A stretch of 52,240 bases of DNA, taken from assembly GCA_045605175.1 (NCBI GenBank), contig JAZUPL010000059.1, forward strand, positions 1 to 52,240, in the 5' to 3' direction. This DNA is from Eubacteriales bacterium. GTDB taxonomy: Bacteria > Bacillota > Clostridia > Oscillospirales > CAG-272. The position numbers were made by a program, and so were the translations under genes. This document shows positions 1 through 52,240 of the stretch, piece by piece (position 1 is the first letter of the stretch; every line of letters starts with the position of its first letter). The notes beneath the pieces were generated by a model. That model saw only the letters and a list, made by a program, of their open reading frames with translations, had not been told where the DNA came from and made no database searches.

Positions 1-50
1 CTAATGAGTACAAGTGAAAAGGGGCTGTTTCATTTAGGCATAACCGAATA

Positions 51-97
51 AAAACACCGAGGTGTTGTATTACGCAGCACCTCGGTTGTGTTTTTTA
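51..97. terminator. Bidirectional intrinsic terminator-like hairpin
   Basis: ACCGAGGTG(T)TG...CAGCACCTCGGT stem with an A-run before it and a T-run after it; lies downstream of the minus-strand MBOAT operon. Confidence 0.6.
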
Positions 98-160
98 CAA
101 TTTTGAAGATAATTAAGGTTGAAAACCACCGGTTTTCTTCATTTTATGGTGTTTTTATTC

Positions 161-257
161 TATCGCCGTTTCCTCGCTCGCCGTACTTTTGTACGGCTAT
201 CGCTCGTCAGCCGACGATTTCTGCTCTAAATCAAGCGAGCCCCAAAGGTGCTTTGCA
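161..257 (+). repeat. Structured palindromic repeat, copy 1 (REP/MITE-like or ncRNA)
   Basis: GCCGTAC-TTTT-GTACGGC hairpin; aligns by eye with the reverse complement of 52141-52237 (shared TAAATC, CAAA and GCTTTGCA blocks). Confidence 0.5.
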
Positions 258-353
258 CTAAAAATTCAGATTTTTTGCCCCAAAAGTCCCAAAAAACCTT
301 GGTACATCTGAATTCTTAATGACTCAGCCTCTTATATTATAACCTATTATATT

Positions 354-2279
354 TTAGTTTGCATCGTAAACGAAAGATAAATCCCTCTCGCCCCAATAAT
401 AGTGGGCTTCAAAGCCTGATCCTTCGGGCACGTGTACCACGAAGTTTTGCGAAACGCCTGCAAAACTGTTCGGAGGGGCTATAACGTCGCCATTTTCAAC
501 ATAGAGCCACAGATGTGTCAAAGTTCCCGCACCCACAAACGCATTATTTTCAAAATACTTAATATTCGTTTCACGAGGCACTATAAGAGTGGTAGCAGTC
601 ATTCCGTTAAAGGCATTGGCACAAATACCAACAACTTTTACACCATCTGCACCTAGGGGGATAGTAAGCGTGTCCTGCGATCTGCCAAGTTCGGTTAGTC
701 CTGTTATCACGTAAGCGCCTGCGTAATACCCTTCGCTTAGTTCAGAATAGGTGAAGTAGTCGGCATTAGGGTCTGTTGTGGGGTAAGTTTTGTCAAAAAT
801 AGTCACGTTTTCGCTCTCACCGAGGGTAGCATCAAAACGCAGCGCTATACTCGATTTATTCCACACGGGGTGGGTCGAATACTCACTTTCGGGGGGAACG
901 TGCACTAATATATCCTTTGCCGCGCCAAAATCACTGGGTGGAGTTACGGCATCAGGATCGTCGGTTTCTATCCAAAGGTCAGAAACCTTCTCCGCCCCCG
1001 AAAATACTCCGTCCTCAAAAACAAGTTTTGTCACAGCACGTGGGATATATAGGTTACGAACTTCAGAGCCGTAAAAAGCCTCGCTCTTAACGAGGGCAAC
1101 ACGTCGTGCGTTTACGGCTACTGGGATAGTAAGGTTTGCCTTTCCCTCGGCATCTGGAGAAAGGGCGACAATAGCATAATATCCTTTAAGTTCTCCCTCG
1201 GTAATAAGGTCAAAAACAAAGTCCTTGCTATTGATATCTTCGGCAGGATAATGATTTGCAGAACCGGGCAAAACAGGCTCGCAGGGTTCTGTATCTTCAA
1301 CCTCTATTGACATTCCTTCAGCGGCTATAATATCCTTCGCAAGACGAATGGTACGAACGGTGGCACCGTCATTGTTTAAGTGGAAGTTGGTGTCATAGAA
1401 ATAACCCGCCTCCATTATATAGTCATCGATAGAACTAATAAACTCGCAGTCGATATTCTCCTCTAAATAAGCAAGAAAGTCATCGCGCACCGACAGGTCA
1501 TTTTGTTTTATCGCGAGTTCATTAACCGGGCAGTAGGAGAAGTACACCCTCGCCCCCCGTCCCCGACAGGTTCGAATATATCCGTTTAAGTATTCTATAA
1601 AAGCATCTAACCCCTCGGAAAAATTATCGCAAGATAGGTCGATTATAGTGTTGGGATCGAAGTACCTTGGCATGATATTCTTAACACGGTCCTCGCTATA
1701 ATAGTCGCCATATTTATTTATATACTTGGATAGGTATATCTCTTGAGGGGTGTTGCTTCCCTTTACCTCGCCCGTGTATCTTTGCCACTTTTCGCCAAAG
1801 AATTTCCACATAGCGCCAAGCATATTAAACCAGTTGTTTATATCCACGTCGAAGAACATTGAGAAGTCGTCGTCAAGCGCCTTCAAGGTTGTATCCGAAT
1901 TGAAATAAAGCGACATCGTTTGGGGATCAAGTTCGGGTGCTAATACTACTATGTCACCCTCATCTATGGCAGAGTCGGACAGATCCAGCATAAGTTTTGT
2001 TCCAAGGGCGGCGTAAAGCCCAAAATTGACAACGGGCATACCCGTGTATTCGGAAAGCCGCTCCGAGTCGAGTCCAAAGGCAACCGATGAACCACCGACT
2101 ACCACAATTTTCTCACCCTCTATCGAGTGAAGATAATCGTATTTTTCATTTAATGCTCCAACAAAACTTTCGCTAAACTGCGGAGGTAAAAGCACCGCAA
2201 CACTAACGACACTGACAAAGGGAAGTAATATCGCAAGCAAAGCGGCAATTATGCATATCACAAGTTTTGTTTTCTTCAC
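354..2279 (-). CDS. Membrane-anchored SGNH/DltD-like domain protein with C-terminal BspA-type LRR modules
   Basis: N-terminal hydrophobic helix; IVVVGGSSVAFG, VNFG and FYDTNFH motifs; two LTIP...AF...L.IP...F..GVF/NAF modules; directly downstream of the MBOAT gene. Confidence 0.65.
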   Translation of the reverse strand: MKKTKLVICIIAALLAILLPFVSVVSVAVLLPPQFSESFVGALNEKYDYLHSIEGEKIVVVGGSSVAFGLDSERLSEYTGMPVVNFGLYAALGTKLMLDLSDSAIDEGDIVVLAPELDPQTMSLYFNSDTTLKALDDDFSMFFDVDINNWFNMLGAMWKFFGEKWQRYTGEVKGSNTPQEIYLSKYINKYGDYYSEDRVKNIMPRYFDPNTIIDLSCDNFSEGLDAFIEYLNGYIRTCRGRGARVYFSYCPVNELAIKQNDLSVRDDFLAYLEENIDCEFISSIDDYIMEAGYFYDTNFHLNNDGATVRTIRLAKDIIAAEGMSIEVEDTEPCEPVLPGSANHYPAEDINSKDFVFDLITEGELKGYYAIVALSPDAEGKANLTIPVAVNARRVALVKSEAFYGSEVRNLYIPRAVTKLVFEDGVFSGAEKVSDLWIETDDPDAVTPPSDFGAAKDILVHVPPESEYSTHPVWNKSSIALRFDATLGESENVTIFDKTYPTTDPNADYFTYSELSEGYYAGAYVITGLTELGRSQDTLTIPLGADGVKVVGICANAFNGMTATTLIVPRETNIKYFENNAFVGAGTLTHLWLYVENGDVIAPPNSFAGVSQNFVVHVPEGSGFEAHYYWGERDLSFVYDAN

Positions 2280-2294
2280 TTTTCTCCCCCCTTT

Positions 2295-3749
2295 TTAGAA
2301 CTGGAAGTAGATGAAGGAACTCTCCATATTCTTCGAAAGAAGGAGCGTCCAACAGAGCAGTACTATCCATACGTAATAAACGAACGAGCCACGTCTTACA
2401 AGCAGAGCCGAGCCGTCCTGTAAATCATCGTGGGTGAGCACTTTGTCAATAATAATCAGGGTGGCTATCGAGAAAATGCACATTAAAATCGCTATGGGTG
2501 TCAAGCCCATAATCTTGAATGTTTCGCCCACATTAGCCCAACCTGTAAACAACCTGCCCACAAGAACAAAGGCGTCCTCGGGTGTGTTAGCACGGAAGAA
2601 TAACCAAGCGAAGCAGACAAGAATAAAGGTCAATACACGGCGTATCCAGATAACCAAGGGGTGTTTTGGGTCAGAGCCGGCTCGCATCACAAGTTGGTTA
2701 CGAGGCTTTATTGTCAGGTTGCCAACTATTTGATAAATTCCGTGCAGTGCTCCCCAAATTACATATGTCCAATTTGCACCGTGCCATAGACCTGAAACAA
2801 CAAACACCACAAACAGGTTAAATAGGTGTCGAGCCTTTGAGCAACGGTTGCCCCCTAACGGTATATAAAGATAATCCTTGAACCAAGTGGAAAGAGAAAT
2901 GTGCCACCTGCTCCAAAACTCTTTTATCGAAGCGGAGGTATAGGGGTGGTCAAAGTTTTTCATAAGTTTAATGCCCATTATTCGTGCGCAGCCTGTGGCT
3001 ATGTCGGTGTAACCAGAGAAATCACAGTAGATTTGCACCGCAAAAAGAACCGTGGCAATAATAACGCCAAGTCCGTTTGCCTTTTCCACGTTGTTGTATA
3101 TCGAGTTGACATACACCGATATAAGGTCAGCGACGCATATCTTCTTGAAGAAACCGACAAGCATATGCTTTGCCCCCTTGACCGCGTCCTCCTTATTAAA
3201 CCTTTTGAAAGATTTAATTTGGGGGAGAAGATTATCAGGGCGCTCGATAGGCCCTGCTACAAGTTGGGGGAAGAATGAAACAAAGGTGGCATAATAGAAG
3301 AAATTCTTCTCGGTTTCAATATCACCTCTATAAACGTCTATTACATAACTTAAAGTCTGGAATGTGTAGAATGAAATGCCAACGGGAAGTATAAGATTTA
3401 ATACCACGGGGGGCACTTGCCCACCAAAGAGATTTATTATACTTACCAGCGAGCCTGCAAGGAAGTTAAAATATTTATAGAAGAACAGTATTCCAAGACA
3501 CACCACAAGTGTCAGGGCAAGCCAGATTTTACGAACCGTTTTATTCTCTGTTCGAGCAATGAAATTTGACGCAAGCCAAGAGATAAATGTTGTCAGAATT
3601 ATCAAAAACAACAGGTCTGCCTGATAAAAGGCGTAGAAATAATAACTCGCTAACAAAAGAAGAGGCATTTTTGCCTTTTTTGGCAGAAGAAAATATAGTA
3701 GCGCAACTACGGGATAGAAAATCAAAAATTCCCAGGAATTAAAGGTCAT
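2295..3749 (-). CDS. MBOAT family O-acyltransferase (AlgI/PatA/DltB-like)
   Basis: LPVGISFYTFQ, FFPQLVAGPIER, DFSGYTDIA, EFWSRWHISLSTWFKDYLYIPLGG, SGLWHGA and C-terminal FIYFQF. Confidence 0.95.
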   Translation of the reverse strand: MTFNSWEFLIFYPVVALLYFLLPKKAKMPLLLLASYYFYAFYQADLLFLIILTTFISWLASNFIARTENKTVRKIWLALTLVVCLGILFFYKYFNFLAGSLVSIINLFGGQVPPVVLNLILPVGISFYTFQTLSYVIDVYRGDIETEKNFFYYATFVSFFPQLVAGPIERPDNLLPQIKSFKRFNKEDAVKGAKHMLVGFFKKICVADLISVYVNSIYNNVEKANGLGVIIATVLFAVQIYCDFSGYTDIATGCARIMGIKLMKNFDHPYTSASIKEFWSRWHISLSTWFKDYLYIPLGGNRCSKARHLFNLFVVFVVSGLWHGANWTYVIWGALHGIYQIVGNLTIKPRNQLVMRAGSDPKHPLVIWIRRVLTFILVCFAWLFFRANTPEDAFVLVGRLFTGWANVGETFKIMGLTPIAILMCIFSIATLIIIDKVLTHDDLQDGSALLVRRGSFVYYVWIVLLCWTLLLSKNMESSFIYFQF

Positions 3750-4153
3750 CTTGTCACCTCCCGGTTATCCTCTTGTTGCGAAAAGACAGACTCGCCCTCA
3801 CAAGAATTATTGGTAACGGTGTCCGAGGTAGAATTCTCTTCTTCGCCCTCTGATGTGGTGGGCATTATAGCATTTTCATTTTGCCTTTCTTCTCTCTTGT
3901 AGGCAAAAAACGACGATAAGGAATAGGCAAAAAGACTAATCATAAAAGCGAGAACAGGTATCTCGATATAGACCCCCACAAACATAAGAGAAAGGATAAA
4001 GGCTATATGTAGCGCTATACATATATAGTTTGCTATGGTAGAAAGTTTGTCCTTTAACCAAGGGATAAAAACATCAAGCCCCAAAATCAAAGCATATAAT
4101 GCAACCGCAATCACCAAAGCGATAATGTTGGTAGTTTGCGACGAGAAAATCAT
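3746..4153 (-). CDS. Small membrane protein (about 3 TM helices, acidic tail)
   Basis: Hydrophobic segments; ATGA overlap with the MBOAT start; GGAG SD upstream. Confidence 0.7.
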   Translation of the reverse strand: MIFSSQTTNIIALVIAVALYALILGLDVFIPWLKDKLSTIANYICIALHIAFILSLMFVGVYIEIPVLAFMISLFAYSLSSFFAYKREERQNENAIMPTTSEGEEENSTSDTVTNNSCEGESVFSQQEDNREVTR

Positions 4154-4207
4154 AGGCGCTCCTTTGTAAATTATTGTTTACAATCCATTTTTTAGTGCGA
4201 ATATGTG

Positions 4208-6538
4208 TCAGTTTTGAGGCTCCCAATCGGTGATAGGAATTCCGTCTGTATCCTCAAAGAGGCAACCTTCATAATCTGTGCCGACAGAAAGATAATGTTG
4301 CACTTCATCTATGCCAAGAGTGCTGCACAAGTCCACATACAACTGATATGTCCTGTACGCACGGCCGTAATCGTTGGGGTGAAATGCGCAATCGTAGAAA
4401 TATTTGTGTTCCCAAATATAGTCGCTCGCATTTCCTATATTGCCGTCGAAGAGGAAGTTATCCTCTATCATCTTCTCATAAGCCGAGATCCATTGGGTGC
4501 TTTCCGCACCCTCGACAAGCGCCGATGCATCGGTTGGGCAGAAGGAGAAGTACACCTTAGCACCACTACTCTTTGCACGAGTTATTGCGTGGTTGACGAG
4601 GTTCTTGAAATAGAGATCCGTTATCGTCGCCCAGGTGATATTACTCTGGTCGGTGTAGTCCTTGTTATTCTCCTGCGCGGTACTGTCATTCCACCACCCC
4701 TCGTCCTTGGACTTCATTCTTTCGTTTAAGGTGATGTAATATGTGTCGATATAAGTGTGTCCGTTAAAACCGATGTACCCTGCTCTATCCCTGTGCTGAT
4801 ATTCACCATACTTGTTTATGTTTTCGGTTTTTTCGCATACCGCCTCATAACTGCCCGCTTTGGTATAACTTCCACTATAACGATAGTTCTTGTTAAAATC
4901 GGTAAATGCACCAAAAATATTAGTATAGTTTGAGAAGTCAACATAGCGATAGATGTTGACCATACTCTCAAGATCCCTGAGCGTCTTCCAATAAAGTTCG
5001 CCCTCTCCCATCATATAGGTGCTATTCTCGGGGGCGTAGAGTATAGTGTCATCTGCGTTGGCGAGCACCGACATAGCCTCAAGATAAAGAGTGCCGTGAG
5101 TTGTTCTCGTCGTACCAAAGTTGATAACACGGTATTTATCAACAAGCAAATCCTCAAGATATTCGGTGGCAAGTCCTTGATAAGCAGAAGACCCCGCAAT
5201 AACTATAATCCTCGGTTTGTCTGTGGGGGCAAGAATCCTTGACAGTTTTACCGAAAGTGCTCCTGTATCCGCATTCATAAATCGGGGTGCGAGTGTTGCG
5301 TTTACATACAAATTCTTAAAAGAGGTGTAAGATGCTTTGTCCAAAGCCTCATTGTTTATCTCATAGAGTCCGTCGGGGTAATATATAGTTTCAAGTTTTG
5401 TGCAACCGATAAAAGCACCGTCCTCAACCTTAAGCATTCTGCGTCCCATAACGAGTGTTTCCATTTTCTTGTCGGTAAAAGCACCCGTGCCAATGGCAGT
5501 AACCGTCCTGCCATCGATAGTTTCGGGGATAACCACCTTGCTGTCATCACCATTATACTTGGTTATTTTAATACCGCTCGCTACCCAATGTGGCGCAACG
5601 CTCATAGAACAAGGCATCGGATAATAAAAAACTTCGTATTCAAATTCGGAGTCAGGAGTCGCCTCACTCCAAATACAGTAATAGGTGGGGTGATCGTTAC
5701 CGTCAATGAGGGGCGCTTTTGAGCCGAGAGAGTAGGAAGTGCCCGTGCCATCAGGTTTAGTATTAAACTCGGTGAGAATATAACCGTCGCGATAGAAAGA
5801 GCCGTCATCATAAAAGAGAGAACCACATTCAAAGAAGGATAGATACTGTCCACCGTAAACTATCTCAACCCCGTCATCGACCATAGATACGGTATAGTGC
5901 CTGTTTCCTCCGAGATTTACACTTCCCATCATAGCAGAGCCACCATTGAGATCATAATAGAGTCTGTCTGCATCAATATAGTTGGAATAAATCGTTACAA
6001 CGCCGTTATTTGCATATTTAGAGTCAAGGGTAAAATCAAAATCACGTTCTGTCGAAACAATTTCACCACCCGAAAAAAGCGATGCACCAACCGTCCAACC
6101 CTTGAAAATTCTGCCCATATTATTGGCAGAAAGGGTTATGAGGGTACCTTCGTCAATATTTGACGAGGGTACTATCGAGGAGGAGTCCGATGCATATCCT
6201 TTTCTAAAAATAAAACCGAGTTTTTCTTTCTTTACAATAAATTTTTCAGTAGTAAGATTTACGCTTAAAGATTTGCTGACATTTGCAATTTTTAACACTC
6301 CGTTAGCCTCATCGTACTCTCCATGGGAGAGCAAATCAAGAGAGTAGCCGTCAAGAATGGTAACGTTAAACGTAACAGTTTCACCAGCAGTAACAGTAAC
6401 CGACCGAGGACCGTCAATTATAGCCCCCTCGTCAACATTAAGTTCTACGGTAAATTCACTTTTTCCGCAGCCAACCGAAATAATCAAAAGGATAAAAAGC
6501 AAAGAAAGCGCGAAAGCAGTCTTTAACCAACCTCTCAT
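4208..6538 (-). CDS. Lipoprotein with BspA-type LRR and C-terminal SGNH/DltD-like domain
   Basis: Lipobox-like ISVGC; ITKYNGDDSKVVIPETIDGRTVTAIGTGAF LRR_5 cap; IIVIAGSSAYQG, INFG and FYDCAFH motifs; ATG at 6538 follows GGAGG. Confidence 0.7.
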   Translation of the reverse strand: MRGWLKTAFALSLLFILLIISVGCGKSEFTVELNVDEGAIIDGPRSVTVTAGETVTFNVTILDGYSLDLLSHGEYDEANGVLKIANVSKSLSVNLTTEKFIVKKEKLGFIFRKGYASDSSSIVPSSNIDEGTLITLSANNMGRIFKGWTVGASLFSGGEIVSTERDFDFTLDSKYANNGVVTIYSNYIDADRLYYDLNGGSAMMGSVNLGGNRHYTVSMVDDGVEIVYGGQYLSFFECGSLFYDDGSFYRDGYILTEFNTKPDGTGTSYSLGSKAPLIDGNDHPTYYCIWSEATPDSEFEYEVFYYPMPCSMSVAPHWVASGIKITKYNGDDSKVVIPETIDGRTVTAIGTGAFTDKKMETLVMGRRMLKVEDGAFIGCTKLETIYYPDGLYEINNEALDKASYTSFKNLYVNATLAPRFMNADTGALSVKLSRILAPTDKPRIIVIAGSSAYQGLATEYLEDLLVDKYRVINFGTTRTTHGTLYLEAMSVLANADDTILYAPENSTYMMGEGELYWKTLRDLESMVNIYRYVDFSNYTNIFGAFTDFNKNYRYSGSYTKAGSYEAVCEKTENINKYGEYQHRDRAGYIGFNGHTYIDTYYITLNERMKSKDEGWWNDSTAQENNKDYTDQSNITWATITDLYFKNLVNHAITRAKSSGAKVYFSFCPTDASALVEGAESTQWISAYEKMIEDNFLFDGNIGNASDYIWEHKYFYDCAFHPNDYGRAYRTYQLYVDLCSTLGIDEVQHYLSVGTDYEGCLFEDTDGIPITDWEPQN

Positions 6539-6765
6539 AATACCCTCCAAAATATTTTATCAAATAAATTATATATTATATATAAATAAAAGTAAAGGCG
6601 AAAATTGTGTCGGAGCATTTTTTTGTAGAGATTAACAAAAGCATCTTTTTGTTTTTGTAGATTTTGACAGTGTAAAAATGCCTAAAACCAAACCGATTCA
6701 CTCTTGTTATTAGTAAAGTCAACACTTATATAAGATTTTTGAGCAGTATTATTTTATTAGAAAAG

Positions 6766-6793
6766 AAAAACCGACCGCAACGCGCGGTCGGTT
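6766..6793 (-). terminator. Intrinsic terminator of the pcrA-HAD operon
   Basis: AACCGACCGC/GCGGTCGGTT stem with a T-run on the minus strand. Confidence 0.75.
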
Positions 6794-6865
6794 GTAAGCA
6801 ATTATTTACATTACATAACTTCATCTTTAATAAAACTTAACACGGGTATGCACTTGCCTATTATT

Positions 6866-7519
6866 TTAGTCCTTGCAAACCAGGGGGAAAAGTTCTTCCG
6901 GAGCATCAATTATAACATCCGCCTCCAATAGGTCCTCCCTATCCCTAAATCCCCAAGACACACCAACTGTAAGTGATGCGAGGAGGGCTTTACCCGTACA
7001 TACATCGACAGATGTGTCGCCTATAAAGGCGCACTCCCCTCGCTCTATGCCAAGCAAAGACAGAATATTTAACGCTGATGTGGGATCGGGCTTTAAGGGT
7101 ACGCCGTCCTCTGCCCCTTTTACCAAATCCACCATATCACCAAATATATTTCTGACAATAGGCTCGGTTGCAGAGTGCGGTTTGTTTGATAGGACTGCAA
7201 CCTTTATGCCCACCTCTCTTAAGGCAGATAGCGTTTCGACAATGCCCCCGTAAGGCTTGGTAAGATATAGCGGCTCACGGTTATATAACCTGTTATATAG
7301 AATATATACCTTTTCTATTCTATCTTCATTATATTCGCCCACCGAATGCATAGTACGTTCTATAAGCAGCCTTGCTCCGTTGCCGACAAATTTGCGACAC
7401 GCCTCACGGGATATTTCGGGATAGCCATATTCATTCATAGCCTTAACTAAATAATAATGAATAGTATCAAGCGTATTCAGGAGAGTTCCGTCCAGGTCAA
7501 ATATACAACATTTAATCAT
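6866..7519 (-). CDS. HAD-family hydrolase (phosphoglycolate phosphatase-like)
   Basis: FDLDGTL, SNK, KPDP and IGD motifs. Confidence 0.9.
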   Translation of the reverse strand: MIKCCIFDLDGTLLNTLDTIHYYLVKAMNEYGYPEISREACRKFVGNGARLLIERTMHSVGEYNEDRIEKVYILYNRLYNREPLYLTKPYGGIVETLSALREVGIKVAVLSNKPHSATEPIVRNIFGDMVDLVKGAEDGVPLKPDPTSALNILSLLGIERGECAFIGDTSVDVCTGKALLASLTVGVSWGFRDREDLLEADVIIDAPEELFPLVCKD

Positions 7520-7527
7520 TGGTTCTT

Positions 7528-10014
7528 CTACAATTTCTGTAACTTGGCATAAGTCGCCATCAACTTCTTAACTACTCCTGAATCAAAGGCAACCTCGTAC
7601 AAAATGTCGCCTCCCATATCCCTTGCACTGACTATTGTACCATCGCCAAACATACTGTGATTAACGCGAGAGCCAGGCTCAATGCGTTTTACGCCAAAAC
7701 TACCGGATTTGCCTCGGTTGTTCGTGCCTCTTGCAGATATGGAGGACGGACGTGACATCTCTCCGCCGCCTGTGTAGTAGGTATCCGAACGCTGTGGCGC
7801 TCTTGGTTGCCAACTGCTCTGGCGAGGTGGCTCTACTCTCGGCTTATCAATTGTGAAGAGTTTTTTAGGTGCTTCCATTCTAATAAAGCAAGAGAGCATC
7901 CCCTGTCTTGTCTTTCCGTAAAGAAGTCTATTTTTCGCATAAGAGATAAAGAGTTTTTCTTTTGCACGGGTTATTGCAACGTAACAAAGCCTACGCTCCT
8001 CGCTCATCTCTGTTGGCTCGGATATATTCTGCTCGCTTGGGAATACGCCGTCCTCCATTCCCGAGAGGAATACCACGGGGAACTCAAGCCCCTTTGCCGC
8101 GTGTACGGTCATAAGAACTACGGCGTCACTGTTTTCATCATACTTATCAACGTCGGTAATCAGGTAAACCTCCTCAAGAAATTCCTCAAGGATAGGCATT
8201 CTTTCCTCCGCCTCGGCTCGCTTTTCGTACTCTATCGCTGCAGAGATAAACTCCTCGACGTGTTCTATCTTGCCCTCACCCTCAAAGCCCTCGGCTTTAA
8301 GCATATTCAAATATCCGCTCTCTTCAAACAGACGCCGAATCATATCGGAGGGGCGATCTGCCTCGTGCTTGATTCTCTCTATCATTTCGACAAAGGAAAC
8401 AAGAGTCGTGGCATACCTTGAGAGTGCTAAATAAGCAGTTGCTCTGCCCATAACCTCATAGACCGTGGTTTCTTCACGCTCGGCAATTTGTTCAAGGGCC
8501 TCGATGGCAGCCTTTCCAATCTTGCGCTTAGGCTCGTTTATTACCCTCTTTAGCCTGAGTGTATCCTGTTTGTTTGATAAAAGCGAGAGGTATGCGACCA
8601 TATCCTTGACCTCTTTACGCTCGTAGAAACCAAGATCGCCAATAATTCGATAAGGAATTCCCGATTTAGCAAAGACGGTCTGCATAGCGCGTCCCAAGGC
8701 ATTTATACGGTAGAGGACGGCAAAATCAGAATACTTACGCCCCTCGGTCTTATGCGCTCGAATTATCTGCTCAACTATATATCTACCCTCGTCGTTTTGG
8801 TCGGCAGCCTCTTTTATGGTGATAAGTTCGCCCTCGCCCTTGTCGCACCAGAGCGCTTTCGGGTGTCTATCCTCATTTTTAGAAATTATAGCATTGGCAC
8901 AATCGAGAATGTTGCTTGTAGAACGGTAGTTTTGCTCAAGTCTTACCACCGTTGCCTCGGAGTAGGTTTTGTCAAAATTGAGTATATTTTCCACCGTAGC
9001 ACCGCGGAAACGGTAAATAGACTGGTCATCGTCACCAACTACCATTATATTTCTGCGCCCCTCGGCTATGAGGAAGGTCAGGACAAACTGTGCAAAGTTG
9101 GTGTCCTGGTACTCGTCAACAAGAACATAGCGGAACTTGTTCTGATAGTAACTTAGCACCTGTGGATGATCATACAGAAGTTTCACCGTCAGCATAATTA
9201 TATCGTCAAAATCCAGAGCATTCTGCGACTTCATTCTATTTTGATACAGTTCGTAAATTCTGTTGTAATCGCGCAACTTGGGGTTTCTATCGTAGGCAAA
9301 CACGGGGGAACTGAAGCCATAGCGTGTGCAAAGCGAGTCAACCATCCCATACCCGTCGGGGGTTATAAGCGAATCCTTAAGGTGGCTTATATATTCGCAA
9401 ACCCCTTTTGCCTTCAAATCTTTATCGGATATCCCGAGTTCGCTCATACACTCCAAAACCATACGTTTTTTGTCATCGGTGTCATAAATCGAAAACTCGG
9501 AATTATAGCCAAGCAAATCTGCGTGCTTGCGTAAAATACGCATACAGATAGAATGGAACGTACCTGCCCACACTCCACCCGAAACATCCTTGTCCTCAAA
9601 AGAGCGTTCGAGTCTATCCCGGATTTCTCTTGCCGCCTTGTTAGTGAATGTTATAGCGAGAACTCGCCAAGGCTCGCAAGGGTCGGATATAAATCGAGGA
9701 AGAATTTCCTCTATCTCCTTTGGGTCAAGTCCCAAAGCATTTTCCAATGCCGCAACGTCAGAAACAGAGGGCGACTCGGGACAACTATTATCAAAATATG
9801 CATTTCCATATTTAATTAAATAGGAAATTCTGTTAACTAAAACCGTGGTTTTCCCACTCCCTGCACCCGCAAGTACAAGCAAAGGCCCTTCTGCTGTAAA
9901 AACGGCTTTGCACTGCTCACTATTAAGAAAAGAACCGTAGTATTTGTCGAACAATGCACGCTTTGCCAAAATGTACCTTTGGGACAGTTGTTTATCGATA
10001 TTTTCGTTTGTCAT
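7528..10014 (-). CDS. pcrA: ATP-dependent DNA helicase PcrA/UvrD
   Basis: LAGAGSGKT, VDEYQDTN, VGDDDQSIY, LEQNYRST, HAAKGLEF and EERRLCYVAITRA; C-terminal Tudor-like RVNHSMFGDG. Confidence 0.95.
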   Translation of the reverse strand: MTNENIDKQLSQRYILAKRALFDKYYGSFLNSEQCKAVFTAEGPLLVLAGAGSGKTTVLVNRISYLIKYGNAYFDNSCPESPSVSDVAALENALGLDPKEIEEILPRFISDPCEPWRVLAITFTNKAAREIRDRLERSFEDKDVSGGVWAGTFHSICMRILRKHADLLGYNSEFSIYDTDDKKRMVLECMSELGISDKDLKAKGVCEYISHLKDSLITPDGYGMVDSLCTRYGFSSPVFAYDRNPKLRDYNRIYELYQNRMKSQNALDFDDIIMLTVKLLYDHPQVLSYYQNKFRYVLVDEYQDTNFAQFVLTFLIAEGRRNIMVVGDDDQSIYRFRGATVENILNFDKTYSEATVVRLEQNYRSTSNILDCANAIISKNEDRHPKALWCDKGEGELITIKEAADQNDEGRYIVEQIIRAHKTEGRKYSDFAVLYRINALGRAMQTVFAKSGIPYRIIGDLGFYERKEVKDMVAYLSLLSNKQDTLRLKRVINEPKRKIGKAAIEALEQIAEREETTVYEVMGRATAYLALSRYATTLVSFVEMIERIKHEADRPSDMIRRLFEESGYLNMLKAEGFEGEGKIEHVEEFISAAIEYEKRAEAEERMPILEEFLEEVYLITDVDKYDENSDAVVLMTVHAAKGLEFPVVFLSGMEDGVFPSEQNISEPTEMSEERRLCYVAITRAKEKLFISYAKNRLLYGKTRQGMLSCFIRMEAPKKLFTIDKPRVEPPRQSSWQPRAPQRSDTYYTGGGEMSRPSSISARGTNNRGKSGSFGVKRIEPGSRVNHSMFGDGTIVSARDMGGDILYEVAFDSGVVKKLMATYAKLQKL

Positions 10015-10215
10015 TATTATCTCACCTTTAGTGTTGTGTCACACTTTTTGATTGTTGAGTCAGTTTAATAAATTGTATTCGTAATAGTTACTATCAAATT
10101 ATTCGCAATATAGTTTTGCAGGCAGTTTTTATCCTTCAAAAAACCGTTTAACAAGCGTAGTAATAAGTTCAAAAAACCCGAAAATTGCTCTTTTATAGTA
10201 GCAAAGATAAAAAAG

Positions 10216-10346
10216 TTATCAACAAATTCTTTGTCGATAATGTTTATAACTTTTTGTCGAAAAAAGGTTGATTTGCTTGAATTTCCCTCTTTGCTCTTCG
10301 GAATTGCTCTGGTTATCAACAAATTGATTGTTGAAAATGTTGAAAA
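10216..10346. promoter_or_regulatory. Cluster of DnaA-box-like 9-mers
   Basis: TTATCAACA at 10216 and 10313; TGTCGATAA 10232; TGTTTATAA 10241; TGTCGAAAA 10255; TGTTGAAAA 10329 and 10338; each is one mismatch from TTWTNCACA or its complement; AT-rich intergenic region. Confidence 0.55.
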
Positions 10347-10543
10347 CTCATAGCCCTATAAAAAAATACACTTTTCCGTTTTTTGATGTTACAACCTGCA
10401 TTTTTTTGTGTCATCGGCTTTTTTCCTGCATATCTTTGGTCTGCCTATGTTTTCGCACTATATAGTTCGTACAAAAGGCGAAGAAGTAAAAAAATAAGTT
10501 GATTTATTCGGTGCGTTTTTGTGAATAATCACACAAAAACTAT

Positions 10544-12706
10544 TTATTTTTTCCCCTTTTTAGGTGTGGATTTTCTATTTGAACCCGAGGTTGCATTTTT
10601 TCTTTTTTTCTGCCCCGAATTATCCCCACCTGTTCTCTTTCTTCGAAGAGAATCCGACATACCTGCCGCCTCACGACTGATTCGCACCGCATCCTCGCCA
10701 AATACGCGCTCAAGTTTGCTCTTTTTTGGCTTAGATCTGTCAAAGATAGGCTGATAGTAGGTTTTCTTCGCTCCGCTTGTCGAGGTCTTTGCTCCGGACG
10801 AAGAGGACCTTCCTCTTTTTTTACCACCACGGGAAGAAGACGAAGCATTTTTCTTAGGATAGTAGCGAGAATCCCCACCCTGTCCAAAAGCAGGGCGAAC
10901 AAGACAGCCTGGGGCTGTTCCTATCAAGTCCTCTCTGCCCGCAAGACGAAGTGCCTCACGCACAAGGTTTGCATTTTCAGGACGGGAAAACTGAAGTAAT
11001 GCTCGTTGCAATTGCTTTTCGTGGTAATCCGTGGTTACAGCAACCGTCTTACCGTTCATAGGATTTATTCCCGTATAATACATTACGGTAGAAATTGTTC
11101 CCGGAGTAGGATAGAAGTCCTGCACCTGCTCGGGGGAGTAACCCCATTCTTTGAGCCAAAGCGCCATATTAACCGCATCCTTCATCGTCGTGCCAGGGTG
11201 ACTCGACATAAGGTAAGGAACGAGGTATTGTTCCATTCCCGCCTCCTCACTTATCTTGAAGAACTTGCGCTTGAACTCTTCAAACACCTCCACGGGTGGC
11301 TTACCCATCATAGTAAGCGCCCCAATCGAACAATGTTCAGGGGCAACCTTCAACTGTCCGGAGGTATGATGTGTAACCAACTGCCTAAAGAAGGTATCAT
11401 CCTTATCATATAATAAGTAGTCAAATCTGATTCCCGAGCGGACGAACACTCGCTTCACTCCGGGGAGCGCCTCTATTTGCCTTAACATATCGGCATATTC
11501 GGTGTGATCCACCTCCAAATGTTTACACGGGGTGGGGGCAAGGCACTTTTTACCAGGGCAAACGCCGTGCTCCGCCTGACGAGAGCAGGAGGGGTAACGG
11601 AAGTTTGCAGTGGGGCCTCCCACGTCATTTATATAGCCCTTGAAGTCGGGCATTGAAGTAATAATCTCTGCCTCTTTGATAACCGAATCCACACTTCGGG
11701 AACGCACCTCTCTACCCTGATGAAAGGCAATAGCGCAGAAGTTACAAGCGCCAAAGCAGCCCCTGTTGTGGGTTATCGAATGCTTTACCTCGGTTATTGC
11801 AGGAACACCACCAAGGTCAATGTAGTCAGGGTGATAATCCCTTGCATAAGGAAGAGCATATACACGGTCAAGCTCCTCTCGTGTAAGAGGGGGCATAGGC
11901 GGGTTTTGCACGAGCATCTTGTCGCCGTAATATTCTATAATAGCCTTTCCGTGTACCGAATCGGCATTTTTATACTGAATACCAAAAGCACGAGCATAAA
12001 GGGGCTTGTCCTCTTTGAGGTCATCAAAATCGCCAACCTCTATACTCTCAAAGTGAACACTATCACCTTTTTTCGCAAGAAATACAGTACCACGCACGTC
12101 GCGAATTTTCTTTATAGGAACCCCCTTGTCCAGCAGTCTTGCTATACGTGTCAAGGTGTTCTCGCCCATTCCGTAGGAAATAATATCGGCACGCGAGTCA
12201 ACGAGAATACTGCGTCTGACTCTATCATCCCAGTAGTCATAGTGGGCAAAACGGCGTAGCGATGCCTCAAGTCCGCCAATTATGATAGGAACATCTCCGT
12301 ATGCCTCACGGATACGGTTGCAATACACTATCACGGCACGGTCGGGGCGAATCCCCATTTTTCCACCGGGGGAATAGTAATCATAGGAACGCTTTTTCTT
12401 TGATACGGTGTAATGAGCCACCATTGAATCTATATTTCCACCCGTTACCAAGAAACCAAGACGAGGGCGTCCGAACCTGCGAAAGTCATCTACCGAGCGA
12501 AAATCGGGCTGTGACAAAATTGCCACACGGAAGCCCTCTGCTTCAAGCACTCTTGATATAATTGCAACACCAAAGGATGGATGATCGACATACGCGTCAC
12601 CCGTCACATATACGAAATCAACGTCCGACCAACCACGCGTCTTGACGTCCTCGGCGTTTATGGGGAGAAAAAGTTCTCGGTTGGTGGTATGTAAATTTTT
12701 ACTCAT
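10544..12706 (-). CDS. ygiQ: YgiQ (UPF0313) family radical SAM protein
   Basis: TGDAYVDHPSFG, RGCFGACNFC (CxxxCxxC), APEH and QVQDFYPTP; basic low-complexity tail. Confidence 0.92.
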   Translation of the reverse strand: MSKNLHTTNRELFLPINAEDVKTRGWSDVDFVYVTGDAYVDHPSFGVAIISRVLEAEGFRVAILSQPDFRSVDDFRRFGRPRLGFLVTGGNIDSMVAHYTVSKKKRSYDYYSPGGKMGIRPDRAVIVYCNRIREAYGDVPIIIGGLEASLRRFAHYDYWDDRVRRSILVDSRADIISYGMGENTLTRIARLLDKGVPIKKIRDVRGTVFLAKKGDSVHFESIEVGDFDDLKEDKPLYARAFGIQYKNADSVHGKAIIEYYGDKMLVQNPPMPPLTREELDRVYALPYARDYHPDYIDLGGVPAITEVKHSITHNRGCFGACNFCAIAFHQGREVRSRSVDSVIKEAEIITSMPDFKGYINDVGGPTANFRYPSCSRQAEHGVCPGKKCLAPTPCKHLEVDHTEYADMLRQIEALPGVKRVFVRSGIRFDYLLYDKDDTFFRQLVTHHTSGQLKVAPEHCSIGALTMMGKPPVEVFEEFKRKFFKISEEAGMEQYLVPYLMSSHPGTTMKDAVNMALWLKEWGYSPEQVQDFYPTPGTISTVMYYTGINPMNGKTVAVTTDYHEKQLQRALLQFSRPENANLVREALRLAGREDLIGTAPGCLVRPAFGQGGDSRYYPKKNASSSSRGGKKRGRSSSSGAKTSTSGAKKTYYQPIFDRSKPKKSKLERVFGEDAVRISREAAGMSDSLRRKRTGGDNSGQKKRKNATSGSNRKSTPKKGKK

Positions 12707-12730
12707 ACTTCCTCACAAAGAGATAAATAA

Positions 12731-12754
12731 CACAAAGGGCGGACAACTGCCGCC
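12731..12754 (-). terminator. Putative terminator downstream of hisS
   Basis: GGGCGG/CCGCCC stem followed by TTTGTGTTATTT on the minus strand. Confidence 0.5.
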
Positions 12755-12874
12755 CGAGTGCAAATAATTGTTTACTTGTTTTCCATTTATAGATTCAGCC
12801 GTTGCTACCTCTGATATGGAAATTTACTCTACTTTTTTCAAGATCAAGGCAGGCGTGTTAAATTAACGCACAAA

Positions 12875-14116
12875 TCAGATGGAGAAACTGTCCAGTTCAA
12901 CCTCGGTCTGTGTGCTGTCGAACATATTACGAAGTTGTGCCTTTCCACTCTCAATTTCAGACTCACCAATAATTAAGGTATATGCAGCACCTATCTTGTT
13001 AGCATACTTCATTTGTGCTTTAAGGCTTCTACCGACTATGTCACACTCTACATATTTGCCAAGCGAACGAAGTCGCTCGGTTATAGCAAGTCCACGCACC
13101 GCCGCAGTCTCGCCCATAGTTGCTATATAGAGGTCGGGAGTCTTGGGTGCTATTTTATCAAGTCCAAGTTCACGAAGGGCAAGAATAAGTCTGGTTATAC
13201 CCATACCAAAGCCAATTCCCGAAAGTTTAGGCCCACCGAGCGACTCGACAAGTCCGTCATATCTACCGCCACCACAAACGGTGGACTGAGCACCTATCCC
13301 CTCCGCAATAAACTCAAATACCGCTCCTGTGTAGTAATCAAGACCTCTTACGATAGAGGGATCTATCACATAGTCAATGCCCATAGCATCAAGAGATGCA
13401 ATAAGGGTGCGGAATTTCTCCGAACAAACCTCGCAGAGGTGGTCGGTGGTCTTGGGTGCTTCTTTTGCTATCTGGTGACAGGATGGGTTTTTGCAGTCAA
13501 GGAGCCTTAGCGGATTTTTGTCAAGTCTGGTTTTACAGGTGTCGCAAAGACATTCCTTGCTCGCACCAAAGTGCTCGACAAGTTCTGAACGATATTGAGG
13601 TCGGCACTCCTTACATCCTATGGAATTTATGTGAAGTTTTACATTGGTAAGTCCGAGTCTTTTAAGAACCGAGTTTGCAAGAGCAATAGCAGTTGCATCG
13701 GCAAGAGGGCTTTCCGAGCCGAACATCTCTGTGCCAAACTGGAAAAACTCACGGCTTCTGCCCGCCTGTGGCTTTTCGTGACGGAAGCAGGATATGATGT
13801 AGTAATATTTTAGGGGCATAGGATCAGAGCATTTGCCATTCTCGATTATGGCACGTGCCACCGATGCAGTCCCCTCGGGACGCAGGGATATAGACCTCCC
13901 CTCATCCCTGTCGGCGAAGGTGTACATCTCTTTTTGAACAACGTCGGTGGTGTCGCCCACGCCCCTAACAAACAATTCGGTATTTTCAAAAGTGGGGGTG
14001 CGGATTTCACCATAGCCATACTTTTCCGCTTCCTCACGCATTATCCCCTCTATATAGCGAAACAGTGGTGTTTCATCAGGAAGAATATCCATAGTTCCTT
14101 TTATTTTTTGTATCAT
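12875..14116 (-). CDS. hisS: Histidine--tRNA ligase
   Basis: KEMYTF, LRPEGTA, FRHEKPQAGRSREFFQ, RGLDYY and GGGRYDGL. Confidence 0.97.
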   Translation of the reverse strand: MIQKIKGTMDILPDETPLFRYIEGIMREEAEKYGYGEIRTPTFENTELFVRGVGDTTDVVQKEMYTFADRDEGRSISLRPEGTASVARAIIENGKCSDPMPLKYYYIISCFRHEKPQAGRSREFFQFGTEMFGSESPLADATAIALANSVLKRLGLTNVKLHINSIGCKECRPQYRSELVEHFGASKECLCDTCKTRLDKNPLRLLDCKNPSCHQIAKEAPKTTDHLCEVCSEKFRTLIASLDAMGIDYVIDPSIVRGLDYYTGAVFEFIAEGIGAQSTVCGGGRYDGLVESLGGPKLSGIGFGMGITRLILALRELGLDKIAPKTPDLYIATMGETAAVRGLAITERLRSLGKYVECDIVGRSLKAQMKYANKIGAAYTLIIGESEIESGKAQLRNMFDSTQTEVELDSFSI

Positions 14117-14508
14117 ATTTCCTCCTTGTGTGCCTCGTCAAGAAGCATCATCAATCTCTCATCATCCTTGATGTAGTATAGCATTCCTATAACGGCCTCA
14201 AAGCCTGTTGCAGTACGATAATCCGACACGGATGCTCTCTTAGGCTTGTTCAGGTGCCCTGAATTTGCAGCACGGCGAAAAACGTCCCTCTCGTCCTCGA
14301 GCAACATATGCTCTATACGTCTATACATTTGTGCCTGCGCCTCGGCTGTAATATATTTAAGTGCCTCGCGATTAAGATCGCCCGATTTTGAAAGTCCCAG
14401 GCGAACAAGTCGCTCTCTTACATATAGCGAGTGCATAGAGTCGCCAAGATAGGCAAGCGCCAAAACGCTCGGCAAAGAAGTCCCTATTGTTTTTTCGTGC
14501 ATAGACAC
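14113..14508 (-). CDS. mrnC: Mini-ribonuclease III
   Basis: LAYLGD, AEAQA and YRTATGFEAVIGMLY; about 130 aa with no dsRBD. Confidence 0.92.
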   Translation of the reverse strand: MSMHEKTIGTSLPSVLALAYLGDSMHSLYVRERLVRLGLSKSGDLNREALKYITAEAQAQMYRRIEHMLLEDERDVFRRAANSGHLNKPKRASVSDYRTATGFEAVIGMLYYIKDDERLMMLLDEAHKEEI

Positions 14509-15528
14509 CTACCTGTATTTATCATAAATGACAGCGAGGGCTACCTCGATTTCATCAAGTTGCTTTTCTATTTGCTCACGAAGCTCTTTTACTTCCGCTT
14601 CAATAATCTGGGCGGTTTTTACATATATCTGCCTGTTTTTAAGCCCAAATGCCACATCTTGAGCCGTGCAAAGCCCTTCTTTTGCCCACCCATCAATAGC
14701 CTCAATCATTTTGTTAAAGGATGTGACTAAAGAATCATTGCTCAAATCAAGATTGGTATCTGCATTTTTTCCATCAAGGTCAATGGTAAAGCAGGCACAA
14801 CCGCCATATTGCATAAGTTCCGCCATAAAGAATCTTTGCATATTATCGGCACGCCAACCAACCGCCCCCGGGTGGAATAATTCGCTATCCACAGTCTTGT
14901 CAATGCGGGGTGTCTGCTCCTCCGCATTGTGTATAACGTGCAGGAAGCCCTCTTGTAGTATAAAATCATCAAGTTTTGGTGAATAACTACCTGGACGGCA
15001 AGCCAATGTATCCGGAGTTTGTATCCCAAGAGTCGCAAGTCTTTGCCGAACATCAACAAGAAATGCACTTAGTTCATCTTCGCCGCTTCCCTCAAAGAGT
15101 AATGCCAAAGACCACCCGTCGGATAGCAGATCGTCTAATTGCTGGATGGTTATACATCCCTCATCCCCCGGCAGAGTATCTGCCGTAAGACATAGAGTCC
15201 CCTTCACCACACTGGTTTTTTGTGCAATAGAGGGGTAGATGTCGGTGAATATTTCGCTCTGTACTCCGAGGAAAAGAAGTGTAATATTCGAGTTTGGTAT
15301 ATCCTCATGCTTCTCTTTTATCAAGTCCTCTGCGTGGGTGTACTGCTGGCTTAATTGTGAACGCTGTTTAATTAACGGCTCTATTTCATTCTCGTAGGCC
15401 CTCTTTTGCTCTGCATCTTTAATAATCACAACCGCACTGTATGCTATGACACCTATCAAAGCACAAAGAACAAGAAAAATAGAGATGCCAATAATAACAT
15501 TACGCTTGGTAATACGAATATTGAACAT
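14509..15528 (-). CDS. Membrane-anchored protein with a degenerate polysaccharide deacetylase-like domain and coiled coils
   Basis: N-terminal TM; ITIQQLDDLLSDGWSLAL resembles the CE4/NodB motif, but FDDG and the His motifs are missing. Confidence 0.55.
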   Translation of the reverse strand: MFNIRITKRNVIIGISIFLVLCALIGVIAYSAVVIIKDAEQKRAYENEIEPLIKQRSQLSQQYTHAEDLIKEKHEDIPNSNITLLFLGVQSEIFTDIYPSIAQKTSVVKGTLCLTADTLPGDEGCITIQQLDDLLSDGWSLALLFEGSGEDELSAFLVDVRQRLATLGIQTPDTLACRPGSYSPKLDDFILQEGFLHVIHNAEEQTPRIDKTVDSELFHPGAVGWRADNMQRFFMAELMQYGGCACFTIDLDGKNADTNLDLSNDSLVTSFNKMIEAIDGWAKEGLCTAQDVAFGLKNRQIYVKTAQIIEAEVKELREQIEKQLDEIEVALAVIYDKYR

Positions 15529-15557
15529 TATAATACCCCATATTAAAATATATAATT

Positions 15558-15586
15558 ATTATAATATAGCCGCAGTCTTTTGTCAA
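15558..15586 (-). promoter_or_regulatory. sigmaA promoter for the 15528-mrnC-hisS operon
   Basis: TTGACA-17 bp-TATAAT, perfect consensus on the minus strand. Confidence 0.8.
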
Positions 15587-15759
15587 GCAATTATATTATC
15601 AAGGTGCATATTTTAGAAAAATAGCCCTCTATGCAATCCATTATAAGAAAATATTTTAGAAATCTATACTTTTTACTTGCAATATTTTGTTCGAACTGAT
15701 ATAATAGGAATATAGCATATTTTCTTGTGCTTTCTATACACCGTTTATTGGAGGTTGGC

Positions 15760-16458
15760 TTGTTGGAAGGTCGATTTGGATATATTAAAGACAACTATAA
15801 CCGCCTCACGGAGGATATTTTAACCATAAGTGAAAAACTTGGCAGAAAGGTAACCCTTCTTCCCGTAACCAAAAGCGGCACGGATGAGGAGCTCGTCGCT
15901 CTGTGCCAACTCGGTGTCACGGCGATAGGTGAGAACCGTCCGCAAGAACTTAAACGCAGGGGCGAACTTCTCCTTTCGCTTGGAATATCGGTAGAACTGC
16001 ACGAAATAGGCAATCTACAAAAAAACAAGGTTAGACAGATCATAGACTCTGTGTCCTTGATACATTCGCTTGACAGTATCGAACTGGCTCGCGAGATACA
16101 AAAGCGAGCCGAAGCAATAGGACGGGATGTTCCCGTGCTAATTGAGATAAACTCCGCAGAGGAAGAAGAAAAAAGCGGAATACTTCCCAAAAAAGCAGAA
16201 GAACTCGTAAAAGCCCTCGCAGAGTTCCCAAGGCTCAAATTATCAGGACTTATGACCATGGGGCCCGTGTGCGAAAGCAGTGAAGATATCCGCCCCTATT
16301 TCAGCCTGACACGTAGGCTATTCGAGGATTTTGGAGAAAGATACGGATATTTCGGCGATGGCATACTGTCTATGGGCATGTCGGACAGTTATAAGGTGGC
16401 AATAGAGGAGGGCTCGACGCTTGTCAGAGTCGGCTCTATGCTTTTCCGCAAACCCTAA
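15760..16458 (+). CDS. yggS: PLP homeostasis protein YggS/YlmE
   Basis: VTK, GENRPQE, IGNLQKNKV, GLMTM and LSMGMSDSY..AIEEGST; start is probably TTG 15760 or 15763 after GGAGG. Confidence 0.93.
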   Translation: MLEGRFGYIKDNYNRLTEDILTISEKLGRKVTLLPVTKSGTDEELVALCQLGVTAIGENRPQELKRRGELLLSLGISVELHEIGNLQKNKVRQIIDSVSLIHSLDSIELAREIQKRAEAIGRDVPVLIEINSAEEEEKSGILPKKAEELVKALAEFPRLKLSGLMTMGPVCESSEDIRPYFSLTRRLFEDFGERYGYFGDGILSMGMSDSYKVAIEEGSTLVRVGSMLFRKP

Positions 16459-16493
16459 TATAACTTTTAACCATATCGAAAGGAGAATATATC

Positions 16494-16904
16494 ATGTTTG
16501 AAAAATTATGGGAGTCATTCAAGAAAAAAGATCCCCCAGAGGAAGAAATACAGTTCAAGACAGTAGATCCTGCCGAGGAGATTCCTGTTATCGCGGCACC
16601 GGAAGAGCCCGCACCGATAGTCGAGGAAGAACCCACCCCCGTAGTTGTACCAGAGAATATTGGAGGTGGTATGGAATTCAAGGTGGTACGCCCAGAGTCC
16701 TTCGGCGAGGTCAGCAACATTGCGAATAATCTTCTTGCGGGATGCACCGTTGTTCTTAACACCGAGGTGCTTGATCGCCCAACCATTACAAGAATGCTTG
16801 ATTTTATAAACGGTGTTACATACTGTTTGGGTGGCGAAATTAAAAAGGTTGCCCCCGGCACATTTATTGTAACCCCCAGCAGTGATATAGGCATTACCGA
16901 CTAA
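16494..16904 (+). CDS. sepF: Cell division protein SepF
   Basis: PESFGEV..IA, RMLDFINGVTY and FIVTP; follows yggS. Confidence 0.9.
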   Translation: MFEKLWESFKKKDPPEEEIQFKTVDPAEEIPVIAAPEEPAPIVEEEPTPVVVPENIGGGMEFKVVRPESFGEVSNIANNLLAGCTVVLNTEVLDRPTITRMLDFINGVTYCLGGEIKKVAPGTFIVTPSSDIGITD

Positions 16905-16973
16905 AAGAACACCCTCGTCACATCACCGTTTTTCTTGTGCGAGGGTATTTTGTTGTTCAGAAAGAAGAATAAA

Positions 16974-17246
16974 GTGGAAGCAGTTTTTTATATTTTGGCA
17001 AAGGTGGTAGACCTTTATTTGTCACTGGCATCAATTGCACTGCTATTAAGAGTAATTTTACCCTTTTTCAAAGATGAAGAGGATGTTTTTCTTCGTCTTA
17101 GTGTAATGATATCAGAGCCGGTTATTCTCCCCTTCCGCCTTTTGCTATCAAGATTTAAATTTGTTCAGGAATCGCCCCTTGATATATCCTTCTTCGTTGG
17201 ATATATCGGGCTAAGTATTATACGGTTGTTCCTGCCAATTATTTAA
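16974..17246 (+). CDS. yggT: YggT/YlmG family membrane protein
   Basis: SEPVILPFR and LDISF motifs; synteny with yggS-sepF; start uncertain (16935 or 16974). Confidence 0.8.
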   Translation: MEAVFYILAKVVDLYLSLASIALLLRVILPFFKDEEDVFLRLSVMISEPVILPFRLLLSRFKFVQESPLDISFFVGYIGLSIIRLFLPII

Positions 17247-17256
17247 GCGAGGTAAA

Positions 17257-17823
17257 ATGGACTTGAAGAAATACATTACGAAGAAAAAGCCCTCGCAGTA
17301 CATTCTCTACACACTGATTATAGTTGTTGGAATAATTTTTGACCAATGGACGAAGGCTCTTGCTACCGAATACTTATCGGGAGTATCCACCATTCCGGTT
17401 ATCGAGGGGTTTGCTCATCTTACCTATCACACGAACCCTGGAATTGCCTTCGGTATGCTTCCCGGGGCAGGTTGGCTCTTTAACACGGTGACACTGATTG
17501 TAGTGCCTCTTTTGGCACTATACACCTACCTTTCCCCCATTAACAACCCCGTTGCAGAGGTTGCCATTCCTATGATTATAAGCGGAGGCATTGGCAACAC
17601 TATCGACCGTTTGTCACTCGGCTACGTTGTAGATTTTATCGACTTTTCTCGAATAGGCTTTAACGCAATATTCAATGTTGCCGACTCCTTTGTAACCGTG
17701 GGAGCATTTATGCTTATCGGCGTTCTCGTCTTTGAGTTAATAAAGGAGATACAAAAAGAGCGAGAGGCAAAGAAAGCAAACAGTAGTTTACAAGACAAAA
17801 CCGACGGCGAGGAGGAAAAATAA
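17257..17823 (+). CDS. lspA: Lipoprotein signal peptidase II
   Basis: DQWTK, NPGIAFG, GGIGNTIDR, VVDFI and FNVAD. Confidence 0.95.
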   Translation: MDLKKYITKKKPSQYILYTLIIVVGIIFDQWTKALATEYLSGVSTIPVIEGFAHLTYHTNPGIAFGMLPGAGWLFNTVTLIVVPLLALYTYLSPINNPVAEVAIPMIISGGIGNTIDRLSLGYVVDFIDFSRIGFNAIFNVADSFVTVGAFMLIGVLVFELIKEIQKEREAKKANSSLQDKTDGEEEK

Positions 17824-18758
17824 TGCTTTACTCCCCCGAAAAATGTGACACGGGTAAGCGTCTTGACCTATATGTAAGCGAAGTTCTTGGGGTTTCCCGT
17901 TCGCGCGCTGCAAAGATTATTGAAGACGGGGATGTGAGTGTCCTCGGAAGACAGCGAGAGAAAAAATACGCCATAAAGGACGGCGACACCGTCGAGATTG
18001 TCGAAAGAGAGGCAAAGGAAATAGAGGCGGTGGCAGAGGATATACCTCTTGACATTGTCTATGAGGATTCCGACCTTATTGTTATTAACAAGCCCGAGGG
18101 TATGGTGGTACACCCTGCCCCCGGAAACTATACAGGAACTTTAGTTAATGCACTGCTCTATCACTGCAAGGACAGCCTGTCGGGAATTGGCGGTGTTTTG
18201 CGCCCGGGAATAGTTCACCGAATAGACAAGGACACCTCGGGGCTTCTGGTGGTTGCAAAAAATGATGCGACACACATAGCCCTGTCAAGCGAACTTGCCT
18301 ACCACGGAATAGAGCGTGAGTATCACGCCCTTGTCAGGGGTGGTTTTAAGGAAGTGCGAGGAACGGTTGATTTGCCTATTGGCAGACATCCCGTTGACCG
18401 TAAGAAAATGGCAGTGCGAATTGGCGACGCATCTGCAAGAGAAGCGATAACTCACTATGAGATGCTCCAGTCTTTTGGTGCGGTCAGTTATTTAAGGCTT
18501 AATCTTGAAACTGGAAGAACGCATCAAATTCGCGTACATATGTCGCACACAGGTCACGCCTTGCTTGGCGACGAGGTGTATGCAAGCAATAAAATTCCTT
18601 TTGAAAAGCAACACGCCCCCCTACTTCACGGACAAGCCCTGCACGCAAAGAAACTCACATTTACCCACCCCGCCACGGGTGAACGAATGACCTTTGAGTG
18701 TGACTTGCCTGACAATTTTATCCGTCTTTTAGAAATACTAAGAAATCAACAGATATAA
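17823..18758 (+). CDS. rluD: RluA/RluD family pseudouridine synthase
   Basis: S4 domain; NKPEGMVVHP, VHRIDKDTSG and LETGRTHQIRVH. Confidence 0.92.
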   Translation: MLYSPEKCDTGKRLDLYVSEVLGVSRSRAAKIIEDGDVSVLGRQREKKYAIKDGDTVEIVEREAKEIEAVAEDIPLDIVYEDSDLIVINKPEGMVVHPAPGNYTGTLVNALLYHCKDSLSGIGGVLRPGIVHRIDKDTSGLLVVAKNDATHIALSSELAYHGIEREYHALVRGGFKEVRGTVDLPIGRHPVDRKKMAVRIGDASAREAITHYEMLQSFGAVSYLRLNLETGRTHQIRVHMSHTGHALLGDEVYASNKIPFEKQHAPLLHGQALHAKKLTFTHPATGERMTFECDLPDNFIRLLEILRNQQI

Positions 18759-18775
18759 GTTTAAATGGCATAACG

Positions 18776-18809
18776 AAAGCCCGACCAAAAAGGTCGGGCT
18801 ATTTGCTTT
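18776..18809. terminator. Bidirectional terminator between convergent operons
   Basis: AGCCCGACC-AAAAA-GGTCGGGCT. Confidence 0.75.
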
Positions 18810-18830
18810 CTATTTAATATACAATATGGA

Positions 18831-19727
18831 TTAAAGCACCTTGGATAAGAATTCTGCCAGGCGCTGGTTTTTAGGGTTGCCAAAGAGTTCTGTCGGGCTT
18901 CCCTCCTCAGTGATAACCCCCTCGTTGATGAAAAGAACACGATCCGCCACTTCTCTGGCAAAGCCCATTTCATGGGTTACAATAACCATTGTCATACCCT
19001 CTTCGGCAAGGCTCTTCATCAAATCAAGCACCTCGCCGACCATTTCGGGGTCAAGGGCACTGGTAGGCTCGTCAAACAGTATCACCTCGGGGTCCATAGC
19101 AAGGGCGCGAATTATAGCAACTCTCTGCTTTTGTCCACCCGAAAGTTTTGAGGGGTATTCGTCTGCCTTATCTGCAAGACCTATTCGTTCAAGCAGTTCC
19201 ATAGCCCTTTTCTCTGCTTCTTCTTTTGTCTTTAATTTTAGTTCGACGGGAACAAGGGTGAGGTTTTGCAAAACCGTCTTATTGTTGAAAAGGTTGAAAT
19301 GCTGGAACACCATTCCCATTTTTCTGCGGGCAAGATTTATGTCAAGTTTGTACTGCTCTCTTATAGACTTCAAAGCCTTATTATAATCAAATCCCTGGAA
19401 TCCGCGAAGAAGCCTGTCGGTCTTAATTCTCTCAATCACCGATTCGGGCGTTGCGCCTTCCTCGCTTATCAGTTTTTTATAGATATTTGATGACTTTATA
19501 AGTTCGGGGTACATGTAGGGGTCGGGCTCGCTTATCAGATTCTCATCCAACCAAATTTCGCCTCTTGTGGGAACTTCAAGCAGGTTCATACAACGGAGCA
19601 ACGTGCTCTTGCCACTGCCCGACGGTCCTATTATAGCGACTACCTCGCCGTCCTGTATATCACAACTAACGCCCAATAAAACGTCCAGGTCGTCAAAGGA
19701 TTTATAAACATTCTTAACGCTTATCAC
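18831..19727 (-). CDS. Polar amino acid ABC transporter ATP-binding protein (GlnQ/ArtR-like) with an internal insertion
   Basis: [31 protein letters not shown] and VTHEMGFA. Confidence 0.93.
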
Positions 19728-20427
19728 CGGCTCTCAACCTCTTTTCTATTTTCTTTATACCGAAAGTGAGCAGATAGACTATCGCCAGATAGAAGCAGGC
19801 AGCCACCGACATAGGAACTATGTAACTCGCCATATTATTTCCTGCTCCAATAACCTTTGCCGCCTGAGTAAGGTCATACATACCTATCATGCTTACTATT
19901 GACGTTTCTTTTATCAGGGCTATAAGTTCGTTACCTATTGCGGGAATAACGTTCTTTATTGCCTGGGGAATTACTATCTTCATCATGGTAGTGCCTCCGG
20001 GAAGTCCCAAAGCGCGTCCAGCCTCGGTCTGCCCGATATCAACAGAAAGGATACCACCCCTGATGCTCTCAGAGACGTATGCCCCCGAATTTATACCAAA
20101 AGCAATTATCGCAATTATCTCCTGGGGGAAGCCGCGAATGGCAAATATAGCATAAGCCATTATAAATAGTTGCAAAGCCATAGGCGTGCCACGAATTACG
20201 GTGACGTAAATGTTACAAATAATCTTCGGCACTTTGAGCCACGGCGTGTCCTCGGCAATTCCAACTATGGCTACGAGCGTACCAAGCACAAGTCCCAGAA
20301 GAGCCGCAAACACCGATACAAGAAGCGTGGTAAACAAGCCCTCAAAGAGCATTCCCATATACTTTGCACTGGTCAAAAGCGTACCAATACTTTCAAAAAA
20401 ACTCATTATATACTCCATTATTCCCAC
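19714..20427 (-). CDS. Polar amino acid ABC transporter permease
   Basis: [29 protein letters not shown] and LIKETS. Confidence 0.93.
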
Positions 20428-20530
20428 TTTGGGGAAGTTATAAAAAACCTCTAAATGTGCGAAAAAGAACTCGCCATACGGCCAAGTTCTTTTCCGAAAT
20501 GTATCAAACGGTTATTCGGGATAGAAGGAA

Positions 20531-21379
20531 TTAGTCCTCCATGCCCATGTGAGCCATAACCATATCCTGGATTGCTTCTTCACCAAGTTCTGCAAGAACC
20601 TCGTTAATAGCATTAAGAAGTTCGGTGTTGCCCTTGGTAACTGCTATTGCATACTGCTCCTCAACAGGGAAGTCTGCCTCGCCCTCGCTACCTGTGTAGT
20701 AAAGAGGATAGCATACAAAGCCCTTGGTAGAATTCTGTGTGAGATACTTTGCGGGAAGTTCGTCAACGATAAGAACGTCAACGGTGGTGCCAAGAGCATC
20801 TGCAGCAACGTTGGCAGAGTCCATAGCCTTGTGCTCGGTGTTTGTTCCGTAAAGAACGCCTGCATAACCGTAGTCATTGTCCTCGGTTGCGTTGATTTCA
20901 CCATCGGTGTAAATCCAACCGGTTGTATCGGTCTGGGTAGCGATAGTCAGACCTGCAAGAGCCTCCCAAACTACGTAGGTAACGCCGTCAGCAGTCTTGG
21001 TAGCAACCTCGCTATCTGCGGGGAGAACTACGTACTGGATAGAGGTGTAATAGGGGTTAGAGAAGTCAACCTTTTCTTTTCTCTCGTCGGTGATAGTGAT
21101 ACCTGCTGCACCACAATCAGCCATTTTACCCTCTTCTACTGTATCGATAATGATACCGAAGTCACCGTCCTGCCATACAACCTTCTTGCCAAGTTTTTCG
21201 CCAACAAGTTCCATAATCTCAACGTCAACGCCTACTATCTCGGTACCGTCATAATACTCGAAGGGAGCAAAATACGCATTGGTCTGAACTATGATTTCTC
21301 CACCTGCACAGGACGTGAAGGCGAAGAGCATAGAGCACGAAAGTGCAAGCACTACTAATAAACAAATAATCTTTTTCAT
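20531..21379 (-). CDS. Amino acid ABC transporter substrate-binding lipoprotein
   Basis: Lipobox FTSC; TNAYFAPFEY, GVDVEI and TITDERKEKVDFSNPYY; ATG at 21379 follows AGGAGA. Confidence 0.92.
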   Translation of the reverse strand: MKKIICLLVVLALSCSMLFAFTSCAGGEIIVQTNAYFAPFEYYDGTEIVGVDVEIMELVGEKLGKKVVWQDGDFGIIIDTVEEGKMADCGAAGITITDERKEKVDFSNPYYTSIQYVVLPADSEVATKTADGVTYVVWEALAGLTIATQTDTTGWIYTDGEINATEDNDYGYAGVLYGTNTEHKAMDSANVAADALGTTVDVLIVDELPAKYLTQNSTKGFVCYPLYYTGSEGEADFPVEEQYAIAVTKGNTELLNAINEVLAELGEEAIQDMVMAHMGMED

Positions 21380-21428
21380 TGTTTTCTCCTTTTCCCTCGA
21401 AGGGATGTTGTTTTTTGTTTGTGTCATA

Positions 21429-21457
21429 ATTATACATCGTAAAATTTGTATTGTCAA
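21429..21457 (-). promoter_or_regulatory. sigmaA promoter of the amino acid ABC operon
   Basis: TTGACA-17 bp-TATAAT on the minus strand. Confidence 0.8.
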
Positions 21458-21483
21458 GGGGTTTTTGAAAAATAATTCAAAAT

Positions 21484-21640
21484 TTATGCATTTTTATTCA
21501 CGAACTAATTAAATTTTAGCACCCCTTTGTGCATAAAATAGAATATTTTTGTCGTTTTGTGAATAAAAGCAGTATTTTCGCTTTGTTATTCTCGCGGTTT
21601 TATGAGGAATATTTGTATGCATAAACGCATAATTATGCAA
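21484..21640. promoter_or_regulatory. Putative ArgR/AhrC ARG boxes
   Basis: TGCAT-TTTT-ATTCA (21487-21500) and CGCAT-AATT-ATGCA (21626-21639) match TGMAT-N4-ATKCA. Confidence 0.6.
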
Positions 21641-21708
21641 ATATCCGCGTTTTTTTGCTTTCACTATGCCAAAATCGGTACAAGCCTGTTCTGTTTTTAT
21701 ATGACATC

Positions 21709-21737
21709 TTGACAATACCGTCTTATAATGATAAAAT
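21709..21737 (+). promoter_or_regulatory. sigmaA promoter of the ABC-F gene
   Basis: TTGACA-17 bp-TAAAAT with extended TG. Confidence 0.75.
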
Positions 21738-21791
21738 TACTACTGATATATTTTATATTTGTAAATTATGAAAATTATGAAAGGAGATATT

Positions 21792-23717
21792 ATGATTGCA
21801 CTTTCGGTACAGGACATCTGCTTGTCTTTTGGTGTGGATGTGGTGCTTAAGGACGTATGCTTTTCGGCAAATGATGGCGACAGAATTGGAATAATTGGTG
21901 TAAACGGTGCAGGCAAAACCTCTCTTTTTAAAATTATAGCGGGAAATTGCGAGGCGGACTCGGGCAACGTATTTATACAAAAGGGGCATAGCATAGGACT
22001 TTTGGAGCAAAATCCCGATTTATCCGCTCTGCCCGGCGAGATGACCTGCCTTGAATATATGTACACCGCTTTTCCCACCCTGATTAGTCTTGAGGGGGAA
22101 ATTGCAAGGACCGAAATTCTTCTGTCGCAGGCATCGGCAAAAGGGGTACAAGAGGATATACTAAATCTGACCGAGAGGTTAAACGAACAAAACCGCAGGT
22201 ATAGTGAGGGTGGCGGACTCGAATTTCGCTCACGATGTCGTGGTATGCTGCTGCGACTCGGCTTTGACGAGGAGTTGATAACTTCAAGGATAAAAAACCT
22301 CTCTGGTGGACAATACACCCGTCTGGCTTTGGCTCGCTTGCTCGCCACCGAGCCTGATATACTTATGCTCGACGAGCCGACGAACCACCTGGATATAGAC
22401 GCTTTGGAGTGGCTGGAGGGATATATCTCCGCTTACAAAAAGACGGTGCTGATAATATCCCACGACAGGTACTTCCTCGACCGCACCACCGACAAAACCC
22501 TTCATATACAATATTCACGCGCACGCCTGTATCACGGCTCTTACTCGGCTTGCAAGGAGCAACAACAGGCAGAGGCCGCCTCGCTTGAAAAAAGATATCG
22601 CGAGCAACAAAAGGTCATAGAGCGAATACGCGCAAATATAGAATTTCAACGCAGGTGCAACCGTGAGCATAACTTCGTCACCATTCGCTCAAAGGAAAAG
22701 CAACTGGCAAGAATGCAACTTGTAGAACTCGCACCGAAAGCGCCAAAGGATATTCGCCTGCGGTTCAGTTCTCTTGACGAGAGTGTAAACGACGTAATGG
22801 AGATAAAGAATCTCTCATTCTCCTACGGTCAAAGACCTCTTATCAGGAACCTATCCCTGCTCATAAGACGGGGCGAAAGGGTTATGTTCTTAGGCCCTAA
22901 CGGCTCGGGTAAGAGTACGCTGATGAAGTTGATGAACTCTCGTCTTATACCAAACGAGGGTAAAATAACCCTCGGTTACAATATAAAGATAGGCTACTAC
23001 GACCAGGAAAACAGAGGGCTATCCGAGAACAAGACCATCTTTGAGGAAATGAGGGACGAATACCCTGACAAAACCGACCTGGAACTGAGAAGCACCCTGG
23101 CGCTATTTCTCTTTGGCGCTGAGGATATAGAAAAGAAAATATCCACCCTCTCAGGTGGCGAGCGCGCAAGGGTGACACTTGCAAAACTCATACTGAAAAA
23201 GGTAAACCTCCTGATTATGGACGAGCCAACAAACCACCTGGATATCGGCTCTTGCGAGGCGCTTGAAAACGCCCTGTTAGGCTTTGACGGTACTGTTATC
23301 GCTGTATCCCACGACAGATACTTTATGGGCAGGATTGCGACGAGGATAATAGAACTCGATCCCACGCGTGAGTGCGGTATGCTTGACTACGAGCTTGAGG
23401 ACTACGACGATGCCTTTGCCGCCTATATGCACCTGAGAGAGATGCGTGGAAGCATAGCACCCACAGAAGAAAAAAAGGCCACCTCAAGCAAGGAGGAATA
23501 CGAGGAGAAAAAGCGCCGTACCGCCGAGCAAAGGGCCAAGGAAAAACGCATCGAGCGAGCAAAGGTGAGAATAACCGAACTCGAAGACGAGCTTGACCGT
23601 CTTGACGCCGAACTCTTTGGCGAGGCGGCTACCAACTACCAGAGGGCGGCAGAAATAGACATAAGAAAAAACGAGATAGAAGAAGAACTCCTCGAACTGT
23701 ATGACTTGACTATGTAA
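21792..23717 (+). CDS. ABC-F family ribosome-associated ATPase (Uup/YdiF-like)
   Basis: Two NBDs (GVNGAGKT/LSGGQ/LDEPTNHLD and GPNGSGKST/LSGGE/MDEPTNHLD), no TM segments, C-terminal coiled coil; ATG at 21792 follows AAGGAG. Confidence 0.92.
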   Translation: MIALSVQDICLSFGVDVVLKDVCFSANDGDRIGIIGVNGAGKTSLFKIIAGNCEADSGNVFIQKGHSIGLLEQNPDLSALPGEMTCLEYMYTAFPTLISLEGEIARTEILLSQASAKGVQEDILNLTERLNEQNRRYSEGGGLEFRSRCRGMLLRLGFDEELITSRIKNLSGGQYTRLALARLLATEPDILMLDEPTNHLDIDALEWLEGYISAYKKTVLIISHDRYFLDRTTDKTLHIQYSRARLYHGSYSACKEQQQAEAASLEKRYREQQKVIERIRANIEFQRRCNREHNFVTIRSKEKQLARMQLVELAPKAPKDIRLRFSSLDESVNDVMEIKNLSFSYGQRPLIRNLSLLIRRGERVMFLGPNGSGKSTLMKLMNSRLIPNEGKITLGYNIKIGYYDQENRGLSENKTIFEEMRDEYPDKTDLELRSTLALFLFGAEDIEKKISTLSGGERARVTLAKLILKKVNLLIMDEPTNHLDIGSCEALENALLGFDGTVIAVSHDRYFMGRIATRIIELDPTRECGMLDYELEDYDDAFAAYMHLREMRGSIAPTEEKKATSSKEEYEEKKRRTAEQRAKEKRIERAKVRITELEDELDRLDAELFGEAATNYQRAAEIDIRKNEIEEELLELYDLTM

Positions 23718-23734
23718 GTTTTATATATAAAACC

Positions 23735-23762
23735 AAAAATCCCCCGTTTCGGGGGATTTTTT
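23735..23762 (+). terminator. Intrinsic terminator after ABC-F
   Basis: AAAAATCCCCCG-TTT-CGGGGGATTTTTT. Confidence 0.8.
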
Positions 23763-24125
23763 CACTCTTGTAACTTTGGCTACTATAAACCTCGACATAT
23801 CCTCGACGAATGTTCTGCGCTCCTCGGCATTGGTGCAAGAGTTTAGCCCCTGCCATACCGAGTCGGCAAGTTCGCCTATGGTCTTTTCGGTTATTTGCCC
23901 TTTGCCGTTTCTATCCATAAACTTACGCATAAGGGCGAGGGTTTCCTTTTTGCTATCTTCTCTTTCAAGGTGGGCTTTTTTGTTAGAAGCATCTCAAGGA
24001 TTTTAGTGTCGCTTAACAACGCCTCGGCATAATGGGCGTTCATCTCGTCCATTAGTATTGTGGAATTGTCGGTGGCTGTACCGAGTACACCTCTGCTTGA
24101 TGTGTTTTTTATTTTTTTCTATATC

Positions 24126-24156
24126 GGTGATATGCCGTCGGTGTATCACCTTTTTT
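24126..24156 (+). terminator. Second terminator upstream of the capsid cluster
   Basis: GGTGATATGCC-GTC-GGTGTATCACC (11 bp including two G-U pairs) followed by TTTTTT. Confidence 0.6.
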
Positions 24157-24475
24157 ATTTTTATCATGTTTTGTTGTGCCAAACGCACCGCTTTTTTGTG
24201 CTGAAGAATGTCGATAATTATGGATCGACACAAGCCTTGTGCAACATATACAATTATTCCGACGTATATCGGGTGAAGGTTTGGAATGTGGGTGTACTTA
24301 CAGGGCGAGGAAAATGTTTTACAATAGTGGTGTCGATAGGCGGTGAGCGTACGGCACCGTATAATCGACCAATTCAAGGAAGGGTGGAAAACCAAAGTCC
24401 CTGCCAAAAATCGAGCAACACCTCATACCAAAGGTACAGGGAAAAAGGGGAAGCACCTCCACAGAAAGGAGAGAA

Positions 24476-24820
24476 ATGAAAAAACGAGCAAAATACCAAA
24501 ACGAACTGCCACGAAAAATGTACGCATTCTTTATAGGGTATAGCGGCATGGGAGCGCCAAGTTTTACAAAATTCGGGGTAAGCATGGGGCTAACGCTGGC
24601 AGATATCGAAAGGTTTCGCAGATACGATGAGTTCGAGAGAGCATACCGTGAATGCAGTGAAATCCGAAGAGATTATCTTATTGACAACGCGCTGGCAAAG
24701 AAGAACGATGCATCTTTAACCAAGTTCCTGCTCTCGGCAGAGTTCGGCATGGGCGAGGAAAGCCCTGACGATGACGCTTCATCCCTCTCGGTTACGGTGG
24801 AGGTGGTGGACGGCAAATGA
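24476..24820 (+). CDS. Putative terminase small subunit (P22 gp3-like)
   Basis: Immediately upstream of terL with ATGA overlap; PSF..FG..MG..EF..A..LIDNAL..KFLL pattern and C-terminal beta strand VTVEVV. Confidence 0.7.
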   Translation: MKKRAKYQNELPRKMYAFFIGYSGMGAPSFTKFGVSMGLTLADIERFRRYDEFERAYRECSEIRRDYLIDNALAKKNDASLTKFLLSAEFGMGEESPDDDASSLSVTVEVVDGK

Positions 24821-26181
24821 AACTGCATCTAACCGTTACAAAAAAACAACGCGAGTTTATTGACGCACCTGAGAGCGAAGTGCTCTTTGGAGGAGCGGCA
24901 GGCGGAGGAAAGTCCTACGGTCAGGTTGTGGATGCTCTGCTCTTTGCATTAAAGTACCCAAAATCAAAGCAATTGATACTGAGAAGAACCTATCAGGAGT
25001 TGGAGAAGTCGCTGATACGAACCGCCCTCTCGCTGTATCCCAGAGAGATATTCAAGTTGAATGCCTCCACGCATACGGGTAGGTTTGTCAACGGTTCTTG
25101 TATAGATTTTGGTTACTGTGCGGGAGAAAATGACGTCTATCAATATCAGTCTGCCGAATATGACGTGGTGAGGTTTGACGAACTTACCCACTTCACCGAG
25201 GGACAATACCTCTACCTTATTTCCCGTGTCAGAGGTGCTAACGGATATCCCAAGCAGATAAAGTCCTCTACCAACCCCGGCGGAGTGGGACATACCTGGG
25301 TAAAGGCGAGATTTATAGACGCCTCGCCTGCCGGCGTCCCCTTCGTCGGTGAGGACGGAATGAAACGGATATTTATCCCGTCTATGCTTAGCGACAATCA
25401 CTTCCTCTGCCAAAGCGACAGTGGGTATAGGCAAAGACTTCTTGCTCTACCCGACAGAGAAAGAAGAGCGCTCCTTGACGGTGACTGGAATATTTTTGAC
25501 GGGCAATATTTCTCGGAGTTTTCCACCAAGCATCACGTTTGCAACCCCTTTGAAATCCCCTCGGGATGGCGAAGATATCGCACAATTGACTATGGTCTCG
25601 ACCGTCTTGCGGTATTGTGGATTGCATTGTCGCCCGACGGGGACGCCTATGTCTATCGAGAGTTTTGCAAATCCGACCTGCCAATAAGTGTCGCGGCACA
25701 GGAAATAGTCGCCCGCACTGCAAAAAACGAGGACATTTATGCCACACTTGCACCGCCGGATATGTGGTCGCGAACACAGGAAAGCGGCAAGACGAAGGCT
25801 GGTCTTTTCTCGGAATACGGGGTTAATATGACCAAGACCTCCAACGACCGCGAGTGTGGATGGCTTGCCCTTAAAGAGATGCTGGTAGTAGGTGAAAACG
25901 GCCCTAAACTACACATTTTTTCCACCTGCACCGAGATTATAAAATGCCTGCCCGCCCTGACGGTAGATAAACTTCGTCCCACCGACTGCTCCACCGAGCC
26001 TCACGAACTCACACACGCACCCGATGCTCTCAGGGGTTTTGCTATATTCCACCACCGTCCAAACAAGGATACAGGAAATCCTCGCAAAACTCGGTGGAGC
26101 AAGGATATGTGGGAGGATTACTACACCGCAGGCGAGGAGGCAAGACAATATCTTAAAAACAAATATGGAGAACCAATTTGA
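24817..26181 (+). CDS. terL: Phage terminase large subunit
   Basis: Walker A FGGAAGGGKS, Walker B VVRFDE, coupling motif STNP, RNase H-like nuclease IDYG and HAPDALR. Confidence 0.93.
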   Translation: MKLHLTVTKKQREFIDAPESEVLFGGAAGGGKSYGQVVDALLFALKYPKSKQLILRRTYQELEKSLIRTALSLYPREIFKLNASTHTGRFVNGSCIDFGYCAGENDVYQYQSAEYDVVRFDELTHFTEGQYLYLISRVRGANGYPKQIKSSTNPGGVGHTWVKARFIDASPAGVPFVGEDGMKRIFIPSMLSDNHFLCQSDSGYRQRLLALPDRERRALLDGDWNIFDGQYFSEFSTKHHVCNPFEIPSGWRRYRTIDYGLDRLAVLWIALSPDGDAYVYREFCKSDLPISVAAQEIVARTAKNEDIYATLAPPDMWSRTQESGKTKAGLFSEYGVNMTKTSNDRECGWLALKEMLVVGENGPKLHIFSTCTEIIKCLPALTVDKLRPTDCSTEPHELTHAPDALRGFAIFHHRPNKDTGNPRKTRWSKDMWEDYYTAGEEARQYLKNKYGEPI

Positions 26182-27953
26182 AAATCAGTAATCAACCACA
26201 ACAAAGATTAGAAATCTTCTCCTCGCTCTACGAAAATGCATTAAGCGCCATATCGCCGATATACGAAGATATGGACAAACATATGCGACAGTACAAAGGC
26301 TCACGAGAGATTGACGACTCGGTGGAGGAGGCTCTCACGGTAAGAAACATCACCTACGAAATAGTCGAGAGCCAGGTATCCTCGGATATTCCCTACCCCA
26401 AGGTCGATCCCGTCTCATACAGCGAGAGAAGAGAAAGAAACGCCGAATCGGTGGAAAGGCTTTGTCGCTCTATTCGCAACAGACTCCCCTTTGAGGAACT
26501 TAACGATATGGACGAAAGATACACCTACATCTACGGCGGAAGCGTATGGTATGCCGAATGGGAACATGATACAGAGTATATGGGCGAGATGGGTACGGTT
26601 AAGATACACTGCCTCTCCCCCCGCGACTTTATACCTCAACCCGGCATCAGCCATATCGACGATATGGAATACTGTTTCCTCAGACTTACCACCACTCTCG
26701 ACGAGGTGAGCCGAAAATATGACAAAAGTTTAGAGCAACTTGGGGAGGCAGAATTTGCCTTTGAGAGCGATAACTATCTCGAAGAATCCGAAGCCATAAA
26801 CGTAATTGTTTGCTTTTGGCGTGATGAAGTGGGTGATATTTCACGCTTTGTTTTTTCGGGCGACGTAATATTATCCGATATTCCAAAATTCTATCACAGA
26901 AAGAGTTTAAGATGCAGTCTTTGTGGCCAAGACGAGCAAGGTTGTAAATGTGACACGCCCCTATTGGTAGAAAGCGAGGTCGAGCGCGAGGTACTTACCG
27001 AAAACAAACTGCTTCGCTCGGGATATTTGATCCCCGCAATAGCCCCGAAAATTGCAGAGAGAGGGGGAAAGGGCGGCTCGCATCACACCGAAATCCCCTA
27101 TTATGTACCCAAGGTATTCCCCATCGTCATAAGGAGAAACACCTCCTCGGAGGGCGAGTTGTTCGGTCAATCGGATTGCGACTATATTAGACCTCAGCAA
27201 CAGGCTATAAACAAGATAGAGTCTCGCATTCTGCAAAAACTTTTACGTGCGGCGGTAACCCCAATTATGCCCGAAGATGCCACCGTCAGTGCCTCCAACT
27301 CAATATTCGGTCAGGTTATAAGAATGAAACCCGGAGAAAATCCCGGTCAGTATGGCAAGGTGGACACCACACCCAATATAGCCCAGGATATAGCAGAGGC
27401 AGAAAGACTCTACGACCAGGCGAAGAGAATTATAGGCATCTCCGACGCCTTCCAAGGCATCGACACAGGACTTAACGAATCGGGTGTGGCAAAACAACTT
27501 CGTATTACCCAAGCAAGAGGCCGTCTTGATTCTAAGAAAAAGATGAAATACAGCCTATACGCATCGCTTTACCGTGTCATTTTCGGTCTTTATCTCGCCT
27601 TCGCAGATGAGCCAAGACAACTCGCCTTCAAGGACGCCTTCGGCAGAGTGCATCAGGCTCAGTTCAACCGTTATGACTTTATCGAATATGATGTTCGATC
27701 GGGCGAGTATTACTATGACGATGCCTATCTGTTCTCGACAGACTCAGGCGAGGGTGATGCCGACCAGAGAGAACTTCAATGGCAGAGAAACCTCGAAAAC
27801 CTCAGGTCGGGAAGCCTTGGCGATCCGTCAAGTGTATCTACACTCTTGCGCTACTGGCAATGTCAAGAGAGAGCGCACTACCCCAACGCCAGAGAAAACG
27901 TGGAATATTTCACCGAGGCATTAAAGGCAGAGGGAGGTGTTACCTATGTCTGA
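26178..27953 (+). CDS. Phage portal protein
   Basis: 591 aa directly after terL (TTGA overlap); NITYEIVESQV, SPRDFIPQP, FPIVIRRN, LFGQSD, QQQAINKI, GISDAFQG and SGVAKQ are portal-like. Confidence 0.8.
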   Translation: MKISNQPQQRLEIFSSLYENALSAISPIYEDMDKHMRQYKGSREIDDSVEEALTVRNITYEIVESQVSSDIPYPKVDPVSYSERRERNAESVERLCRSIRNRLPFEELNDMDERYTYIYGGSVWYAEWEHDTEYMGEMGTVKIHCLSPRDFIPQPGISHIDDMEYCFLRLTTTLDEVSRKYDKSLEQLGEAEFAFESDNYLEESEAINVIVCFWRDEVGDISRFVFSGDVILSDIPKFYHRKSLRCSLCGQDEQGCKCDTPLLVESEVEREVLTENKLLRSGYLIPAIAPKIAERGGKGGSHHTEIPYYVPKVFPIVIRRNTSSEGELFGQSDCDYIRPQQQAINKIESRILQKLLRAAVTPIMPEDATVSASNSIFGQVIRMKPGENPGQYGKVDTTPNIAQDIAEAERLYDQAKRIIGISDAFQGIDTGLNESGVAKQLRITQARGRLDSKKKMKYSLYASLYRVIFGLYLAFADEPRQLAFKDAFGRVHQAQFNRYDFIEYDVRSGEYYYDDAYLFSTDSGEGDADQRELQWQRNLENLRSGSLGDPSSVSTLLRYWQCQERAHYPNARENVEYFTEALKAEGGVTYV

Positions 27954-28695
27954 AATCAAAGGTTTGGAAGAATATATGCGAAACTACTTTCGCTCCACCA
28001 CCCTTGAAAACGGACCTATGAGTTTCTCGACCTTCAAGTCGCAAACCGGCTCTAACCCTGCGGGCGACTACGCCCGTGCCATGAGTGCTGCAGCCAAAAA
28101 GGCTATCAAAAACAGTTCCTCCTACGGCACAGGCGCTGTCGATATGCAAAAACTTGGGCTTACAGGCACCGGATATAGTGACTATCTCTCAGCCCTCGAA
28201 AAGGATAGCCTTGCAAGAACCGAGGCAAGTCTTCTGACAGATAGAAAGCGAGCCGAATACGACGAGGCGCAAAACTATCTTTCCTATCTAACAAAATATG
28301 CTGAAAAGCAGCAGGAACTAAACACTCGCATTACCGACGCCTTGGTGCGTGAACGTATAACCGATGCCAATACCGCATACCTTTACGGAATACATAACGG
28401 GCTTTCTCCCGAAATGGCAAAAAAGGCGGCGAGCGACTCGTACGGTCTTATTAGGCAGAAACTAATCTCCGAAATTCTATCACGGGCGGCATCCTTGGAA
28501 CTTGATGGCGAGGGCGCCGAGATATATGCAAGACATATGGGAATGTCGGACAGTGATGCTAAAATGATAGGAGAACAGGCAAAAGAACTCTATGCCCACT
28601 ATTTGCAGATATCCGATGAATATCTCGACTATTTAGACCGATTAGACGAACAAGGCGACCACACCAACGGCAAATATGTTATCAAAGATAAATAA
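27946..28695 (+). CDS. Hypothetical helical virion protein (possible internal/ejection protein)
   Basis: Ala/Tyr-rich helical sequence with LGLTGTGYSDY; ATG at 27946 follows GGAGGT and overlaps the portal stop. Confidence 0.5.
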   Translation: MSEIKGLEEYMRNYFRSTTLENGPMSFSTFKSQTGSNPAGDYARAMSAAAKKAIKNSSSYGTGAVDMQKLGLTGTGYSDYLSALEKDSLARTEASLLTDRKRAEYDEAQNYLSYLTKYAEKQQELNTRITDALVRERITDANTAYLYGIHNGLSPEMAKKAASDSYGLIRQKLISEILSRAASLELDGEGAEIYARHMGMSDSDAKMIGEQAKELYAHYLQISDEYLDYLDRLDEQGDHTNGKYVIKDK

Positions 28696-28710
28696 AGAAA
28701 GGAAATTATT

Positions 28711-28848
28711 ATGAGCAACAAAAAGGATTTATCCAGCGTTTACAGAACCACTTCTATCCACATCATCAAGGCTCCCGTACCCAACCCTGATAAGCACAGC
28801 GGTAGTGTAATCAAATTTTCGGGAGATGGTCGTGGAGGTAAGAAATGA
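28711..28848 (+). CDS. 45-aa basic microprotein (absent from the ORF track)
   Basis: AAAGGA SD; MSNKKDLSSVYRTTSIHIIKAPVPNPDKHSGSVIKFSGDGRGGKK; stop overlaps the next start (ATGA). Confidence 0.7.
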   Translation: MSNKKDLSSVYRTTSIHIIKAPVPNPDKHSGSVIKFSGDGRGGKK

Positions 28849-29318
28849 CCGAACAGGACGTTATCGAACTTGAAAACGAGGTTGACGAGTCTATCGGGGA
28901 GGTAGAAAACATAGTCGTCAAGGAAAACGACAACGATATCGACACAGAAATTCCCTTAAGCGAGCCCGCTATCGAAGAGGGAGATATTGACTACGAAAGT
29001 CTTATGATGGAAGATCTTGCCGAACTTAAAAGGGAGTTTTCCGAACTCGACAGTATTGAAAACATAACCGAACTTTCCAACCCTCTCCGCTATGCGGCAT
29101 TACGTGACCTCGGTCTTTCTCCCAGAGAAGCATATTTGGCAACCTCTCCAAGAAAGACTGCCACAGACAACCGTGCACACCTCTCATCCGCAGTGGGGAG
29201 AACAACCTCAAGACCTAAAACCGCAATACCTCCCGCCCAACTTAGACTGGCAAGAGAGTTATTCTCCGACCTGTCTGACGCAGAAATCAACGCCCTTTAT
29301 CGCAGGGTAACAAAGTAA
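28845..29318 (+). CDS. Putative capsid scaffolding protein
   Basis: Very acidic N-terminus, helical middle and C-terminal helix-turn-helix (ARELFSDLSDAEINALYRR); directly before the capsid gene. Confidence 0.65.
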   Translation: MTEQDVIELENEVDESIGEVENIVVKENDNDIDTEIPLSEPAIEEGDIDYESLMMEDLAELKREFSELDSIENITELSNPLRYAALRDLGLSPREAYLATSPRKTATDNRAHLSSAVGRTTSRPKTAIPPAQLRLARELFSDLSDAEINALYRRVTK

Positions 29319-29379
29319 ACAAAACAGATGCGAACCTAACTCGGGAAAACCACCCGGGTAAGGCTCGCAAAATTGCCGT

Positions 29380-29397
29380 GAGATTTTCACGAGCAAA
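29380..29397 (+). repeat. Left arm of inverted repeat flanking the capsid gene
   Basis: GAGATTTTCACGAGCAAA; 29383-29397 is the exact reverse complement of 30501-30515. Confidence 0.85.
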
Positions 29398-29442
29398 ACT
29401 AATCCAATTATAAAAAACAAATAATAACAAGGAGAGAATTAA

Positions 29443-30492
29443 ATGGTAATCTATTCTAAAAATGACGGTGCTCATTTTGCCGCAATAGGCAGAATTGAAA
29501 CGCCTATTAAAATGATAATCGAAAGAGAGAGTAATATTCTTGACCAAAAAGGGGGTATTTGCGACTGGTTGTTCAATGTAGAAAAGAGCAACCGTTTCGC
29601 TGAAACCATTGTTAGTCAGGGCGACTTCGGAATCTTCATGTCAACATCTGAGGGCGAAGATGCAAATCAGGATAGTTTTATAGAAAACCCCGGAAAGTAT
29701 ATCGAACATATTCAGTTCACAAAGGAATTCGTAATCACAGCTGAGATGATGGAAGATGCTGTAAACGGTATCGCAACAGATGCAAAAAGAAGGGCAGAAA
29801 GTTTTACCCGTGCTTATTACAGAACGAGAAACAAAATATGCGAAACTGCTCTTGCCAAAGGCAACGAATATTCTGCGAATTTTGGCGGTACTACCCTAAA
29901 TCTTACGACATGGGATGACTTGCCACTCTTCCACAACAGTCACAGTTGTGGCAACATGCCCCAATCAAACTACTTCTGGGGCAACTTTACTACCTCTGCC
30001 AGCGATTCAACCAAACTCGACGCCCCAAGATTTGCAGAAGTGCTCTATATGCTTTCCCACGAACTTCGTTCGATGAAGAGCGATAATGGTGAAATTCTTG
30101 GATACACCGCTGACACCATCATTCTTCCCGGAAACAGACCTAAACTTGAGGCTATGGTAAAGGCGGTTTGCGGTAGCGAAACCTCCCCCTTCACCACCGA
30201 CAACAATATCAACCTCCACTATGGCAACTGGAATATCATAGTTCTTCCCTCGTGGACAACCACAAGAGATGAGTTTATGCTGATGTCTTCCGAGGCAAAC
30301 AAGAATATATGTGGCAATATGTTCTTCAACCGCATACCTCTTTCAATAGACAACTGGATTGACCATCGTTCAGGCAACTATATCTGGACTGGTAGATGTC
30401 GTTTTGGTGTAGGTTTTGGTAACTATAAGCATATTCTCCGTGCTATCAACTCCACCGATGAAATCGAAGACGCAACCGAGCTTATTGTATAA
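29443..30492 (+). CDS. Major capsid protein (HK97 fold likely)
   Basis: 349 aa after the scaffold; strong AAGGAG SD; SEGE..DSF.E..K.IEH..F..EF.IT.EMMED, D.LPLF..H and R.R.GVGF patterns. Confidence 0.8.
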   Translation: MVIYSKNDGAHFAAIGRIETPIKMIIERESNILDQKGGICDWLFNVEKSNRFAETIVSQGDFGIFMSTSEGEDANQDSFIENPGKYIEHIQFTKEFVITAEMMEDAVNGIATDAKRRAESFTRAYYRTRNKICETALAKGNEYSANFGGTTLNLTTWDDLPLFHNSHSCGNMPQSNYFWGNFTTSASDSTKLDAPRFAEVLYMLSHELRSMKSDNGEILGYTADTIILPGNRPKLEAMVKAVCGSETSPFTTDNNINLHYGNWNIIVLPSWTTTRDEFMLMSSEANKNICGNMFFNRIPLSIDNWIDHRSGNYIWTGRCRFGVGFGNYKHILRAINSTDEIEDATELIV

Positions 30493-30500
30493 CCGTTTGC

Positions 30501-30570
30501 TTTGCTCGTGAAAATTTCTAAATAATCGAGCACGGGTGCAGACTTGCTCGTTTTCGGGCGCTGCACCCGT
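30501..30570 (+). repeat. Right arm of the inverted repeat plus a strong hairpin after the capsid gene
   Basis: TTTGCTCGTGAAAATTTC (30501-30518); ACGGGTGCAG/CTGCACCCGT 10-bp stem (30532-30570). Confidence 0.8.
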
Positions 30571-30591
30571 TAATTCAAAAAAGGAGGAAGA

Positions 30592-31419
30592 ATGACTTAT
30601 AATCAATTAAAAAAGGATGTATTTCGTCTGGGTTTTGAGACGGTCATTGAGGATGAAAATATTCTTCTCGGAGCTGCAAACTCTGCCCTTGACCTGATAT
30701 ATCTCGACCGTCCGAGAGTAAAAACTTCAAGGCTCTACGTAAAACCTGTGCATTTCGTCCTGTGCCGCGAGTACTTATACATAAAAGGAAATACGGTGAC
30801 TGTACCCCTTGAGGGTGACGCCTATTCATTCACCGCCGTCGGCCGGGGAAAATACACCTTACAATCCCGCGAAAAAAAGGTTAGCCATAACATTTCACTT
30901 GGTGATCTTAATCACAGCGGGCGCCTGGACTCGAGTGGAACTATAACCTTTGAGAGCGAAAGCGGGCTTACAATATACAACCTCGCCTCGATAAAGGAAC
31001 TCGCAGAGGATTTATCAATTCCGCTTTATTCACGGTTAAGAGAGGTGGATCCAACAAACGGCGACGGTGACCTCAGATCCTTTTGCCACAGTCCCTACTA
31101 TGCCGACGGAAAAGAAGTCAAAGAGGCGGTGCTTAAAGGCGAAAAACTGTTTTTACCCGCCGAATTTCAGGGCGAAATCTTCCTTGACTACTACCGAGCA
31201 CCCACACATATAACGGCAGACAACCCGGAACAGAGCATAGATATTTCCGAGGAGGTATCCCCCCTGCTCCCCCTGCTCACCGCCTCATATTTGTGGCTGG
31301 ATGATGACAGCGAAAAGGCTCAGTATTATATGGCTCTGTACCGTCAATCTCTGGCAACTGTAATGCGTTATTCGATTCGCTCTCTGGACTCGAAATACAA
31401 AACTAACGGGTGGGCTTAA
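30592..31419 (+). CDS. Putative head-tail adaptor (podovirus gp11/gp4-like)
   Basis: Position after the capsid gene; N-terminal helices and C-terminal YYRAP..I....D.S..LLP..ASYL..DD....Y pattern. Confidence 0.6.
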   Translation: MTYNQLKKDVFRLGFETVIEDENILLGAANSALDLIYLDRPRVKTSRLYVKPVHFVLCREYLYIKGNTVTVPLEGDAYSFTAVGRGKYTLQSREKKVSHNISLGDLNHSGRLDSSGTITFESESGLTIYNLASIKELAEDLSIPLYSRLREVDPTNGDGDLRSFCHSPYYADGKEVKEAVLKGEKLFLPAEFQGEIFLDYYRAPTHITADNPEQSIDISEEVSPLLPLLTASYLWLDDDSEKAQYYMALYRQSLATVMRYSIRSLDSKYKTNGWA

Positions 31420-31420
31420 T

Positions 31421-34099
31421 ATGGCGGTTTACAGAAAAAACGGAACTCAAAACCAATATACCAAAGCCTACACCAATCTTCGAGGAATCAGAGCGACGGG
31501 CGGGGACGGCGAAGTAGAATATATGGAAAACCTCTACCGTGACTACCACAGCAGCGGAGGGGGATTCCCCGAGAGCGTACCCGGTTACAGACTCTTAACT
31601 AAATTACCCTATAAAATCAATGCCATTTATCCCCTGGGCTCAAGCGACACCACCAAACTTATTATCCACGCCGGCACTTCGCTTTACGTCGTGCCTACAA
31701 GTGCACCGTCTAATTTTATAAAGATAGCAGATATCGGCATTTCGGAAAGTTCCGCCTTTCGATTCGGCAATTATCTTTATTTGTTGTCGGGTGGAAAAAT
31801 GTTCAGAATCAGCACCTCCGGGCTTATACAGGAGGTCGGTGACGACAAGGAGGTAAAACCCTATTCACCTATTGTGTATTTTGACGATGAGAAGTACGAG
31901 CAGCGAAACCTGTTAAGCAATAGAGCAAGAGAACGAATCAGAGTATTCAGTACAGAGCGTTTTGCTTACGGTAGTAAGGGTATAAAATATCACATAGTGG
32001 ATACCGTGTTAAGATATTGCTCGGTTGTTGGGATAGATAGCGAGTTCAGCGGCGCACTTTATATCCCGGGCTATACCCGTATCGGGACTGACGAATACAA
32101 GGTCGTTGACATAGAGGACAAGGCTTTTGCACAAAACACAAGTATTACCGAGGTGCATATTGGTGAGGGGGTTGAGAGGATAGGCAAATTTGCTTTTCAA
32201 AAGAATACTGCATTAACGAAACTTACAACTCCTCGGTCTTTAAGAATAATCGACAACGCCGCCTTTCAGGACTGTACGTCACTGTCCGAGGTTTATCTTT
32301 CGGACGGGCTTGAATACGCCGGCATTGCTGTATTTAATTTCTGCCTATCTCTGAAGAAAATGAACTACTCCCTTGACGAAACCCACTTTAAGGCAATAGA
32401 AAACTACGACCTGATAGACAATTATGAACTTATCTATGAAAGCGAGAATCTTTCAGGAAGAGTAGCCATCCCGATACACTCCGAGGCAAATAGTTGCCAA
32501 AGGGTGACGATTGATCAAGAAGAGATCGAGTTTGAAACAGAGACAGAAAACGGCAAGCCCTGTGCAGTGCTTTTAGACACACAAACGCCCTGGTCGTTGG
32601 ACGGAAAGACGATAGAAATAGAACTGCTTCTTCCCAATTTGTTTTCCCGTTTCGACGGAACAGGGGGTAACGAAGGGCAGATTGAAGGCAAGGCGGCTAT
32701 CTGCGGTTGCAGAATAAGTGAAAAGTTTGACGGACGCATTTTCCTAAGCGGAAACATAAATCTCCCCGGTTCGGTATTTTATTCTGCTGTGGGAGTTGAG
32801 GGTGACGGCGAACCGCTTTATTTCGGAGAATATAACTATTTCAACGACTCAAGAGGCGAGGCAGATATCATATCAATGATGGCGGTGAGGGACTCGCTCG
32901 CAATATTCAAAAACAAGGACGACGGACAAGGAAGCATTATTTACCACTACGGAAAGGACACCGAAGACGATGTAGTGCCGAGAGTATATCCTATAAGTTC
33001 GGTTCATTCGCAACTCGTTGCATGTGGGGCTTCCCGCAATTTCTTTGATGACCCGGTGTTCATATCCCCCTTAGGATTATGTGGAATTGAGCACCGCCAA
33101 CTTGAATATGATAGAAGCATTTCGGTCAGATCCGAAAATGTAAACTACTATTTACTTTCAGAAGATCTCAAAAATGCCGAAATTGTCGAGTGGGAGGGCT
33201 ATCTCTGCATATCGGTCGGAGGCAATATGTATCTCGCTGATTCAAGGGACATAAGCAAGAATCGGCTCGGCAAAATACAATACGAATGGTATATGATAAG
33301 AGGTGTGGGACACTACGATAACGCCATGCCCGTGTACCGTTATTCGCTTAGCAACTCGGATGCATTATCCGAGCACCCCAACCTTGACAGGAAGGTAGAA
33401 GGAATTGTATTCAGTAGTATTTTAACGGATAAAGACGGCGAAAATTCTTTGATGTATTTCACTATGGAGCAGGGTAAAAGGTTTGCCGTTGCACCAACCG
33501 AAGAAACCAAAGGCGGCATCTTCAAAGAAGGCAGATGCTTTACCTCGGACGACGGTATTCATCTTTACTTTACCGCAAGCGACGGATACCTGTACACCTT
33601 CAATAACGATATGCGAGGAATAGCGCCCGAGAGAATACGCGAATCTTTCGACTTCGACGAGGACGAATATTCCTCGGTAATGAAACACAAAATTCACCCG
33701 GATTTTTACGATTTTGGTGGAAGGTCTGTGCGTTATGCCTTGAGGACAAGGGCCGATAACTGCACCTCGCCACACCTGTCTAAGGATACTGTAAAAGGCT
33801 CTTTGGTGGTAAAGTTAAAGAACTTCGGTCGCACTTCTCTAACTCTTGAAGTAGGTACTGACAGGTCGGGTTACAAGGAGATTGTCGAATTTAGCCCCTC
33901 AGATATCGATTTTTATGACATAGATTTCTCAGGTTTTACATTTGCCCTTGCAGACAGTTATACCCTGCCCTTCGGCGAAAAAGAAAAAAACTGGATAGAA
34001 AAGTCGATTTCGCTATATACCGAGAATTTCAGAAGTCCAATAGGTGTAGAAACTGTCGCCTTCCGCTATCGCCTGCGTGGGAAAATAAAGAAAAGATAA
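31421..34099 (+). CDS. Putative tail nozzle/stabilisation protein (beta-propeller, T7 gp12/P22 gp10-like) with an inserted BspA-type LRR domain
   Basis: NLRG, MENL, DGRIFLSGN, VFYS, LAIFK, PVFISPLG and RSENVN beta-rich repeats; IEDKAF/IGKFAF/IDNAAFQDCTSL LRRs. Confidence 0.65.
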   Translation: MAVYRKNGTQNQYTKAYTNLRGIRATGGDGEVEYMENLYRDYHSSGGGFPESVPGYRLLTKLPYKINAIYPLGSSDTTKLIIHAGTSLYVVPTSAPSNFIKIADIGISESSAFRFGNYLYLLSGGKMFRISTSGLIQEVGDDKEVKPYSPIVYFDDEKYEQRNLLSNRARERIRVFSTERFAYGSKGIKYHIVDTVLRYCSVVGIDSEFSGALYIPGYTRIGTDEYKVVDIEDKAFAQNTSITEVHIGEGVERIGKFAFQKNTALTKLTTPRSLRIIDNAAFQDCTSLSEVYLSDGLEYAGIAVFNFCLSLKKMNYSLDETHFKAIENYDLIDNYELIYESENLSGRVAIPIHSEANSCQRVTIDQEEIEFETETENGKPCAVLLDTQTPWSLDGKTIEIELLLPNLFSRFDGTGGNEGQIEGKAAICGCRISEKFDGRIFLSGNINLPGSVFYSAVGVEGDGEPLYFGEYNYFNDSRGEADIISMMAVRDSLAIFKNKDDGQGSIIYHYGKDTEDDVVPRVYPISSVHSQLVACGASRNFFDDPVFISPLGLCGIEHRQLEYDRSISVRSENVNYYLLSEDLKNAEIVEWEGYLCISVGGNMYLADSRDISKNRLGKIQYEWYMIRGVGHYDNAMPVYRYSLSNSDALSEHPNLDRKVEGIVFSSILTDKDGENSLMYFTMEQGKRFAVAPTEETKGGIFKEGRCFTSDDGIHLYFTASDGYLYTFNNDMRGIAPERIRESFDFDEDEYSSVMKHKIHPDFYDFGGRSVRYALRTRADNCTSPHLSKDTVKGSLVVKLKNFGRTSLTLEVGTDRSGYKEIVEFSPSDIDFYDIDFSGFTFALADSYTLPFGEKEKNWIEKSISLYTENFRSPIGVETVAFRYRLRGKIKKR

Positions 34100-34120
34100 C
34101 AAGTAGTAAAAGGAGTTAAA

Positions 34121-34477
34121 ATGAAAGCAACAAAAATTACCGAGGGAGAGATATCAGATCTGCTTATTTCTTCCCTGCCGACAAGACCAACCGCACCCAC
34201 CTCCTTTGGTGGAAAGGGCTTTACGGCATCAGATATGAAAGCGGCGTTTGACGCTCTGCCTCTTTATATAAAGGACAGGTTGAACCTGCTTATAGACAAC
34301 ATCTCTTCATCGGGTGAGGATTCGGTCGCTCACTCGATACAAACAGGCATAAAAGAGGACTATACTCTCGCCAATCTTTTCGAGGATATACTCAGCGGTA
34401 ATATACTTACTCTTATCAATTTTGACGGTGAAACCCTGTATAGTTTTCTACTAAGAGTCAGGGATATGCTCGCATAG
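34121..34477 (+). CDS. Small virion-associated protein (tail fibre N-terminal-like)
   Basis: SSLPTRP..G.G.TASDMKAAFD...RLNLLID; AAGGAG SD; follows the nozzle gene. Confidence 0.5.
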   Translation: MKATKITEGEISDLLISSLPTRPTAPTSFGGKGFTASDMKAAFDALPLYIKDRLNLLIDNISSSGEDSVAHSIQTGIKEDYTLANLFEDILSGNILTLINFDGETLYSFLLRVRDMLA

Positions 34478-34487
34478 GGGAGGTTGT

Positions 34488-34883
34488 ATGACTAAAATAG
34501 AATACTCTACCTTCTCTGGCATAGGCGAGTGGCGAAACTACACCAAGGGGAGCGAAATAACCGAATTTTCCTTTCCTGACACCAAGGACGGCAACCTGAT
34601 TATAGGTGGTTATATATACCCCTTATGCGCCGGTATTGCCACAGTCAATGCAAAGGAGATAAAAGATGGTATTTATCGCCCAAAAATTAACACGGGTGCC
34701 TGTATAATAGCCTTAGAGCCTATCGAAATCAAAAAAGGAAACATCAGTCCCGTTCCCACCGAGGAACAAACAGTAAGACGTCTGTGCAGCCGTTTGGAAG
34801 TGGCAGAGAAGCAGATAGAAACCTTGACCGAGATATGCTATCAACTGCAAAGCAGAATGGGCAACAGCCTACACCTGTTTTGA
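34488..34883 (+). CDS. Hypothetical protein (beta-rich N-terminus, C-terminal coiled coil)
   Basis: GGAGG SD; intact ORF within the operon. Confidence 0.7.
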   Translation: MTKIEYSTFSGIGEWRNYTKGSEITEFSFPDTKDGNLIIGGYIYPLCAGIATVNAKEIKDGIYRPKINTGACIIALEPIEIKKGNISPVPTEEQTVRRLCSRLEVAEKQIETLTEICYQLQSRMGNSLHLF

Positions 34884-34916
34884 ATTTTTCACCGAATAAA
34901 CAAGAAAGGAAACCAG

Positions 34917-35708
34917 ATGAAAAGAAGTATTAAATTTATTATTTTCACCCTTATGCTTGCCTTGATGCTACTCCCCCTTTCGGCAAGCGCCGAGAGTCTT
35001 TCGGAAAATACCGAAACAAACGCGGGCTCAACCGTCTCCGAAGAAGCGGTAAGCACCGACAACGAAGTGGGTATAATAACCGAGCAAGACAAAATAGCAG
35101 AAGATGCCCCACCCCCTGACAATATAGAACAAGAGGAAAAGGGCGATAATCAAATCGAGCAGGGTGACAACAACGACGCTCCCACCGAAGATGAAAACAC
35201 CGCCGCCGGCGCAGGCGACAAGGGGGATAACCCTTTTGAAATGATCTACAACTTTGCCACCCTGCATATAGGCGAGATATTTTCAATTCTCTCCTTTATC
35301 TCTGCGGCACTTGTTGCACTGCTTTATAACAAGGGACTTCTGCCCGCCTTAAAAAATTCGCTCTCGGCTATGGCAAACATACTCTCCGGAGTCAAGGATT
35401 CTACCGAAAAGAGTGAAAACCTATCTAATGAAATGCGACAGCAACTTCTCGAAAAGCTCGACATAGCAGAGGGCGGCCTTAAAACTATGGGTGACTCGAT
35501 TGCCACTCTCACCGAGCGTCTTGACAGTCTTACCGATTCTAAGGATGAGCAGGAAAAAATGCGCTTAATTATGAATGCACAAATAGATATGCTTTACGAA
35601 ATCTTCCTGTGCAGTAGTCTTCCCGAATATCAAAAGGAGGCTGTGCGCGAGAAGGTGGCGGCTATGAAAGAGGTGCTTTGCTGTGAAAAGCAAGAAAACG
35701 CCGATTAG
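34917..35708 (+). CDS. Single-pass membrane protein with signal peptide, acidic ectodomain and coiled-coil tail
   Basis: MKR..LMLLPLSASA signal peptide; D/E/N-rich linker; TM IFSILSFISAALVALLY; heptad-rich C-terminus. Confidence 0.7.
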   Translation: MKRSIKFIIFTLMLALMLLPLSASAESLSENTETNAGSTVSEEAVSTDNEVGIITEQDKIAEDAPPPDNIEQEEKGDNQIEQGDNNDAPTEDENTAAGAGDKGDNPFEMIYNFATLHIGEIFSILSFISAALVALLYNKGLLPALKNSLSAMANILSGVKDSTEKSENLSNEMRQQLLEKLDIAEGGLKTMGDSIATLTERLDSLTDSKDEQEKMRLIMNAQIDMLYEIFLCSSLPEYQKEAVREKVAAMKEVLCCEKQENAD

Positions 35709-36057
35709 TATTTTGCTTTGGGTTGTGGGTATGCTACTCTGTGTGGGCGCACCGCTTATAGCAACACTCTCCTACTTTCCCGTTTGGGTGGCGCAGGGTG
35801 GCGAGTTTGTCATTTCCGGCTTTACCCTGCTTATCGCTATTATATGCGCTTTGCCCCTTTACAGGTGGCTTAAAAACGGAATTTCATCCCCCTCGGGGAT
35901 TACCGTGTGGCTTGTGTTATTCCTTATATTTTTTGCACTTGCAAGGGTAGCAAACGAGATGACCGTAATTGCCTTCGTCGGATTCGTGGGAAACATTCTT
36001 GGAGGAATAGCCTTCAAAATTAGCAAAAAACTAACAGAGGAAGGAAAGAATGAATAA
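35683..36057 (+). CDS. Four-TM membrane protein
   Basis: Four hydrophobic segments; overlaps both neighbours; GAGG SD. Confidence 0.7.
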   Translation: MKSKKTPISILLWVVGMLLCVGAPLIATLSYFPVWVAQGGEFVISGFTLLIAIICALPLYRWLKNGISSPSGITVWLVLFLIFFALARVANEMTVIAFVGFVGNILGGIAFKISKKLTEEGKNE

Positions 36058-36895
36058 CGACTTCGACCCGACGCTCTTAGCCTCAGGCAACCTGGTTAAA
36101 AAGGGATATAGGCTCCTGGCAGAAAACGTGGGAAAAACGATAGCCCTGATTACCGCTATCATTGCCGTACTCGTAAGTTTTACCGAGATTGGATTCTACG
36201 AATTTGGCTCAAAGGAGATGACAGCCAACCTTATTCTTATCACGGTGGCGTCATACATAATATATTTCTCTATGGAAGATGCAGGCGAGAGGCTTGGCAG
36301 ACAGAGCGAAGAATATCTCTCTTGCGAAAAGTCGTACATCGAGATTCGCGACAAGATAGAGGCCGGCGACACCCAACTTCTGAGAGAATATTGCAAGGAA
36401 TACACCGAGGCAGAACTCGAACACAGGCGAGCGATGATGCTGGCAGAGGGTGGACTCACCCCCAAGGACTACGCCGACTATCTTGATGGCAACAAATTCC
36501 CACTTAAAGAGAGATTCACCCTATACCGTGCTAAAAATTCACGCCCGATAGACCTCACGATAGGCACGCTATTAAGCGAGAGAAATAGCGAAACAAAGGA
36601 ACTTCGTAATCCTGATGCACTTAAACCCCTCCGTCTATTTCTCTCTTTGATTCCTTCCACTCTTTGCACCTTTTTTACCGTATCGGTTATGCTCAGCACC
36701 CGTGACGGACTTACGGTAGAAACCGTTATTGAGAGCATTCTCAAACTCTCCTGTCTGCCAATCGTGGCACTGAGAGGTTATTCTCGTGGATACACCCACG
36801 CAAAAGAGGGGCAAAGCGCCTGGTTGCGCGTCAAGACATCCCTGCTTTGCGGCTACCTCAAAAAGAAGGACGAATTACTTGCCAAGACAAAATAG
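36050..36895 (+). CDS. Membrane protein (2 TM, soluble helical loop, 2 TM)
   Basis: Hydrophobic pairs around aa 30-75 and 195-240; last gene before the terminator. Confidence 0.7.
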   Translation: MNNDFDPTLLASGNLVKKGYRLLAENVGKTIALITAIIAVLVSFTEIGFYEFGSKEMTANLILITVASYIIYFSMEDAGERLGRQSEEYLSCEKSYIEIRDKIEAGDTQLLREYCKEYTEAELEHRRAMMLAEGGLTPKDYADYLDGNKFPLKERFTLYRAKNSRPIDLTIGTLLSERNSETKELRNPDALKPLRLFLSLIPSTLCTFFTVSVMLSTRDGLTVETVIESILKLSCLPIVALRGYSRGYTHAKEGQSAWLRVKTSLLCGYLKKKDELLAKTK

Positions 36896-36942
36896 CATAG
36901 TTTTCACAACTGCTAAAGGTCTTAAAAACTCGTAAAACGAGT

Positions 36943-36975
36943 CCACCTCCGCCAAAAGCGGAGGTGGTTTTATTT
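36943..36975 (+). terminator. Intrinsic terminator closing the capsid cluster
   Basis: CCACCTCCGC-CAAAA-GCGGAGGTGG followed by TTTTATTT. Confidence 0.85.
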
Positions 36976-37018
36976 TGTGTTTTCTTGGTTAAATAAATGC
37001 AAGTTGACATTTTACTGA

Positions 37019-37047
37019 TTGACATACAGATAAAAATGGGTTATACT
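37019..37047 (+). promoter_or_regulatory. sigmaA promoter of the helicase gene
   Basis: TTGACA-17 bp-TATACT. Confidence 0.75.
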
Positions 37048-37080
37048 TTAATAGAAGAATTTATGTAGAAGGAGGTTGTT

Positions 37081-39489
37081 ATGCGATACGATGAAAATAG
37101 GAAACTGATGCTTGTATCCCTCAGGGAATTTGTCACCCTTGCAAGACGCGGAATTGCCACCACCCTCCCCTACGACGATGAAGAACCTACCATTACCGAC
37201 ATCTCAAAAGCAGAAGGTAAAAGGCTTTCCTTGCCGGAGAGCAAAAAGCTGTTGAGGCTCTCCTTTTCTCTTGGTGATATTGACTACGAACTTTACGCCG
37301 AGGCTGAAAATATAAAGTCCAACGAAATTACCGTTGTTCGCTCGCTTGACGGAAAACCAAAAAAGAACGATATTGCAGAGTGCAGGGGCGAGGCGTTTGT
37401 CCTCGGATATGCACTTATAAAAAAAGGAAATTTTGACAAAGTACATCTTCGTTTTATCTATATCAATAGAATTAGCGGCGAGCAGGAAGAGAGCGAGGAA
37501 TGGGTAGAGAGAGAAAGACTCGATTCCTTTTTCCAAAAATGCTCGGTGTCTGTGGGAATATACGGCAAACCGGAGTTGGAAAGGGCGCTTGAAAGACTCC
37601 CCTCTATGAAGTCCTGTGCCTTTCCTTACAAAGAGATGCGAGAGGGGCAGGATAACTTTATCCGCGCGACCTATCGCAATATCGCAAGGGGAACAAGACT
37701 CTTTGCCACCGCCCCCACGGGTACAGGAAAGACGGTGTCGGTACTCTTCCCCGCCCTGCGTGCCTTAGGGGATAGACGAGTTGACAAGGTCTTTTACCTC
37801 ACGCCAAAGACCACCACTATGGGTGTGGCTAAAGACTGTATAAACGATTTTTCTAAAAACGGCGTAAAGGTGCGTGCTGTTGCCCTTACAAGCAAGGAAC
37901 GCTCCTGCAAAAACCGACTCGTATGTCGAGATGACCGACGTCTGTGCGAAAATTCAAAGAGCAGAAAACTCGCCGACGCGGTACTTGAACTGTTTTCGCT
38001 TAACAAGGCGGTAATAACACTTGATGAAATTGGCAAGGTAGCACCGAAATATTCGGTATGTCCGCACGAATTGGGGCTGGCCTACTCTGAACTGTGCGAT
38101 GTGGTAATTTGCGACTTCAACTACCTGTTTGATCCTGCGGTGTATATCCGCCGTTACTTTAATGAAGGAGGCAGATTTGCCTTTCTCGTGGACGAGGCGC
38201 ACAACCTTGTTGAGCGTGCAAGAGATGGATACTCCTGCGAAATTACCACAGAAGAACTAAATATGCTCGCTGACAGTGGGATATATGGAGAATTTAACCC
38301 CTTTAAGTCAGCGCTCAAAAAAGCAAGCGAAGAACTTTATATTCTCTTCTATCCCTATCTTGAAGACGGAATTCATAAGGATAAGGAGGACAACAAGCTA
38401 GCCGCTACGCACCTAAGCGAAGTACCCCCAAGATTCTACGAAATTATTGACGAACTAAGCGAGGCCGCCGAGGAAGAATTTTATAGTGCTGAGTCGGACA
38501 AAAACGAGAGTGCTTTGCCAAGAAAGAGGGCGATAAAAGAACTGCGCCTCAAACTTGCTCGCGTAAATAATTCTTTACAATTGTTTGATGATAAATTCCG
38601 AATACTCTTATTCCTTGAGGGCGAAAAAATCACGATAAAACTATTTTGCCTTGACACGGGTGGGGTGATCTCGCAAAAACTTGACAAGGGCTCGTCTGCC
38701 ATACTGTTTTCTGCGACCCTATCCCCACTATCCTATTACCGCGACCTGCTCGGCGGCGACAGAACAAGCGAAATCTTAGAGGTTTGCTCCCCCTTTGCAA
38801 AGGAACAGGTGTCTGTTTCCATAATGGATAGCATTAGCCTTCGCTATTCTGAGAGGGAGCGCACTCTCCCGGCAGTATGTGCTGCAGTGGCAGCAACGAT
38901 GATACCGAGAAAGGGCAACTATATGGTATTCTCCCCCTCTTTTGAATACTCAAATGCTCTCTCGGAGATGTTCAGAAAAAAATATCCTAAACTTACCGTA
39001 CTAACTCAGCAAAAAGATATGACTCCTGCAGAGAAAAAGGCTATGCTCGACGAGTTTGAAAAAGACAGAGAGGGCTACTTGGTCGGATTCTGCGTTATGG
39101 GTGGTATTTATTCCGAAGGTATAGACTTAGTCGGCAAAAGCCTTATCGGTGCTGTGATTATTGGAATTGGTATGCCTGTGCTCTCCTATGAAAGAGAGGC
39201 TATGCGTGACTATTTCGAGTCTAAATATGACGCGGGCACACAGTACGCCTATATTTACCCGGGAATGAACAGGGTTTTCCAGGCGGCGGGCAGAGTTATT
39301 CGCAGCGAGGATGACAGGGGCGTTGTAGTTTTAATAGACGATAGATTTGACGACCCAATATATAAAAAAAGCATCCCCTCTCTGTTAAAGGGAATGCAAT
39401 ACGTGGAAGAGCACAAGGTCTTAAAGGCTCGAATAGAAGAATTCTGGCGAGAGATTGACGAGGAAAACGCCCGTTCTTCCCAAAACTAA
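37081..39489 (+). CDS. DinG/Rad3(XPD)-family Fe-S DNA helicase
   Basis: APTGTGKT, Fe-S cluster cysteines, CPHE, DFNYLFDP, VDEAHNL, FSATL, SEGIDL and QAAGRVIRSEDDRG. Confidence 0.92.
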   Translation: MRYDENRKLMLVSLREFVTLARRGIATTLPYDDEEPTITDISKAEGKRLSLPESKKLLRLSFSLGDIDYELYAEAENIKSNEITVVRSLDGKPKKNDIAECRGEAFVLGYALIKKGNFDKVHLRFIYINRISGEQEESEEWVERERLDSFFQKCSVSVGIYGKPELERALERLPSMKSCAFPYKEMREGQDNFIRATYRNIARGTRLFATAPTGTGKTVSVLFPALRALGDRRVDKVFYLTPKTTTMGVAKDCINDFSKNGVKVRAVALTSKERSCKNRLVCRDDRRLCENSKSRKLADAVLELFSLNKAVITLDEIGKVAPKYSVCPHELGLAYSELCDVVICDFNYLFDPAVYIRRYFNEGGRFAFLVDEAHNLVERARDGYSCEITTEELNMLADSGIYGEFNPFKSALKKASEELYILFYPYLEDGIHKDKEDNKLAATHLSEVPPRFYEIIDELSEAAEEEFYSAESDKNESALPRKRAIKELRLKLARVNNSLQLFDDKFRILLFLEGEKITIKLFCLDTGGVISQKLDKGSSAILFSATLSPLSYYRDLLGGDRTSEILEVCSPFAKEQVSVSIMDSISLRYSERERTLPAVCAAVAATMIPRKGNYMVFSPSFEYSNALSEMFRKKYPKLTVLTQQKDMTPAEKKAMLDEFEKDREGYLVGFCVMGGIYSEGIDLVGKSLIGAVIIGIGMPVLSYEREAMRDYFESKYDAGTQYAYIYPGMNRVFQAAGRVIRSEDDRGVVVLIDDRFDDPIYKKSIPSLLKGMQYVEEHKVLKARIEEFWREIDEENARSSQN

Positions 39490-39504
39490 ATCCTGCAAAA
39501 CAAA

Positions 39505-39582
39505 TAAAAAGAGAGATACACTACCGCTTTTGGCAAGCCCTTTTAGAGGGGTTTGCATCGTGGGAAGTATCTCTCATTTTAT
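39505..39582. terminator. Long hairpin between convergent helicase and mtnN genes
   Basis: GAGAGATAC/GTATCTCTC outer stem and GCAAGCCC/GGGTTTGC inner stem, with A- and T-rich flanks. Confidence 0.6.
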
Positions 39583-39585
39583 TCT

Positions 39586-40287
39586 TTAGTATCTTTCAAT
39601 CAAGCCAAGTGTGAGCGCCGTTGAAGTTGCGGCGGCAATAGGCAAGAATGCATGATAGTCCATGCTTGCAACACCGTCCGCAGAGTCGGATATTGCGCGA
39701 ATAACTACACACGGGGTGGCATTAACATAGGCCACGTGAGCAATTGCTCCCCCCTCCATCTCGCAGGCTACCGCACCGAAATCATCGACTATTCTCCGTT
39801 TATCCTCACCCTCTGCAATAAACCTGTCACCCGTGGCAACCGTGCCTACGAGATAGTGAAGCCCCCTCTCTTTTGCAAGAGTTTCAAGTATTTCTATCGC
39901 ATAGGCATCACACTCAAAGTAGATTCGATTTATTCCGGATATAAGCCCCTTTGGATCACCCAAAGGTGAGGTATCCATATCGTGCTGAACAAGACGGCTT
40001 GCAAAAACTATATCGGTTGGCACAAGCGAACCTTCAAGAGCGCCACCGACACCACTGTTTATAATAAGCGAGGGAGAATAATTTAATATCATAGCCTCGG
40101 CGCAAAGGGCGGCAAAAACCTTTCCCACACCACATCTCGCTACCACCACCGAGCGAGTACCGATATTTCCATAATTAAACTCTATTCCGCTTGTTATCTC
40201 GCACACTCTGTTTTTGAGCAACTCTATAATATGTGCGACCTCGTCATTCAGCGCACCTATTATTCCAATATCTGCTTTCTTTAACAT
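39586..40287 (-). CDS. mtnN: 5'-methylthioadenosine/S-adenosylhomocysteine nucleosidase
   Basis: IGIIGA, CGVGKVFAA, TGDRFI, EMEGGAIAHV and RAISDSAD. Confidence 0.95.
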   Translation of the reverse strand: MLKKADIGIIGALNDEVAHIIELLKNRVCEITSGIEFNYGNIGTRSVVVARCGVGKVFAALCAEAMILNYSPSLIINSGVGGALEGSLVPTDIVFASRLVQHDMDTSPLGDPKGLISGINRIYFECDAYAIEILETLAKERGLHYLVGTVATGDRFIAEGEDKRRIVDDFGAVACEMEGGAIAHVAYVNATPCVVIRAISDSADGVASMDYHAFLPIAAATSTALTLGLIERY

Positions 40288-40302
40288 ATCAACCTCTTAT
40301 AA

Positions 40303-40767
40303 TTAAACAGGATAGGTAAAATCCCACTCCCGAGAATCGAGAAGGGACAAATATCTCTTACACTCTGTTATCGCCACGCCCTTATCAAGTTCGCTGTAAT
40401 TGCCACACTCGACCGAAGATGCCCCAGGCATAGGCCCATTATAGTCTATTATTGCTCTTAAAACATTCTTAACAGTATGAAGAGTTTCGCCATTGTCGGC
40501 ATTCCTCACAAGAAGATAAAATCCGGTCCTGCACCCCATAGGGCCAAAATAAATCACACGCTCCCCTAAATCGGACGAGCGAACAAAGGTGGCAAACAGA
40601 TGCTCCACCGAGTGCATAGTGATATTATCCATATAGTCGCCCGCATTTGGCACGCGAGTGCGCAAATCATAGGTGGTTACATCGCCGTCAATGCGCGAAA
40701 CATATATCCCCTCGGTCATTTTATCATGGTTCACCGAGAAAGAGGCTATTCTCTTTATTCCTTCCAT
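40303..40767 (-). CDS. luxS: S-ribosylhomocysteine lyase
   Basis: IASFSVNH, HSVEHL, GPMGCRTGFY and CGNY. Confidence 0.95.
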   Translation of the reverse strand: MEGIKRIASFSVNHDKMTEGIYVSRIDGDVTTYDLRTRVPNAGDYMDNITMHSVEHLFATFVRSSDLGERVIYFGPMGCRTGFYLLVRNADNGETLHTVKNVLRAIIDYNGPMPGASSVECGNYSELDKGVAITECKRYLSLLDSREWDFTYPV

Positions 40768-40779
40768 TTTTACTCCTTT

Positions 40780-40815
40780 ACAAAGATTCTCCGAGAGTCC
40801 TCGGAGAATCTTTGT
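40780..40815. terminator. Perfect 16-bp hairpin between glyQS and luxS
   Basis: ACAAAGATTCTCCGAG-AGTC-CTCGGAGAATCTTTGT. Confidence 0.6.
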
Positions 40816-40846
40816 CTATTTGCCTAAGTTCAGGTTTACGGTAAAA

Positions 40847-42238
40847 TTAGAACTTAATTCTCTCTTTAATGTAGTTCTTAACCTCACCAATAGGAATACG
40901 CACCTGCTCCATACTATCTCTGTCACGAACGGTAACGCATCCGTCGGTTTCGGTATCGAAATCGTAGGTGATACAGAAGGGAGTGCCTATCTCATCCTCA
41001 CGGCGGTATCTCTTGCCTATCGAGCCTGTTTCGTCAAAGTCGGTGGGGAATTCCTTGGAAAGCTCGTCAAAGAGTTCGAGAGCCTTTTCGGAAAGCTTTT
41101 TGGAAAGGGGAAGCACCGCCGCCTTTACAGGTGCAAGGGCCGGATGCAGGTGAAGAACTACTCTTACATCGCCCTCGCCAATCTGCTCCTCGTCGTATGC
41201 ATCAACAAGGAAAGCAAGAGCCACACGGTCTGCGCCGAGAGAGGGCTCGATAACATAAGGAACATAATGCTCGCCCGTTTCTTGATCGAAGTAGGTGAGA
41301 TCCTTGCCCGAATGGTTCTGGTGCTGAGTAAGGTCGTAGTCGGTTCTGTCGGCAACGCCCCAAAGTTCGCCCCAACCGAAGGGGAAGAGGAACTCGAAGT
41401 CGGTAGTCGCCTTGGAATAGAAGCAAAGTTCATCGGGATCGTGATCGCGAAGACGCAGGTTTTCGTCACGCATACCAAGGTCAAGAAGCCACTTGTGGCA
41501 GAAGTTCTTCCAATATGCGAACCACTCAAGGTCAGTACCGGGCTTGCAGAAGAACTCAAGTTCCATCTGCTCGAATTCACGGGTACGGAACACGAAGTTG
41601 CCGGGGGGAATCTCGTTACGGAAGGACTTACCTATCTGACAAACGCCAAAGGGAAGTTTCTTTCTCATAGATCTTTGCACAGCGGGGAAATTGACGAAAA
41701 TACCCTGTGCGGTTTCGGGACGAAGATAAACGGTATTGGTAGAGTCCTCGGTAACACCGATAAAGGTCTTGAACATCAGGTTAAACTTCTTAATATCGGT
41801 AAAGTCCTTGCCACCACAGATAGGGCATACAATTCCCTTCTCGGCAATATACTCTGCCATTTCCTTGAATGTCCAAGCGGCAGGATTATCCGAAAGCCCA
41901 TTTTCAAAGGCGTAGTCCTCAATAAGTTTATCTGCTCTGTGACGAGCCTTACATCCCTTGCAATCCATAAGAGGGTCGGAGAAGCCGCCAACGTGACCGG
42001 ATGCAACCCAAGCCTCGGGGTTCATAATAATAGCAGAATCAAGTCCGACATTGTATCTGGACTCCTGAACAAATCTCTGCCACCAAGCACGCTTGACATT
42101 GTTCTTGAACTCGACACCGAGAGGGCCGTAATCCCAAGAGTTTGCAAGTCCTCCGTAGATCTCGGAACCGGGGAAGATAAATCCACGAGTCTTGCAGAGT
42201 GCTACGATCTTTTCCATTGTTTTTTTGCTGTTTTCCAT
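40847..42238 (-). CDS. glyQS: Glycine--tRNA ligase (alpha2 type)
   Basis: [42 protein letters not shown] and [14 protein letters not shown]. Confidence 0.97.
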
Positions 42239-42270
42239 AATATCTCCAAATGTAAATTATTGTTTGCTTA

Positions 42271-43575
42271 TTAGATTAACTTACCATAAACAATGCCGCT
42301 TTTATGTGACACGGGTAGGACGTTAACCATTTTTCCACCAAGCCCCTCTTCTCCTTCCACCAAGACCTCCACGAAGGAGTCCGAGTGGGCGGAATATCTG
42401 CCCGAAGAGTAGGTCTCAAGAATACAAGAAAGCGGCGTTGCCTTTTCAACTATATTTGATAAAACCGAGTCGCGAACCAAGGCTACCTCGTCAACGAGCC
42501 TCTTTGAACGTTCCCTTTTTATCTCTTCGGGTATCTGTCCCTCAAAGGAGGCCGCGGGTGTACCCACTCTCCTTGAATAGGCGAACACGTGAGCATCTAA
42601 AAAGCCAACACGTCTAACAAGTTCTACGGTTTGCAAGAAATTCTCCTCGGTTTCACCGGGGAAACCTACCATAAGGTCGGTGGTAAACTGTGCCGAGGGA
42701 AAACACTCTTTTAACCGAGCCATATTTTCCTCTGCCATAGCGACACTGTATCGCCGACGCATTTTATGCAATATCTCATCCGAGCCTGACTGCATGGATA
42801 TGTGAAAATGTGGGGCAAGTATTTCTACCCCCTTGATTTTTTCGGCAAAATCACGCCCGACAAGTTCAGGGGCGAGCGAGCCGAGTCTGACTCTCTTGCA
42901 ACTCCCTCTCTCATCAAGTTCACGTATCAAGTCGCCAAGGCCGTAACTGCCGAGGTCGCGCCCGTAGGAACCTGTTTCAATTCCTGTCAGGACTATCTCA
43001 AGCACGCCCGTCTTTGCAAGCGCCTCAACCTCGGAAATAACATCCTCCCTCGCCTTTGAACGGACAGGGCCTCTGGCATCGGCTATAGCACAGTAGGTGC
43101 ATTTTGACTCGCAACCGTCCTCAATTTTTACATAAGCGCGGGTACGGGGTGTACCCACAACGCACATCGGCTCAAAGCCCGCCCCCTCAAGCGAAGACAC
43201 GGATATAAGCGGCTCTTTGACTGTCCCCTCGAGGATCTCGCCCACTCTTTCGACCACGGAAAGTTTGTCCTGTGTGCCAAGAATAATTGACACGCCCCCC
43301 ATCTTTTCCACTTCTTCGGGGGTGCGCTGGGTATAACAACCAAGTACGGCGATAACCGCTCCCGGATTCTTCTTTTTTGCCCGACCTATCACTTGCCGAG
43401 ATTTTCTGTCGCTCTCACGGGTAACGGTACAGGTGTTTATAACATAGGCGTCGCAGACCTCTGTAAAGGGCAGCACGGTGTAGCCCGACTGCAAAAACCT
43501 CTCGGCAATAGCCTCTGTTTCGTACTGCGACACCTTGCACCCGAGGGTGTAAAGACCAACGGTATATTTACTCAT
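42271..43575 (-). CDS. mtaB: tRNA t6A37 methylthiotransferase MtaB
   Basis: TLGCKVSQYE, INTCTVT, KIEDGCESKCTYC and HVFAYSRR.GT.AA. Confidence 0.92.
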   Translation of the reverse strand: MSKYTVGLYTLGCKVSQYETEAIAERFLQSGYTVLPFTEVCDAYVINTCTVTRESDRKSRQVIGRAKKKNPGAVIAVLGCYTQRTPEEVEKMGGVSIILGTQDKLSVVERVGEILEGTVKEPLISVSSLEGAGFEPMCVVGTPRTRAYVKIEDGCESKCTYCAIADARGPVRSKAREDVISEVEALAKTGVLEIVLTGIETGSYGRDLGSYGLGDLIRELDERGSCKRVRLGSLAPELVGRDFAEKIKGVEILAPHFHISMQSGSDEILHKMRRRYSVAMAEENMARLKECFPSAQFTTDLMVGFPGETEENFLQTVELVRRVGFLDAHVFAYSRRVGTPAASFEGQIPEEIKRERSKRLVDEVALVRDSVLSNIVEKATPLSCILETYSSGRYSAHSDSFVEVLVEGEEGLGGKMVNVLPVSHKSGIVYGKLI

Positions 43576-44122
43576 ACACCGAGGGAGAGAGAACGCCTAC
43601 ATAAGGCAACGCCCTATATTTTTCGTCATAGTCAAGGCCGTAACCAATAACAAACTCGTCGGGTATCTCAATACCGCAATAGTCGGGAACAAAGTCCACT
43701 TTTCTGCGAGAGGGCTTGTCAAGAAGCGTGCAGGTACGAACACTTTTTGCGCCCTTGCCAGCGAGATATTTTGTAAGGTAGGAAAGAGTTACGCCACTGT
43801 CAATTATATCTTCGATAATAAGAATATCAATTTCGCCAAGGTCCTCGCGCAAAAGGTCAAGAAGAATGTTTACTGAGCCGGTTGTGTTAGTACCGGAGCC
43901 ATAGGAAGAAACCTTCATACAGTCTATCTCGACAGGGACCGTTATCTTTTTCATCAGGTCGCCCATAAAAACTATTGAGCCCTTGAGTATGCACAAAAGG
44001 AGCAAACGCTTGTCCCCACCGGCATAATCCCTGTCTATTTCCGCCGCTATTCTGGTAGTTATTGCATCAATTTCTTCTGCAGTTACCAAAATTTTTGCAA
44101 CATCCTTATTTTGATCCGACAT
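43568..44122 (-). CDS. hpt: Hypoxanthine phosphoribosyltransferase
   Basis: ILKGS, VSSYG, IIEDIIDSG, LLDKPSRR and FVIGYGLDY. Confidence 0.96.
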   Translation of the reverse strand: MSDQNKDVAKILVTAEEIDAITTRIAAEIDRDYAGGDKRLLLLCILKGSIVFMGDLMKKITVPVEIDCMKVSSYGSGTNTTGSVNILLDLLREDLGEIDILIIEDIIDSGVTLSYLTKYLAGKGAKSVRTCTLLDKPSRRKVDFVPDYCGIEIPDEFVIGYGLDYDEKYRALPYVGVLSPSVYE

Positions 44123-44185
44123 TTTGAGGTCCTCCCCGCTATTAATTATTAAAAAGCAAGACTTTGCATTATAATATACACCGAT

Positions 44186-44214
44186 ATTTTAGCAGAAAGC
44201 ACAACAAAAGTCAA
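44186..44214 (-). promoter_or_regulatory. sigmaA promoter of the hpt operon
   Basis: TTGACT-17 bp-TAAAAT with extended TG on the minus strand. Confidence 0.65.
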
Positions 44215-44263
44215 TAAGGATATTTACATTACTTATTTAGTATATAAAATATTTTAAAAATGC

Positions 44264-44292
44264 TTGACATTTGCGTTTGTTTCGGTTATAAT
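44264..44292 (+). promoter_or_regulatory. sigmaA promoter of the rpmH operon
   Basis: TTGACA-17 bp-TATAAT. Confidence 0.8.
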
Positions 44293-44356
44293 ATACCTTG
44301 CGTTAATATGAATACGCATAAAACGATGTTAATTAACGACAAAGGAGGTGCATATC

Positions 44357-44491
44357 ATGAAGAGAACTTACCAGCCTAAGAAAAGACAGAGAAAAAAGGA
44401 ACACGGTTTCAGAAAGAGAATGGCAACCGCTAACGGAAGAAAGGTTCTTAAGAGAAGACGCGCCAAGGGAAGAGCAAAACTCACCTACTAA
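44357..44491 (+). CDS. rpmH: 50S ribosomal protein L34 (absent from the ORF track)
   Basis: Manual translation [44 protein letters not shown]; AAGGAGGTG SD. Confidence 0.97.
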
Positions 44492-44527
44492 TTCGGTCAC
44501 ACAATGTGACAGCCACACGTGGCATAC

Positions 44528-44571
44528 AAAACCTCCGATAAATCGCCCGGCGCGTCATTTATCGGGGTTTT
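44528..44571 (+). terminator. Terminator-like hairpin after rpmH
   Basis: CCGATAAAT/ATTTATCGG stem followed by GGTTTTT. Confidence 0.55.
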
Positions 44572-44589
44572 TGTTTAGATGGAGTGTTT

Positions 44590-44964
44590 ATGAAATTTAA
44601 GGCAATTTGCGAAAACCATTTATTTTCAAAAGCGTATTCAAAGGGCAAAAGGGCTTTGACATCGGCTCTTGCGGTTTATATCCTGCCCGACTATGCGGCA
44701 AAACGGCTTGCTAAGGCACACCCACAAAAACTCACTGTCAACCGTATAGGTCTGACTACTTCAAAGACCTTGGGTGGCGCAGTCGTAAGAAGCCGCACAA
44801 GACGAATCCTGCGCGAGGGCTTTAGAACCATGATTAAGGAACGCCCCATAAAGCAAGGATTTCTCGTTGTTATAGCCGCGAGGAAGTCGGCAACAACAAT
44901 GAAAAGCACAGAAATTCGGCTTCATTTAGAAGAAGCATTTACAAAACTCGGTATGTTTGTATGA
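44590..44964 (+). CDS. rnpA: Ribonuclease P protein component
   Basis: [25 protein letters not shown]; follows rpmH; start 44584 (GTG) or 44590 (ATG). Confidence 0.93.
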
Positions 44965-45203
44965 AACACGTAATGATTTGGCTTATAGGCCTATACAGAA
45001 AGTACATTTCGCCGCTTAAACCGCCCTGTTGCAGGTTTACACCGACCTGCTCTGCCTATGCCATAGAGGCATATACCAAACGAGGCTTTTTTATCGGGAC
45101 GATACTGACGGTATGGAGGATTTTAAGGTGCAACCCCTTTTCCAAGGGTGGCTATGACCCCGTACCCGAAAAAGGATTATCTAACCCGAAAACACAGGAA
45201 TAG
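44961..45203 (+). CDS. yidD: Membrane protein insertion efficiency factor YidD
   Basis: [19 protein letters not shown] and [15 protein letters not shown]. Confidence 0.95.
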
Positions 45204-45263
45204 CGACAATACCGACACGGTGGAGCAGCAGGACTGCTCAATAAAAAGAAAAGGAAAAAGAAA

Positions 45264-46550
45264 ATGTTTGATTGGTTATATGCAGCCCTCGGTTGGCTGT
45301 TATCCTTCTTTAATAGCATCACGGGAAGCTACGCACTCGCTTTGCTTCTCTATGCTCTCGTTTTCAAAATAGTTTTACTTCCCTTCGGAATTAAACAGCA
45401 AAGAAACCAGGTTAAAATGGCCGCTCTTACGCCCAAGATTGAAGTAATCAAGGCGAAGTACAAGGGCAGAACAGACCAAGTAACACAGCAGAAAATGCAG
45501 CAGGAGATTATGGACCTGCAACAAAAAGAGGGGGCAAGCCCCCTGTCCGGCTGCTTGCCTATGATTTTGCAGTTGGTTATAGTTATGTTGCTCTATACGG
45601 TTATCCAGAATCCCCTCTCTTATATGTCTAACACCAACTCCGTAATAGACGAATACAACCAAATGATAACCACAGAGGGCGTCACCGAAGAAGCGCTTCG
45701 CGAGAAGTTTGGCGACACCTTTGTAGATAAGTATGAGGATGTTATCTTCACCGTTAAGGATGGCGAGAAGAACCTCAGCAAAAATAAAATTGACAAAAAT
45801 ACGGTAATTCTTCACCTTTACCGTGAGTTTTCTCCCGACGACGGTGCATCCGAGGCAACTGCTTTGCCTAATACCTCCCGTTGGCAGTTCAACCTGCTTA
45901 GCGCGATAACCCGTGAGCTTTACCCGAATGGCCGCGGAAAGAGCCCCCTTAACGAGGAGGCTGCCGACCTTATTCACACACTTGGTATGGATGCCGAGGA
46001 AATCCCCGACTTTGAGTTCTTTGGCATGAACCTTGCAGACACCCCAAACATCACCAAGGTATTCTCCAACCTTGAGGCTACACTGCTTTGCACTATTCCC
46101 CTTTTGGCAGCGGTATTCTCCTGGCTTTCCATGTACCTGAGCCGCAAACTTAACAAGACCGGCGTCCAGGGACAGGACGAGCAAACACAGAAGTCCATGG
46201 CTATTATGGACCTGGTTATGCCTGCGATGACTCTGTTTATCGCTTTTGGTATGCCCGGTATGCTTGGCGTTTACTGGATTTATCAATCGGTATTCGGATT
46301 TGCACAGTCCTTCATTCTCGCCAGAGCCATTCCCCTGCCCACCTATACCGAAGAGGAACTGCGTGAGATGAGAAAGGCGCAGAGAGAGGCAGAAAAGGCG
46401 GCAAGAGAGGCGGCAAAGAGCCAGCCCAGACATCGCTCGCTCCACTATATTGACGAGGACGATTACGATGAACTCCCCGAAGCCCCCACAAGAGATGGCG
46501 ACGGCCGTCCCAGACCCACAGGCGGGGATATTCCCGAAATTAAGGACTAA
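45264..46550 (+). CDS. yidC: YidC/Oxa1 membrane protein insertase
   Basis: LLPFGIKQQR, GCLPMILQL and GVYWIYQS; synteny. Confidence 0.93.
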   Translation: MFDWLYAALGWLLSFFNSITGSYALALLLYALVFKIVLLPFGIKQQRNQVKMAALTPKIEVIKAKYKGRTDQVTQQKMQQEIMDLQQKEGASPLSGCLPMILQLVIVMLLYTVIQNPLSYMSNTNSVIDEYNQMITTEGVTEEALREKFGDTFVDKYEDVIFTVKDGEKNLSKNKIDKNTVILHLYREFSPDDGASEATALPNTSRWQFNLLSAITRELYPNGRGKSPLNEEAADLIHTLGMDAEEIPDFEFFGMNLADTPNITKVFSNLEATLLCTIPLLAAVFSWLSMYLSRKLNKTGVQGQDEQTQKSMAIMDLVMPAMTLFIAFGMPGMLGVYWIYQSVFGFAQSFILARAIPLPTYTEEELREMRKAQREAEKAAREAAKSQPRHRSLHYIDEDDYDELPEAPTRDGDGRPRPTGGDIPEIKD

Positions 46551-46580
46551 TTTCTACACATTTGAAAGGTACAATTTTAT

Positions 46581-47642
46581 ATGATAAAGGAAGTAATCGC
46601 AACAGGTAAGGATGTTGCAGAAGCAAAAGAAAACGCCATCGCTGCCCTTGCTGCAGGCGAAATGGACGAAGTGCAATTCGAGATACTTCATATAGGTTCT
46701 CGTGGCATTTTTGGAATTATAGGTGTCAAACCCGCCCAGGTAAGAGCATTTATCGAAGTTCCCGACCGTCAGGAGCGCCCACGCAGAGAAAGACCCGCCA
46801 AGAGGGATAGAGATAACTCCCACACCGAGCCTGCCAAAGAGGCAAGCACCGAGAGTTCCGAGGGTACTACCGATGCTCCCAAGACCGAGGGTGAGGGACA
46901 AAAGAAGCATCGCAGACGCAGAAGAAACAAGAAGAACCGCAGCCAGGGTGAAACTGCTCCCGCAGTGAGAGAATCCACCCCCAAGGGCAAGGTTATTCCG
47001 GAGGCAGAACTCCACCTTGAGCCTCGTGTTGTTGAGGCTGGCGAGGATATGTCCTTCGACTTCATTAAAACCCTGATTAGCGACATTGGACTCGATGCAA
47101 GTGCAGAACTCTACACCTGCGACGACGGTACAAGAAGAATAATAGTATCCGGCCCCGACGCAGCCACCCTTATCGGTCACCACGGCGACACCCTTGATGC
47201 TCTTCAGTATCTTGCAAACCTCGCTTCCACAAGGAAGAATATCCACGGCGAGAGGGACAAGAGCCGCGTGACTATCGATATCGAGGGTTATAGAGCAAAG
47301 AGGGAAGACACTCTTCGCGCCCTTGCAAGAAGAATGGCGCAAAAAGCTCTTCGCAACAAGCGCAGTGTTATGCTTGAGCCGATGAGCGCTTATGAAAGAA
47401 GAATTATTCACTCCGAGATTCAGGGTATAGAGGGTGTTTCCACCAACTCTATCGGCTCGGACAACAATCGTAAAATAGTCATCTACCTGACCGACAAAAA
47501 GCCCCAAGGAATTTTCGAGGAAAATGACGAGGTAGAGACAGAGGATATTCCTGTCGTTGACACCGCGGAGGCGGTCGGAGAAACCGACCTTGAGGTGGAA
47601 ACCGAGGTAGAGGCTACCGAAGAGGTAGGCGAAAACCTCTGA
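46581..47642 (+). CDS. jag: Jag/EloR (KhpB) RNA-binding protein
   Basis: Jag-N domain, KH LIGHHGDTLDALQYL and R3H LEPMSAYERRIIH. Confidence 0.93.
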   Translation: MIKEVIATGKDVAEAKENAIAALAAGEMDEVQFEILHIGSRGIFGIIGVKPAQVRAFIEVPDRQERPRRERPAKRDRDNSHTEPAKEASTESSEGTTDAPKTEGEGQKKHRRRRRNKKNRSQGETAPAVRESTPKGKVIPEAELHLEPRVVEAGEDMSFDFIKTLISDIGLDASAELYTCDDGTRRIIVSGPDAATLIGHHGDTLDALQYLANLASTRKNIHGERDKSRVTIDIEGYRAKREDTLRALARRMAQKALRNKRSVMLEPMSAYERRIIHSEIQGIEGVSTNSIGSDNNRKIVIYLTDKKPQGIFEENDEVETEDIPVVDTAEAVGETDLEVETEVEATEEVGENL

Positions 47643-49030
47643 TGCGTCAGGGAGTAATTTGTGCTATCTCAACCCCACCCGGCAAGGGTGGGGTTGCGGT
47701 TATCCGTATGTGCGGGGAGGGTTCTTTTGACATTATTGGAGAGGTTTTCTTACCCCTGTCAGGTAAAGCGCCCACCGACTACCCACCGAGGACACAGATA
47801 TACGGATATATCGTCGATGGCGAGGAACGAATAGACGACGCCCTTGTGACGCTCTTCCCCTCTCCAAACTCATACACAGGAGAGGAAACGGTGGAGATAA
47901 GTTGTCACGGTGGCTTGCTTGTAACAAGAACCGTACTGGAATGTCTGATTACACACGGTGCGCTCTATGCCGAGGCGGGAGAATTTACAAGACGTGCTTT
48001 TATAAACGGAAAGTTGAGCCTTTCTGAAGCAGAGGCAATAGGTACTCTGCTTGAAGCGAAGAGTAGAGAGCAATTGCGCCTCTCTTCCCGTCCGTCACGA
48101 GAACGCCTCTCGAACAGAATAGCCTCTATCAGAGCATCGCTCACCGAACTTATGGGCTCTATCTATGCAAGAATAGACTACCCCGAGGAGGACCTCGGCG
48201 AGTTTAGTGACGGCGAAACACTGAAAGAACTTAATAGAATTTATGCCGATCTCTCTTCCTTGATAGATACCTATCGAACGGGAAGAGTTATAAACGAGGG
48301 AATTTCCACGGTAATTTGCGGCAAACCAAATGTGGGAAAAAGTTCGCTGTATAATCTTTTAACAGGCGAGGATAGTGCCATAGTAACCGAAATAGAGGGT
48401 ACGACACGCGACCTGCTTGAAAAATCGGTGCCTCTTGGCAGAGTTATGCTTAACCTTACCGATACCGCAGGAATAAGGGACGGCGAGGACCTCGACAAGG
48501 TCGAAAGAATAGGAATTTCTCGCTCTCGCGAGCGTATCGTCGAGGCAGATCTTGTGCTTGCCGTATTTGACCTCTCACGAGATGTTGACGAAAAAGACAG
48601 GGAACTGATTACCCTATTAGACACGATAAATGCAACTAAAATATGTATTCTCAACAAGGCCGATGCCAAATGCGGCGGGGGTTTTGATGAGGTGACGGCA
48701 CACTTTGAGCATACCGTCACACTCTCGACAGAGGGGGATAGTGATGGGGCTATTTCTACCCTTTCAAGCCTGATAGACCGTCTTTTCACCGACGAGATGA
48801 TAAGCACGGGGAGGGATGCTATTGTATCCTCTGCACGCCAACATTCTTCGCTTTGCTCGGCGCGTGGCTATATTCTCTCGGCGATAAAGGCATACGAAAG
48901 TGGCCTCCCTGCCGATTGTGCATCCTCTGACATAGAACTTGCCATTGGGGCTATCGGCGAACTTGATGGCCGTGGCGTCAGCGAGAGCGTAGTCAGTGAC
49001 ATCTTCTCCCGTTTTTGCGTAGGCAAGTAA
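47642..49030 (+). CDS. mnmE: tRNA modification GTPase MnmE
   Basis: AISTPPG.GGVAVIR, GEFTRRAF.NG, GKPNVGKSS, GTTRD, DTAG, NKAD and FCVGK. Confidence 0.97.
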   Translation: MRQGVICAISTPPGKGGVAVIRMCGEGSFDIIGEVFLPLSGKAPTDYPPRTQIYGYIVDGEERIDDALVTLFPSPNSYTGEETVEISCHGGLLVTRTVLECLITHGALYAEAGEFTRRAFINGKLSLSEAEAIGTLLEAKSREQLRLSSRPSRERLSNRIASIRASLTELMGSIYARIDYPEEDLGEFSDGETLKELNRIYADLSSLIDTYRTGRVINEGISTVICGKPNVGKSSLYNLLTGEDSAIVTEIEGTTRDLLEKSVPLGRVMLNLTDTAGIRDGEDLDKVERIGISRSRERIVEADLVLAVFDLSRDVDEKDRELITLLDTINATKICILNKADAKCGGGFDEVTAHFEHTVTLSTEGDSDGAISTLSSLIDRLFTDEMISTGRDAIVSSARQHSSLCSARGYILSAIKAYESGLPADCASSDIELAIGAIGELDGRGVSESVVSDIFSRFCVGK

Positions 49031-49033
49031 TCT

Positions 49034-49203
49034 GCCCTTATCGGCTCTTGGCGGGAAGGTCATTATCCTGCTCGCGTCGCGAGGTAGGAGTGTGCGTGTA
49101 TTTGCTCTATCCATTATACACCAAAGATAAGCGAAACTCCCACGGCTCGCATCCCCTCGCAAACCATCCCCAGAGCAATTCCGCAAAGCAGGAGCAACAG
49201 GGC
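49034..49203. ncRNA. Unassigned structured intergenic element of about 170 nt
   Basis: Nested complementary segments GCCCT/AGGGC, GCTC/GAGC, GCGGGA/TTCCGC, GCGAG/CTCGC, GGAGT/ACTCC and GTGTAT/ATACAC. Confidence 0.3.
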
Positions 49204-49283
49204 TCCAATTATTCTGTTTATCATCATTCACCTCCGTTATTATTCTGCACGAATATGAGAATTTAATACGGAAAAGGAGACTT

Positions 49284-49613
49284 ATGGAAAACAAAAGATT
49301 TACAAAAAACGACAACGGCTTTACCTGTCTTGCCTGTGGCAGGGAGGTTTTGCCCTTGGGCTATACCTCGCGAAACCACTGCCCCTTTTGCCTATGCTCA
49401 CTTCATGTGGATATTAACCCGGGTGACAGGGCAAACCCCTGCGGGGGAATTCTACGACCGATAAAGGCAGAGCCGGACGCAAAAAAAGGCTATGTCATTA
49501 TCCACAGATGTGAAAGATGCGGAGAAATAGTCCGCAACAAGGCTGCCCACGAGGCAAAGGTGCAACCCGATGACACCGACCTGATTATTCGCCTGACCGC
49601 AGGGGAATATTGA
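49284..49613 (+). CDS. RNHCP domain zinc-binding protein
   Basis: F.C..CG, RNHCPFCLCSLHVD..PGDR and HRCERCG. Confidence 0.9.
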   Translation: MENKRFTKNDNGFTCLACGREVLPLGYTSRNHCPFCLCSLHVDINPGDRANPCGGILRPIKAEPDAKKGYVIIHRCERCGEIVRNKAAHEAKVQPDDTDLIIRLTAGEY

Positions 49614-49787
49614 AGAATACAAAAGTATTTGAAAAGAAGCGAAGGCGTTTTGAAAAACTAATATTTTTAGAAGATGCAATAAACAAAAAGCCGAATGCTT
49701 ATTGAATTTAATAAAATGCGAAAAGCGAATCCTTTCCAAAACACGGCAAGGTTTCGCTTTTCTTTTTCTCTATGTAAGGCTATGTGA

Positions 49788-50468
49788 TTACCTGTTTGCA
49801 AGCAAAATCAGGGCGAGGACGGCAAGCAGTACCGAAATACCGCCTATTATAAGGGCGGGAATGGTTGAGCCGCTCTTCTTTACTGAATCGGTAGCGTCCT
49901 GCGTTGGCACTGAGGACGGTGCAATAAGATGTGCCGCACGCATAGCACGGACTATGGGTTTGTAAAGGAGAAGCACAGCGCCGCCGTTAAACAGGCACTT
50001 TGCAAAATTAAAAGGTAGGAGCAATACAGGAATTAGGGTAATAACATATTCGCTTGTCGCACCTGTATAAAGAGGGGTAATCAATATATTCAGAGGCATC
50101 ATAATAGCCGTAACCGCTAACACTGCAGAATAGATGCCAATAATTGCAAATTTAAAGTTCTTTTTTCTAAAATAGATAAACGAGGCGATAAAGGCAAAGG
50201 CCGCCGAGGAAGCAAAGTCCATAATAAATCCCCAAAACAGCGTCCCACTATACAACAGACTAAATAGAGAGGATATAAGCGACATTAATATGCCCGCCAC
50301 AGGCCCATAAATAAACGAGCCGAGAATAATAACTATATCTCCCGCATCAAGCGAAAGAAAGCCAACCTTAATAAAGGATGTAAGAAAACTGATAACTATT
50401 GCCAAGGCGGCAAAGATGCCTATGCCCACAAGACGCATAAGCGAAAAGTTAGTTCTTTTGTTATTCAT
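49788..50468 (-). CDS. ribU: ECF transporter S component, riboflavin-specific (RibU)
   Basis: FLSLDAGD, YGPVAG and LLPFNFAK; lies downstream of an FMN riboswitch. Confidence 0.85.
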   Translation of the reverse strand: MNNKRTNFSLMRLVGIGIFAALAIVISFLTSFIKVGFLSLDAGDIVIILGSFIYGPVAGILMSLISSLFSLLYSGTLFWGFIMDFASSAAFAFIASFIYFRKKNFKFAIIGIYSAVLAVTAIMMPLNILITPLYTGATSEYVITLIPVLLLPFNFAKCLFNGGAVLLLYKPIVRAMRAAHLIAPSSVPTQDATDSVKKSGSTIPALIIGGISVLLAVLALILLANR

Positions 50469-50573
50469 CTTAATATACTCTTTTCTTATTTAATAAAAAA
50501 ACTCATAAAGCCACCGCTCTATGAGGAAAAGAGAAAAAATAAACAGATAGTCCCTTCGGACTATTTGTAAACC

Positions 50574-50695
50574 TCTTTTTTCATCCGGACTGTAACCGTC
50601 GGTCGAGGATTTGCACCTCGTCAGGAGTCTAAGCTCCTCGCAGACTTGCCAAAGGCTCACTGCCGATATGGAATTTCACCATTCCCCAAAGAAAA
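50574..50695 (-). promoter_or_regulatory. FMN riboswitch (RFN element)
   Basis: Minus strand reads TCTTTGGGGAATGGTGAAATTCCATATCGGCAGT...AGTCTGCGA...TGACGAGGTGCAAATCCTCGACCGACGGTTACAGTCCGGATGAAAAAAGAG. Confidence 0.92.
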
Positions 50696-50790
50696 TTTAC
50701 GTTTTTTCTATTTGGTTTTACGTTAAAAACAAAACAAGTGCCTACCCGTGTCAAAAAAACGAGTAATATGCTTGAATTTTGGTTTTTATT

Positions 50791-50822
50791 AAAACTTCCC
50801 GACACCCGAAGGTGTCGGGAAG
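50791..50822 (-). terminator. tuf terminator
   Basis: CTTCCCGACACC-TTCG-GGTGTCGGGAAG followed by TTTT on the minus strand. Confidence 0.88.
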
Positions 50823-50855
50823 GATTGTGTTATCTAAAAGATAAACGAATCTGAA

Positions 50856-52055
50856 TTATTCGAAGATCTCACCAACAACGCCCGAGCCAACGGTACGGCC
50901 ACCCTCACGGATAGCGAAACGAAGACCCTTCTCGCAAGCGATAGGAGTGATGAGTTCAACATTCATGTTAACGTTATCGCCGGGACGGCACATATCAACA
51001 TCCTCAGGAAGGTTGATGATACCGGTAACGTCGGTAGTTCTGAAGTAGAACTGAGGTCTATAACCAGAGAAGAAGGGCTTGGAACGGCCACCCTCTTTTT
51101 CGGTAAGAACGTAAACCTGACCCATGAACTTGGTGTGAGGCTGAACAGAACCGGGCTTGCAAAGAACCTGACCTCTTTCGATCTCGTTCTTCTGAACACC
51201 ACGGAGAAGAAGACCAACGTTATCACCAGCCTCAGCCATGTCCATCATCTTGTGGAACATCTCGATACCGGTTACAACGGTGGAAGAAGCTTCTTCCTTA
51301 AGACCAACGATCTCAACAACGTCAGCCATCTTGATGGTACCTCTCTCAACTCTACCGGTAGCAACAGTACCACGGCCGGAGATGGAGAATACGTCCTCTA
51401 CAGGCATAAGGGAGGGAAGGTCAGCCTTTCTGTCGGGAGTGGGGATGTAGGAGTCAACTGCATCCATAAGCTCCTTGATGCAAGCGAACTCGGGAGCGTC
51501 AAGACCGTTGTTGGAGGTAAGAGCCTCACGAGCGGAACCACGGATGATCGGAATGTCATCGCCGGGGAACTCGTACTCGTTAAGGAGGTCACGGATCTCC
51601 ATCTCAACGAGGTCAAGGAGCTCTTCATCGTCAACGATATCGCACTTGTTCATGAATACAACGAGTGCAGGAACGCCTACCTGACGAGCAAGAAGAACGT
51701 GCTCTCTGGTCTGTGCAAGAGGGCCGTCAGTACCTGCAACAACGAGGATAGCGCCGTCCATCTGAGCAGCACCGGTGATCATGTTCTTAACGTAGTCAGC
51801 GTGGCCGGGGCAGTCAACGTGAGCATAGTGACGAGCGTCAGTTTCATACTCAACGTGTCTGGAGTTGATTGTGATACCACGAGCTCTCTCCTCGGGGCAG
51901 TTGTCGATCTGGCTGTAATCAAGGAACTCAGAACCGTGTGCAAGAGAAAGGGTCTTAGTGATTGCAGCAGTAAGGGTGGTCTTACCGTGGTCAACGTGAC
52001 CGATGGTACCAATGTTAACGTGGGGTTTGGTTTTTTCAAACTTAGCCTTTGCCAT
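50856..52055 (-). CDS. tuf: Elongation factor Tu
   Basis: [28 protein letters not shown] and [11 protein letters not shown]. Confidence 0.99.
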
Positions 52056-52140
52056 TTTAGTAAATCTCCTTAATTAAATATTTTTTTAATTTTGTTTTTG
52101 GTTTATCTAATCGGCTTTGCCGGTCAGAAACTTTAAAGTC

Positions 52141-52237
52141 TGCAAAGCTCTGTTTGAGCCAAGCAGATTTATGCGAGAAGCGTCAGTCGCGCCCCGCCGA
52201 CGTAGTTGCCTACGACAAGCGGAAGCGAGCGACGGTA
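52141..52237 (-). repeat. Structured palindromic repeat, copy 2
   Basis: CGTAG-GCAA-CTACG hairpin on the minus strand; diverged match to 161-257; may extend beyond the window edge. Confidence 0.5.
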
Positions 52238-52240
52238 AAA

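Follow-up and report, generated by a model that had tools for sequence, protein, structure and literature searches.

A short-tailed-phage operon inherited with the chromosome in a genus of gut Clostridia, a likely gene transfer agent-like element

In a 52,240-nucleotide window of an Eubacteriales genome (contig JAZUPL010000059.1; the whole stretch analyzed here), a 12.4-kb run of phage head, packaging, and tail genes lies among core genes. Such a locus raises the question of whether it is a prophage, what is left of one, or a particle that the host lineage keeps for its own use. Comparison across the genus showed that the operon is inherited with the chromosome under purifying selection in most species. 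We lean toward reading the cluster as the remnant of a temperate short-tailed phage of ~45 kb that has been kept vertically and acts in the manner of a gene transfer agent (GTA).

The operon (24476-36895, plus strand) consists of 13 intact, co-oriented ORFs of 114 to 892 aa, whose products are the small and large terminase subunits (TerS and TerL), a portal, two scaffold-region proteins, a capsid protein, an adaptor, a nozzle, a fiber-anchor remnant, one protein of no known family, and three membrane proteins (Table 1). A first-pass annotation of this DNA had counted 14 genes; the gaps between the ORFs leave no room for a further one of at least 50 aa. Its picture of intact, co-oriented, abutting or overlapping genes held, with overlaps of 4 nt (TerS/TerL and TerL/portal), 17 nt (portal/g4), 26 nt (g11/g12), and 8 nt (g12/g13) and a spacing of 1 nt for g7/g8. 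So did its two terminators, found as hairpins with T runs at both positions, and its placement of the cluster between an ABC-F gene and a DinG gene, both of which have Pfam matches. An additional terminator-like hairpin follows the ABC-F gene at 23740. The remainder of the contig carries core genes, encoding HisRS, LspA, an RluD-type pseudouridine synthase, an amino acid ABC transporter, MTA nucleosidase (MTAN), LuxS, and a class II aminoacyl-tRNA synthetase. The GC content of the cluster is 46.3%, versus 44.3 ± 2.3% for the genome in 12.4-kb windows, and its GC3 is 0.50, versus 0.51 for the neighboring genes. Both edges of the cluster were bridged by gut metagenome contigs from four runs in three studies, and no contig skipped it.

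Table 1. Features of the operon and its surroundings (positions in the window)
Feature	Position	Strand	Basis
ABC-F gene, upstream flank	21768-23717		ABC_tran E 8e-52; ABC_tran_Xtn
Fossil of giant polyvalent virion-protein gene, two frameshifted fragments	23772..24055	-	tblastx
Terminator-like hairpin, upstream of operon promoter	24126..24150	+	11-pair stem, then T run
Candidate promoter TTGGAAT-N7-GTACTTACA	24281..24325	+	Promoter scan; conserved motif
TerS, small terminase, 114 aa	24476..24820	+	phrog_3064 E 5e-10
TerL, large terminase, 454 aa	24817..26181	+	Terminase_3 E 6.5e-12; Terminase_6N E 6.6e-9; phrog_979 E 5e-48
Portal, P22/SU10 type, 591 aa	26178..27953	+	P22_portal PF16510 E 1.4e-8; SU10_portal PF23899 E 6.4e-8; phrog_156 E 1.7e-36
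g4, 252 aa, helical, acidic	27937..28695	+	Matches N-terminal part of 730-aa protein after portal in provirus G213
g5, 157 aa, acidic (pI 4.3)	28845..29318	+	Scaffold position
Major capsid protein, 349 aa, HK97 fold (by model), Mu gpT/Phage_capsid_4 type	29443..30492	+	Predicted fold
Probable head-to-tail adaptor, 275 aa	30592..31419	+	SU10_adaptor E 4.5e-5, 24.4 bits (below the 27-bit cut-off); gene between capsid and nozzle
Tail nozzle, 892 aa, BspA-type leucine-rich-repeat insert at residues ~200-380	31421..34099	+	AF2 and Foldseek; LRR_5 E 5e-18
g9, 118 aa	34121..34477	+	Equivalent to N-terminal (anchor) part of 405- to 1122-aa fiber-like proteins
g10, 131 aa	34488..34883	+	No family; poorly conserved
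g11, 263 aa	34917..35708	+	N-terminal signal/TM, acidic low-complexity region, second TM, coiled C terminus (hydropathy)
g12, 124 aa, basic	35683..36057	+	Four hydrophobic segments (hydropathy)
g13, 281 aa, membrane protein	36050..36895	+	Hydrophobic segments at both ends (hydropathy)
Terminator-like hairpin, operon end	36943..36967	+	10-11 pairs (8 G-C), then T run
DinG-type helicase, downstream flank	37081-39489		Helicase_C_2 E 2.5e-37; DEAD_2

For the packaging and head genes, Pfam, PHROG, and Foldseek agree with the products first proposed (TerS, TerL, portal, scaffold, and capsid), the scaffold being assigned from position and composition. TerL has both of the ATPase motifs that had been described as intact, GGAAGGGKS (Walker A) and VVRFDE (Walker B). 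Aligned with its homologs in phage G214, provirus G213, and the prophage G004b, TerS lacks their basic N-terminal arm of ~40 aa; it is 104 to 119 aa long in resident clusters versus 150 to 176 aa in the phages (G004b, 150; G214, 170; G213, 176). An HK97 fold is predicted for the capsid protein, whose AF2 model (pLDDT 81) matched the T4, phi29, HK97, SU10, and RcGTA capsids in Foldseek (E ~1e-10); a PDB profile search returned 8rkx and 8rkc (E 5e-4), Atlas gave a score of 0.99, and phrog_371 matched at E 0.0016. The two genes between portal and capsid differ in conservation: g4, which has no family in Pfam or PHROG, is fast evolving (24 to 34% identity among most species) and matches the G213 protein at 34% over 100 aa (blastp, E 8e-8), while g5 is present in 80/80 related loci and has homologs of 272 and 303 aa shortly upstream of the capsid genes of G214 and G213 (E ~1e-16). 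Its position and composition suggest that g5 is the scaffold.

The fold of the nozzle supports a short-tailed particle, the architecture put forward in the first-pass annotation. Its AF2 model (pLDDT 84) matched the cyanophage A4 tail in Foldseek (E 6e-16) and also Carin-1, E1004, LME-1, the PhiM1 nozzle, T7 gp12, SU10, and P22 gp10; a PDB profile search returned leucine-rich-repeat (LRR) proteins only, and one relative (L108) has a nozzle of 595 aa without the LRR insert. Of the adaptor, nozzle, and three membrane proteins listed earlier, the nozzle is borne out by this fold and the membrane proteins by hydropathy, while the adaptor is probable, from its sub-threshold SU10_adaptor match; a PDB profile search with it gave no match. 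Portal, nozzle, and probable adaptor occur together, as in a podovirus particle, and no ORF of tape-measure or tail-tube type was recognized among the 13. The counterparts of g9 are fiber-like ORFs of phage relatives and of a divergent subclade, and the matches are limited to the N termini of ORFs of 359 to 1122 aa. g10 turned up in 21 of the 80 related loci, and the sole family lead for g11 was phrog_1009 (E 6e-4). Both g12 and g13 have homologs in phage G214 (33%, E 3e-22, and E 3e-11, respectively); g12 is holin-like in shape, and g13 has no family, its Atlas leads being weak SLATT matches (0.75 to 0.77). No tail needle, internal core protein, or full fiber was recognized in the cluster. 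As with the tape measure, the noted lack of an endolysin stood: none was recognizable in the cluster, nor near g12/g13 of G214, and the genome has no GH25 or Amidase_2 gene. Amidase_3 genes sit elsewhere in the genome, one of them adjoining an integrase.

Upstream of the operon, the candidate promoter comprises a -35 element (CTTACA, 24297-24302), a 17-nt spacer, and a -10 element (TACAAT, 24320-24325). The sequence [AG]TACTTAC recurred in 41 of 62 TerS-upstream regions, counted by species, against an expectation of 0.011 per 350 nt. A single copy of the full motif is present in the 2.04-Mb genome, and none lies upstream of TerS in the phage relatives; this conserved motif may drive the operon as its own promoter.

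Signs of mobility were sought in the window and on the contigs of related clusters. This contig carries neither an integrase nor a resolvase gene, and no tRNA and no direct-repeat pair bracketing the cluster were found in the window. PF00589 had no match on any cluster contig, in line with the earlier statement that integrase and att-like repeats are missing, and PF00239 was present on one resident-cluster contig only (G031), ~75 kb from the cluster. The locus is hence a chromosomal set of structural and packaging genes without integration, lysogeny, or replication genes, as in GTAs, with the exception of genome G001, where a replisome-organizer gene adjoins TerS. We rejected an intact temperate prophage, as the locus has no att repeats, no integrase or recombinase, and no module for lysogeny and replication.

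The gene set is nearly universal in the genus. TerL was found in 34 of 36 other species, the two misses being metagenome-assembled genomes (MAGs) that are 72 to 76% complete. At a threshold of E<=1e-110, the capsid gene was present in 181/213 species genomes and in 67 of the 74 high-quality ones, leaving 7 without a match; elsewhere in the family it occurred in 17/148 genomes and 13/96 other genera. Of 2059 capsid relatives, the best 120 are hypothetical MAG proteins labeled Clostridia or Ruminococcaceae bacterium. A second compact cluster type occurs in other families of the order. All 11 core genes were found in 42 of 50 long loci. The survey of relatives for the same genes at the same place thus confirmed the gene set but not a single fixed locus: ABC-F lies upstream in 27/51 assessable loci, DinG lies downstream in 24/49, both are present in 13 of 39, and the divergent subclade has the cluster in other genomic contexts. 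Gene order is circularly permuted in 3 of 72 loci, and nozzle through g13 are lost in 4 of 80, so that four species have the head and packaging half only.

Comparison with HisRS, the sole host marker used for congruence, gave the agreement that the first-pass annotation had proposed to look for: the TerL and HisRS trees have 13 of 25 bipartitions in common (label permutation mean, 0.18; maximum, 3), and the Mantel correlation is 0.79 (p 1e-4), with TerL evolving at ~1.6x the rate of HisRS. Between genomes G001 and G031, nucleotide identity is 66 to 76% in the cluster and 71 to 75% in the flanks. Selection, the other check proposed, gave pN values of 0.15 (TerL), 0.20 (portal), and 0.14 (capsid), like those of the core genes DinG (0.16), MTAN (0.15), and LuxS (0.14) and well below pS, which is 0.55 to 0.86 and mostly saturated in all genes; pN was also lower than pS in every other cluster gene. 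Vertical inheritance and purifying selection, as expected of a GTA, are therefore seen in presence, in congruence with HisRS, and in pN. The proposal of a host-domesticated particle fared well as regards domestication, given near-universal, congruent clusters with low pN and no recombinase, and less well as regards a fixed, intact locus, given the variable site and the truncated and permuted clusters. Given that most species of the genus have retained the cluster intact and pass it on with the chromosome, it is likely a GTA-like element.

The same evidence from presence, tree congruence, and pN also fits phage-like particles kept for a use other than transfer, such as a PBSX-like killer, programmed lysis, DNA release, or adhesion, which we hold to be unlikely. 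The species that retain only the head half would have no tail through which to pass DNA, and both the reduction of the fiber gene to its anchor and the host-type LRR domain of the nozzle lend this view some weight. However, TerS, TerL, and portal are intact and under purifying selection, which suggests that DNA packaging itself matters. To our knowledge, phage-tail-like bacteriocins kill with contractile or long flexible tails, not with podovirus tails, which argues against a killer particle. A PBSX-like option was nonetheless left open for FpGTA, the GTA of Faecalibacterium, in the discussion by its authors (PMC12946183).

Complete phage relatives of the cluster exist, of 41.8 to 48.0 kb and 90 to 100% complete by CheckV, 3.5 to 4 times larger than the cluster. 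Those in IMG/VR have capsids 44 to 50% identical to the one studied here and include G214 (48,036 bp, with terminal repeats) and the provirus G213 (45,259 bp). Like the cluster, G214 and G213 have homologous TerS, TerL (41 to 55%), portal (40 to 45%), the g4 N terminus, g5, capsid (44%; that of G213 was not resolved among its called ORFs), adaptor, nozzle, the g9 domain, g12, and g13, and G214 has all of them in the same relative order. Unlike it, the phages have an opposite-strand gene block, a full-length fiber, the armed TerS, and a giant polyvalent protein (3471 to 4268 aa, with an ART-PolyVal domain), and they lack the resident promoter motif; an integrase was found in two of five records, one of which also has terminal repeats. 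When 23700-24480 was compared by tblastx with all of the loci retrieved, broken pieces of such a polyvalent gene came to light directly before the operon (L209, 62% over 45 aa, E 4e-14; L202, L204, and L205, 62% over 34 aa), the matches falling within ORFs of 2597 to 2713 aa. Hence, the earlier statement that frameshift decay is absent applies to the operon itself, with its intact ORFs, but not to the DNA beside it.

The relatives bear on a second reading, in which nothing was domesticated: genus-specific temperate phages would lysogenize repeatedly and decay to the same core, with host switching mimicking co-divergence. Relatives carrying the cluster in a complete prophage had been named beforehand as evidence against domestication, and complete phages were indeed found, one of them a second element in genome G004 (G004b) with a serine recombinase (PF00239) 13 kb upstream of TerL; since related active prophages of this kind infect the same genus, some exchange is possible. 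The variable locus, the permuted orders, the replication gene beside TerS in G001, and the patchiness of the capsid in the rest of the family are also in keeping with repeated lysogeny. We nevertheless regard it as distinctly unlikely. Independent decay would not spare the same 11 to 13 genes in 42/50 loci, and pN at the housekeeping level with saturated pS is not expected from it. The cluster has diverged as much as both of its flanks, the resident copies have in common a promoter motif that the phages lack, and no recombinase is linked to any of them. Furthermore, resident capsids (55 to 66% identity, on short contigs) and phage capsids (44 to 50%, on long contigs) form separate identity classes.

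Phages that infect the genus (G004b and the IMG/VR relatives) could also be what the operon acts on, by interference with their assembly or through capsids mobilized by a helper, its own particles then not being the selected product. An operon without its own lysis enzyme or replication genes would suit such a role, which we judge very unlikely: with a complete set of head, adaptor, and nozzle, helper parts are not obviously needed; with the promoter motif absent from the relatives, there is no obvious wiring to a phage late activator; and no defense-type domains were found in a search that left the PADLOC library aside. Capsid-forming phage satellites (cf-PICIs) reportedly borrow their tails. 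That the cluster is a fixed satellite of this type is highly improbable, since, despite its small size, its own TerS, TerL, portal, and capsid, and a 12.7-kb mouse gut cluster of similar content that has been likened to capsid-forming satellites (bioRxiv 10.64898/2026.07.08.737213), it has neither integrase, replication or primase gene, nor att repeats, carries its own adaptor and nozzle in place of dependence on a helper tail, and is inherited vertically.

If the GTA-like reading is right, a temperate short-tailed phage of ~45 kb would have entered the ancestor of this uncultured gut Clostridia genus and lost its integrase, its lysogeny and replication genes, and its giant polyvalent virion protein, while the head, packaging, and short-tail operon was kept. 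The operon would be switched on in a fraction of cells, and procapsids would assemble from capsid, g5, and portal. The armless TerS, with TerL, would then fill them with headfuls of DNA, presumably chromosomal because the element has no replicating or excised genome; as the phage relatives carry 42 to 48 kb, a head may hold more than the 12.4-kb cluster. Adaptor and nozzle would close the head, the LRR insert of the nozzle serving as an adhesin, and particles might leave through membrane damage by g11-g13 together with a host autolysin.

The nozzle resembles T7 gp12, P22 gp10, and the SU10 tail in fold (E 1e-9 to 1e-13) and differs from them in its BspA-type LRR insert; the portal matches the Pfam families of the P22 and SU10 portals, and for the adaptor there is a weak SU10 match. 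GTAs of the RcGTA type in Alphaproteobacteria and other classified viriforms are phage-derived head-to-tail clusters that are inherited vertically under purifying selection and have a TerS shortened relative to that of phages. RcGTA itself is long-tailed (siphovirus-like), with auxiliary loci elsewhere and known host regulators. The cluster is similar in its phage origin, lack of replication and integration genes, vertical inheritance, and shortened TerS, whereas it is short-tailed, forms a single locus, and is unrelated in sequence to RcGTA beyond the HK97 fold (6tb9, among many capsid matches). PBSX of Bacillus subtilis, which has a contractile tail, packages host DNA, and kills rather than transfers, is likewise a domesticated phage-like element of a Gram-positive host, but it is contractile and larger and has no sequence relation to the cluster.

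The closest comparison is with FpGTA, a podovirus-like GTA of Clostridia (preprint, 2024; Borodovich et al., Nat Commun 2026, PMC12946183). Since it was already published, the claim in the first-pass annotation that the particle differs from characterized GTAs, all long-tailed, has been overtaken. According to that paper (PMC12946183), FpGTA particles of ~40 nm with 8.4 to 8.9 kb of host DNA were demonstrated, with proteomics, and are encoded by 10 ORFs in ~10 kb and a second locus of 5.5 kb (baseplate, fiber, receptor-binding protein, holin, and endolysin). As described there, both systems are compact chromosomal operons of gut Clostridia that run through TerS, TerL, portal, scaffold, and capsid to conserved hypotheticals, with short-tailed-type proteins, a short TerS, and no integrase or replication genes, and each is nearly ubiquitous in one genus, FpGTA being described as absent from neighboring genera (PMC12946183). 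This likeness is one of gene order and description. The cluster is known from its genes and FpGTA from characterized particles (PMC12946183); the former is a single operon of 13 ORFs that includes adaptor, nozzle, and three membrane proteins, the latter is split over two loci, and the portal-capsid interval holds two genes in the cluster versus one in FpGTA, to judge from its accession numbers, with RCH50849.1 for the capsid and RCH50851.1 for the portal. In the genome studied here, we found no second tail or lysis locus like that of FpGTA: GH25 and Amidase_2 genes are lacking, and the promoter motif has no second copy.

In three human fecal samples, GTA-like packaged host DNA was reported to be the commonest capsid-borne bacterial DNA, and FpGTA is the only gene set tied to such packaging, several producing taxa being without an identified locus (PMC12946183). 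The present cluster is a well-supported second candidate locus. It offers a comparative series of over 200 species, along with complete phages as relatives and fossils of lost genes, that shows which podophage parts are kept and which are shed in domestication. A search for the regulator could start from the conserved promoter, and one for the receptor from the nozzle with its LRR domain. Because clusters are carried by many gut MAGs, those of ruminants included, they may also affect how genes move within livestock microbiomes. Somewhat more tentatively, at slightly less than even confidence, we suggest an independent podovirus-derived GTA domestication, older and of larger scale than that of FpGTA, now fixed in a genus that counts over 200 species and drawn from phages with polyvalent proteins, with its own promoter, a host-type BspA LRR domain in the nozzle that replaces the lost fiber as adhesin, and heads-only and permuted derivatives that record its remodeling. 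If true, then together with the second compact cluster type, it would make short-tailed GTAs general in gut Oscillospirales-like Clostridia. Compared with FpGTA by description, the cluster adds to a kind first reported in Faecalibacterium, possibly through an independent domestication.

The phage-type gene cluster in the window is an intact operon set among core genes, and we consider it very probably domesticated. The window is an entire contig, and the MAG that holds it spans 2.04 Mb and is 96% complete. The operon ORFs, of 114 to 892 aa, abut or overlap; they number 13, not the 14 counted in the first-pass annotation, and no gap could hold another ORF of at least 50 aa. Other elements of that annotation were borne out: terminator-like hairpins stand at both ends, the flanking genes encode an ABC-F ATPase and a DinG-type helicase, and the remainder of the contig consists of housekeeping genes (for HisRS, LspA, a pseudouridine synthase, an amino-acid ABC transporter, MTA nucleosidase, LuxS, and a class II aaRS). 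As had also been read, no direct repeat pair brackets the cluster, and nothing among the operon ORFs resembles an integrase, repressor, replication protein, tape measure, or endolysin; nor do these ORFs include a tail-tube-like protein. The GC and GC3 contents of the cluster are those of the host. No tRNA gene was found in the window, and an Rfam search returned no regulatory RNA near the operon; an FMN riboswitch elsewhere in the window (101.6 bits) is unrelated to the cluster.

Coordinates and assignments of features in the window (no prefix) and in related loci or other contigs (prefixed)
Feature	Position	Strand	Length	Remarks
Polyvalent-gene fossil	23772-24055	-		two out-of-frame fragments within the 760-bp spacer that precedes the operon
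Terminator-like hairpin	24126-24150			
Promoter	24281-24325			conserved motif; same site found by promoter scan
Operon	24476-36895	+	12.4 kb	
TerS			104-119 aa in resident clusters	window copy matches phrog_3064 (E 5e-10)
TerL				matches Terminase_3, Terminase_6N, phrog_979 (E 5e-48)
Portal				matches P22_portal, SU10_portal, phrog_156 (E 2e-36)
Capsid protein (predicted)	29443-30492		349 aa	AlphaFold model, pLDDT 81
Adaptor (candidate)				sub-threshold SU10_adaptor match (24.4 bits, cut-off 27) and gene position
Nozzle (predicted)			892 aa	model, pLDDT 84
Terminator-like hairpin	36943-36967			
FMN riboswitch	50569-50697	-		
Amidase_3 gene	G000:C39:3892-6458			another contig of the same genome
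~137-aa gene	L021 8589-9005; L022 11365-11778; L032 10911-11315; L037 8658-9071			
Replisome-organizer gene	L026 16343-17347			genome G001
Polyvalent protein gene	G214 26376-39182 (L260 6376-19182)			phage relative
Second cluster type	L041 7034-16415; L044 6781-16951; L049 246-5290		~9.5 kb	

The gene content is that of a short-tailed particle. By its predicted structure, the 349-aa protein is the capsid protein: the model resembles the HK97-fold capsids of T4, phi29, HK97, SU10, and RcGTA (E about 1e-10), its profile matched Mu gpT-type capsids in the PDB (E 5e-4), and the Atlas grouped it with Mu-like_gpT and Phage_capsid_4 clusters (0.99). Among 50,697 phage records, it matched only two unannotated fecal fragments, at 28 to 29% identity. 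The 892-aa protein is likewise, on its model, the nozzle, resembling those of cyanophage A4, Carin-1, E1004, LME-1, PhiM1, T7 (gp12), SU10, and P22 (gp10) (E 6e-16 to 1e-9). A BspA-type LRR domain is inserted at residues ~200 to 380; it is missing from the nozzle of one relative, and a PDB profile search with the nozzle alignment returned LRR proteins only. The same search with the adaptor alignment gave no match. The acidic protein g5, whose homologs in phage relatives are encoded shortly upstream of the capsid gene, is probably the scaffold protein; g4 matches the N terminus of a 730-aa protein next after the portal in a provirus. Since g9 corresponds to the N-terminal part of proteins that measure 359 to 1122 aa in relatives, it looks like a fiber reduced to its anchor. 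The three membrane proteins previously proposed correspond by hydropathy to g11, g12, and g13. Neither Pfam nor PHROGs had a hit for g4, g5, g9, g10, g12, or g13, and g11 had a single weak match, to phrog_1009; an Atlas search with g13 gave only sub-threshold SLATT leads. No recognizable lysis enzyme was found among the operon ORFs or around g12 and g13 of the phage relative G214, where ten ORFs were searched with Pfam, and the window's genome has no GH25 or Amidase_2 gene. An Amidase_3 gene on another contig of the genome lies ~1.5 kb from a tyrosine integrase and could mark one end of another prophage remnant.

The cluster is of phage ancestry. Capsid relatives in IMG/VR fall into two classes, one 55 to 61% identical on short contigs and one 44 to 50% identical on contigs that reach 48 kb. 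Five long records (41.8 to 48.0 kb, CheckV completeness 90 to 100%) include one with terminal repeats, one flagged as a provirus, and two with a PF00589 integrase. In these phages, TerS, TerL, and portal are followed in order by a 429- or 730-aa protein, a giant ORF of 3471 to 4268 aa, the g5 homolog, capsid, adaptor, nozzle, and a g9-fused fiber; in G214, g12, g13, and then a block of genes on the opposite strand come next. An ART-PolyVal domain (E 3e-17) marks the giant protein as a polyvalent protein; polyvalent proteins of 2600 to 4300 aa are encoded between portal and scaffold genes in G214 and in the loci L209, L205, L212, L193, and L215. Two fragments upstream of the window's operon match internal parts of the giant proteins (62% identity over 45 aa, E 4e-14, and 62% over 34 aa), so the lost giant gene has left a fossil beside the operon. 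The earlier statement that there is no frameshift decay therefore holds for the operon, which is intact, but not for its immediate surroundings. TerS is larger in the phages (150 to 176 aa, with an extra basic N-terminal arm) than in the resident clusters; the resident form keeps an HTH-like core, so we do not claim a loss of DNA binding. Many relatives and the provirus G213 also carry, between the scaffold-position and capsid genes, a ~137-aa gene that is absent from the window.

Within the genus, the cluster is nearly universal. TerL is present in 34 of 36 other species, the two misses being MAGs that are 72% and 76% complete. The capsid gene was detected in 181 of 213 genomes at E<=1e-110, a threshold that misses some known carriers (e.g., G026), and in 67 of the 74 genomes whose completeness is 90% or more and whose contamination does not exceed 5%, leaving seven good genomes without a strict match. 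In the rest of the family it is patchy (17 of 148 genomes, 13 of 96 genera), and ten loci from other families matched at 1e-5 by TerL alone. A scan of species genomes with a 14-row capsid alignment gave 228 relatives; the best 80 have capsids 56 to 66% identical, are all uncultured MAGs, and, where their titles name a host, come mostly from ruminants (deer, sheep, goat, and yak). Parts of the window occur in 14 animal-gut metagenome runs from eight studies; contigs from four runs in three studies cover every bin of 20500-40400 and run across the cluster at both of its edges, and no joint skipping the cluster was seen, although contigs can show presence and not absence.

The cluster is vertically inherited and under purifying selection. 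As proposed earlier, TerL was compared with a host tree: TerL and HisRS recover the same clades and share 13 of 25 bipartitions (mean 0.18 and maximum 3 under label permutation), in quick single-gene trees of 28 shared genomes with HisRS as the one host marker. Their patristic distances correlate (Mantel r 0.79, p 1e-4), with TerL evolving ~1.6 times faster. Between G001 and G031, the most closely related pair, DNA identity is 66 to 76% in the cluster and 71 to 75% in flanking core genes. Selection was measured as pN versus pS rather than dN/dS because synonymous sites were saturated: pS was 0.55 to 0.86 in all genes, mostly at saturation, and pN was 0.14 to 0.20 for TerL, portal, and capsid, equal to that of DinG, MTAN, and LuxS (0.14 to 0.16). 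The faster genes (adaptor, nozzle, g11, and g13; pN 0.28 to 0.46) nevertheless stay below pS, and the pattern is alike in three other pairs. Relative to the nearest species (L099), the window's TerL is 92% and its portal 86% identical; its capsid is at most 66% identical to that of any relative. A sharp recombination mosaic in the capsid gene was considered for this pair and rejected, as nucleotide identity shifts only from 81% to 75% and no sharp boundary was found.

The earlier expectation of the same gene set at the same locus was upheld for the gene set but not for the site. All 11 core genes were detected in 42 of the 50 loci of sufficient length. Of the assessable loci, 27 of 51 have ABC-F upstream, 24 of 49 have DinG downstream, and 13 of 39 have both. 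Alternative flanks in the first 19 loci are orthologs of genes on other contigs of the window's genome, and a divergent subclade adjoins unrelated host genes; DinG was found in four of five genomes of that subclade, each time on a different contig from ABC-F. Half-shared flanks (ABC-F-cluster-X and Y-cluster-DinG) are better explained by rearrangement around a resident element than by re-insertion. The cluster itself is altered in some relatives. Three of 72 loci (L163, L168, and L175, the last being G014:C14) have a circularly permuted order, with g5, capsid, and so on to g12, then TerS, TerL, and portal. In four of 80 (L113, L160, L162, and L166), TerS through adaptor are intact and only about 700 bp separate the adaptor gene from DinG, so the nozzle and later genes are gone; elsewhere in those MAGs the nozzle profile matched host LRR proteins only, and its nozzle-specific part had no match. 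In G001, a Phage_rep_org_N replisome-organizer gene (E 1e-37) lies directly upstream of TerS, and no homologous DNA was found at that position in the sister species G031.

Mobility genes are absent from the resident clusters. No tyrosine recombinase was matched on cluster-bearing contigs in 37 genomes of the genus, and serine recombinases were matched on such contigs in two places only among 35 genomes (two without a TerL match being excluded): ~75 kb from the cluster in G031 and, in G004 (contig C44), 13 kb upstream of an extra TerL copy. This copy is misplaced in the TerL tree, and its element (L031) continues on a second contig (C26, L087) with a capsid 45% identical, which identifies it as a true prophage of a sister lineage living beside the resident cluster. 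An HTH/sigma-r4-like 387-aa gene and small ORFs lie upstream of its TerS.

A conserved promoter motif precedes the operon. The sequence [AG]TACTTAC occurs upstream of TerS in 41 of 62 species, compared with 0.011 per 350 nt as background. It is part of a shared layout, in which a T-rich stretch comes first, containing TTGTGCA-N3-TGCACAA, a strict inverted repeat in 10 of the 41, which may resemble CRP/FNR or Rex operators. About 25 nt after this stretch comes TTTGGAAG and, 7 to 8 nt on, (C/T)ATACTTACA, which contains a TTACAA -35 element followed after 17 nt by a TATA-type -10. In the 2.04-Mb genome the full motif has a single occurrence, and it is absent upstream of TerS in the phage kin; this would fit host-integrated control.

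A GTA-like function is plausible, with the balance tilting slightly in its favor. The operon may still build particles, which TerS and TerL would fill with chromosomal DNA, as no element genome is excised or replicated; the LRR nozzle would then bind cells, and g11 to g13 might help particle release. Weighing against this picture are the variable site, the permuted and truncated loci, the replisome-organizer gene in G001, the seven good genomes with no strict capsid match, and the absence of a recognizable lysis enzyme.

The first-pass annotation contrasted the cluster with the long-tailed characterized GTAs, but a podovirus-like agent has already been published, and the kind is therefore known. 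As set out in the available part of its report, FpGTA of Faecalibacterium comprises a ten-ORF, 10.5-kb operon (a TerS without an obvious DNA-binding domain, TerL, portal, scaffold, capsid, and hypotheticals) and a 5.5-kb tail and lysis locus; it forms ~40-nm particles carrying 8.4 to 8.9 kb of host DNA, is near-ubiquitous in its genus, and is labeled by its authors the first podovirus-like GTA (PMC12946183). The same portion describes GTA-like packaging in Gemmiger, CAG-115, R. callidus, Onthomonas, and Christensenellaceae and, with Gemmiger and Onthomonas MAGs searched, reports a candidate operon in Faecalibacterium only (PMC12946183). Further clusters have been proposed in mouse-gut Clostridia in a 2026 preprint, as far as its accessible part indicates (10.64898/2026.07.08.737213). 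A literature search for the name FpGTA found no other paper, and our search did not find the genus-wide cluster, its phage kin, the fossil, or the promoter in print. Annotations in the FpGTA supplements may bear on how its sequence compares with that of the cluster. In three other families of the order we observed a second compact cluster type, with host genes adjoining in the two loci that reach the cluster ends. Its order is TerS, TerL, portal (517 to 528 aa), a ~190-aa protein, and a capsid-size protein (271 to 292 aa), then adaptor-like (134 to 171 aa) and nozzle-like (674 to 685 aa) proteins. These clusters are homologous to each other (28 to 52% identity); their TerL is 38 to 56% identical to that of the window, and portal, adaptor, and nozzle are linked to it by faint matches only. 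FpGTA, compared here by its partly available published description, has one gene between portal and capsid; with one such gene and a length of ~9.5 kb, the second type might, at a guess, stand closer to FpGTA than does the cluster in the window.

Follow-up and report, generated by a model that had tools for sequence, protein, structure and literature searches.

What do three membrane proteins do at the very end of a particle-gene operon, in the place where a lysis cassette would be expected? This question is raised by the 52,240-nucleotide stretch of DNA analysed here (the window; its genome is G000, and other G numbers denote the genomes and phages compared with it). Little is known of how GTA-like particles and many gut phages leave the cell, and in gut phage genomes the lysis genes often go unfound. 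The three genes, M1, M2 and M3 (the trio), represent a defined, conserved candidate that is directly testable.

A GTA-like operon ending in three membrane-protein genes

M1, M2 and M3 are the final genes of a 12.4-kb operon that runs from TerS to M3 (Table 1). The reading frames of M1 and M2 overlap by 26 nt and those of M2 and M3 by 8 nt, a Shine-Dalgarno-like purine run lies 6-8 nt 5' of each of the three starts, and the strongest terminator of the region stands directly 3' of M3 and closes the operon. A preliminary description of the window had placed three membrane-protein genes with overlapping frames at this operon end, and we found all three there with the architectures it had given.

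Table 1. The trio and its neighbouring features in the window
Feature	Coordinates	Strand	Description
M1	34917..35708	+	263 aa, ATG start; signal-peptide-like N-terminus, acidic disordered spacer, one TM, long helices
M2	35683..36057	+	124 aa, GTG start; small 4-TM protein, charged C-terminal tail
M3	36050..36895	+	281 aa, ATG start; 2 TM, helical loop of ~120 aa, 2 TM, C-terminal helix
Terminator-like hairpin	36943..36967	+	10-11 pairs, 8 of them G-C, T run; 48 nt past M3
Upstream operon genes	24476..34883	+	truncated TerS, TerL, portal, g252, g157, major capsid protein (MCP), SU10-type adaptor, 892-aa LRR protein, g118 (fibre anchor stub), g131

The cluster is of the podovirus type, with a P22/SU10-type portal and an SU10-type adaptor, and it occupies a chromosomal site flanked by ABC-F upstream and by a DinG-like helicase, MTAN and LuxS downstream. 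The DinG-like gene lies directly downstream in seven of the nine informative close loci; the flanks differ in the divergent clade. No replication, integration or lysogeny genes were found in the cluster, and a recent prophage integration was rejected on finding neither an integrase nor att-like flanking repeats. TerS has 114 aa, aligns with only residues 109-189 of its 197-aa counterpart in phage G097, matches positions 81-168 of 175 in phrog_3064, and is without the DNA-recognition part. We set aside g139 (24060-24479) as a cluster gene, since it contains a terminator-like hairpin and had no tblastn match in the related loci searched. The GTA-like features of the cluster are structural and packaging genes alone, genus-wide conservation, purifying selection and the shortened TerS.

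By description, not by sequence, the cluster can be likened to FpGTA of Faecalibacterium (Nat Commun 2026, PMC12946183). As set out in the available part of that paper, both are podovirus-type GTA-like operons of ~10 kb from gut Clostridia and near-ubiquitous in their genus, both carry a TerS without its DNA-binding part together with TerL, portal, scaffold, capsid and conserved hypothetical genes, and both are without replication and integration genes. The same text places the holin and endolysin of FpGTA in a second operon ~125 kb away and speaks of no membrane proteins in operon I, whereas the window operon itself ends in M1-M3, and no canonical holin was found in G000 for the two families searched. 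With this cluster, the recently described podovirus-type GTA-like elements are known from a further genus of gut Clostridia, here with what appears to be a different solution to the lysis step.

Hydropathy gives M1 a hydrophobic N-terminus (residues 1-19) and one TM segment (118-136), and its AF2 model consists of a helix at 2-27, a low-confidence stretch at 28-105, a TM helix at 118-139, a 91-residue helix at 142-232 and a last helix at 237-262. Among 23 aligned relatives, nearly all have the signal-like N-terminal segment, the acidic spacer varies in length from ~0 to 100 residues, and the C-terminal motif QIDMLYEIF..SSLP.YQKEA is conserved. The signal peptide, acidic ectodomain and TM segment of the preliminary description stand; its coiled coil stands as a long continuous helix in the model but not as a formal coiled-coil prediction. 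M2 has three segments above the hydropathy threshold and a fourth just under it; in orthologues from phage and from G493 this fourth segment exceeds the threshold. TM1 is followed by a conserved FP(V/L)W motif, and the protein ends in a charged tail (SKKLTEEGKNE). The TM segments of M3 by hydropathy are 24-42, 57-75, 196-214 and 223-241, the helical loop between the two pairs is modelled with confidence, and the protein is the founding member of a large unnamed family of ~780 clusters at 50% identity. Complex prediction with alignments for M3 plus M1 (residues 105-263), with M2 as partner, returned a score of 0.00 and a mark of 0.32, which counts neither for nor against binding.

No curated family claimed any of the three proteins. 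Searches of 14 cluster ORFs against Pfam and PHROGs, and of 11 ORFs against NCBIfam, returned no lysin, peptidase or holin family, which agrees with the earlier failure to recognise an amidase, CHAP, glycosidase or peptidase motif anywhere in the cluster. M1-M3 had zero matches to known holin, lysin, defence or other curated families. A match of the trio to known holin families, which the preliminary description had named as evidence against its reading, did not appear here, nor among 30 relatives of M2 and 37 of M3 (Pfam) or 23 of M1 (PHROGs). Holin_BhlA had no match in G062, G048, G093, G097 or the window's contig, and gave only sub-threshold matches on unrelated contigs of G050 and G000. 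The PADLOC models held no family for M1, M2, M3, g118 or g131, and neither Pfam family of LrgA/LrgB matched M2, M3 or their scanned relatives. Four of the 23 M1 relatives match phrog_1009, which is without an assigned function.

Two leads were rejected. The identity of M3 as a SLATT 2-TM effector had scored 0.76 in the ESM Atlas, which otherwise held unnamed clusters only, and came to E 0.008 and 15.7 bits against a 60-bit cut-off, with three of 37 relatives matching any SLATT family (E 0.005-0.03). CyanoTRADDas_TM matched 9 of 30 M2 relatives (best E 0.0014), which we took as a match of hydrophobic composition. Structure searches found nothing at E <= 0.001 for M3 against the PDB (Foldseek) or for M1 against BFVD, and the best solved structure for M3 (VIA-align wide) reached Z 6.7, which is within noise for helical models.

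Conservation across the genus and in phages

Are these open reading frames genes, and do they travel with the capsid cluster? Of 80 genomes sampled from the genus, TerL was detected in 77 and the M2 profile in 70, M2 never without TerL. With G000 included, 71 of the 81 genomes searched carry both, 7 carry TerL only and none carries M2 only; TerL is present in all 31 high-quality genomes, G000 among them. The co-occurrence with the terminase cluster that the preliminary description had proposed to check is thus borne out, and the independence from the capsid cluster that it had weighed against its own reading was seen in 0 of 81 genomes. TerL and M2 share one contig in at least 55 of the 71 double-positive genomes, with M2 usually 7.5-16 kb downstream.

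The trio is present in all 10 close loci; of the 10 loci from the divergent clade, 5 showed all three genes. Two circularly permuted clusters have M1 and M2 between the fibre gene and TerS, with M3 not detected, and in G493 M2 and M3 were detected and M1 was not. G050, a 99% complete genome, has kept TerS through the 892-aa protein and lost g131 and the trio, leaving the slot empty. Compared with the nearest species (G077), dN/dS was 0.15 for M1, 0.09 for M2 and 0.06 for M3 (over 200 codons), next to 0.057 for TerL and a range of 0.04-0.18 across all 12 cluster genes tested. Of the three, M3 is under the strongest constraint and M1 has diverged most, at 28-42% identity in its C-terminal part only. 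Given that all three have conserved orthologues, and that pS greatly exceeds pN in the comparison with the nearest species, we conclude that M1, M2 and M3 are genuine selected genes and not chance ORFs.

The trio also ends the structural operon of 42-45 kb phages, in which the M1-M2-M3 order and coupling are kept. Phage M2 and M3 are 26-36% identical to those of the window, and their M1 can scarcely be detected (24% probability in hhalign). G098-G100 are further, near-complete phages with the trio. One of these phages, G097, is complete (45,377 bp, terminal repeats, 100% by CheckV), and it has no lysis-category PHROG in 63 ORFs and no lysin or holin Pfam family in 53 ORFs. It encodes two other small TM ORFs, one of 106 aa and 3 TM, encoded on the opposite strand, and one of 109 aa with a charged tail, either of which could be its true holin, and it has separate large proteins of 767 and 1248 aa after the portal.

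In INPHARED (GenBank phage records), tblastn gave no match for M3 or for two distant relatives, and the MCP matched two unannotated faecal phage contigs only, at 28-29%. IMG/VR returned nothing when scanned with one alignment (A1); scans with single distant relatives found 13 loci plus one weak locus. M3 matched five unnamed viral proteins in BFVD (TM ~0.6), and these confirm that phage homologues exist without pointing to a function.

Holins in the same slot

Within the genus, two species lack the trio and carry canonical holins in its place. In G048, the fibre gene is followed by an SPP1-type holin (PF04688, E 4e-12, above cut-off; phrog_263) and an XhlA-like protein (phrog_937, E 9e-6), and the slot of G093 holds a Hol44-type holin (PF16079, E 1e-8). 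A search of the rest of both genomes (92% and 95% complete) with the M2 profile came back empty. By hhalign, the M1 family is related neither to the XhlA-like ORF of G048 nor to a TM plus helix ORF of G062, and kinship with either was rejected. Two other families have related capsid clusters, with MCPs 27-30% identical by tblastn; that of G316 ends in Amidase_2 plus Phage_holin_4_1 and that of G293 in Amidase_3 plus a 110-aa 2-TM ORF. The trio therefore occupies the place expected of a lysis cassette, as had been suggested. In both G048 and G093 the fibre gene was exchanged along with the slot, so the swap may be a case of module shuffling and need not mean that trio and holins are strictly equivalent in function. 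That holins replace the trio speaks for release more than for docking, DNA entry or exclusion, but only indirectly.

No endolysin adjoins the trio, and no lysin could be tied to the cluster. None of Phage_holin_4_1, Holin_SPP1, Amidase_2 and GH25 was found in the G000 genome (the first two being the holin families searched), which has three Amidase_3 genes on other contigs; that an endolysin is encoded elsewhere, as proposed earlier, is thus possible. M2 fits the layout of a holin, being small with 4 TM and a charged C-terminus, and M1 and M3 are larger than is usual for holins.

The Gram-positive lysis cassettes (SPP1-type, Hol44-type, Phage_holin_4_1 plus amidase) lie at the same place as the trio, the end of the late operon past the fibre genes, and their holins are small membrane proteins, several of which cooperate; PBSX xhlA-xhlB-xlyA is a lysis cassette of this kind. 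No sequence similarity to them was found, and the trio differs in having three proteins, two of them large with cytoplasmic domains, and no adjacent endolysin. It is selected genus-wide, common to real phages and positionally interchangeable with classical holins.

Candidate roles of the trio

We tentatively favour the reading that the trio is a non-canonical, multi-subunit, holin-like release module, with lysins encoded elsewhere, of a domesticated podovirus-type GTA-like cluster. As part of this reading, and just as tentatively, cluster and trio may have been inherited from the 42-45 kb phage lineage with the same trio. M1-M3 would be made last from the late operon, in ratios fixed by translational coupling, and would insert into the cytoplasmic membrane of the producer, where M2, with its small 4-TM body and charged tail, would be the holin-like lesion former, and M3 and M1, with their large helical domains in the cytoplasm, would serve as its scaffold or timer. 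Once membrane integrity or proton motive force was lost, peptidoglycan hydrolases encoded elsewhere, for which the host Amidase_3 enzymes are the candidates in G000, would open the wall and free the particles. We infer membrane permeabilisation, complex formation, this division of labour and the dependence on unlinked lysins. According to the available part of a review (PMC6116005), wall-resident lysins and host autolysins, LytA for example, become active when a holin causes loss of the proton motive force. A release module of this type would supply new protein families for lysis-gene annotation and would mean that a domesticated particle system can depend on host wall hydrolases.

Several observations count against a release module: neither sequence nor fold links the trio to any holin family, M1 and M3 far exceed the usual holin size and carry conserved cytoplasmic domains, the trio has no neighbouring lysin, G097 has its two alternative small TM ORFs, G050 lost the trio without a substitute, and the swap in G048 and G093 took the fibre gene too. 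It is also conceivable, though somewhat unlikely, that the trio is an undescribed three-component membrane machine that releases particles without a phage endolysin, whether through host autolysins triggered by controlled depolarisation or by another form of egress. An endolysin-free machine of this sort, if true, would constitute a lysis or egress system of a new class, built from protein families of its own. A single active subunit seems improbable, with M2 alone the holin and M1 and M3 unrelated passengers or antiholin-like timing regulators. M2 is indeed the only member of holin-like size and layout, M1 is the least conserved and hard to detect in phages, and G493 has M2 and M3 without a detected M1; yet the order and coupling of all three are kept both in domesticated clusters and in phages with M2 and M3 at 26-36% identity, and it is M3, not M2, that is most constrained.

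Three other options, a platform for docking or assembly, egress without lysis, and exclusion or immunity that keeps released particles from re-entering, would each make the trio a complex of the producer-cell membrane with a role other than lysis, which we regard as unlikely. The large, conserved, confidently modelled cytoplasmic helical domains of M1 and M3 suggest specific protein contacts and not a bare pore, M1 has an acidic, variable extracellular spacer, the family has no holin resemblance, and the best solved structure for M3 is within noise. However, exclusion in a GTA-like system would hinder transfer between kin, holins are the only replacements of the trio seen, and no PADLOC model matches. 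Exclusion genes are usually separately expressed morons, not the translationally coupled last genes of a late operon, and to our knowledge there is no precedent for non-lytic egress of tailed particles from monoderm cells. The trio could instead be packaged or tail-associated and form a DNA conduit in the recipient membrane, as virion-borne ejection or membrane-penetration proteins; we give this a low probability. Ejection proteins such as P22 gp7/gp20/gp16 and T7 gp14-16 insert into the recipient membrane, and the P22 genes likewise stand at the end of the structural operon, where the trio follows the tail and fibre genes. The particle is short-tailed, judging from its portal and adaptor, and the trio is kept in a stripped-down cluster of mostly particle genes and in real phages of the lineage. 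Against this, both M2 and M3 are strongly hydrophobic and cross the membrane several times (three and four segments above threshold in the window's proteins), and M1 has a signal-peptide-like N-terminus, so the trio should insert into the producer's own membrane and not into the capsid. Moreover, G048 and G093 keep the particle genes with holins in place of the trio and no trio elsewhere, G050 lost it, and the 767- and 1248-aa proteins of G097 are more plausible internal or ejection proteins.

Two known systems bear comparison with the trio. P22 gp7/gp20/gp16 are, like M1-M3, products of three distal structural-operon genes of a short-tailed phage and membrane-active, but they are packaged and largely soluble, whereas M2 and M3 are integral to the membrane and span it several times; no similarity was detected. 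CidA and LrgA, of the holin-like pairs of Firmicutes, are 4-TM proteins of ~120-130 aa from systems linked to controlled cell death and lysis, each encoded adjacent to a larger polytopic partner, CidB or LrgB. M3 differs from these partners in having 4 TM around a large soluble loop, where LrgB has a multi-TM layout, the trio adds M1, an extra signal-peptide-bearing partner, and neither M2 nor M3 has a Pfam match to LrgA or LrgB. As in those pairs, M2, a 4-TM protein of matching size, is encoded beside a larger polytopic partner.

The operon and its closing genes

The membrane-protein genes M1, M2 and M3 (the trio) lie at the end of a 12.4-kb plus-strand operon that opens with TerS. Their contig belongs to a 2.04-Mb, 96%-complete Clostridia genome, and the window is a chromosomal piece with housekeeping genes that include rnpA, yidC, jag, mnmE, tuf and hisS. 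An ABC-F gene and a DinG-like helicase gene flank a single co-directional block, within which we found no integrase, replication or repressor genes (Pfam, PHROGs) and around which we found no bracketing direct repeats. The preliminary description had placed three membrane proteins with overlapping reading frames at 34917-36895, and our ORFs, hydropathy analysis and structure models bear this out: M1 and M2 overlap by 26 nt and M2 and M3 by 8 nt, and a Shine-Dalgarno-like run precedes all three starts. Given the terminator-like hairpin downstream of M3 and the promoter-like site ahead of the helicase gene, we conclude that the trio comprises the operon's last three genes.

Features of the operon and its surroundings
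Feature	Position	Assignment or size
BspA-type leucine-rich repeat protein	4208-6550 (minus strand)	780 aa
ABC-F gene	21768-23717	
139-aa ORF	24060-24479	
Terminator-like hairpin	24126-24150	
Promoter-like sites	24225-24254, 24297-24325	
TerS	24476-24820	phrog_3064
TerL	24817-26181	Pfam, PHROG
Portal	26178-27953	P22/SU10 type
g252, g157	within 27937-29318	no family
Major capsid protein (MCP)	29443-30492	weak phrog_371; 44% identity to phage MCP
SU10-type adaptor	30592-31419	Pfam, below cut-off
BspA-LRR protein	31421-34099	892 aa; Pfam LRR_5
g118, g131	34121-34883 (g118, 34121-34477)	no family
M1	34917-35708	263 aa
M2	35683-36057	124 aa, GTG start
M3	36050-36895	281 aa
Terminator-like hairpin	36943-36967	top-scoring of region
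Promoter-like site	37019-37047	top of region (11/12)
DinG-like helicase	37081-39489	

The 139-aa ORF preceding TerS, which tblastn did not find in any related locus searched and which holds a terminator-like hairpin followed by two promoter-like sites, is more likely a regulatory leader of the operon than a gene. The 780-aa protein encoded 18 kb upstream shares its repeat type with the 892-aa protein. The DinG-like helicase matches the PADLOC type IV-A CRISPR-associated DinG model (E 6e-110); its gene is conserved in this flank (46-52% identity) beside MTAN and LuxS, and no cas genes were seen nearby.

We estimated selection against the nearest species sampled, G077, and obtained dN/dS values of 0.15 for M1, 0.09 for M2 and 0.06 for M3 (200 codons), with 0.057 for TerL and 0.068 for the portal, all of them rough because dS is near saturation. 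For each trio gene, pN was clearly far below pS. The MCP and g157 are just 66-68% identical between the window's genome and this nearest species (29443-30492 compared with locus L056), with TerL at 92.5% and the portal at 87%, which suggests faster evolution or exchange of head genes.

Families and architecture of the trio

None of the three proteins matched Pfam, PHROGs, NCBIfam or PADLOC above noise, and their families are undescribed in these curated libraries. The preliminary description had looked away from a standard holin-endolysin pair; consistent with this, holin families in Pfam, PHROGs and NCBIfam gave zero matches for the trio or its scanned relatives. Three candidate assignments were dropped: phrog_1009 (function unknown) for M1, matched by only 4 of 23 relatives; SLATT families for M3, by only 3 of 37; and CyanoTRADDas_TM for M2, by 9 of 30 with a best E of 0.0014. 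The M3 model had no convincing solved-structure match; in BFVD it superposes end to end with five unnamed viral proteins (TM ~0.6). A word-seeded search returned 239 M3 relatives and a profile search 780 clusters (50% identity) at E <= 1e-3, 472 of them at E <= 1e-10, with fewer detectable relatives for M2 (25) and M1 (11). M1, M2 and M3 are real genes, and the M3 family is large.

Hydropathy and the structure model divide M1 into a signal-peptide-like N-terminus, a low-confidence acidic stretch (28-105), then one short helix and the TM helix at 118-139, after which the model places a 91-residue helix (142-232) and a last helix. Nearly all of 23 relatives keep the signal-like segment and a TM segment with the motif YKKGLLP, and the C-terminal motif QIDMLYEIF..SSLP.YQKEA is also kept among them. 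The outside spacer ranges from ~100 residues to almost none across these relatives, so it is probably a tether rather than a domain. M2 is a small four-TM protein with a charged tail, in which F-P and W after TM1 are invariant. M3 (mean pLDDT 76 for the model) has two TM helices, a confidently modeled helical loop of ~120 residues, another pair of TM helices and a long helix at its C-terminus. Judging from charge distribution, every soluble part of M2 and M3 would lie in the cytoplasm, as would the helical portion of M1.

Linkage to the capsid cluster

Ten loci from further species of this genus are syntenic across the entire cluster, with M1-M2-M3 last, and the DinG-like gene lies directly downstream in 7 of the 9 close loci with a visible flank. 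In close loci TerL is 70-73% identical, near the flanking ABC-F gene (74%), while M3 is 37-44%, M2 37-48% and M1 28-42% identical (C-terminal part only). TerL was present in 77 of 80 sampled genus genomes, and the M2 profile matched 70 of the 80. With the window's genome included, all 31 high-quality genomes had TerL, and 71 genomes carried both genes, 7 TerL only, 3 neither and none M2 only; the occurrence independent of the capsid cluster that would have told against the preliminary description was not seen. Our TerL and M2 tables place both genes on a single contig in at least 55 of the 71 double-positive genomes, M2 usually 7.5-16 kb downstream of TerL.

Among the seven TerL-only genomes, the contig ends too near TerL for the trio's slot to be visible in three (G018, G072, G088), and holins occupy the slot in two (G048, G093). 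One (G062) has a ~95-aa TM-plus-helix segment, unrelated to M1, in a 163-aa ORF, and in one (G050) both g131 and the trio are gone. A divergent clade keeps the trio in 5 of 10 loci examined; in two of these five M3 has diverged too far for BLAST to pick it up. Outside the genus, the M3 profile matched 1 genome among 399 of the class, where M2- and M3-like genes likewise close a phage-like block.

In two genomes the cluster is circularly permuted, with M1 and M2 between the fibre gene and TerS and M3 not detected. The order in L052 (G014:C14:108000-126000) and L053 (G075:C4:316000-334000) is g157, MCP, adaptor, LRR protein, fibre, M1, M2, TerS, TerL, portal, which suggests that a circular ancestor integrated independently or that the cluster was rearranged. 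Across the loci compared (L024, L026, L028-L032), g118 corresponds to the N-terminal ~110 residues of 479-1122-aa tail-fibre proteins in other species, and the window and its close relatives retain only this stub of the tail fibre. In genome G010 the g118-like and g131-like genes are separated by three additional ORFs of 156, 381 and 89 aa.

Searching IMG/VR with a distant M3 relative gave 13 loci, and four of the contigs are 42-45 kb long. Phage G097 (45,377 bp, terminal repeats, rated complete) encodes RecE/RecT/RusA, then TerS, TerL, portal, 767-aa and 1248-aa proteins and a capsid protein 44% identical to the window's; these are followed by an SU10-type adaptor, an 879-aa protein, a fibre, a diversity-generating retroelement and a g131-like gene, and finally by M1-like (219 aa), M2-like (134 aa) and M3-like (335 aa) genes and an rve-type integrase. 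The trio probably originated in real phages. In G097, where many ORFs are without annotation, none of 63 ORFs matched a lysis-category PHROG and none of 53 a lysin or holin Pfam family, with the caveat that two further small TM ORFs are present. Its reverse transcriptase (L047:4419-6874; phrog_1423, E 4e-90) adjoins a tail protein (phrog_5302), arranged as in diversity-generating retroelements that target the receptor-binding protein.

The lysis slot and the probable domesticated cluster

The trio occupies the lysis slot. Downstream of the fibre gene, G048 encodes an SPP1-type holin (PF04688, E 4e-12) plus an XhlA-like protein (phrog_937), and G093 a Hol44-type holin (PF16079, E 1e-8); the M2 profile found no match anywhere in either genome. 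Related clusters end with Amidase_2, a small ORF and Phage_holin_4_1 in G316, from another family, and with an Amidase_3 protein and a 110-aa two-TM ORF in G293. Phage genomes commonly exchange nonhomologous lysis modules at a fixed position. That canonical lysis modules swap into the trio's position is our main argument that the trio would do the holin's job, an indirect one because the fibre gene was exchanged along with the slot.

Amidase_2, GH25, Phage_holin_4_1 and Holin_SPP1 were not found in the window's genome. It has three Amidase_3 genes, all on other contigs, and other genus members have two each; these are ordinary autolysin candidates that nothing links to the cluster. According to PMC6116005, collapse of the proton motive force by a holin activates lysins resident in the wall as well as host autolysins, LytA for example, a precedent for the mechanism proposed for the trio. 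Our literature searches on endolysin-free lysis and on holins with autolysins brought up no comparable system, although one may still be in print. We regard the trio as a candidate holin-like lysis module built from families new to the curated libraries searched, and we tentatively give a little under an even chance to a noncanonical, multiprotein release module working with lysins encoded elsewhere. Some other membrane role in the producer cell is unlikely, and two further readings are slightly less probable still, on a par with each other: that the three are virion ejection proteins, or that M2 alone matters, as a holin.

Beyond the trio, the operon as a whole (24476-36895) looks like a domesticated, podovirus-type, GTA-like element, genus-wide in its spread. 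It is near-universal in the genus, under purifying selection and without replication or integration genes, and its TerS is reduced to a C-terminal portion of the phage protein (residues 109-189 of 197). In layout it resembles FpGTA of Faecalibacterium, compared by published description: PMC12946183 describes a podovirus-type operon of 10.5 kb and ten genes, present in 12 of 12 genomes examined, with a TerS lacking the DNA-binding domain and with holin and endolysin in a second operon. Among 400 other genomes from the class, 9 carry MCP relatives (29-33% identity), five of these among 15 genomes of one family. The class-wide M3 profile matched none of the nine, and HMM searches of the five genomes with retrieved loci detected neither M1, M2 nor M3. 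Within the genus, several genomes (G003:C93, G057:C6, G078:C5, G096:C36 and G063:C90) carry an additional TerL that is more divergent (38-66% identical), and on the same contig an M2 homologue 18-23 kb away; probably they are complete prophages from that phage lineage, present beside the domesticated copy.
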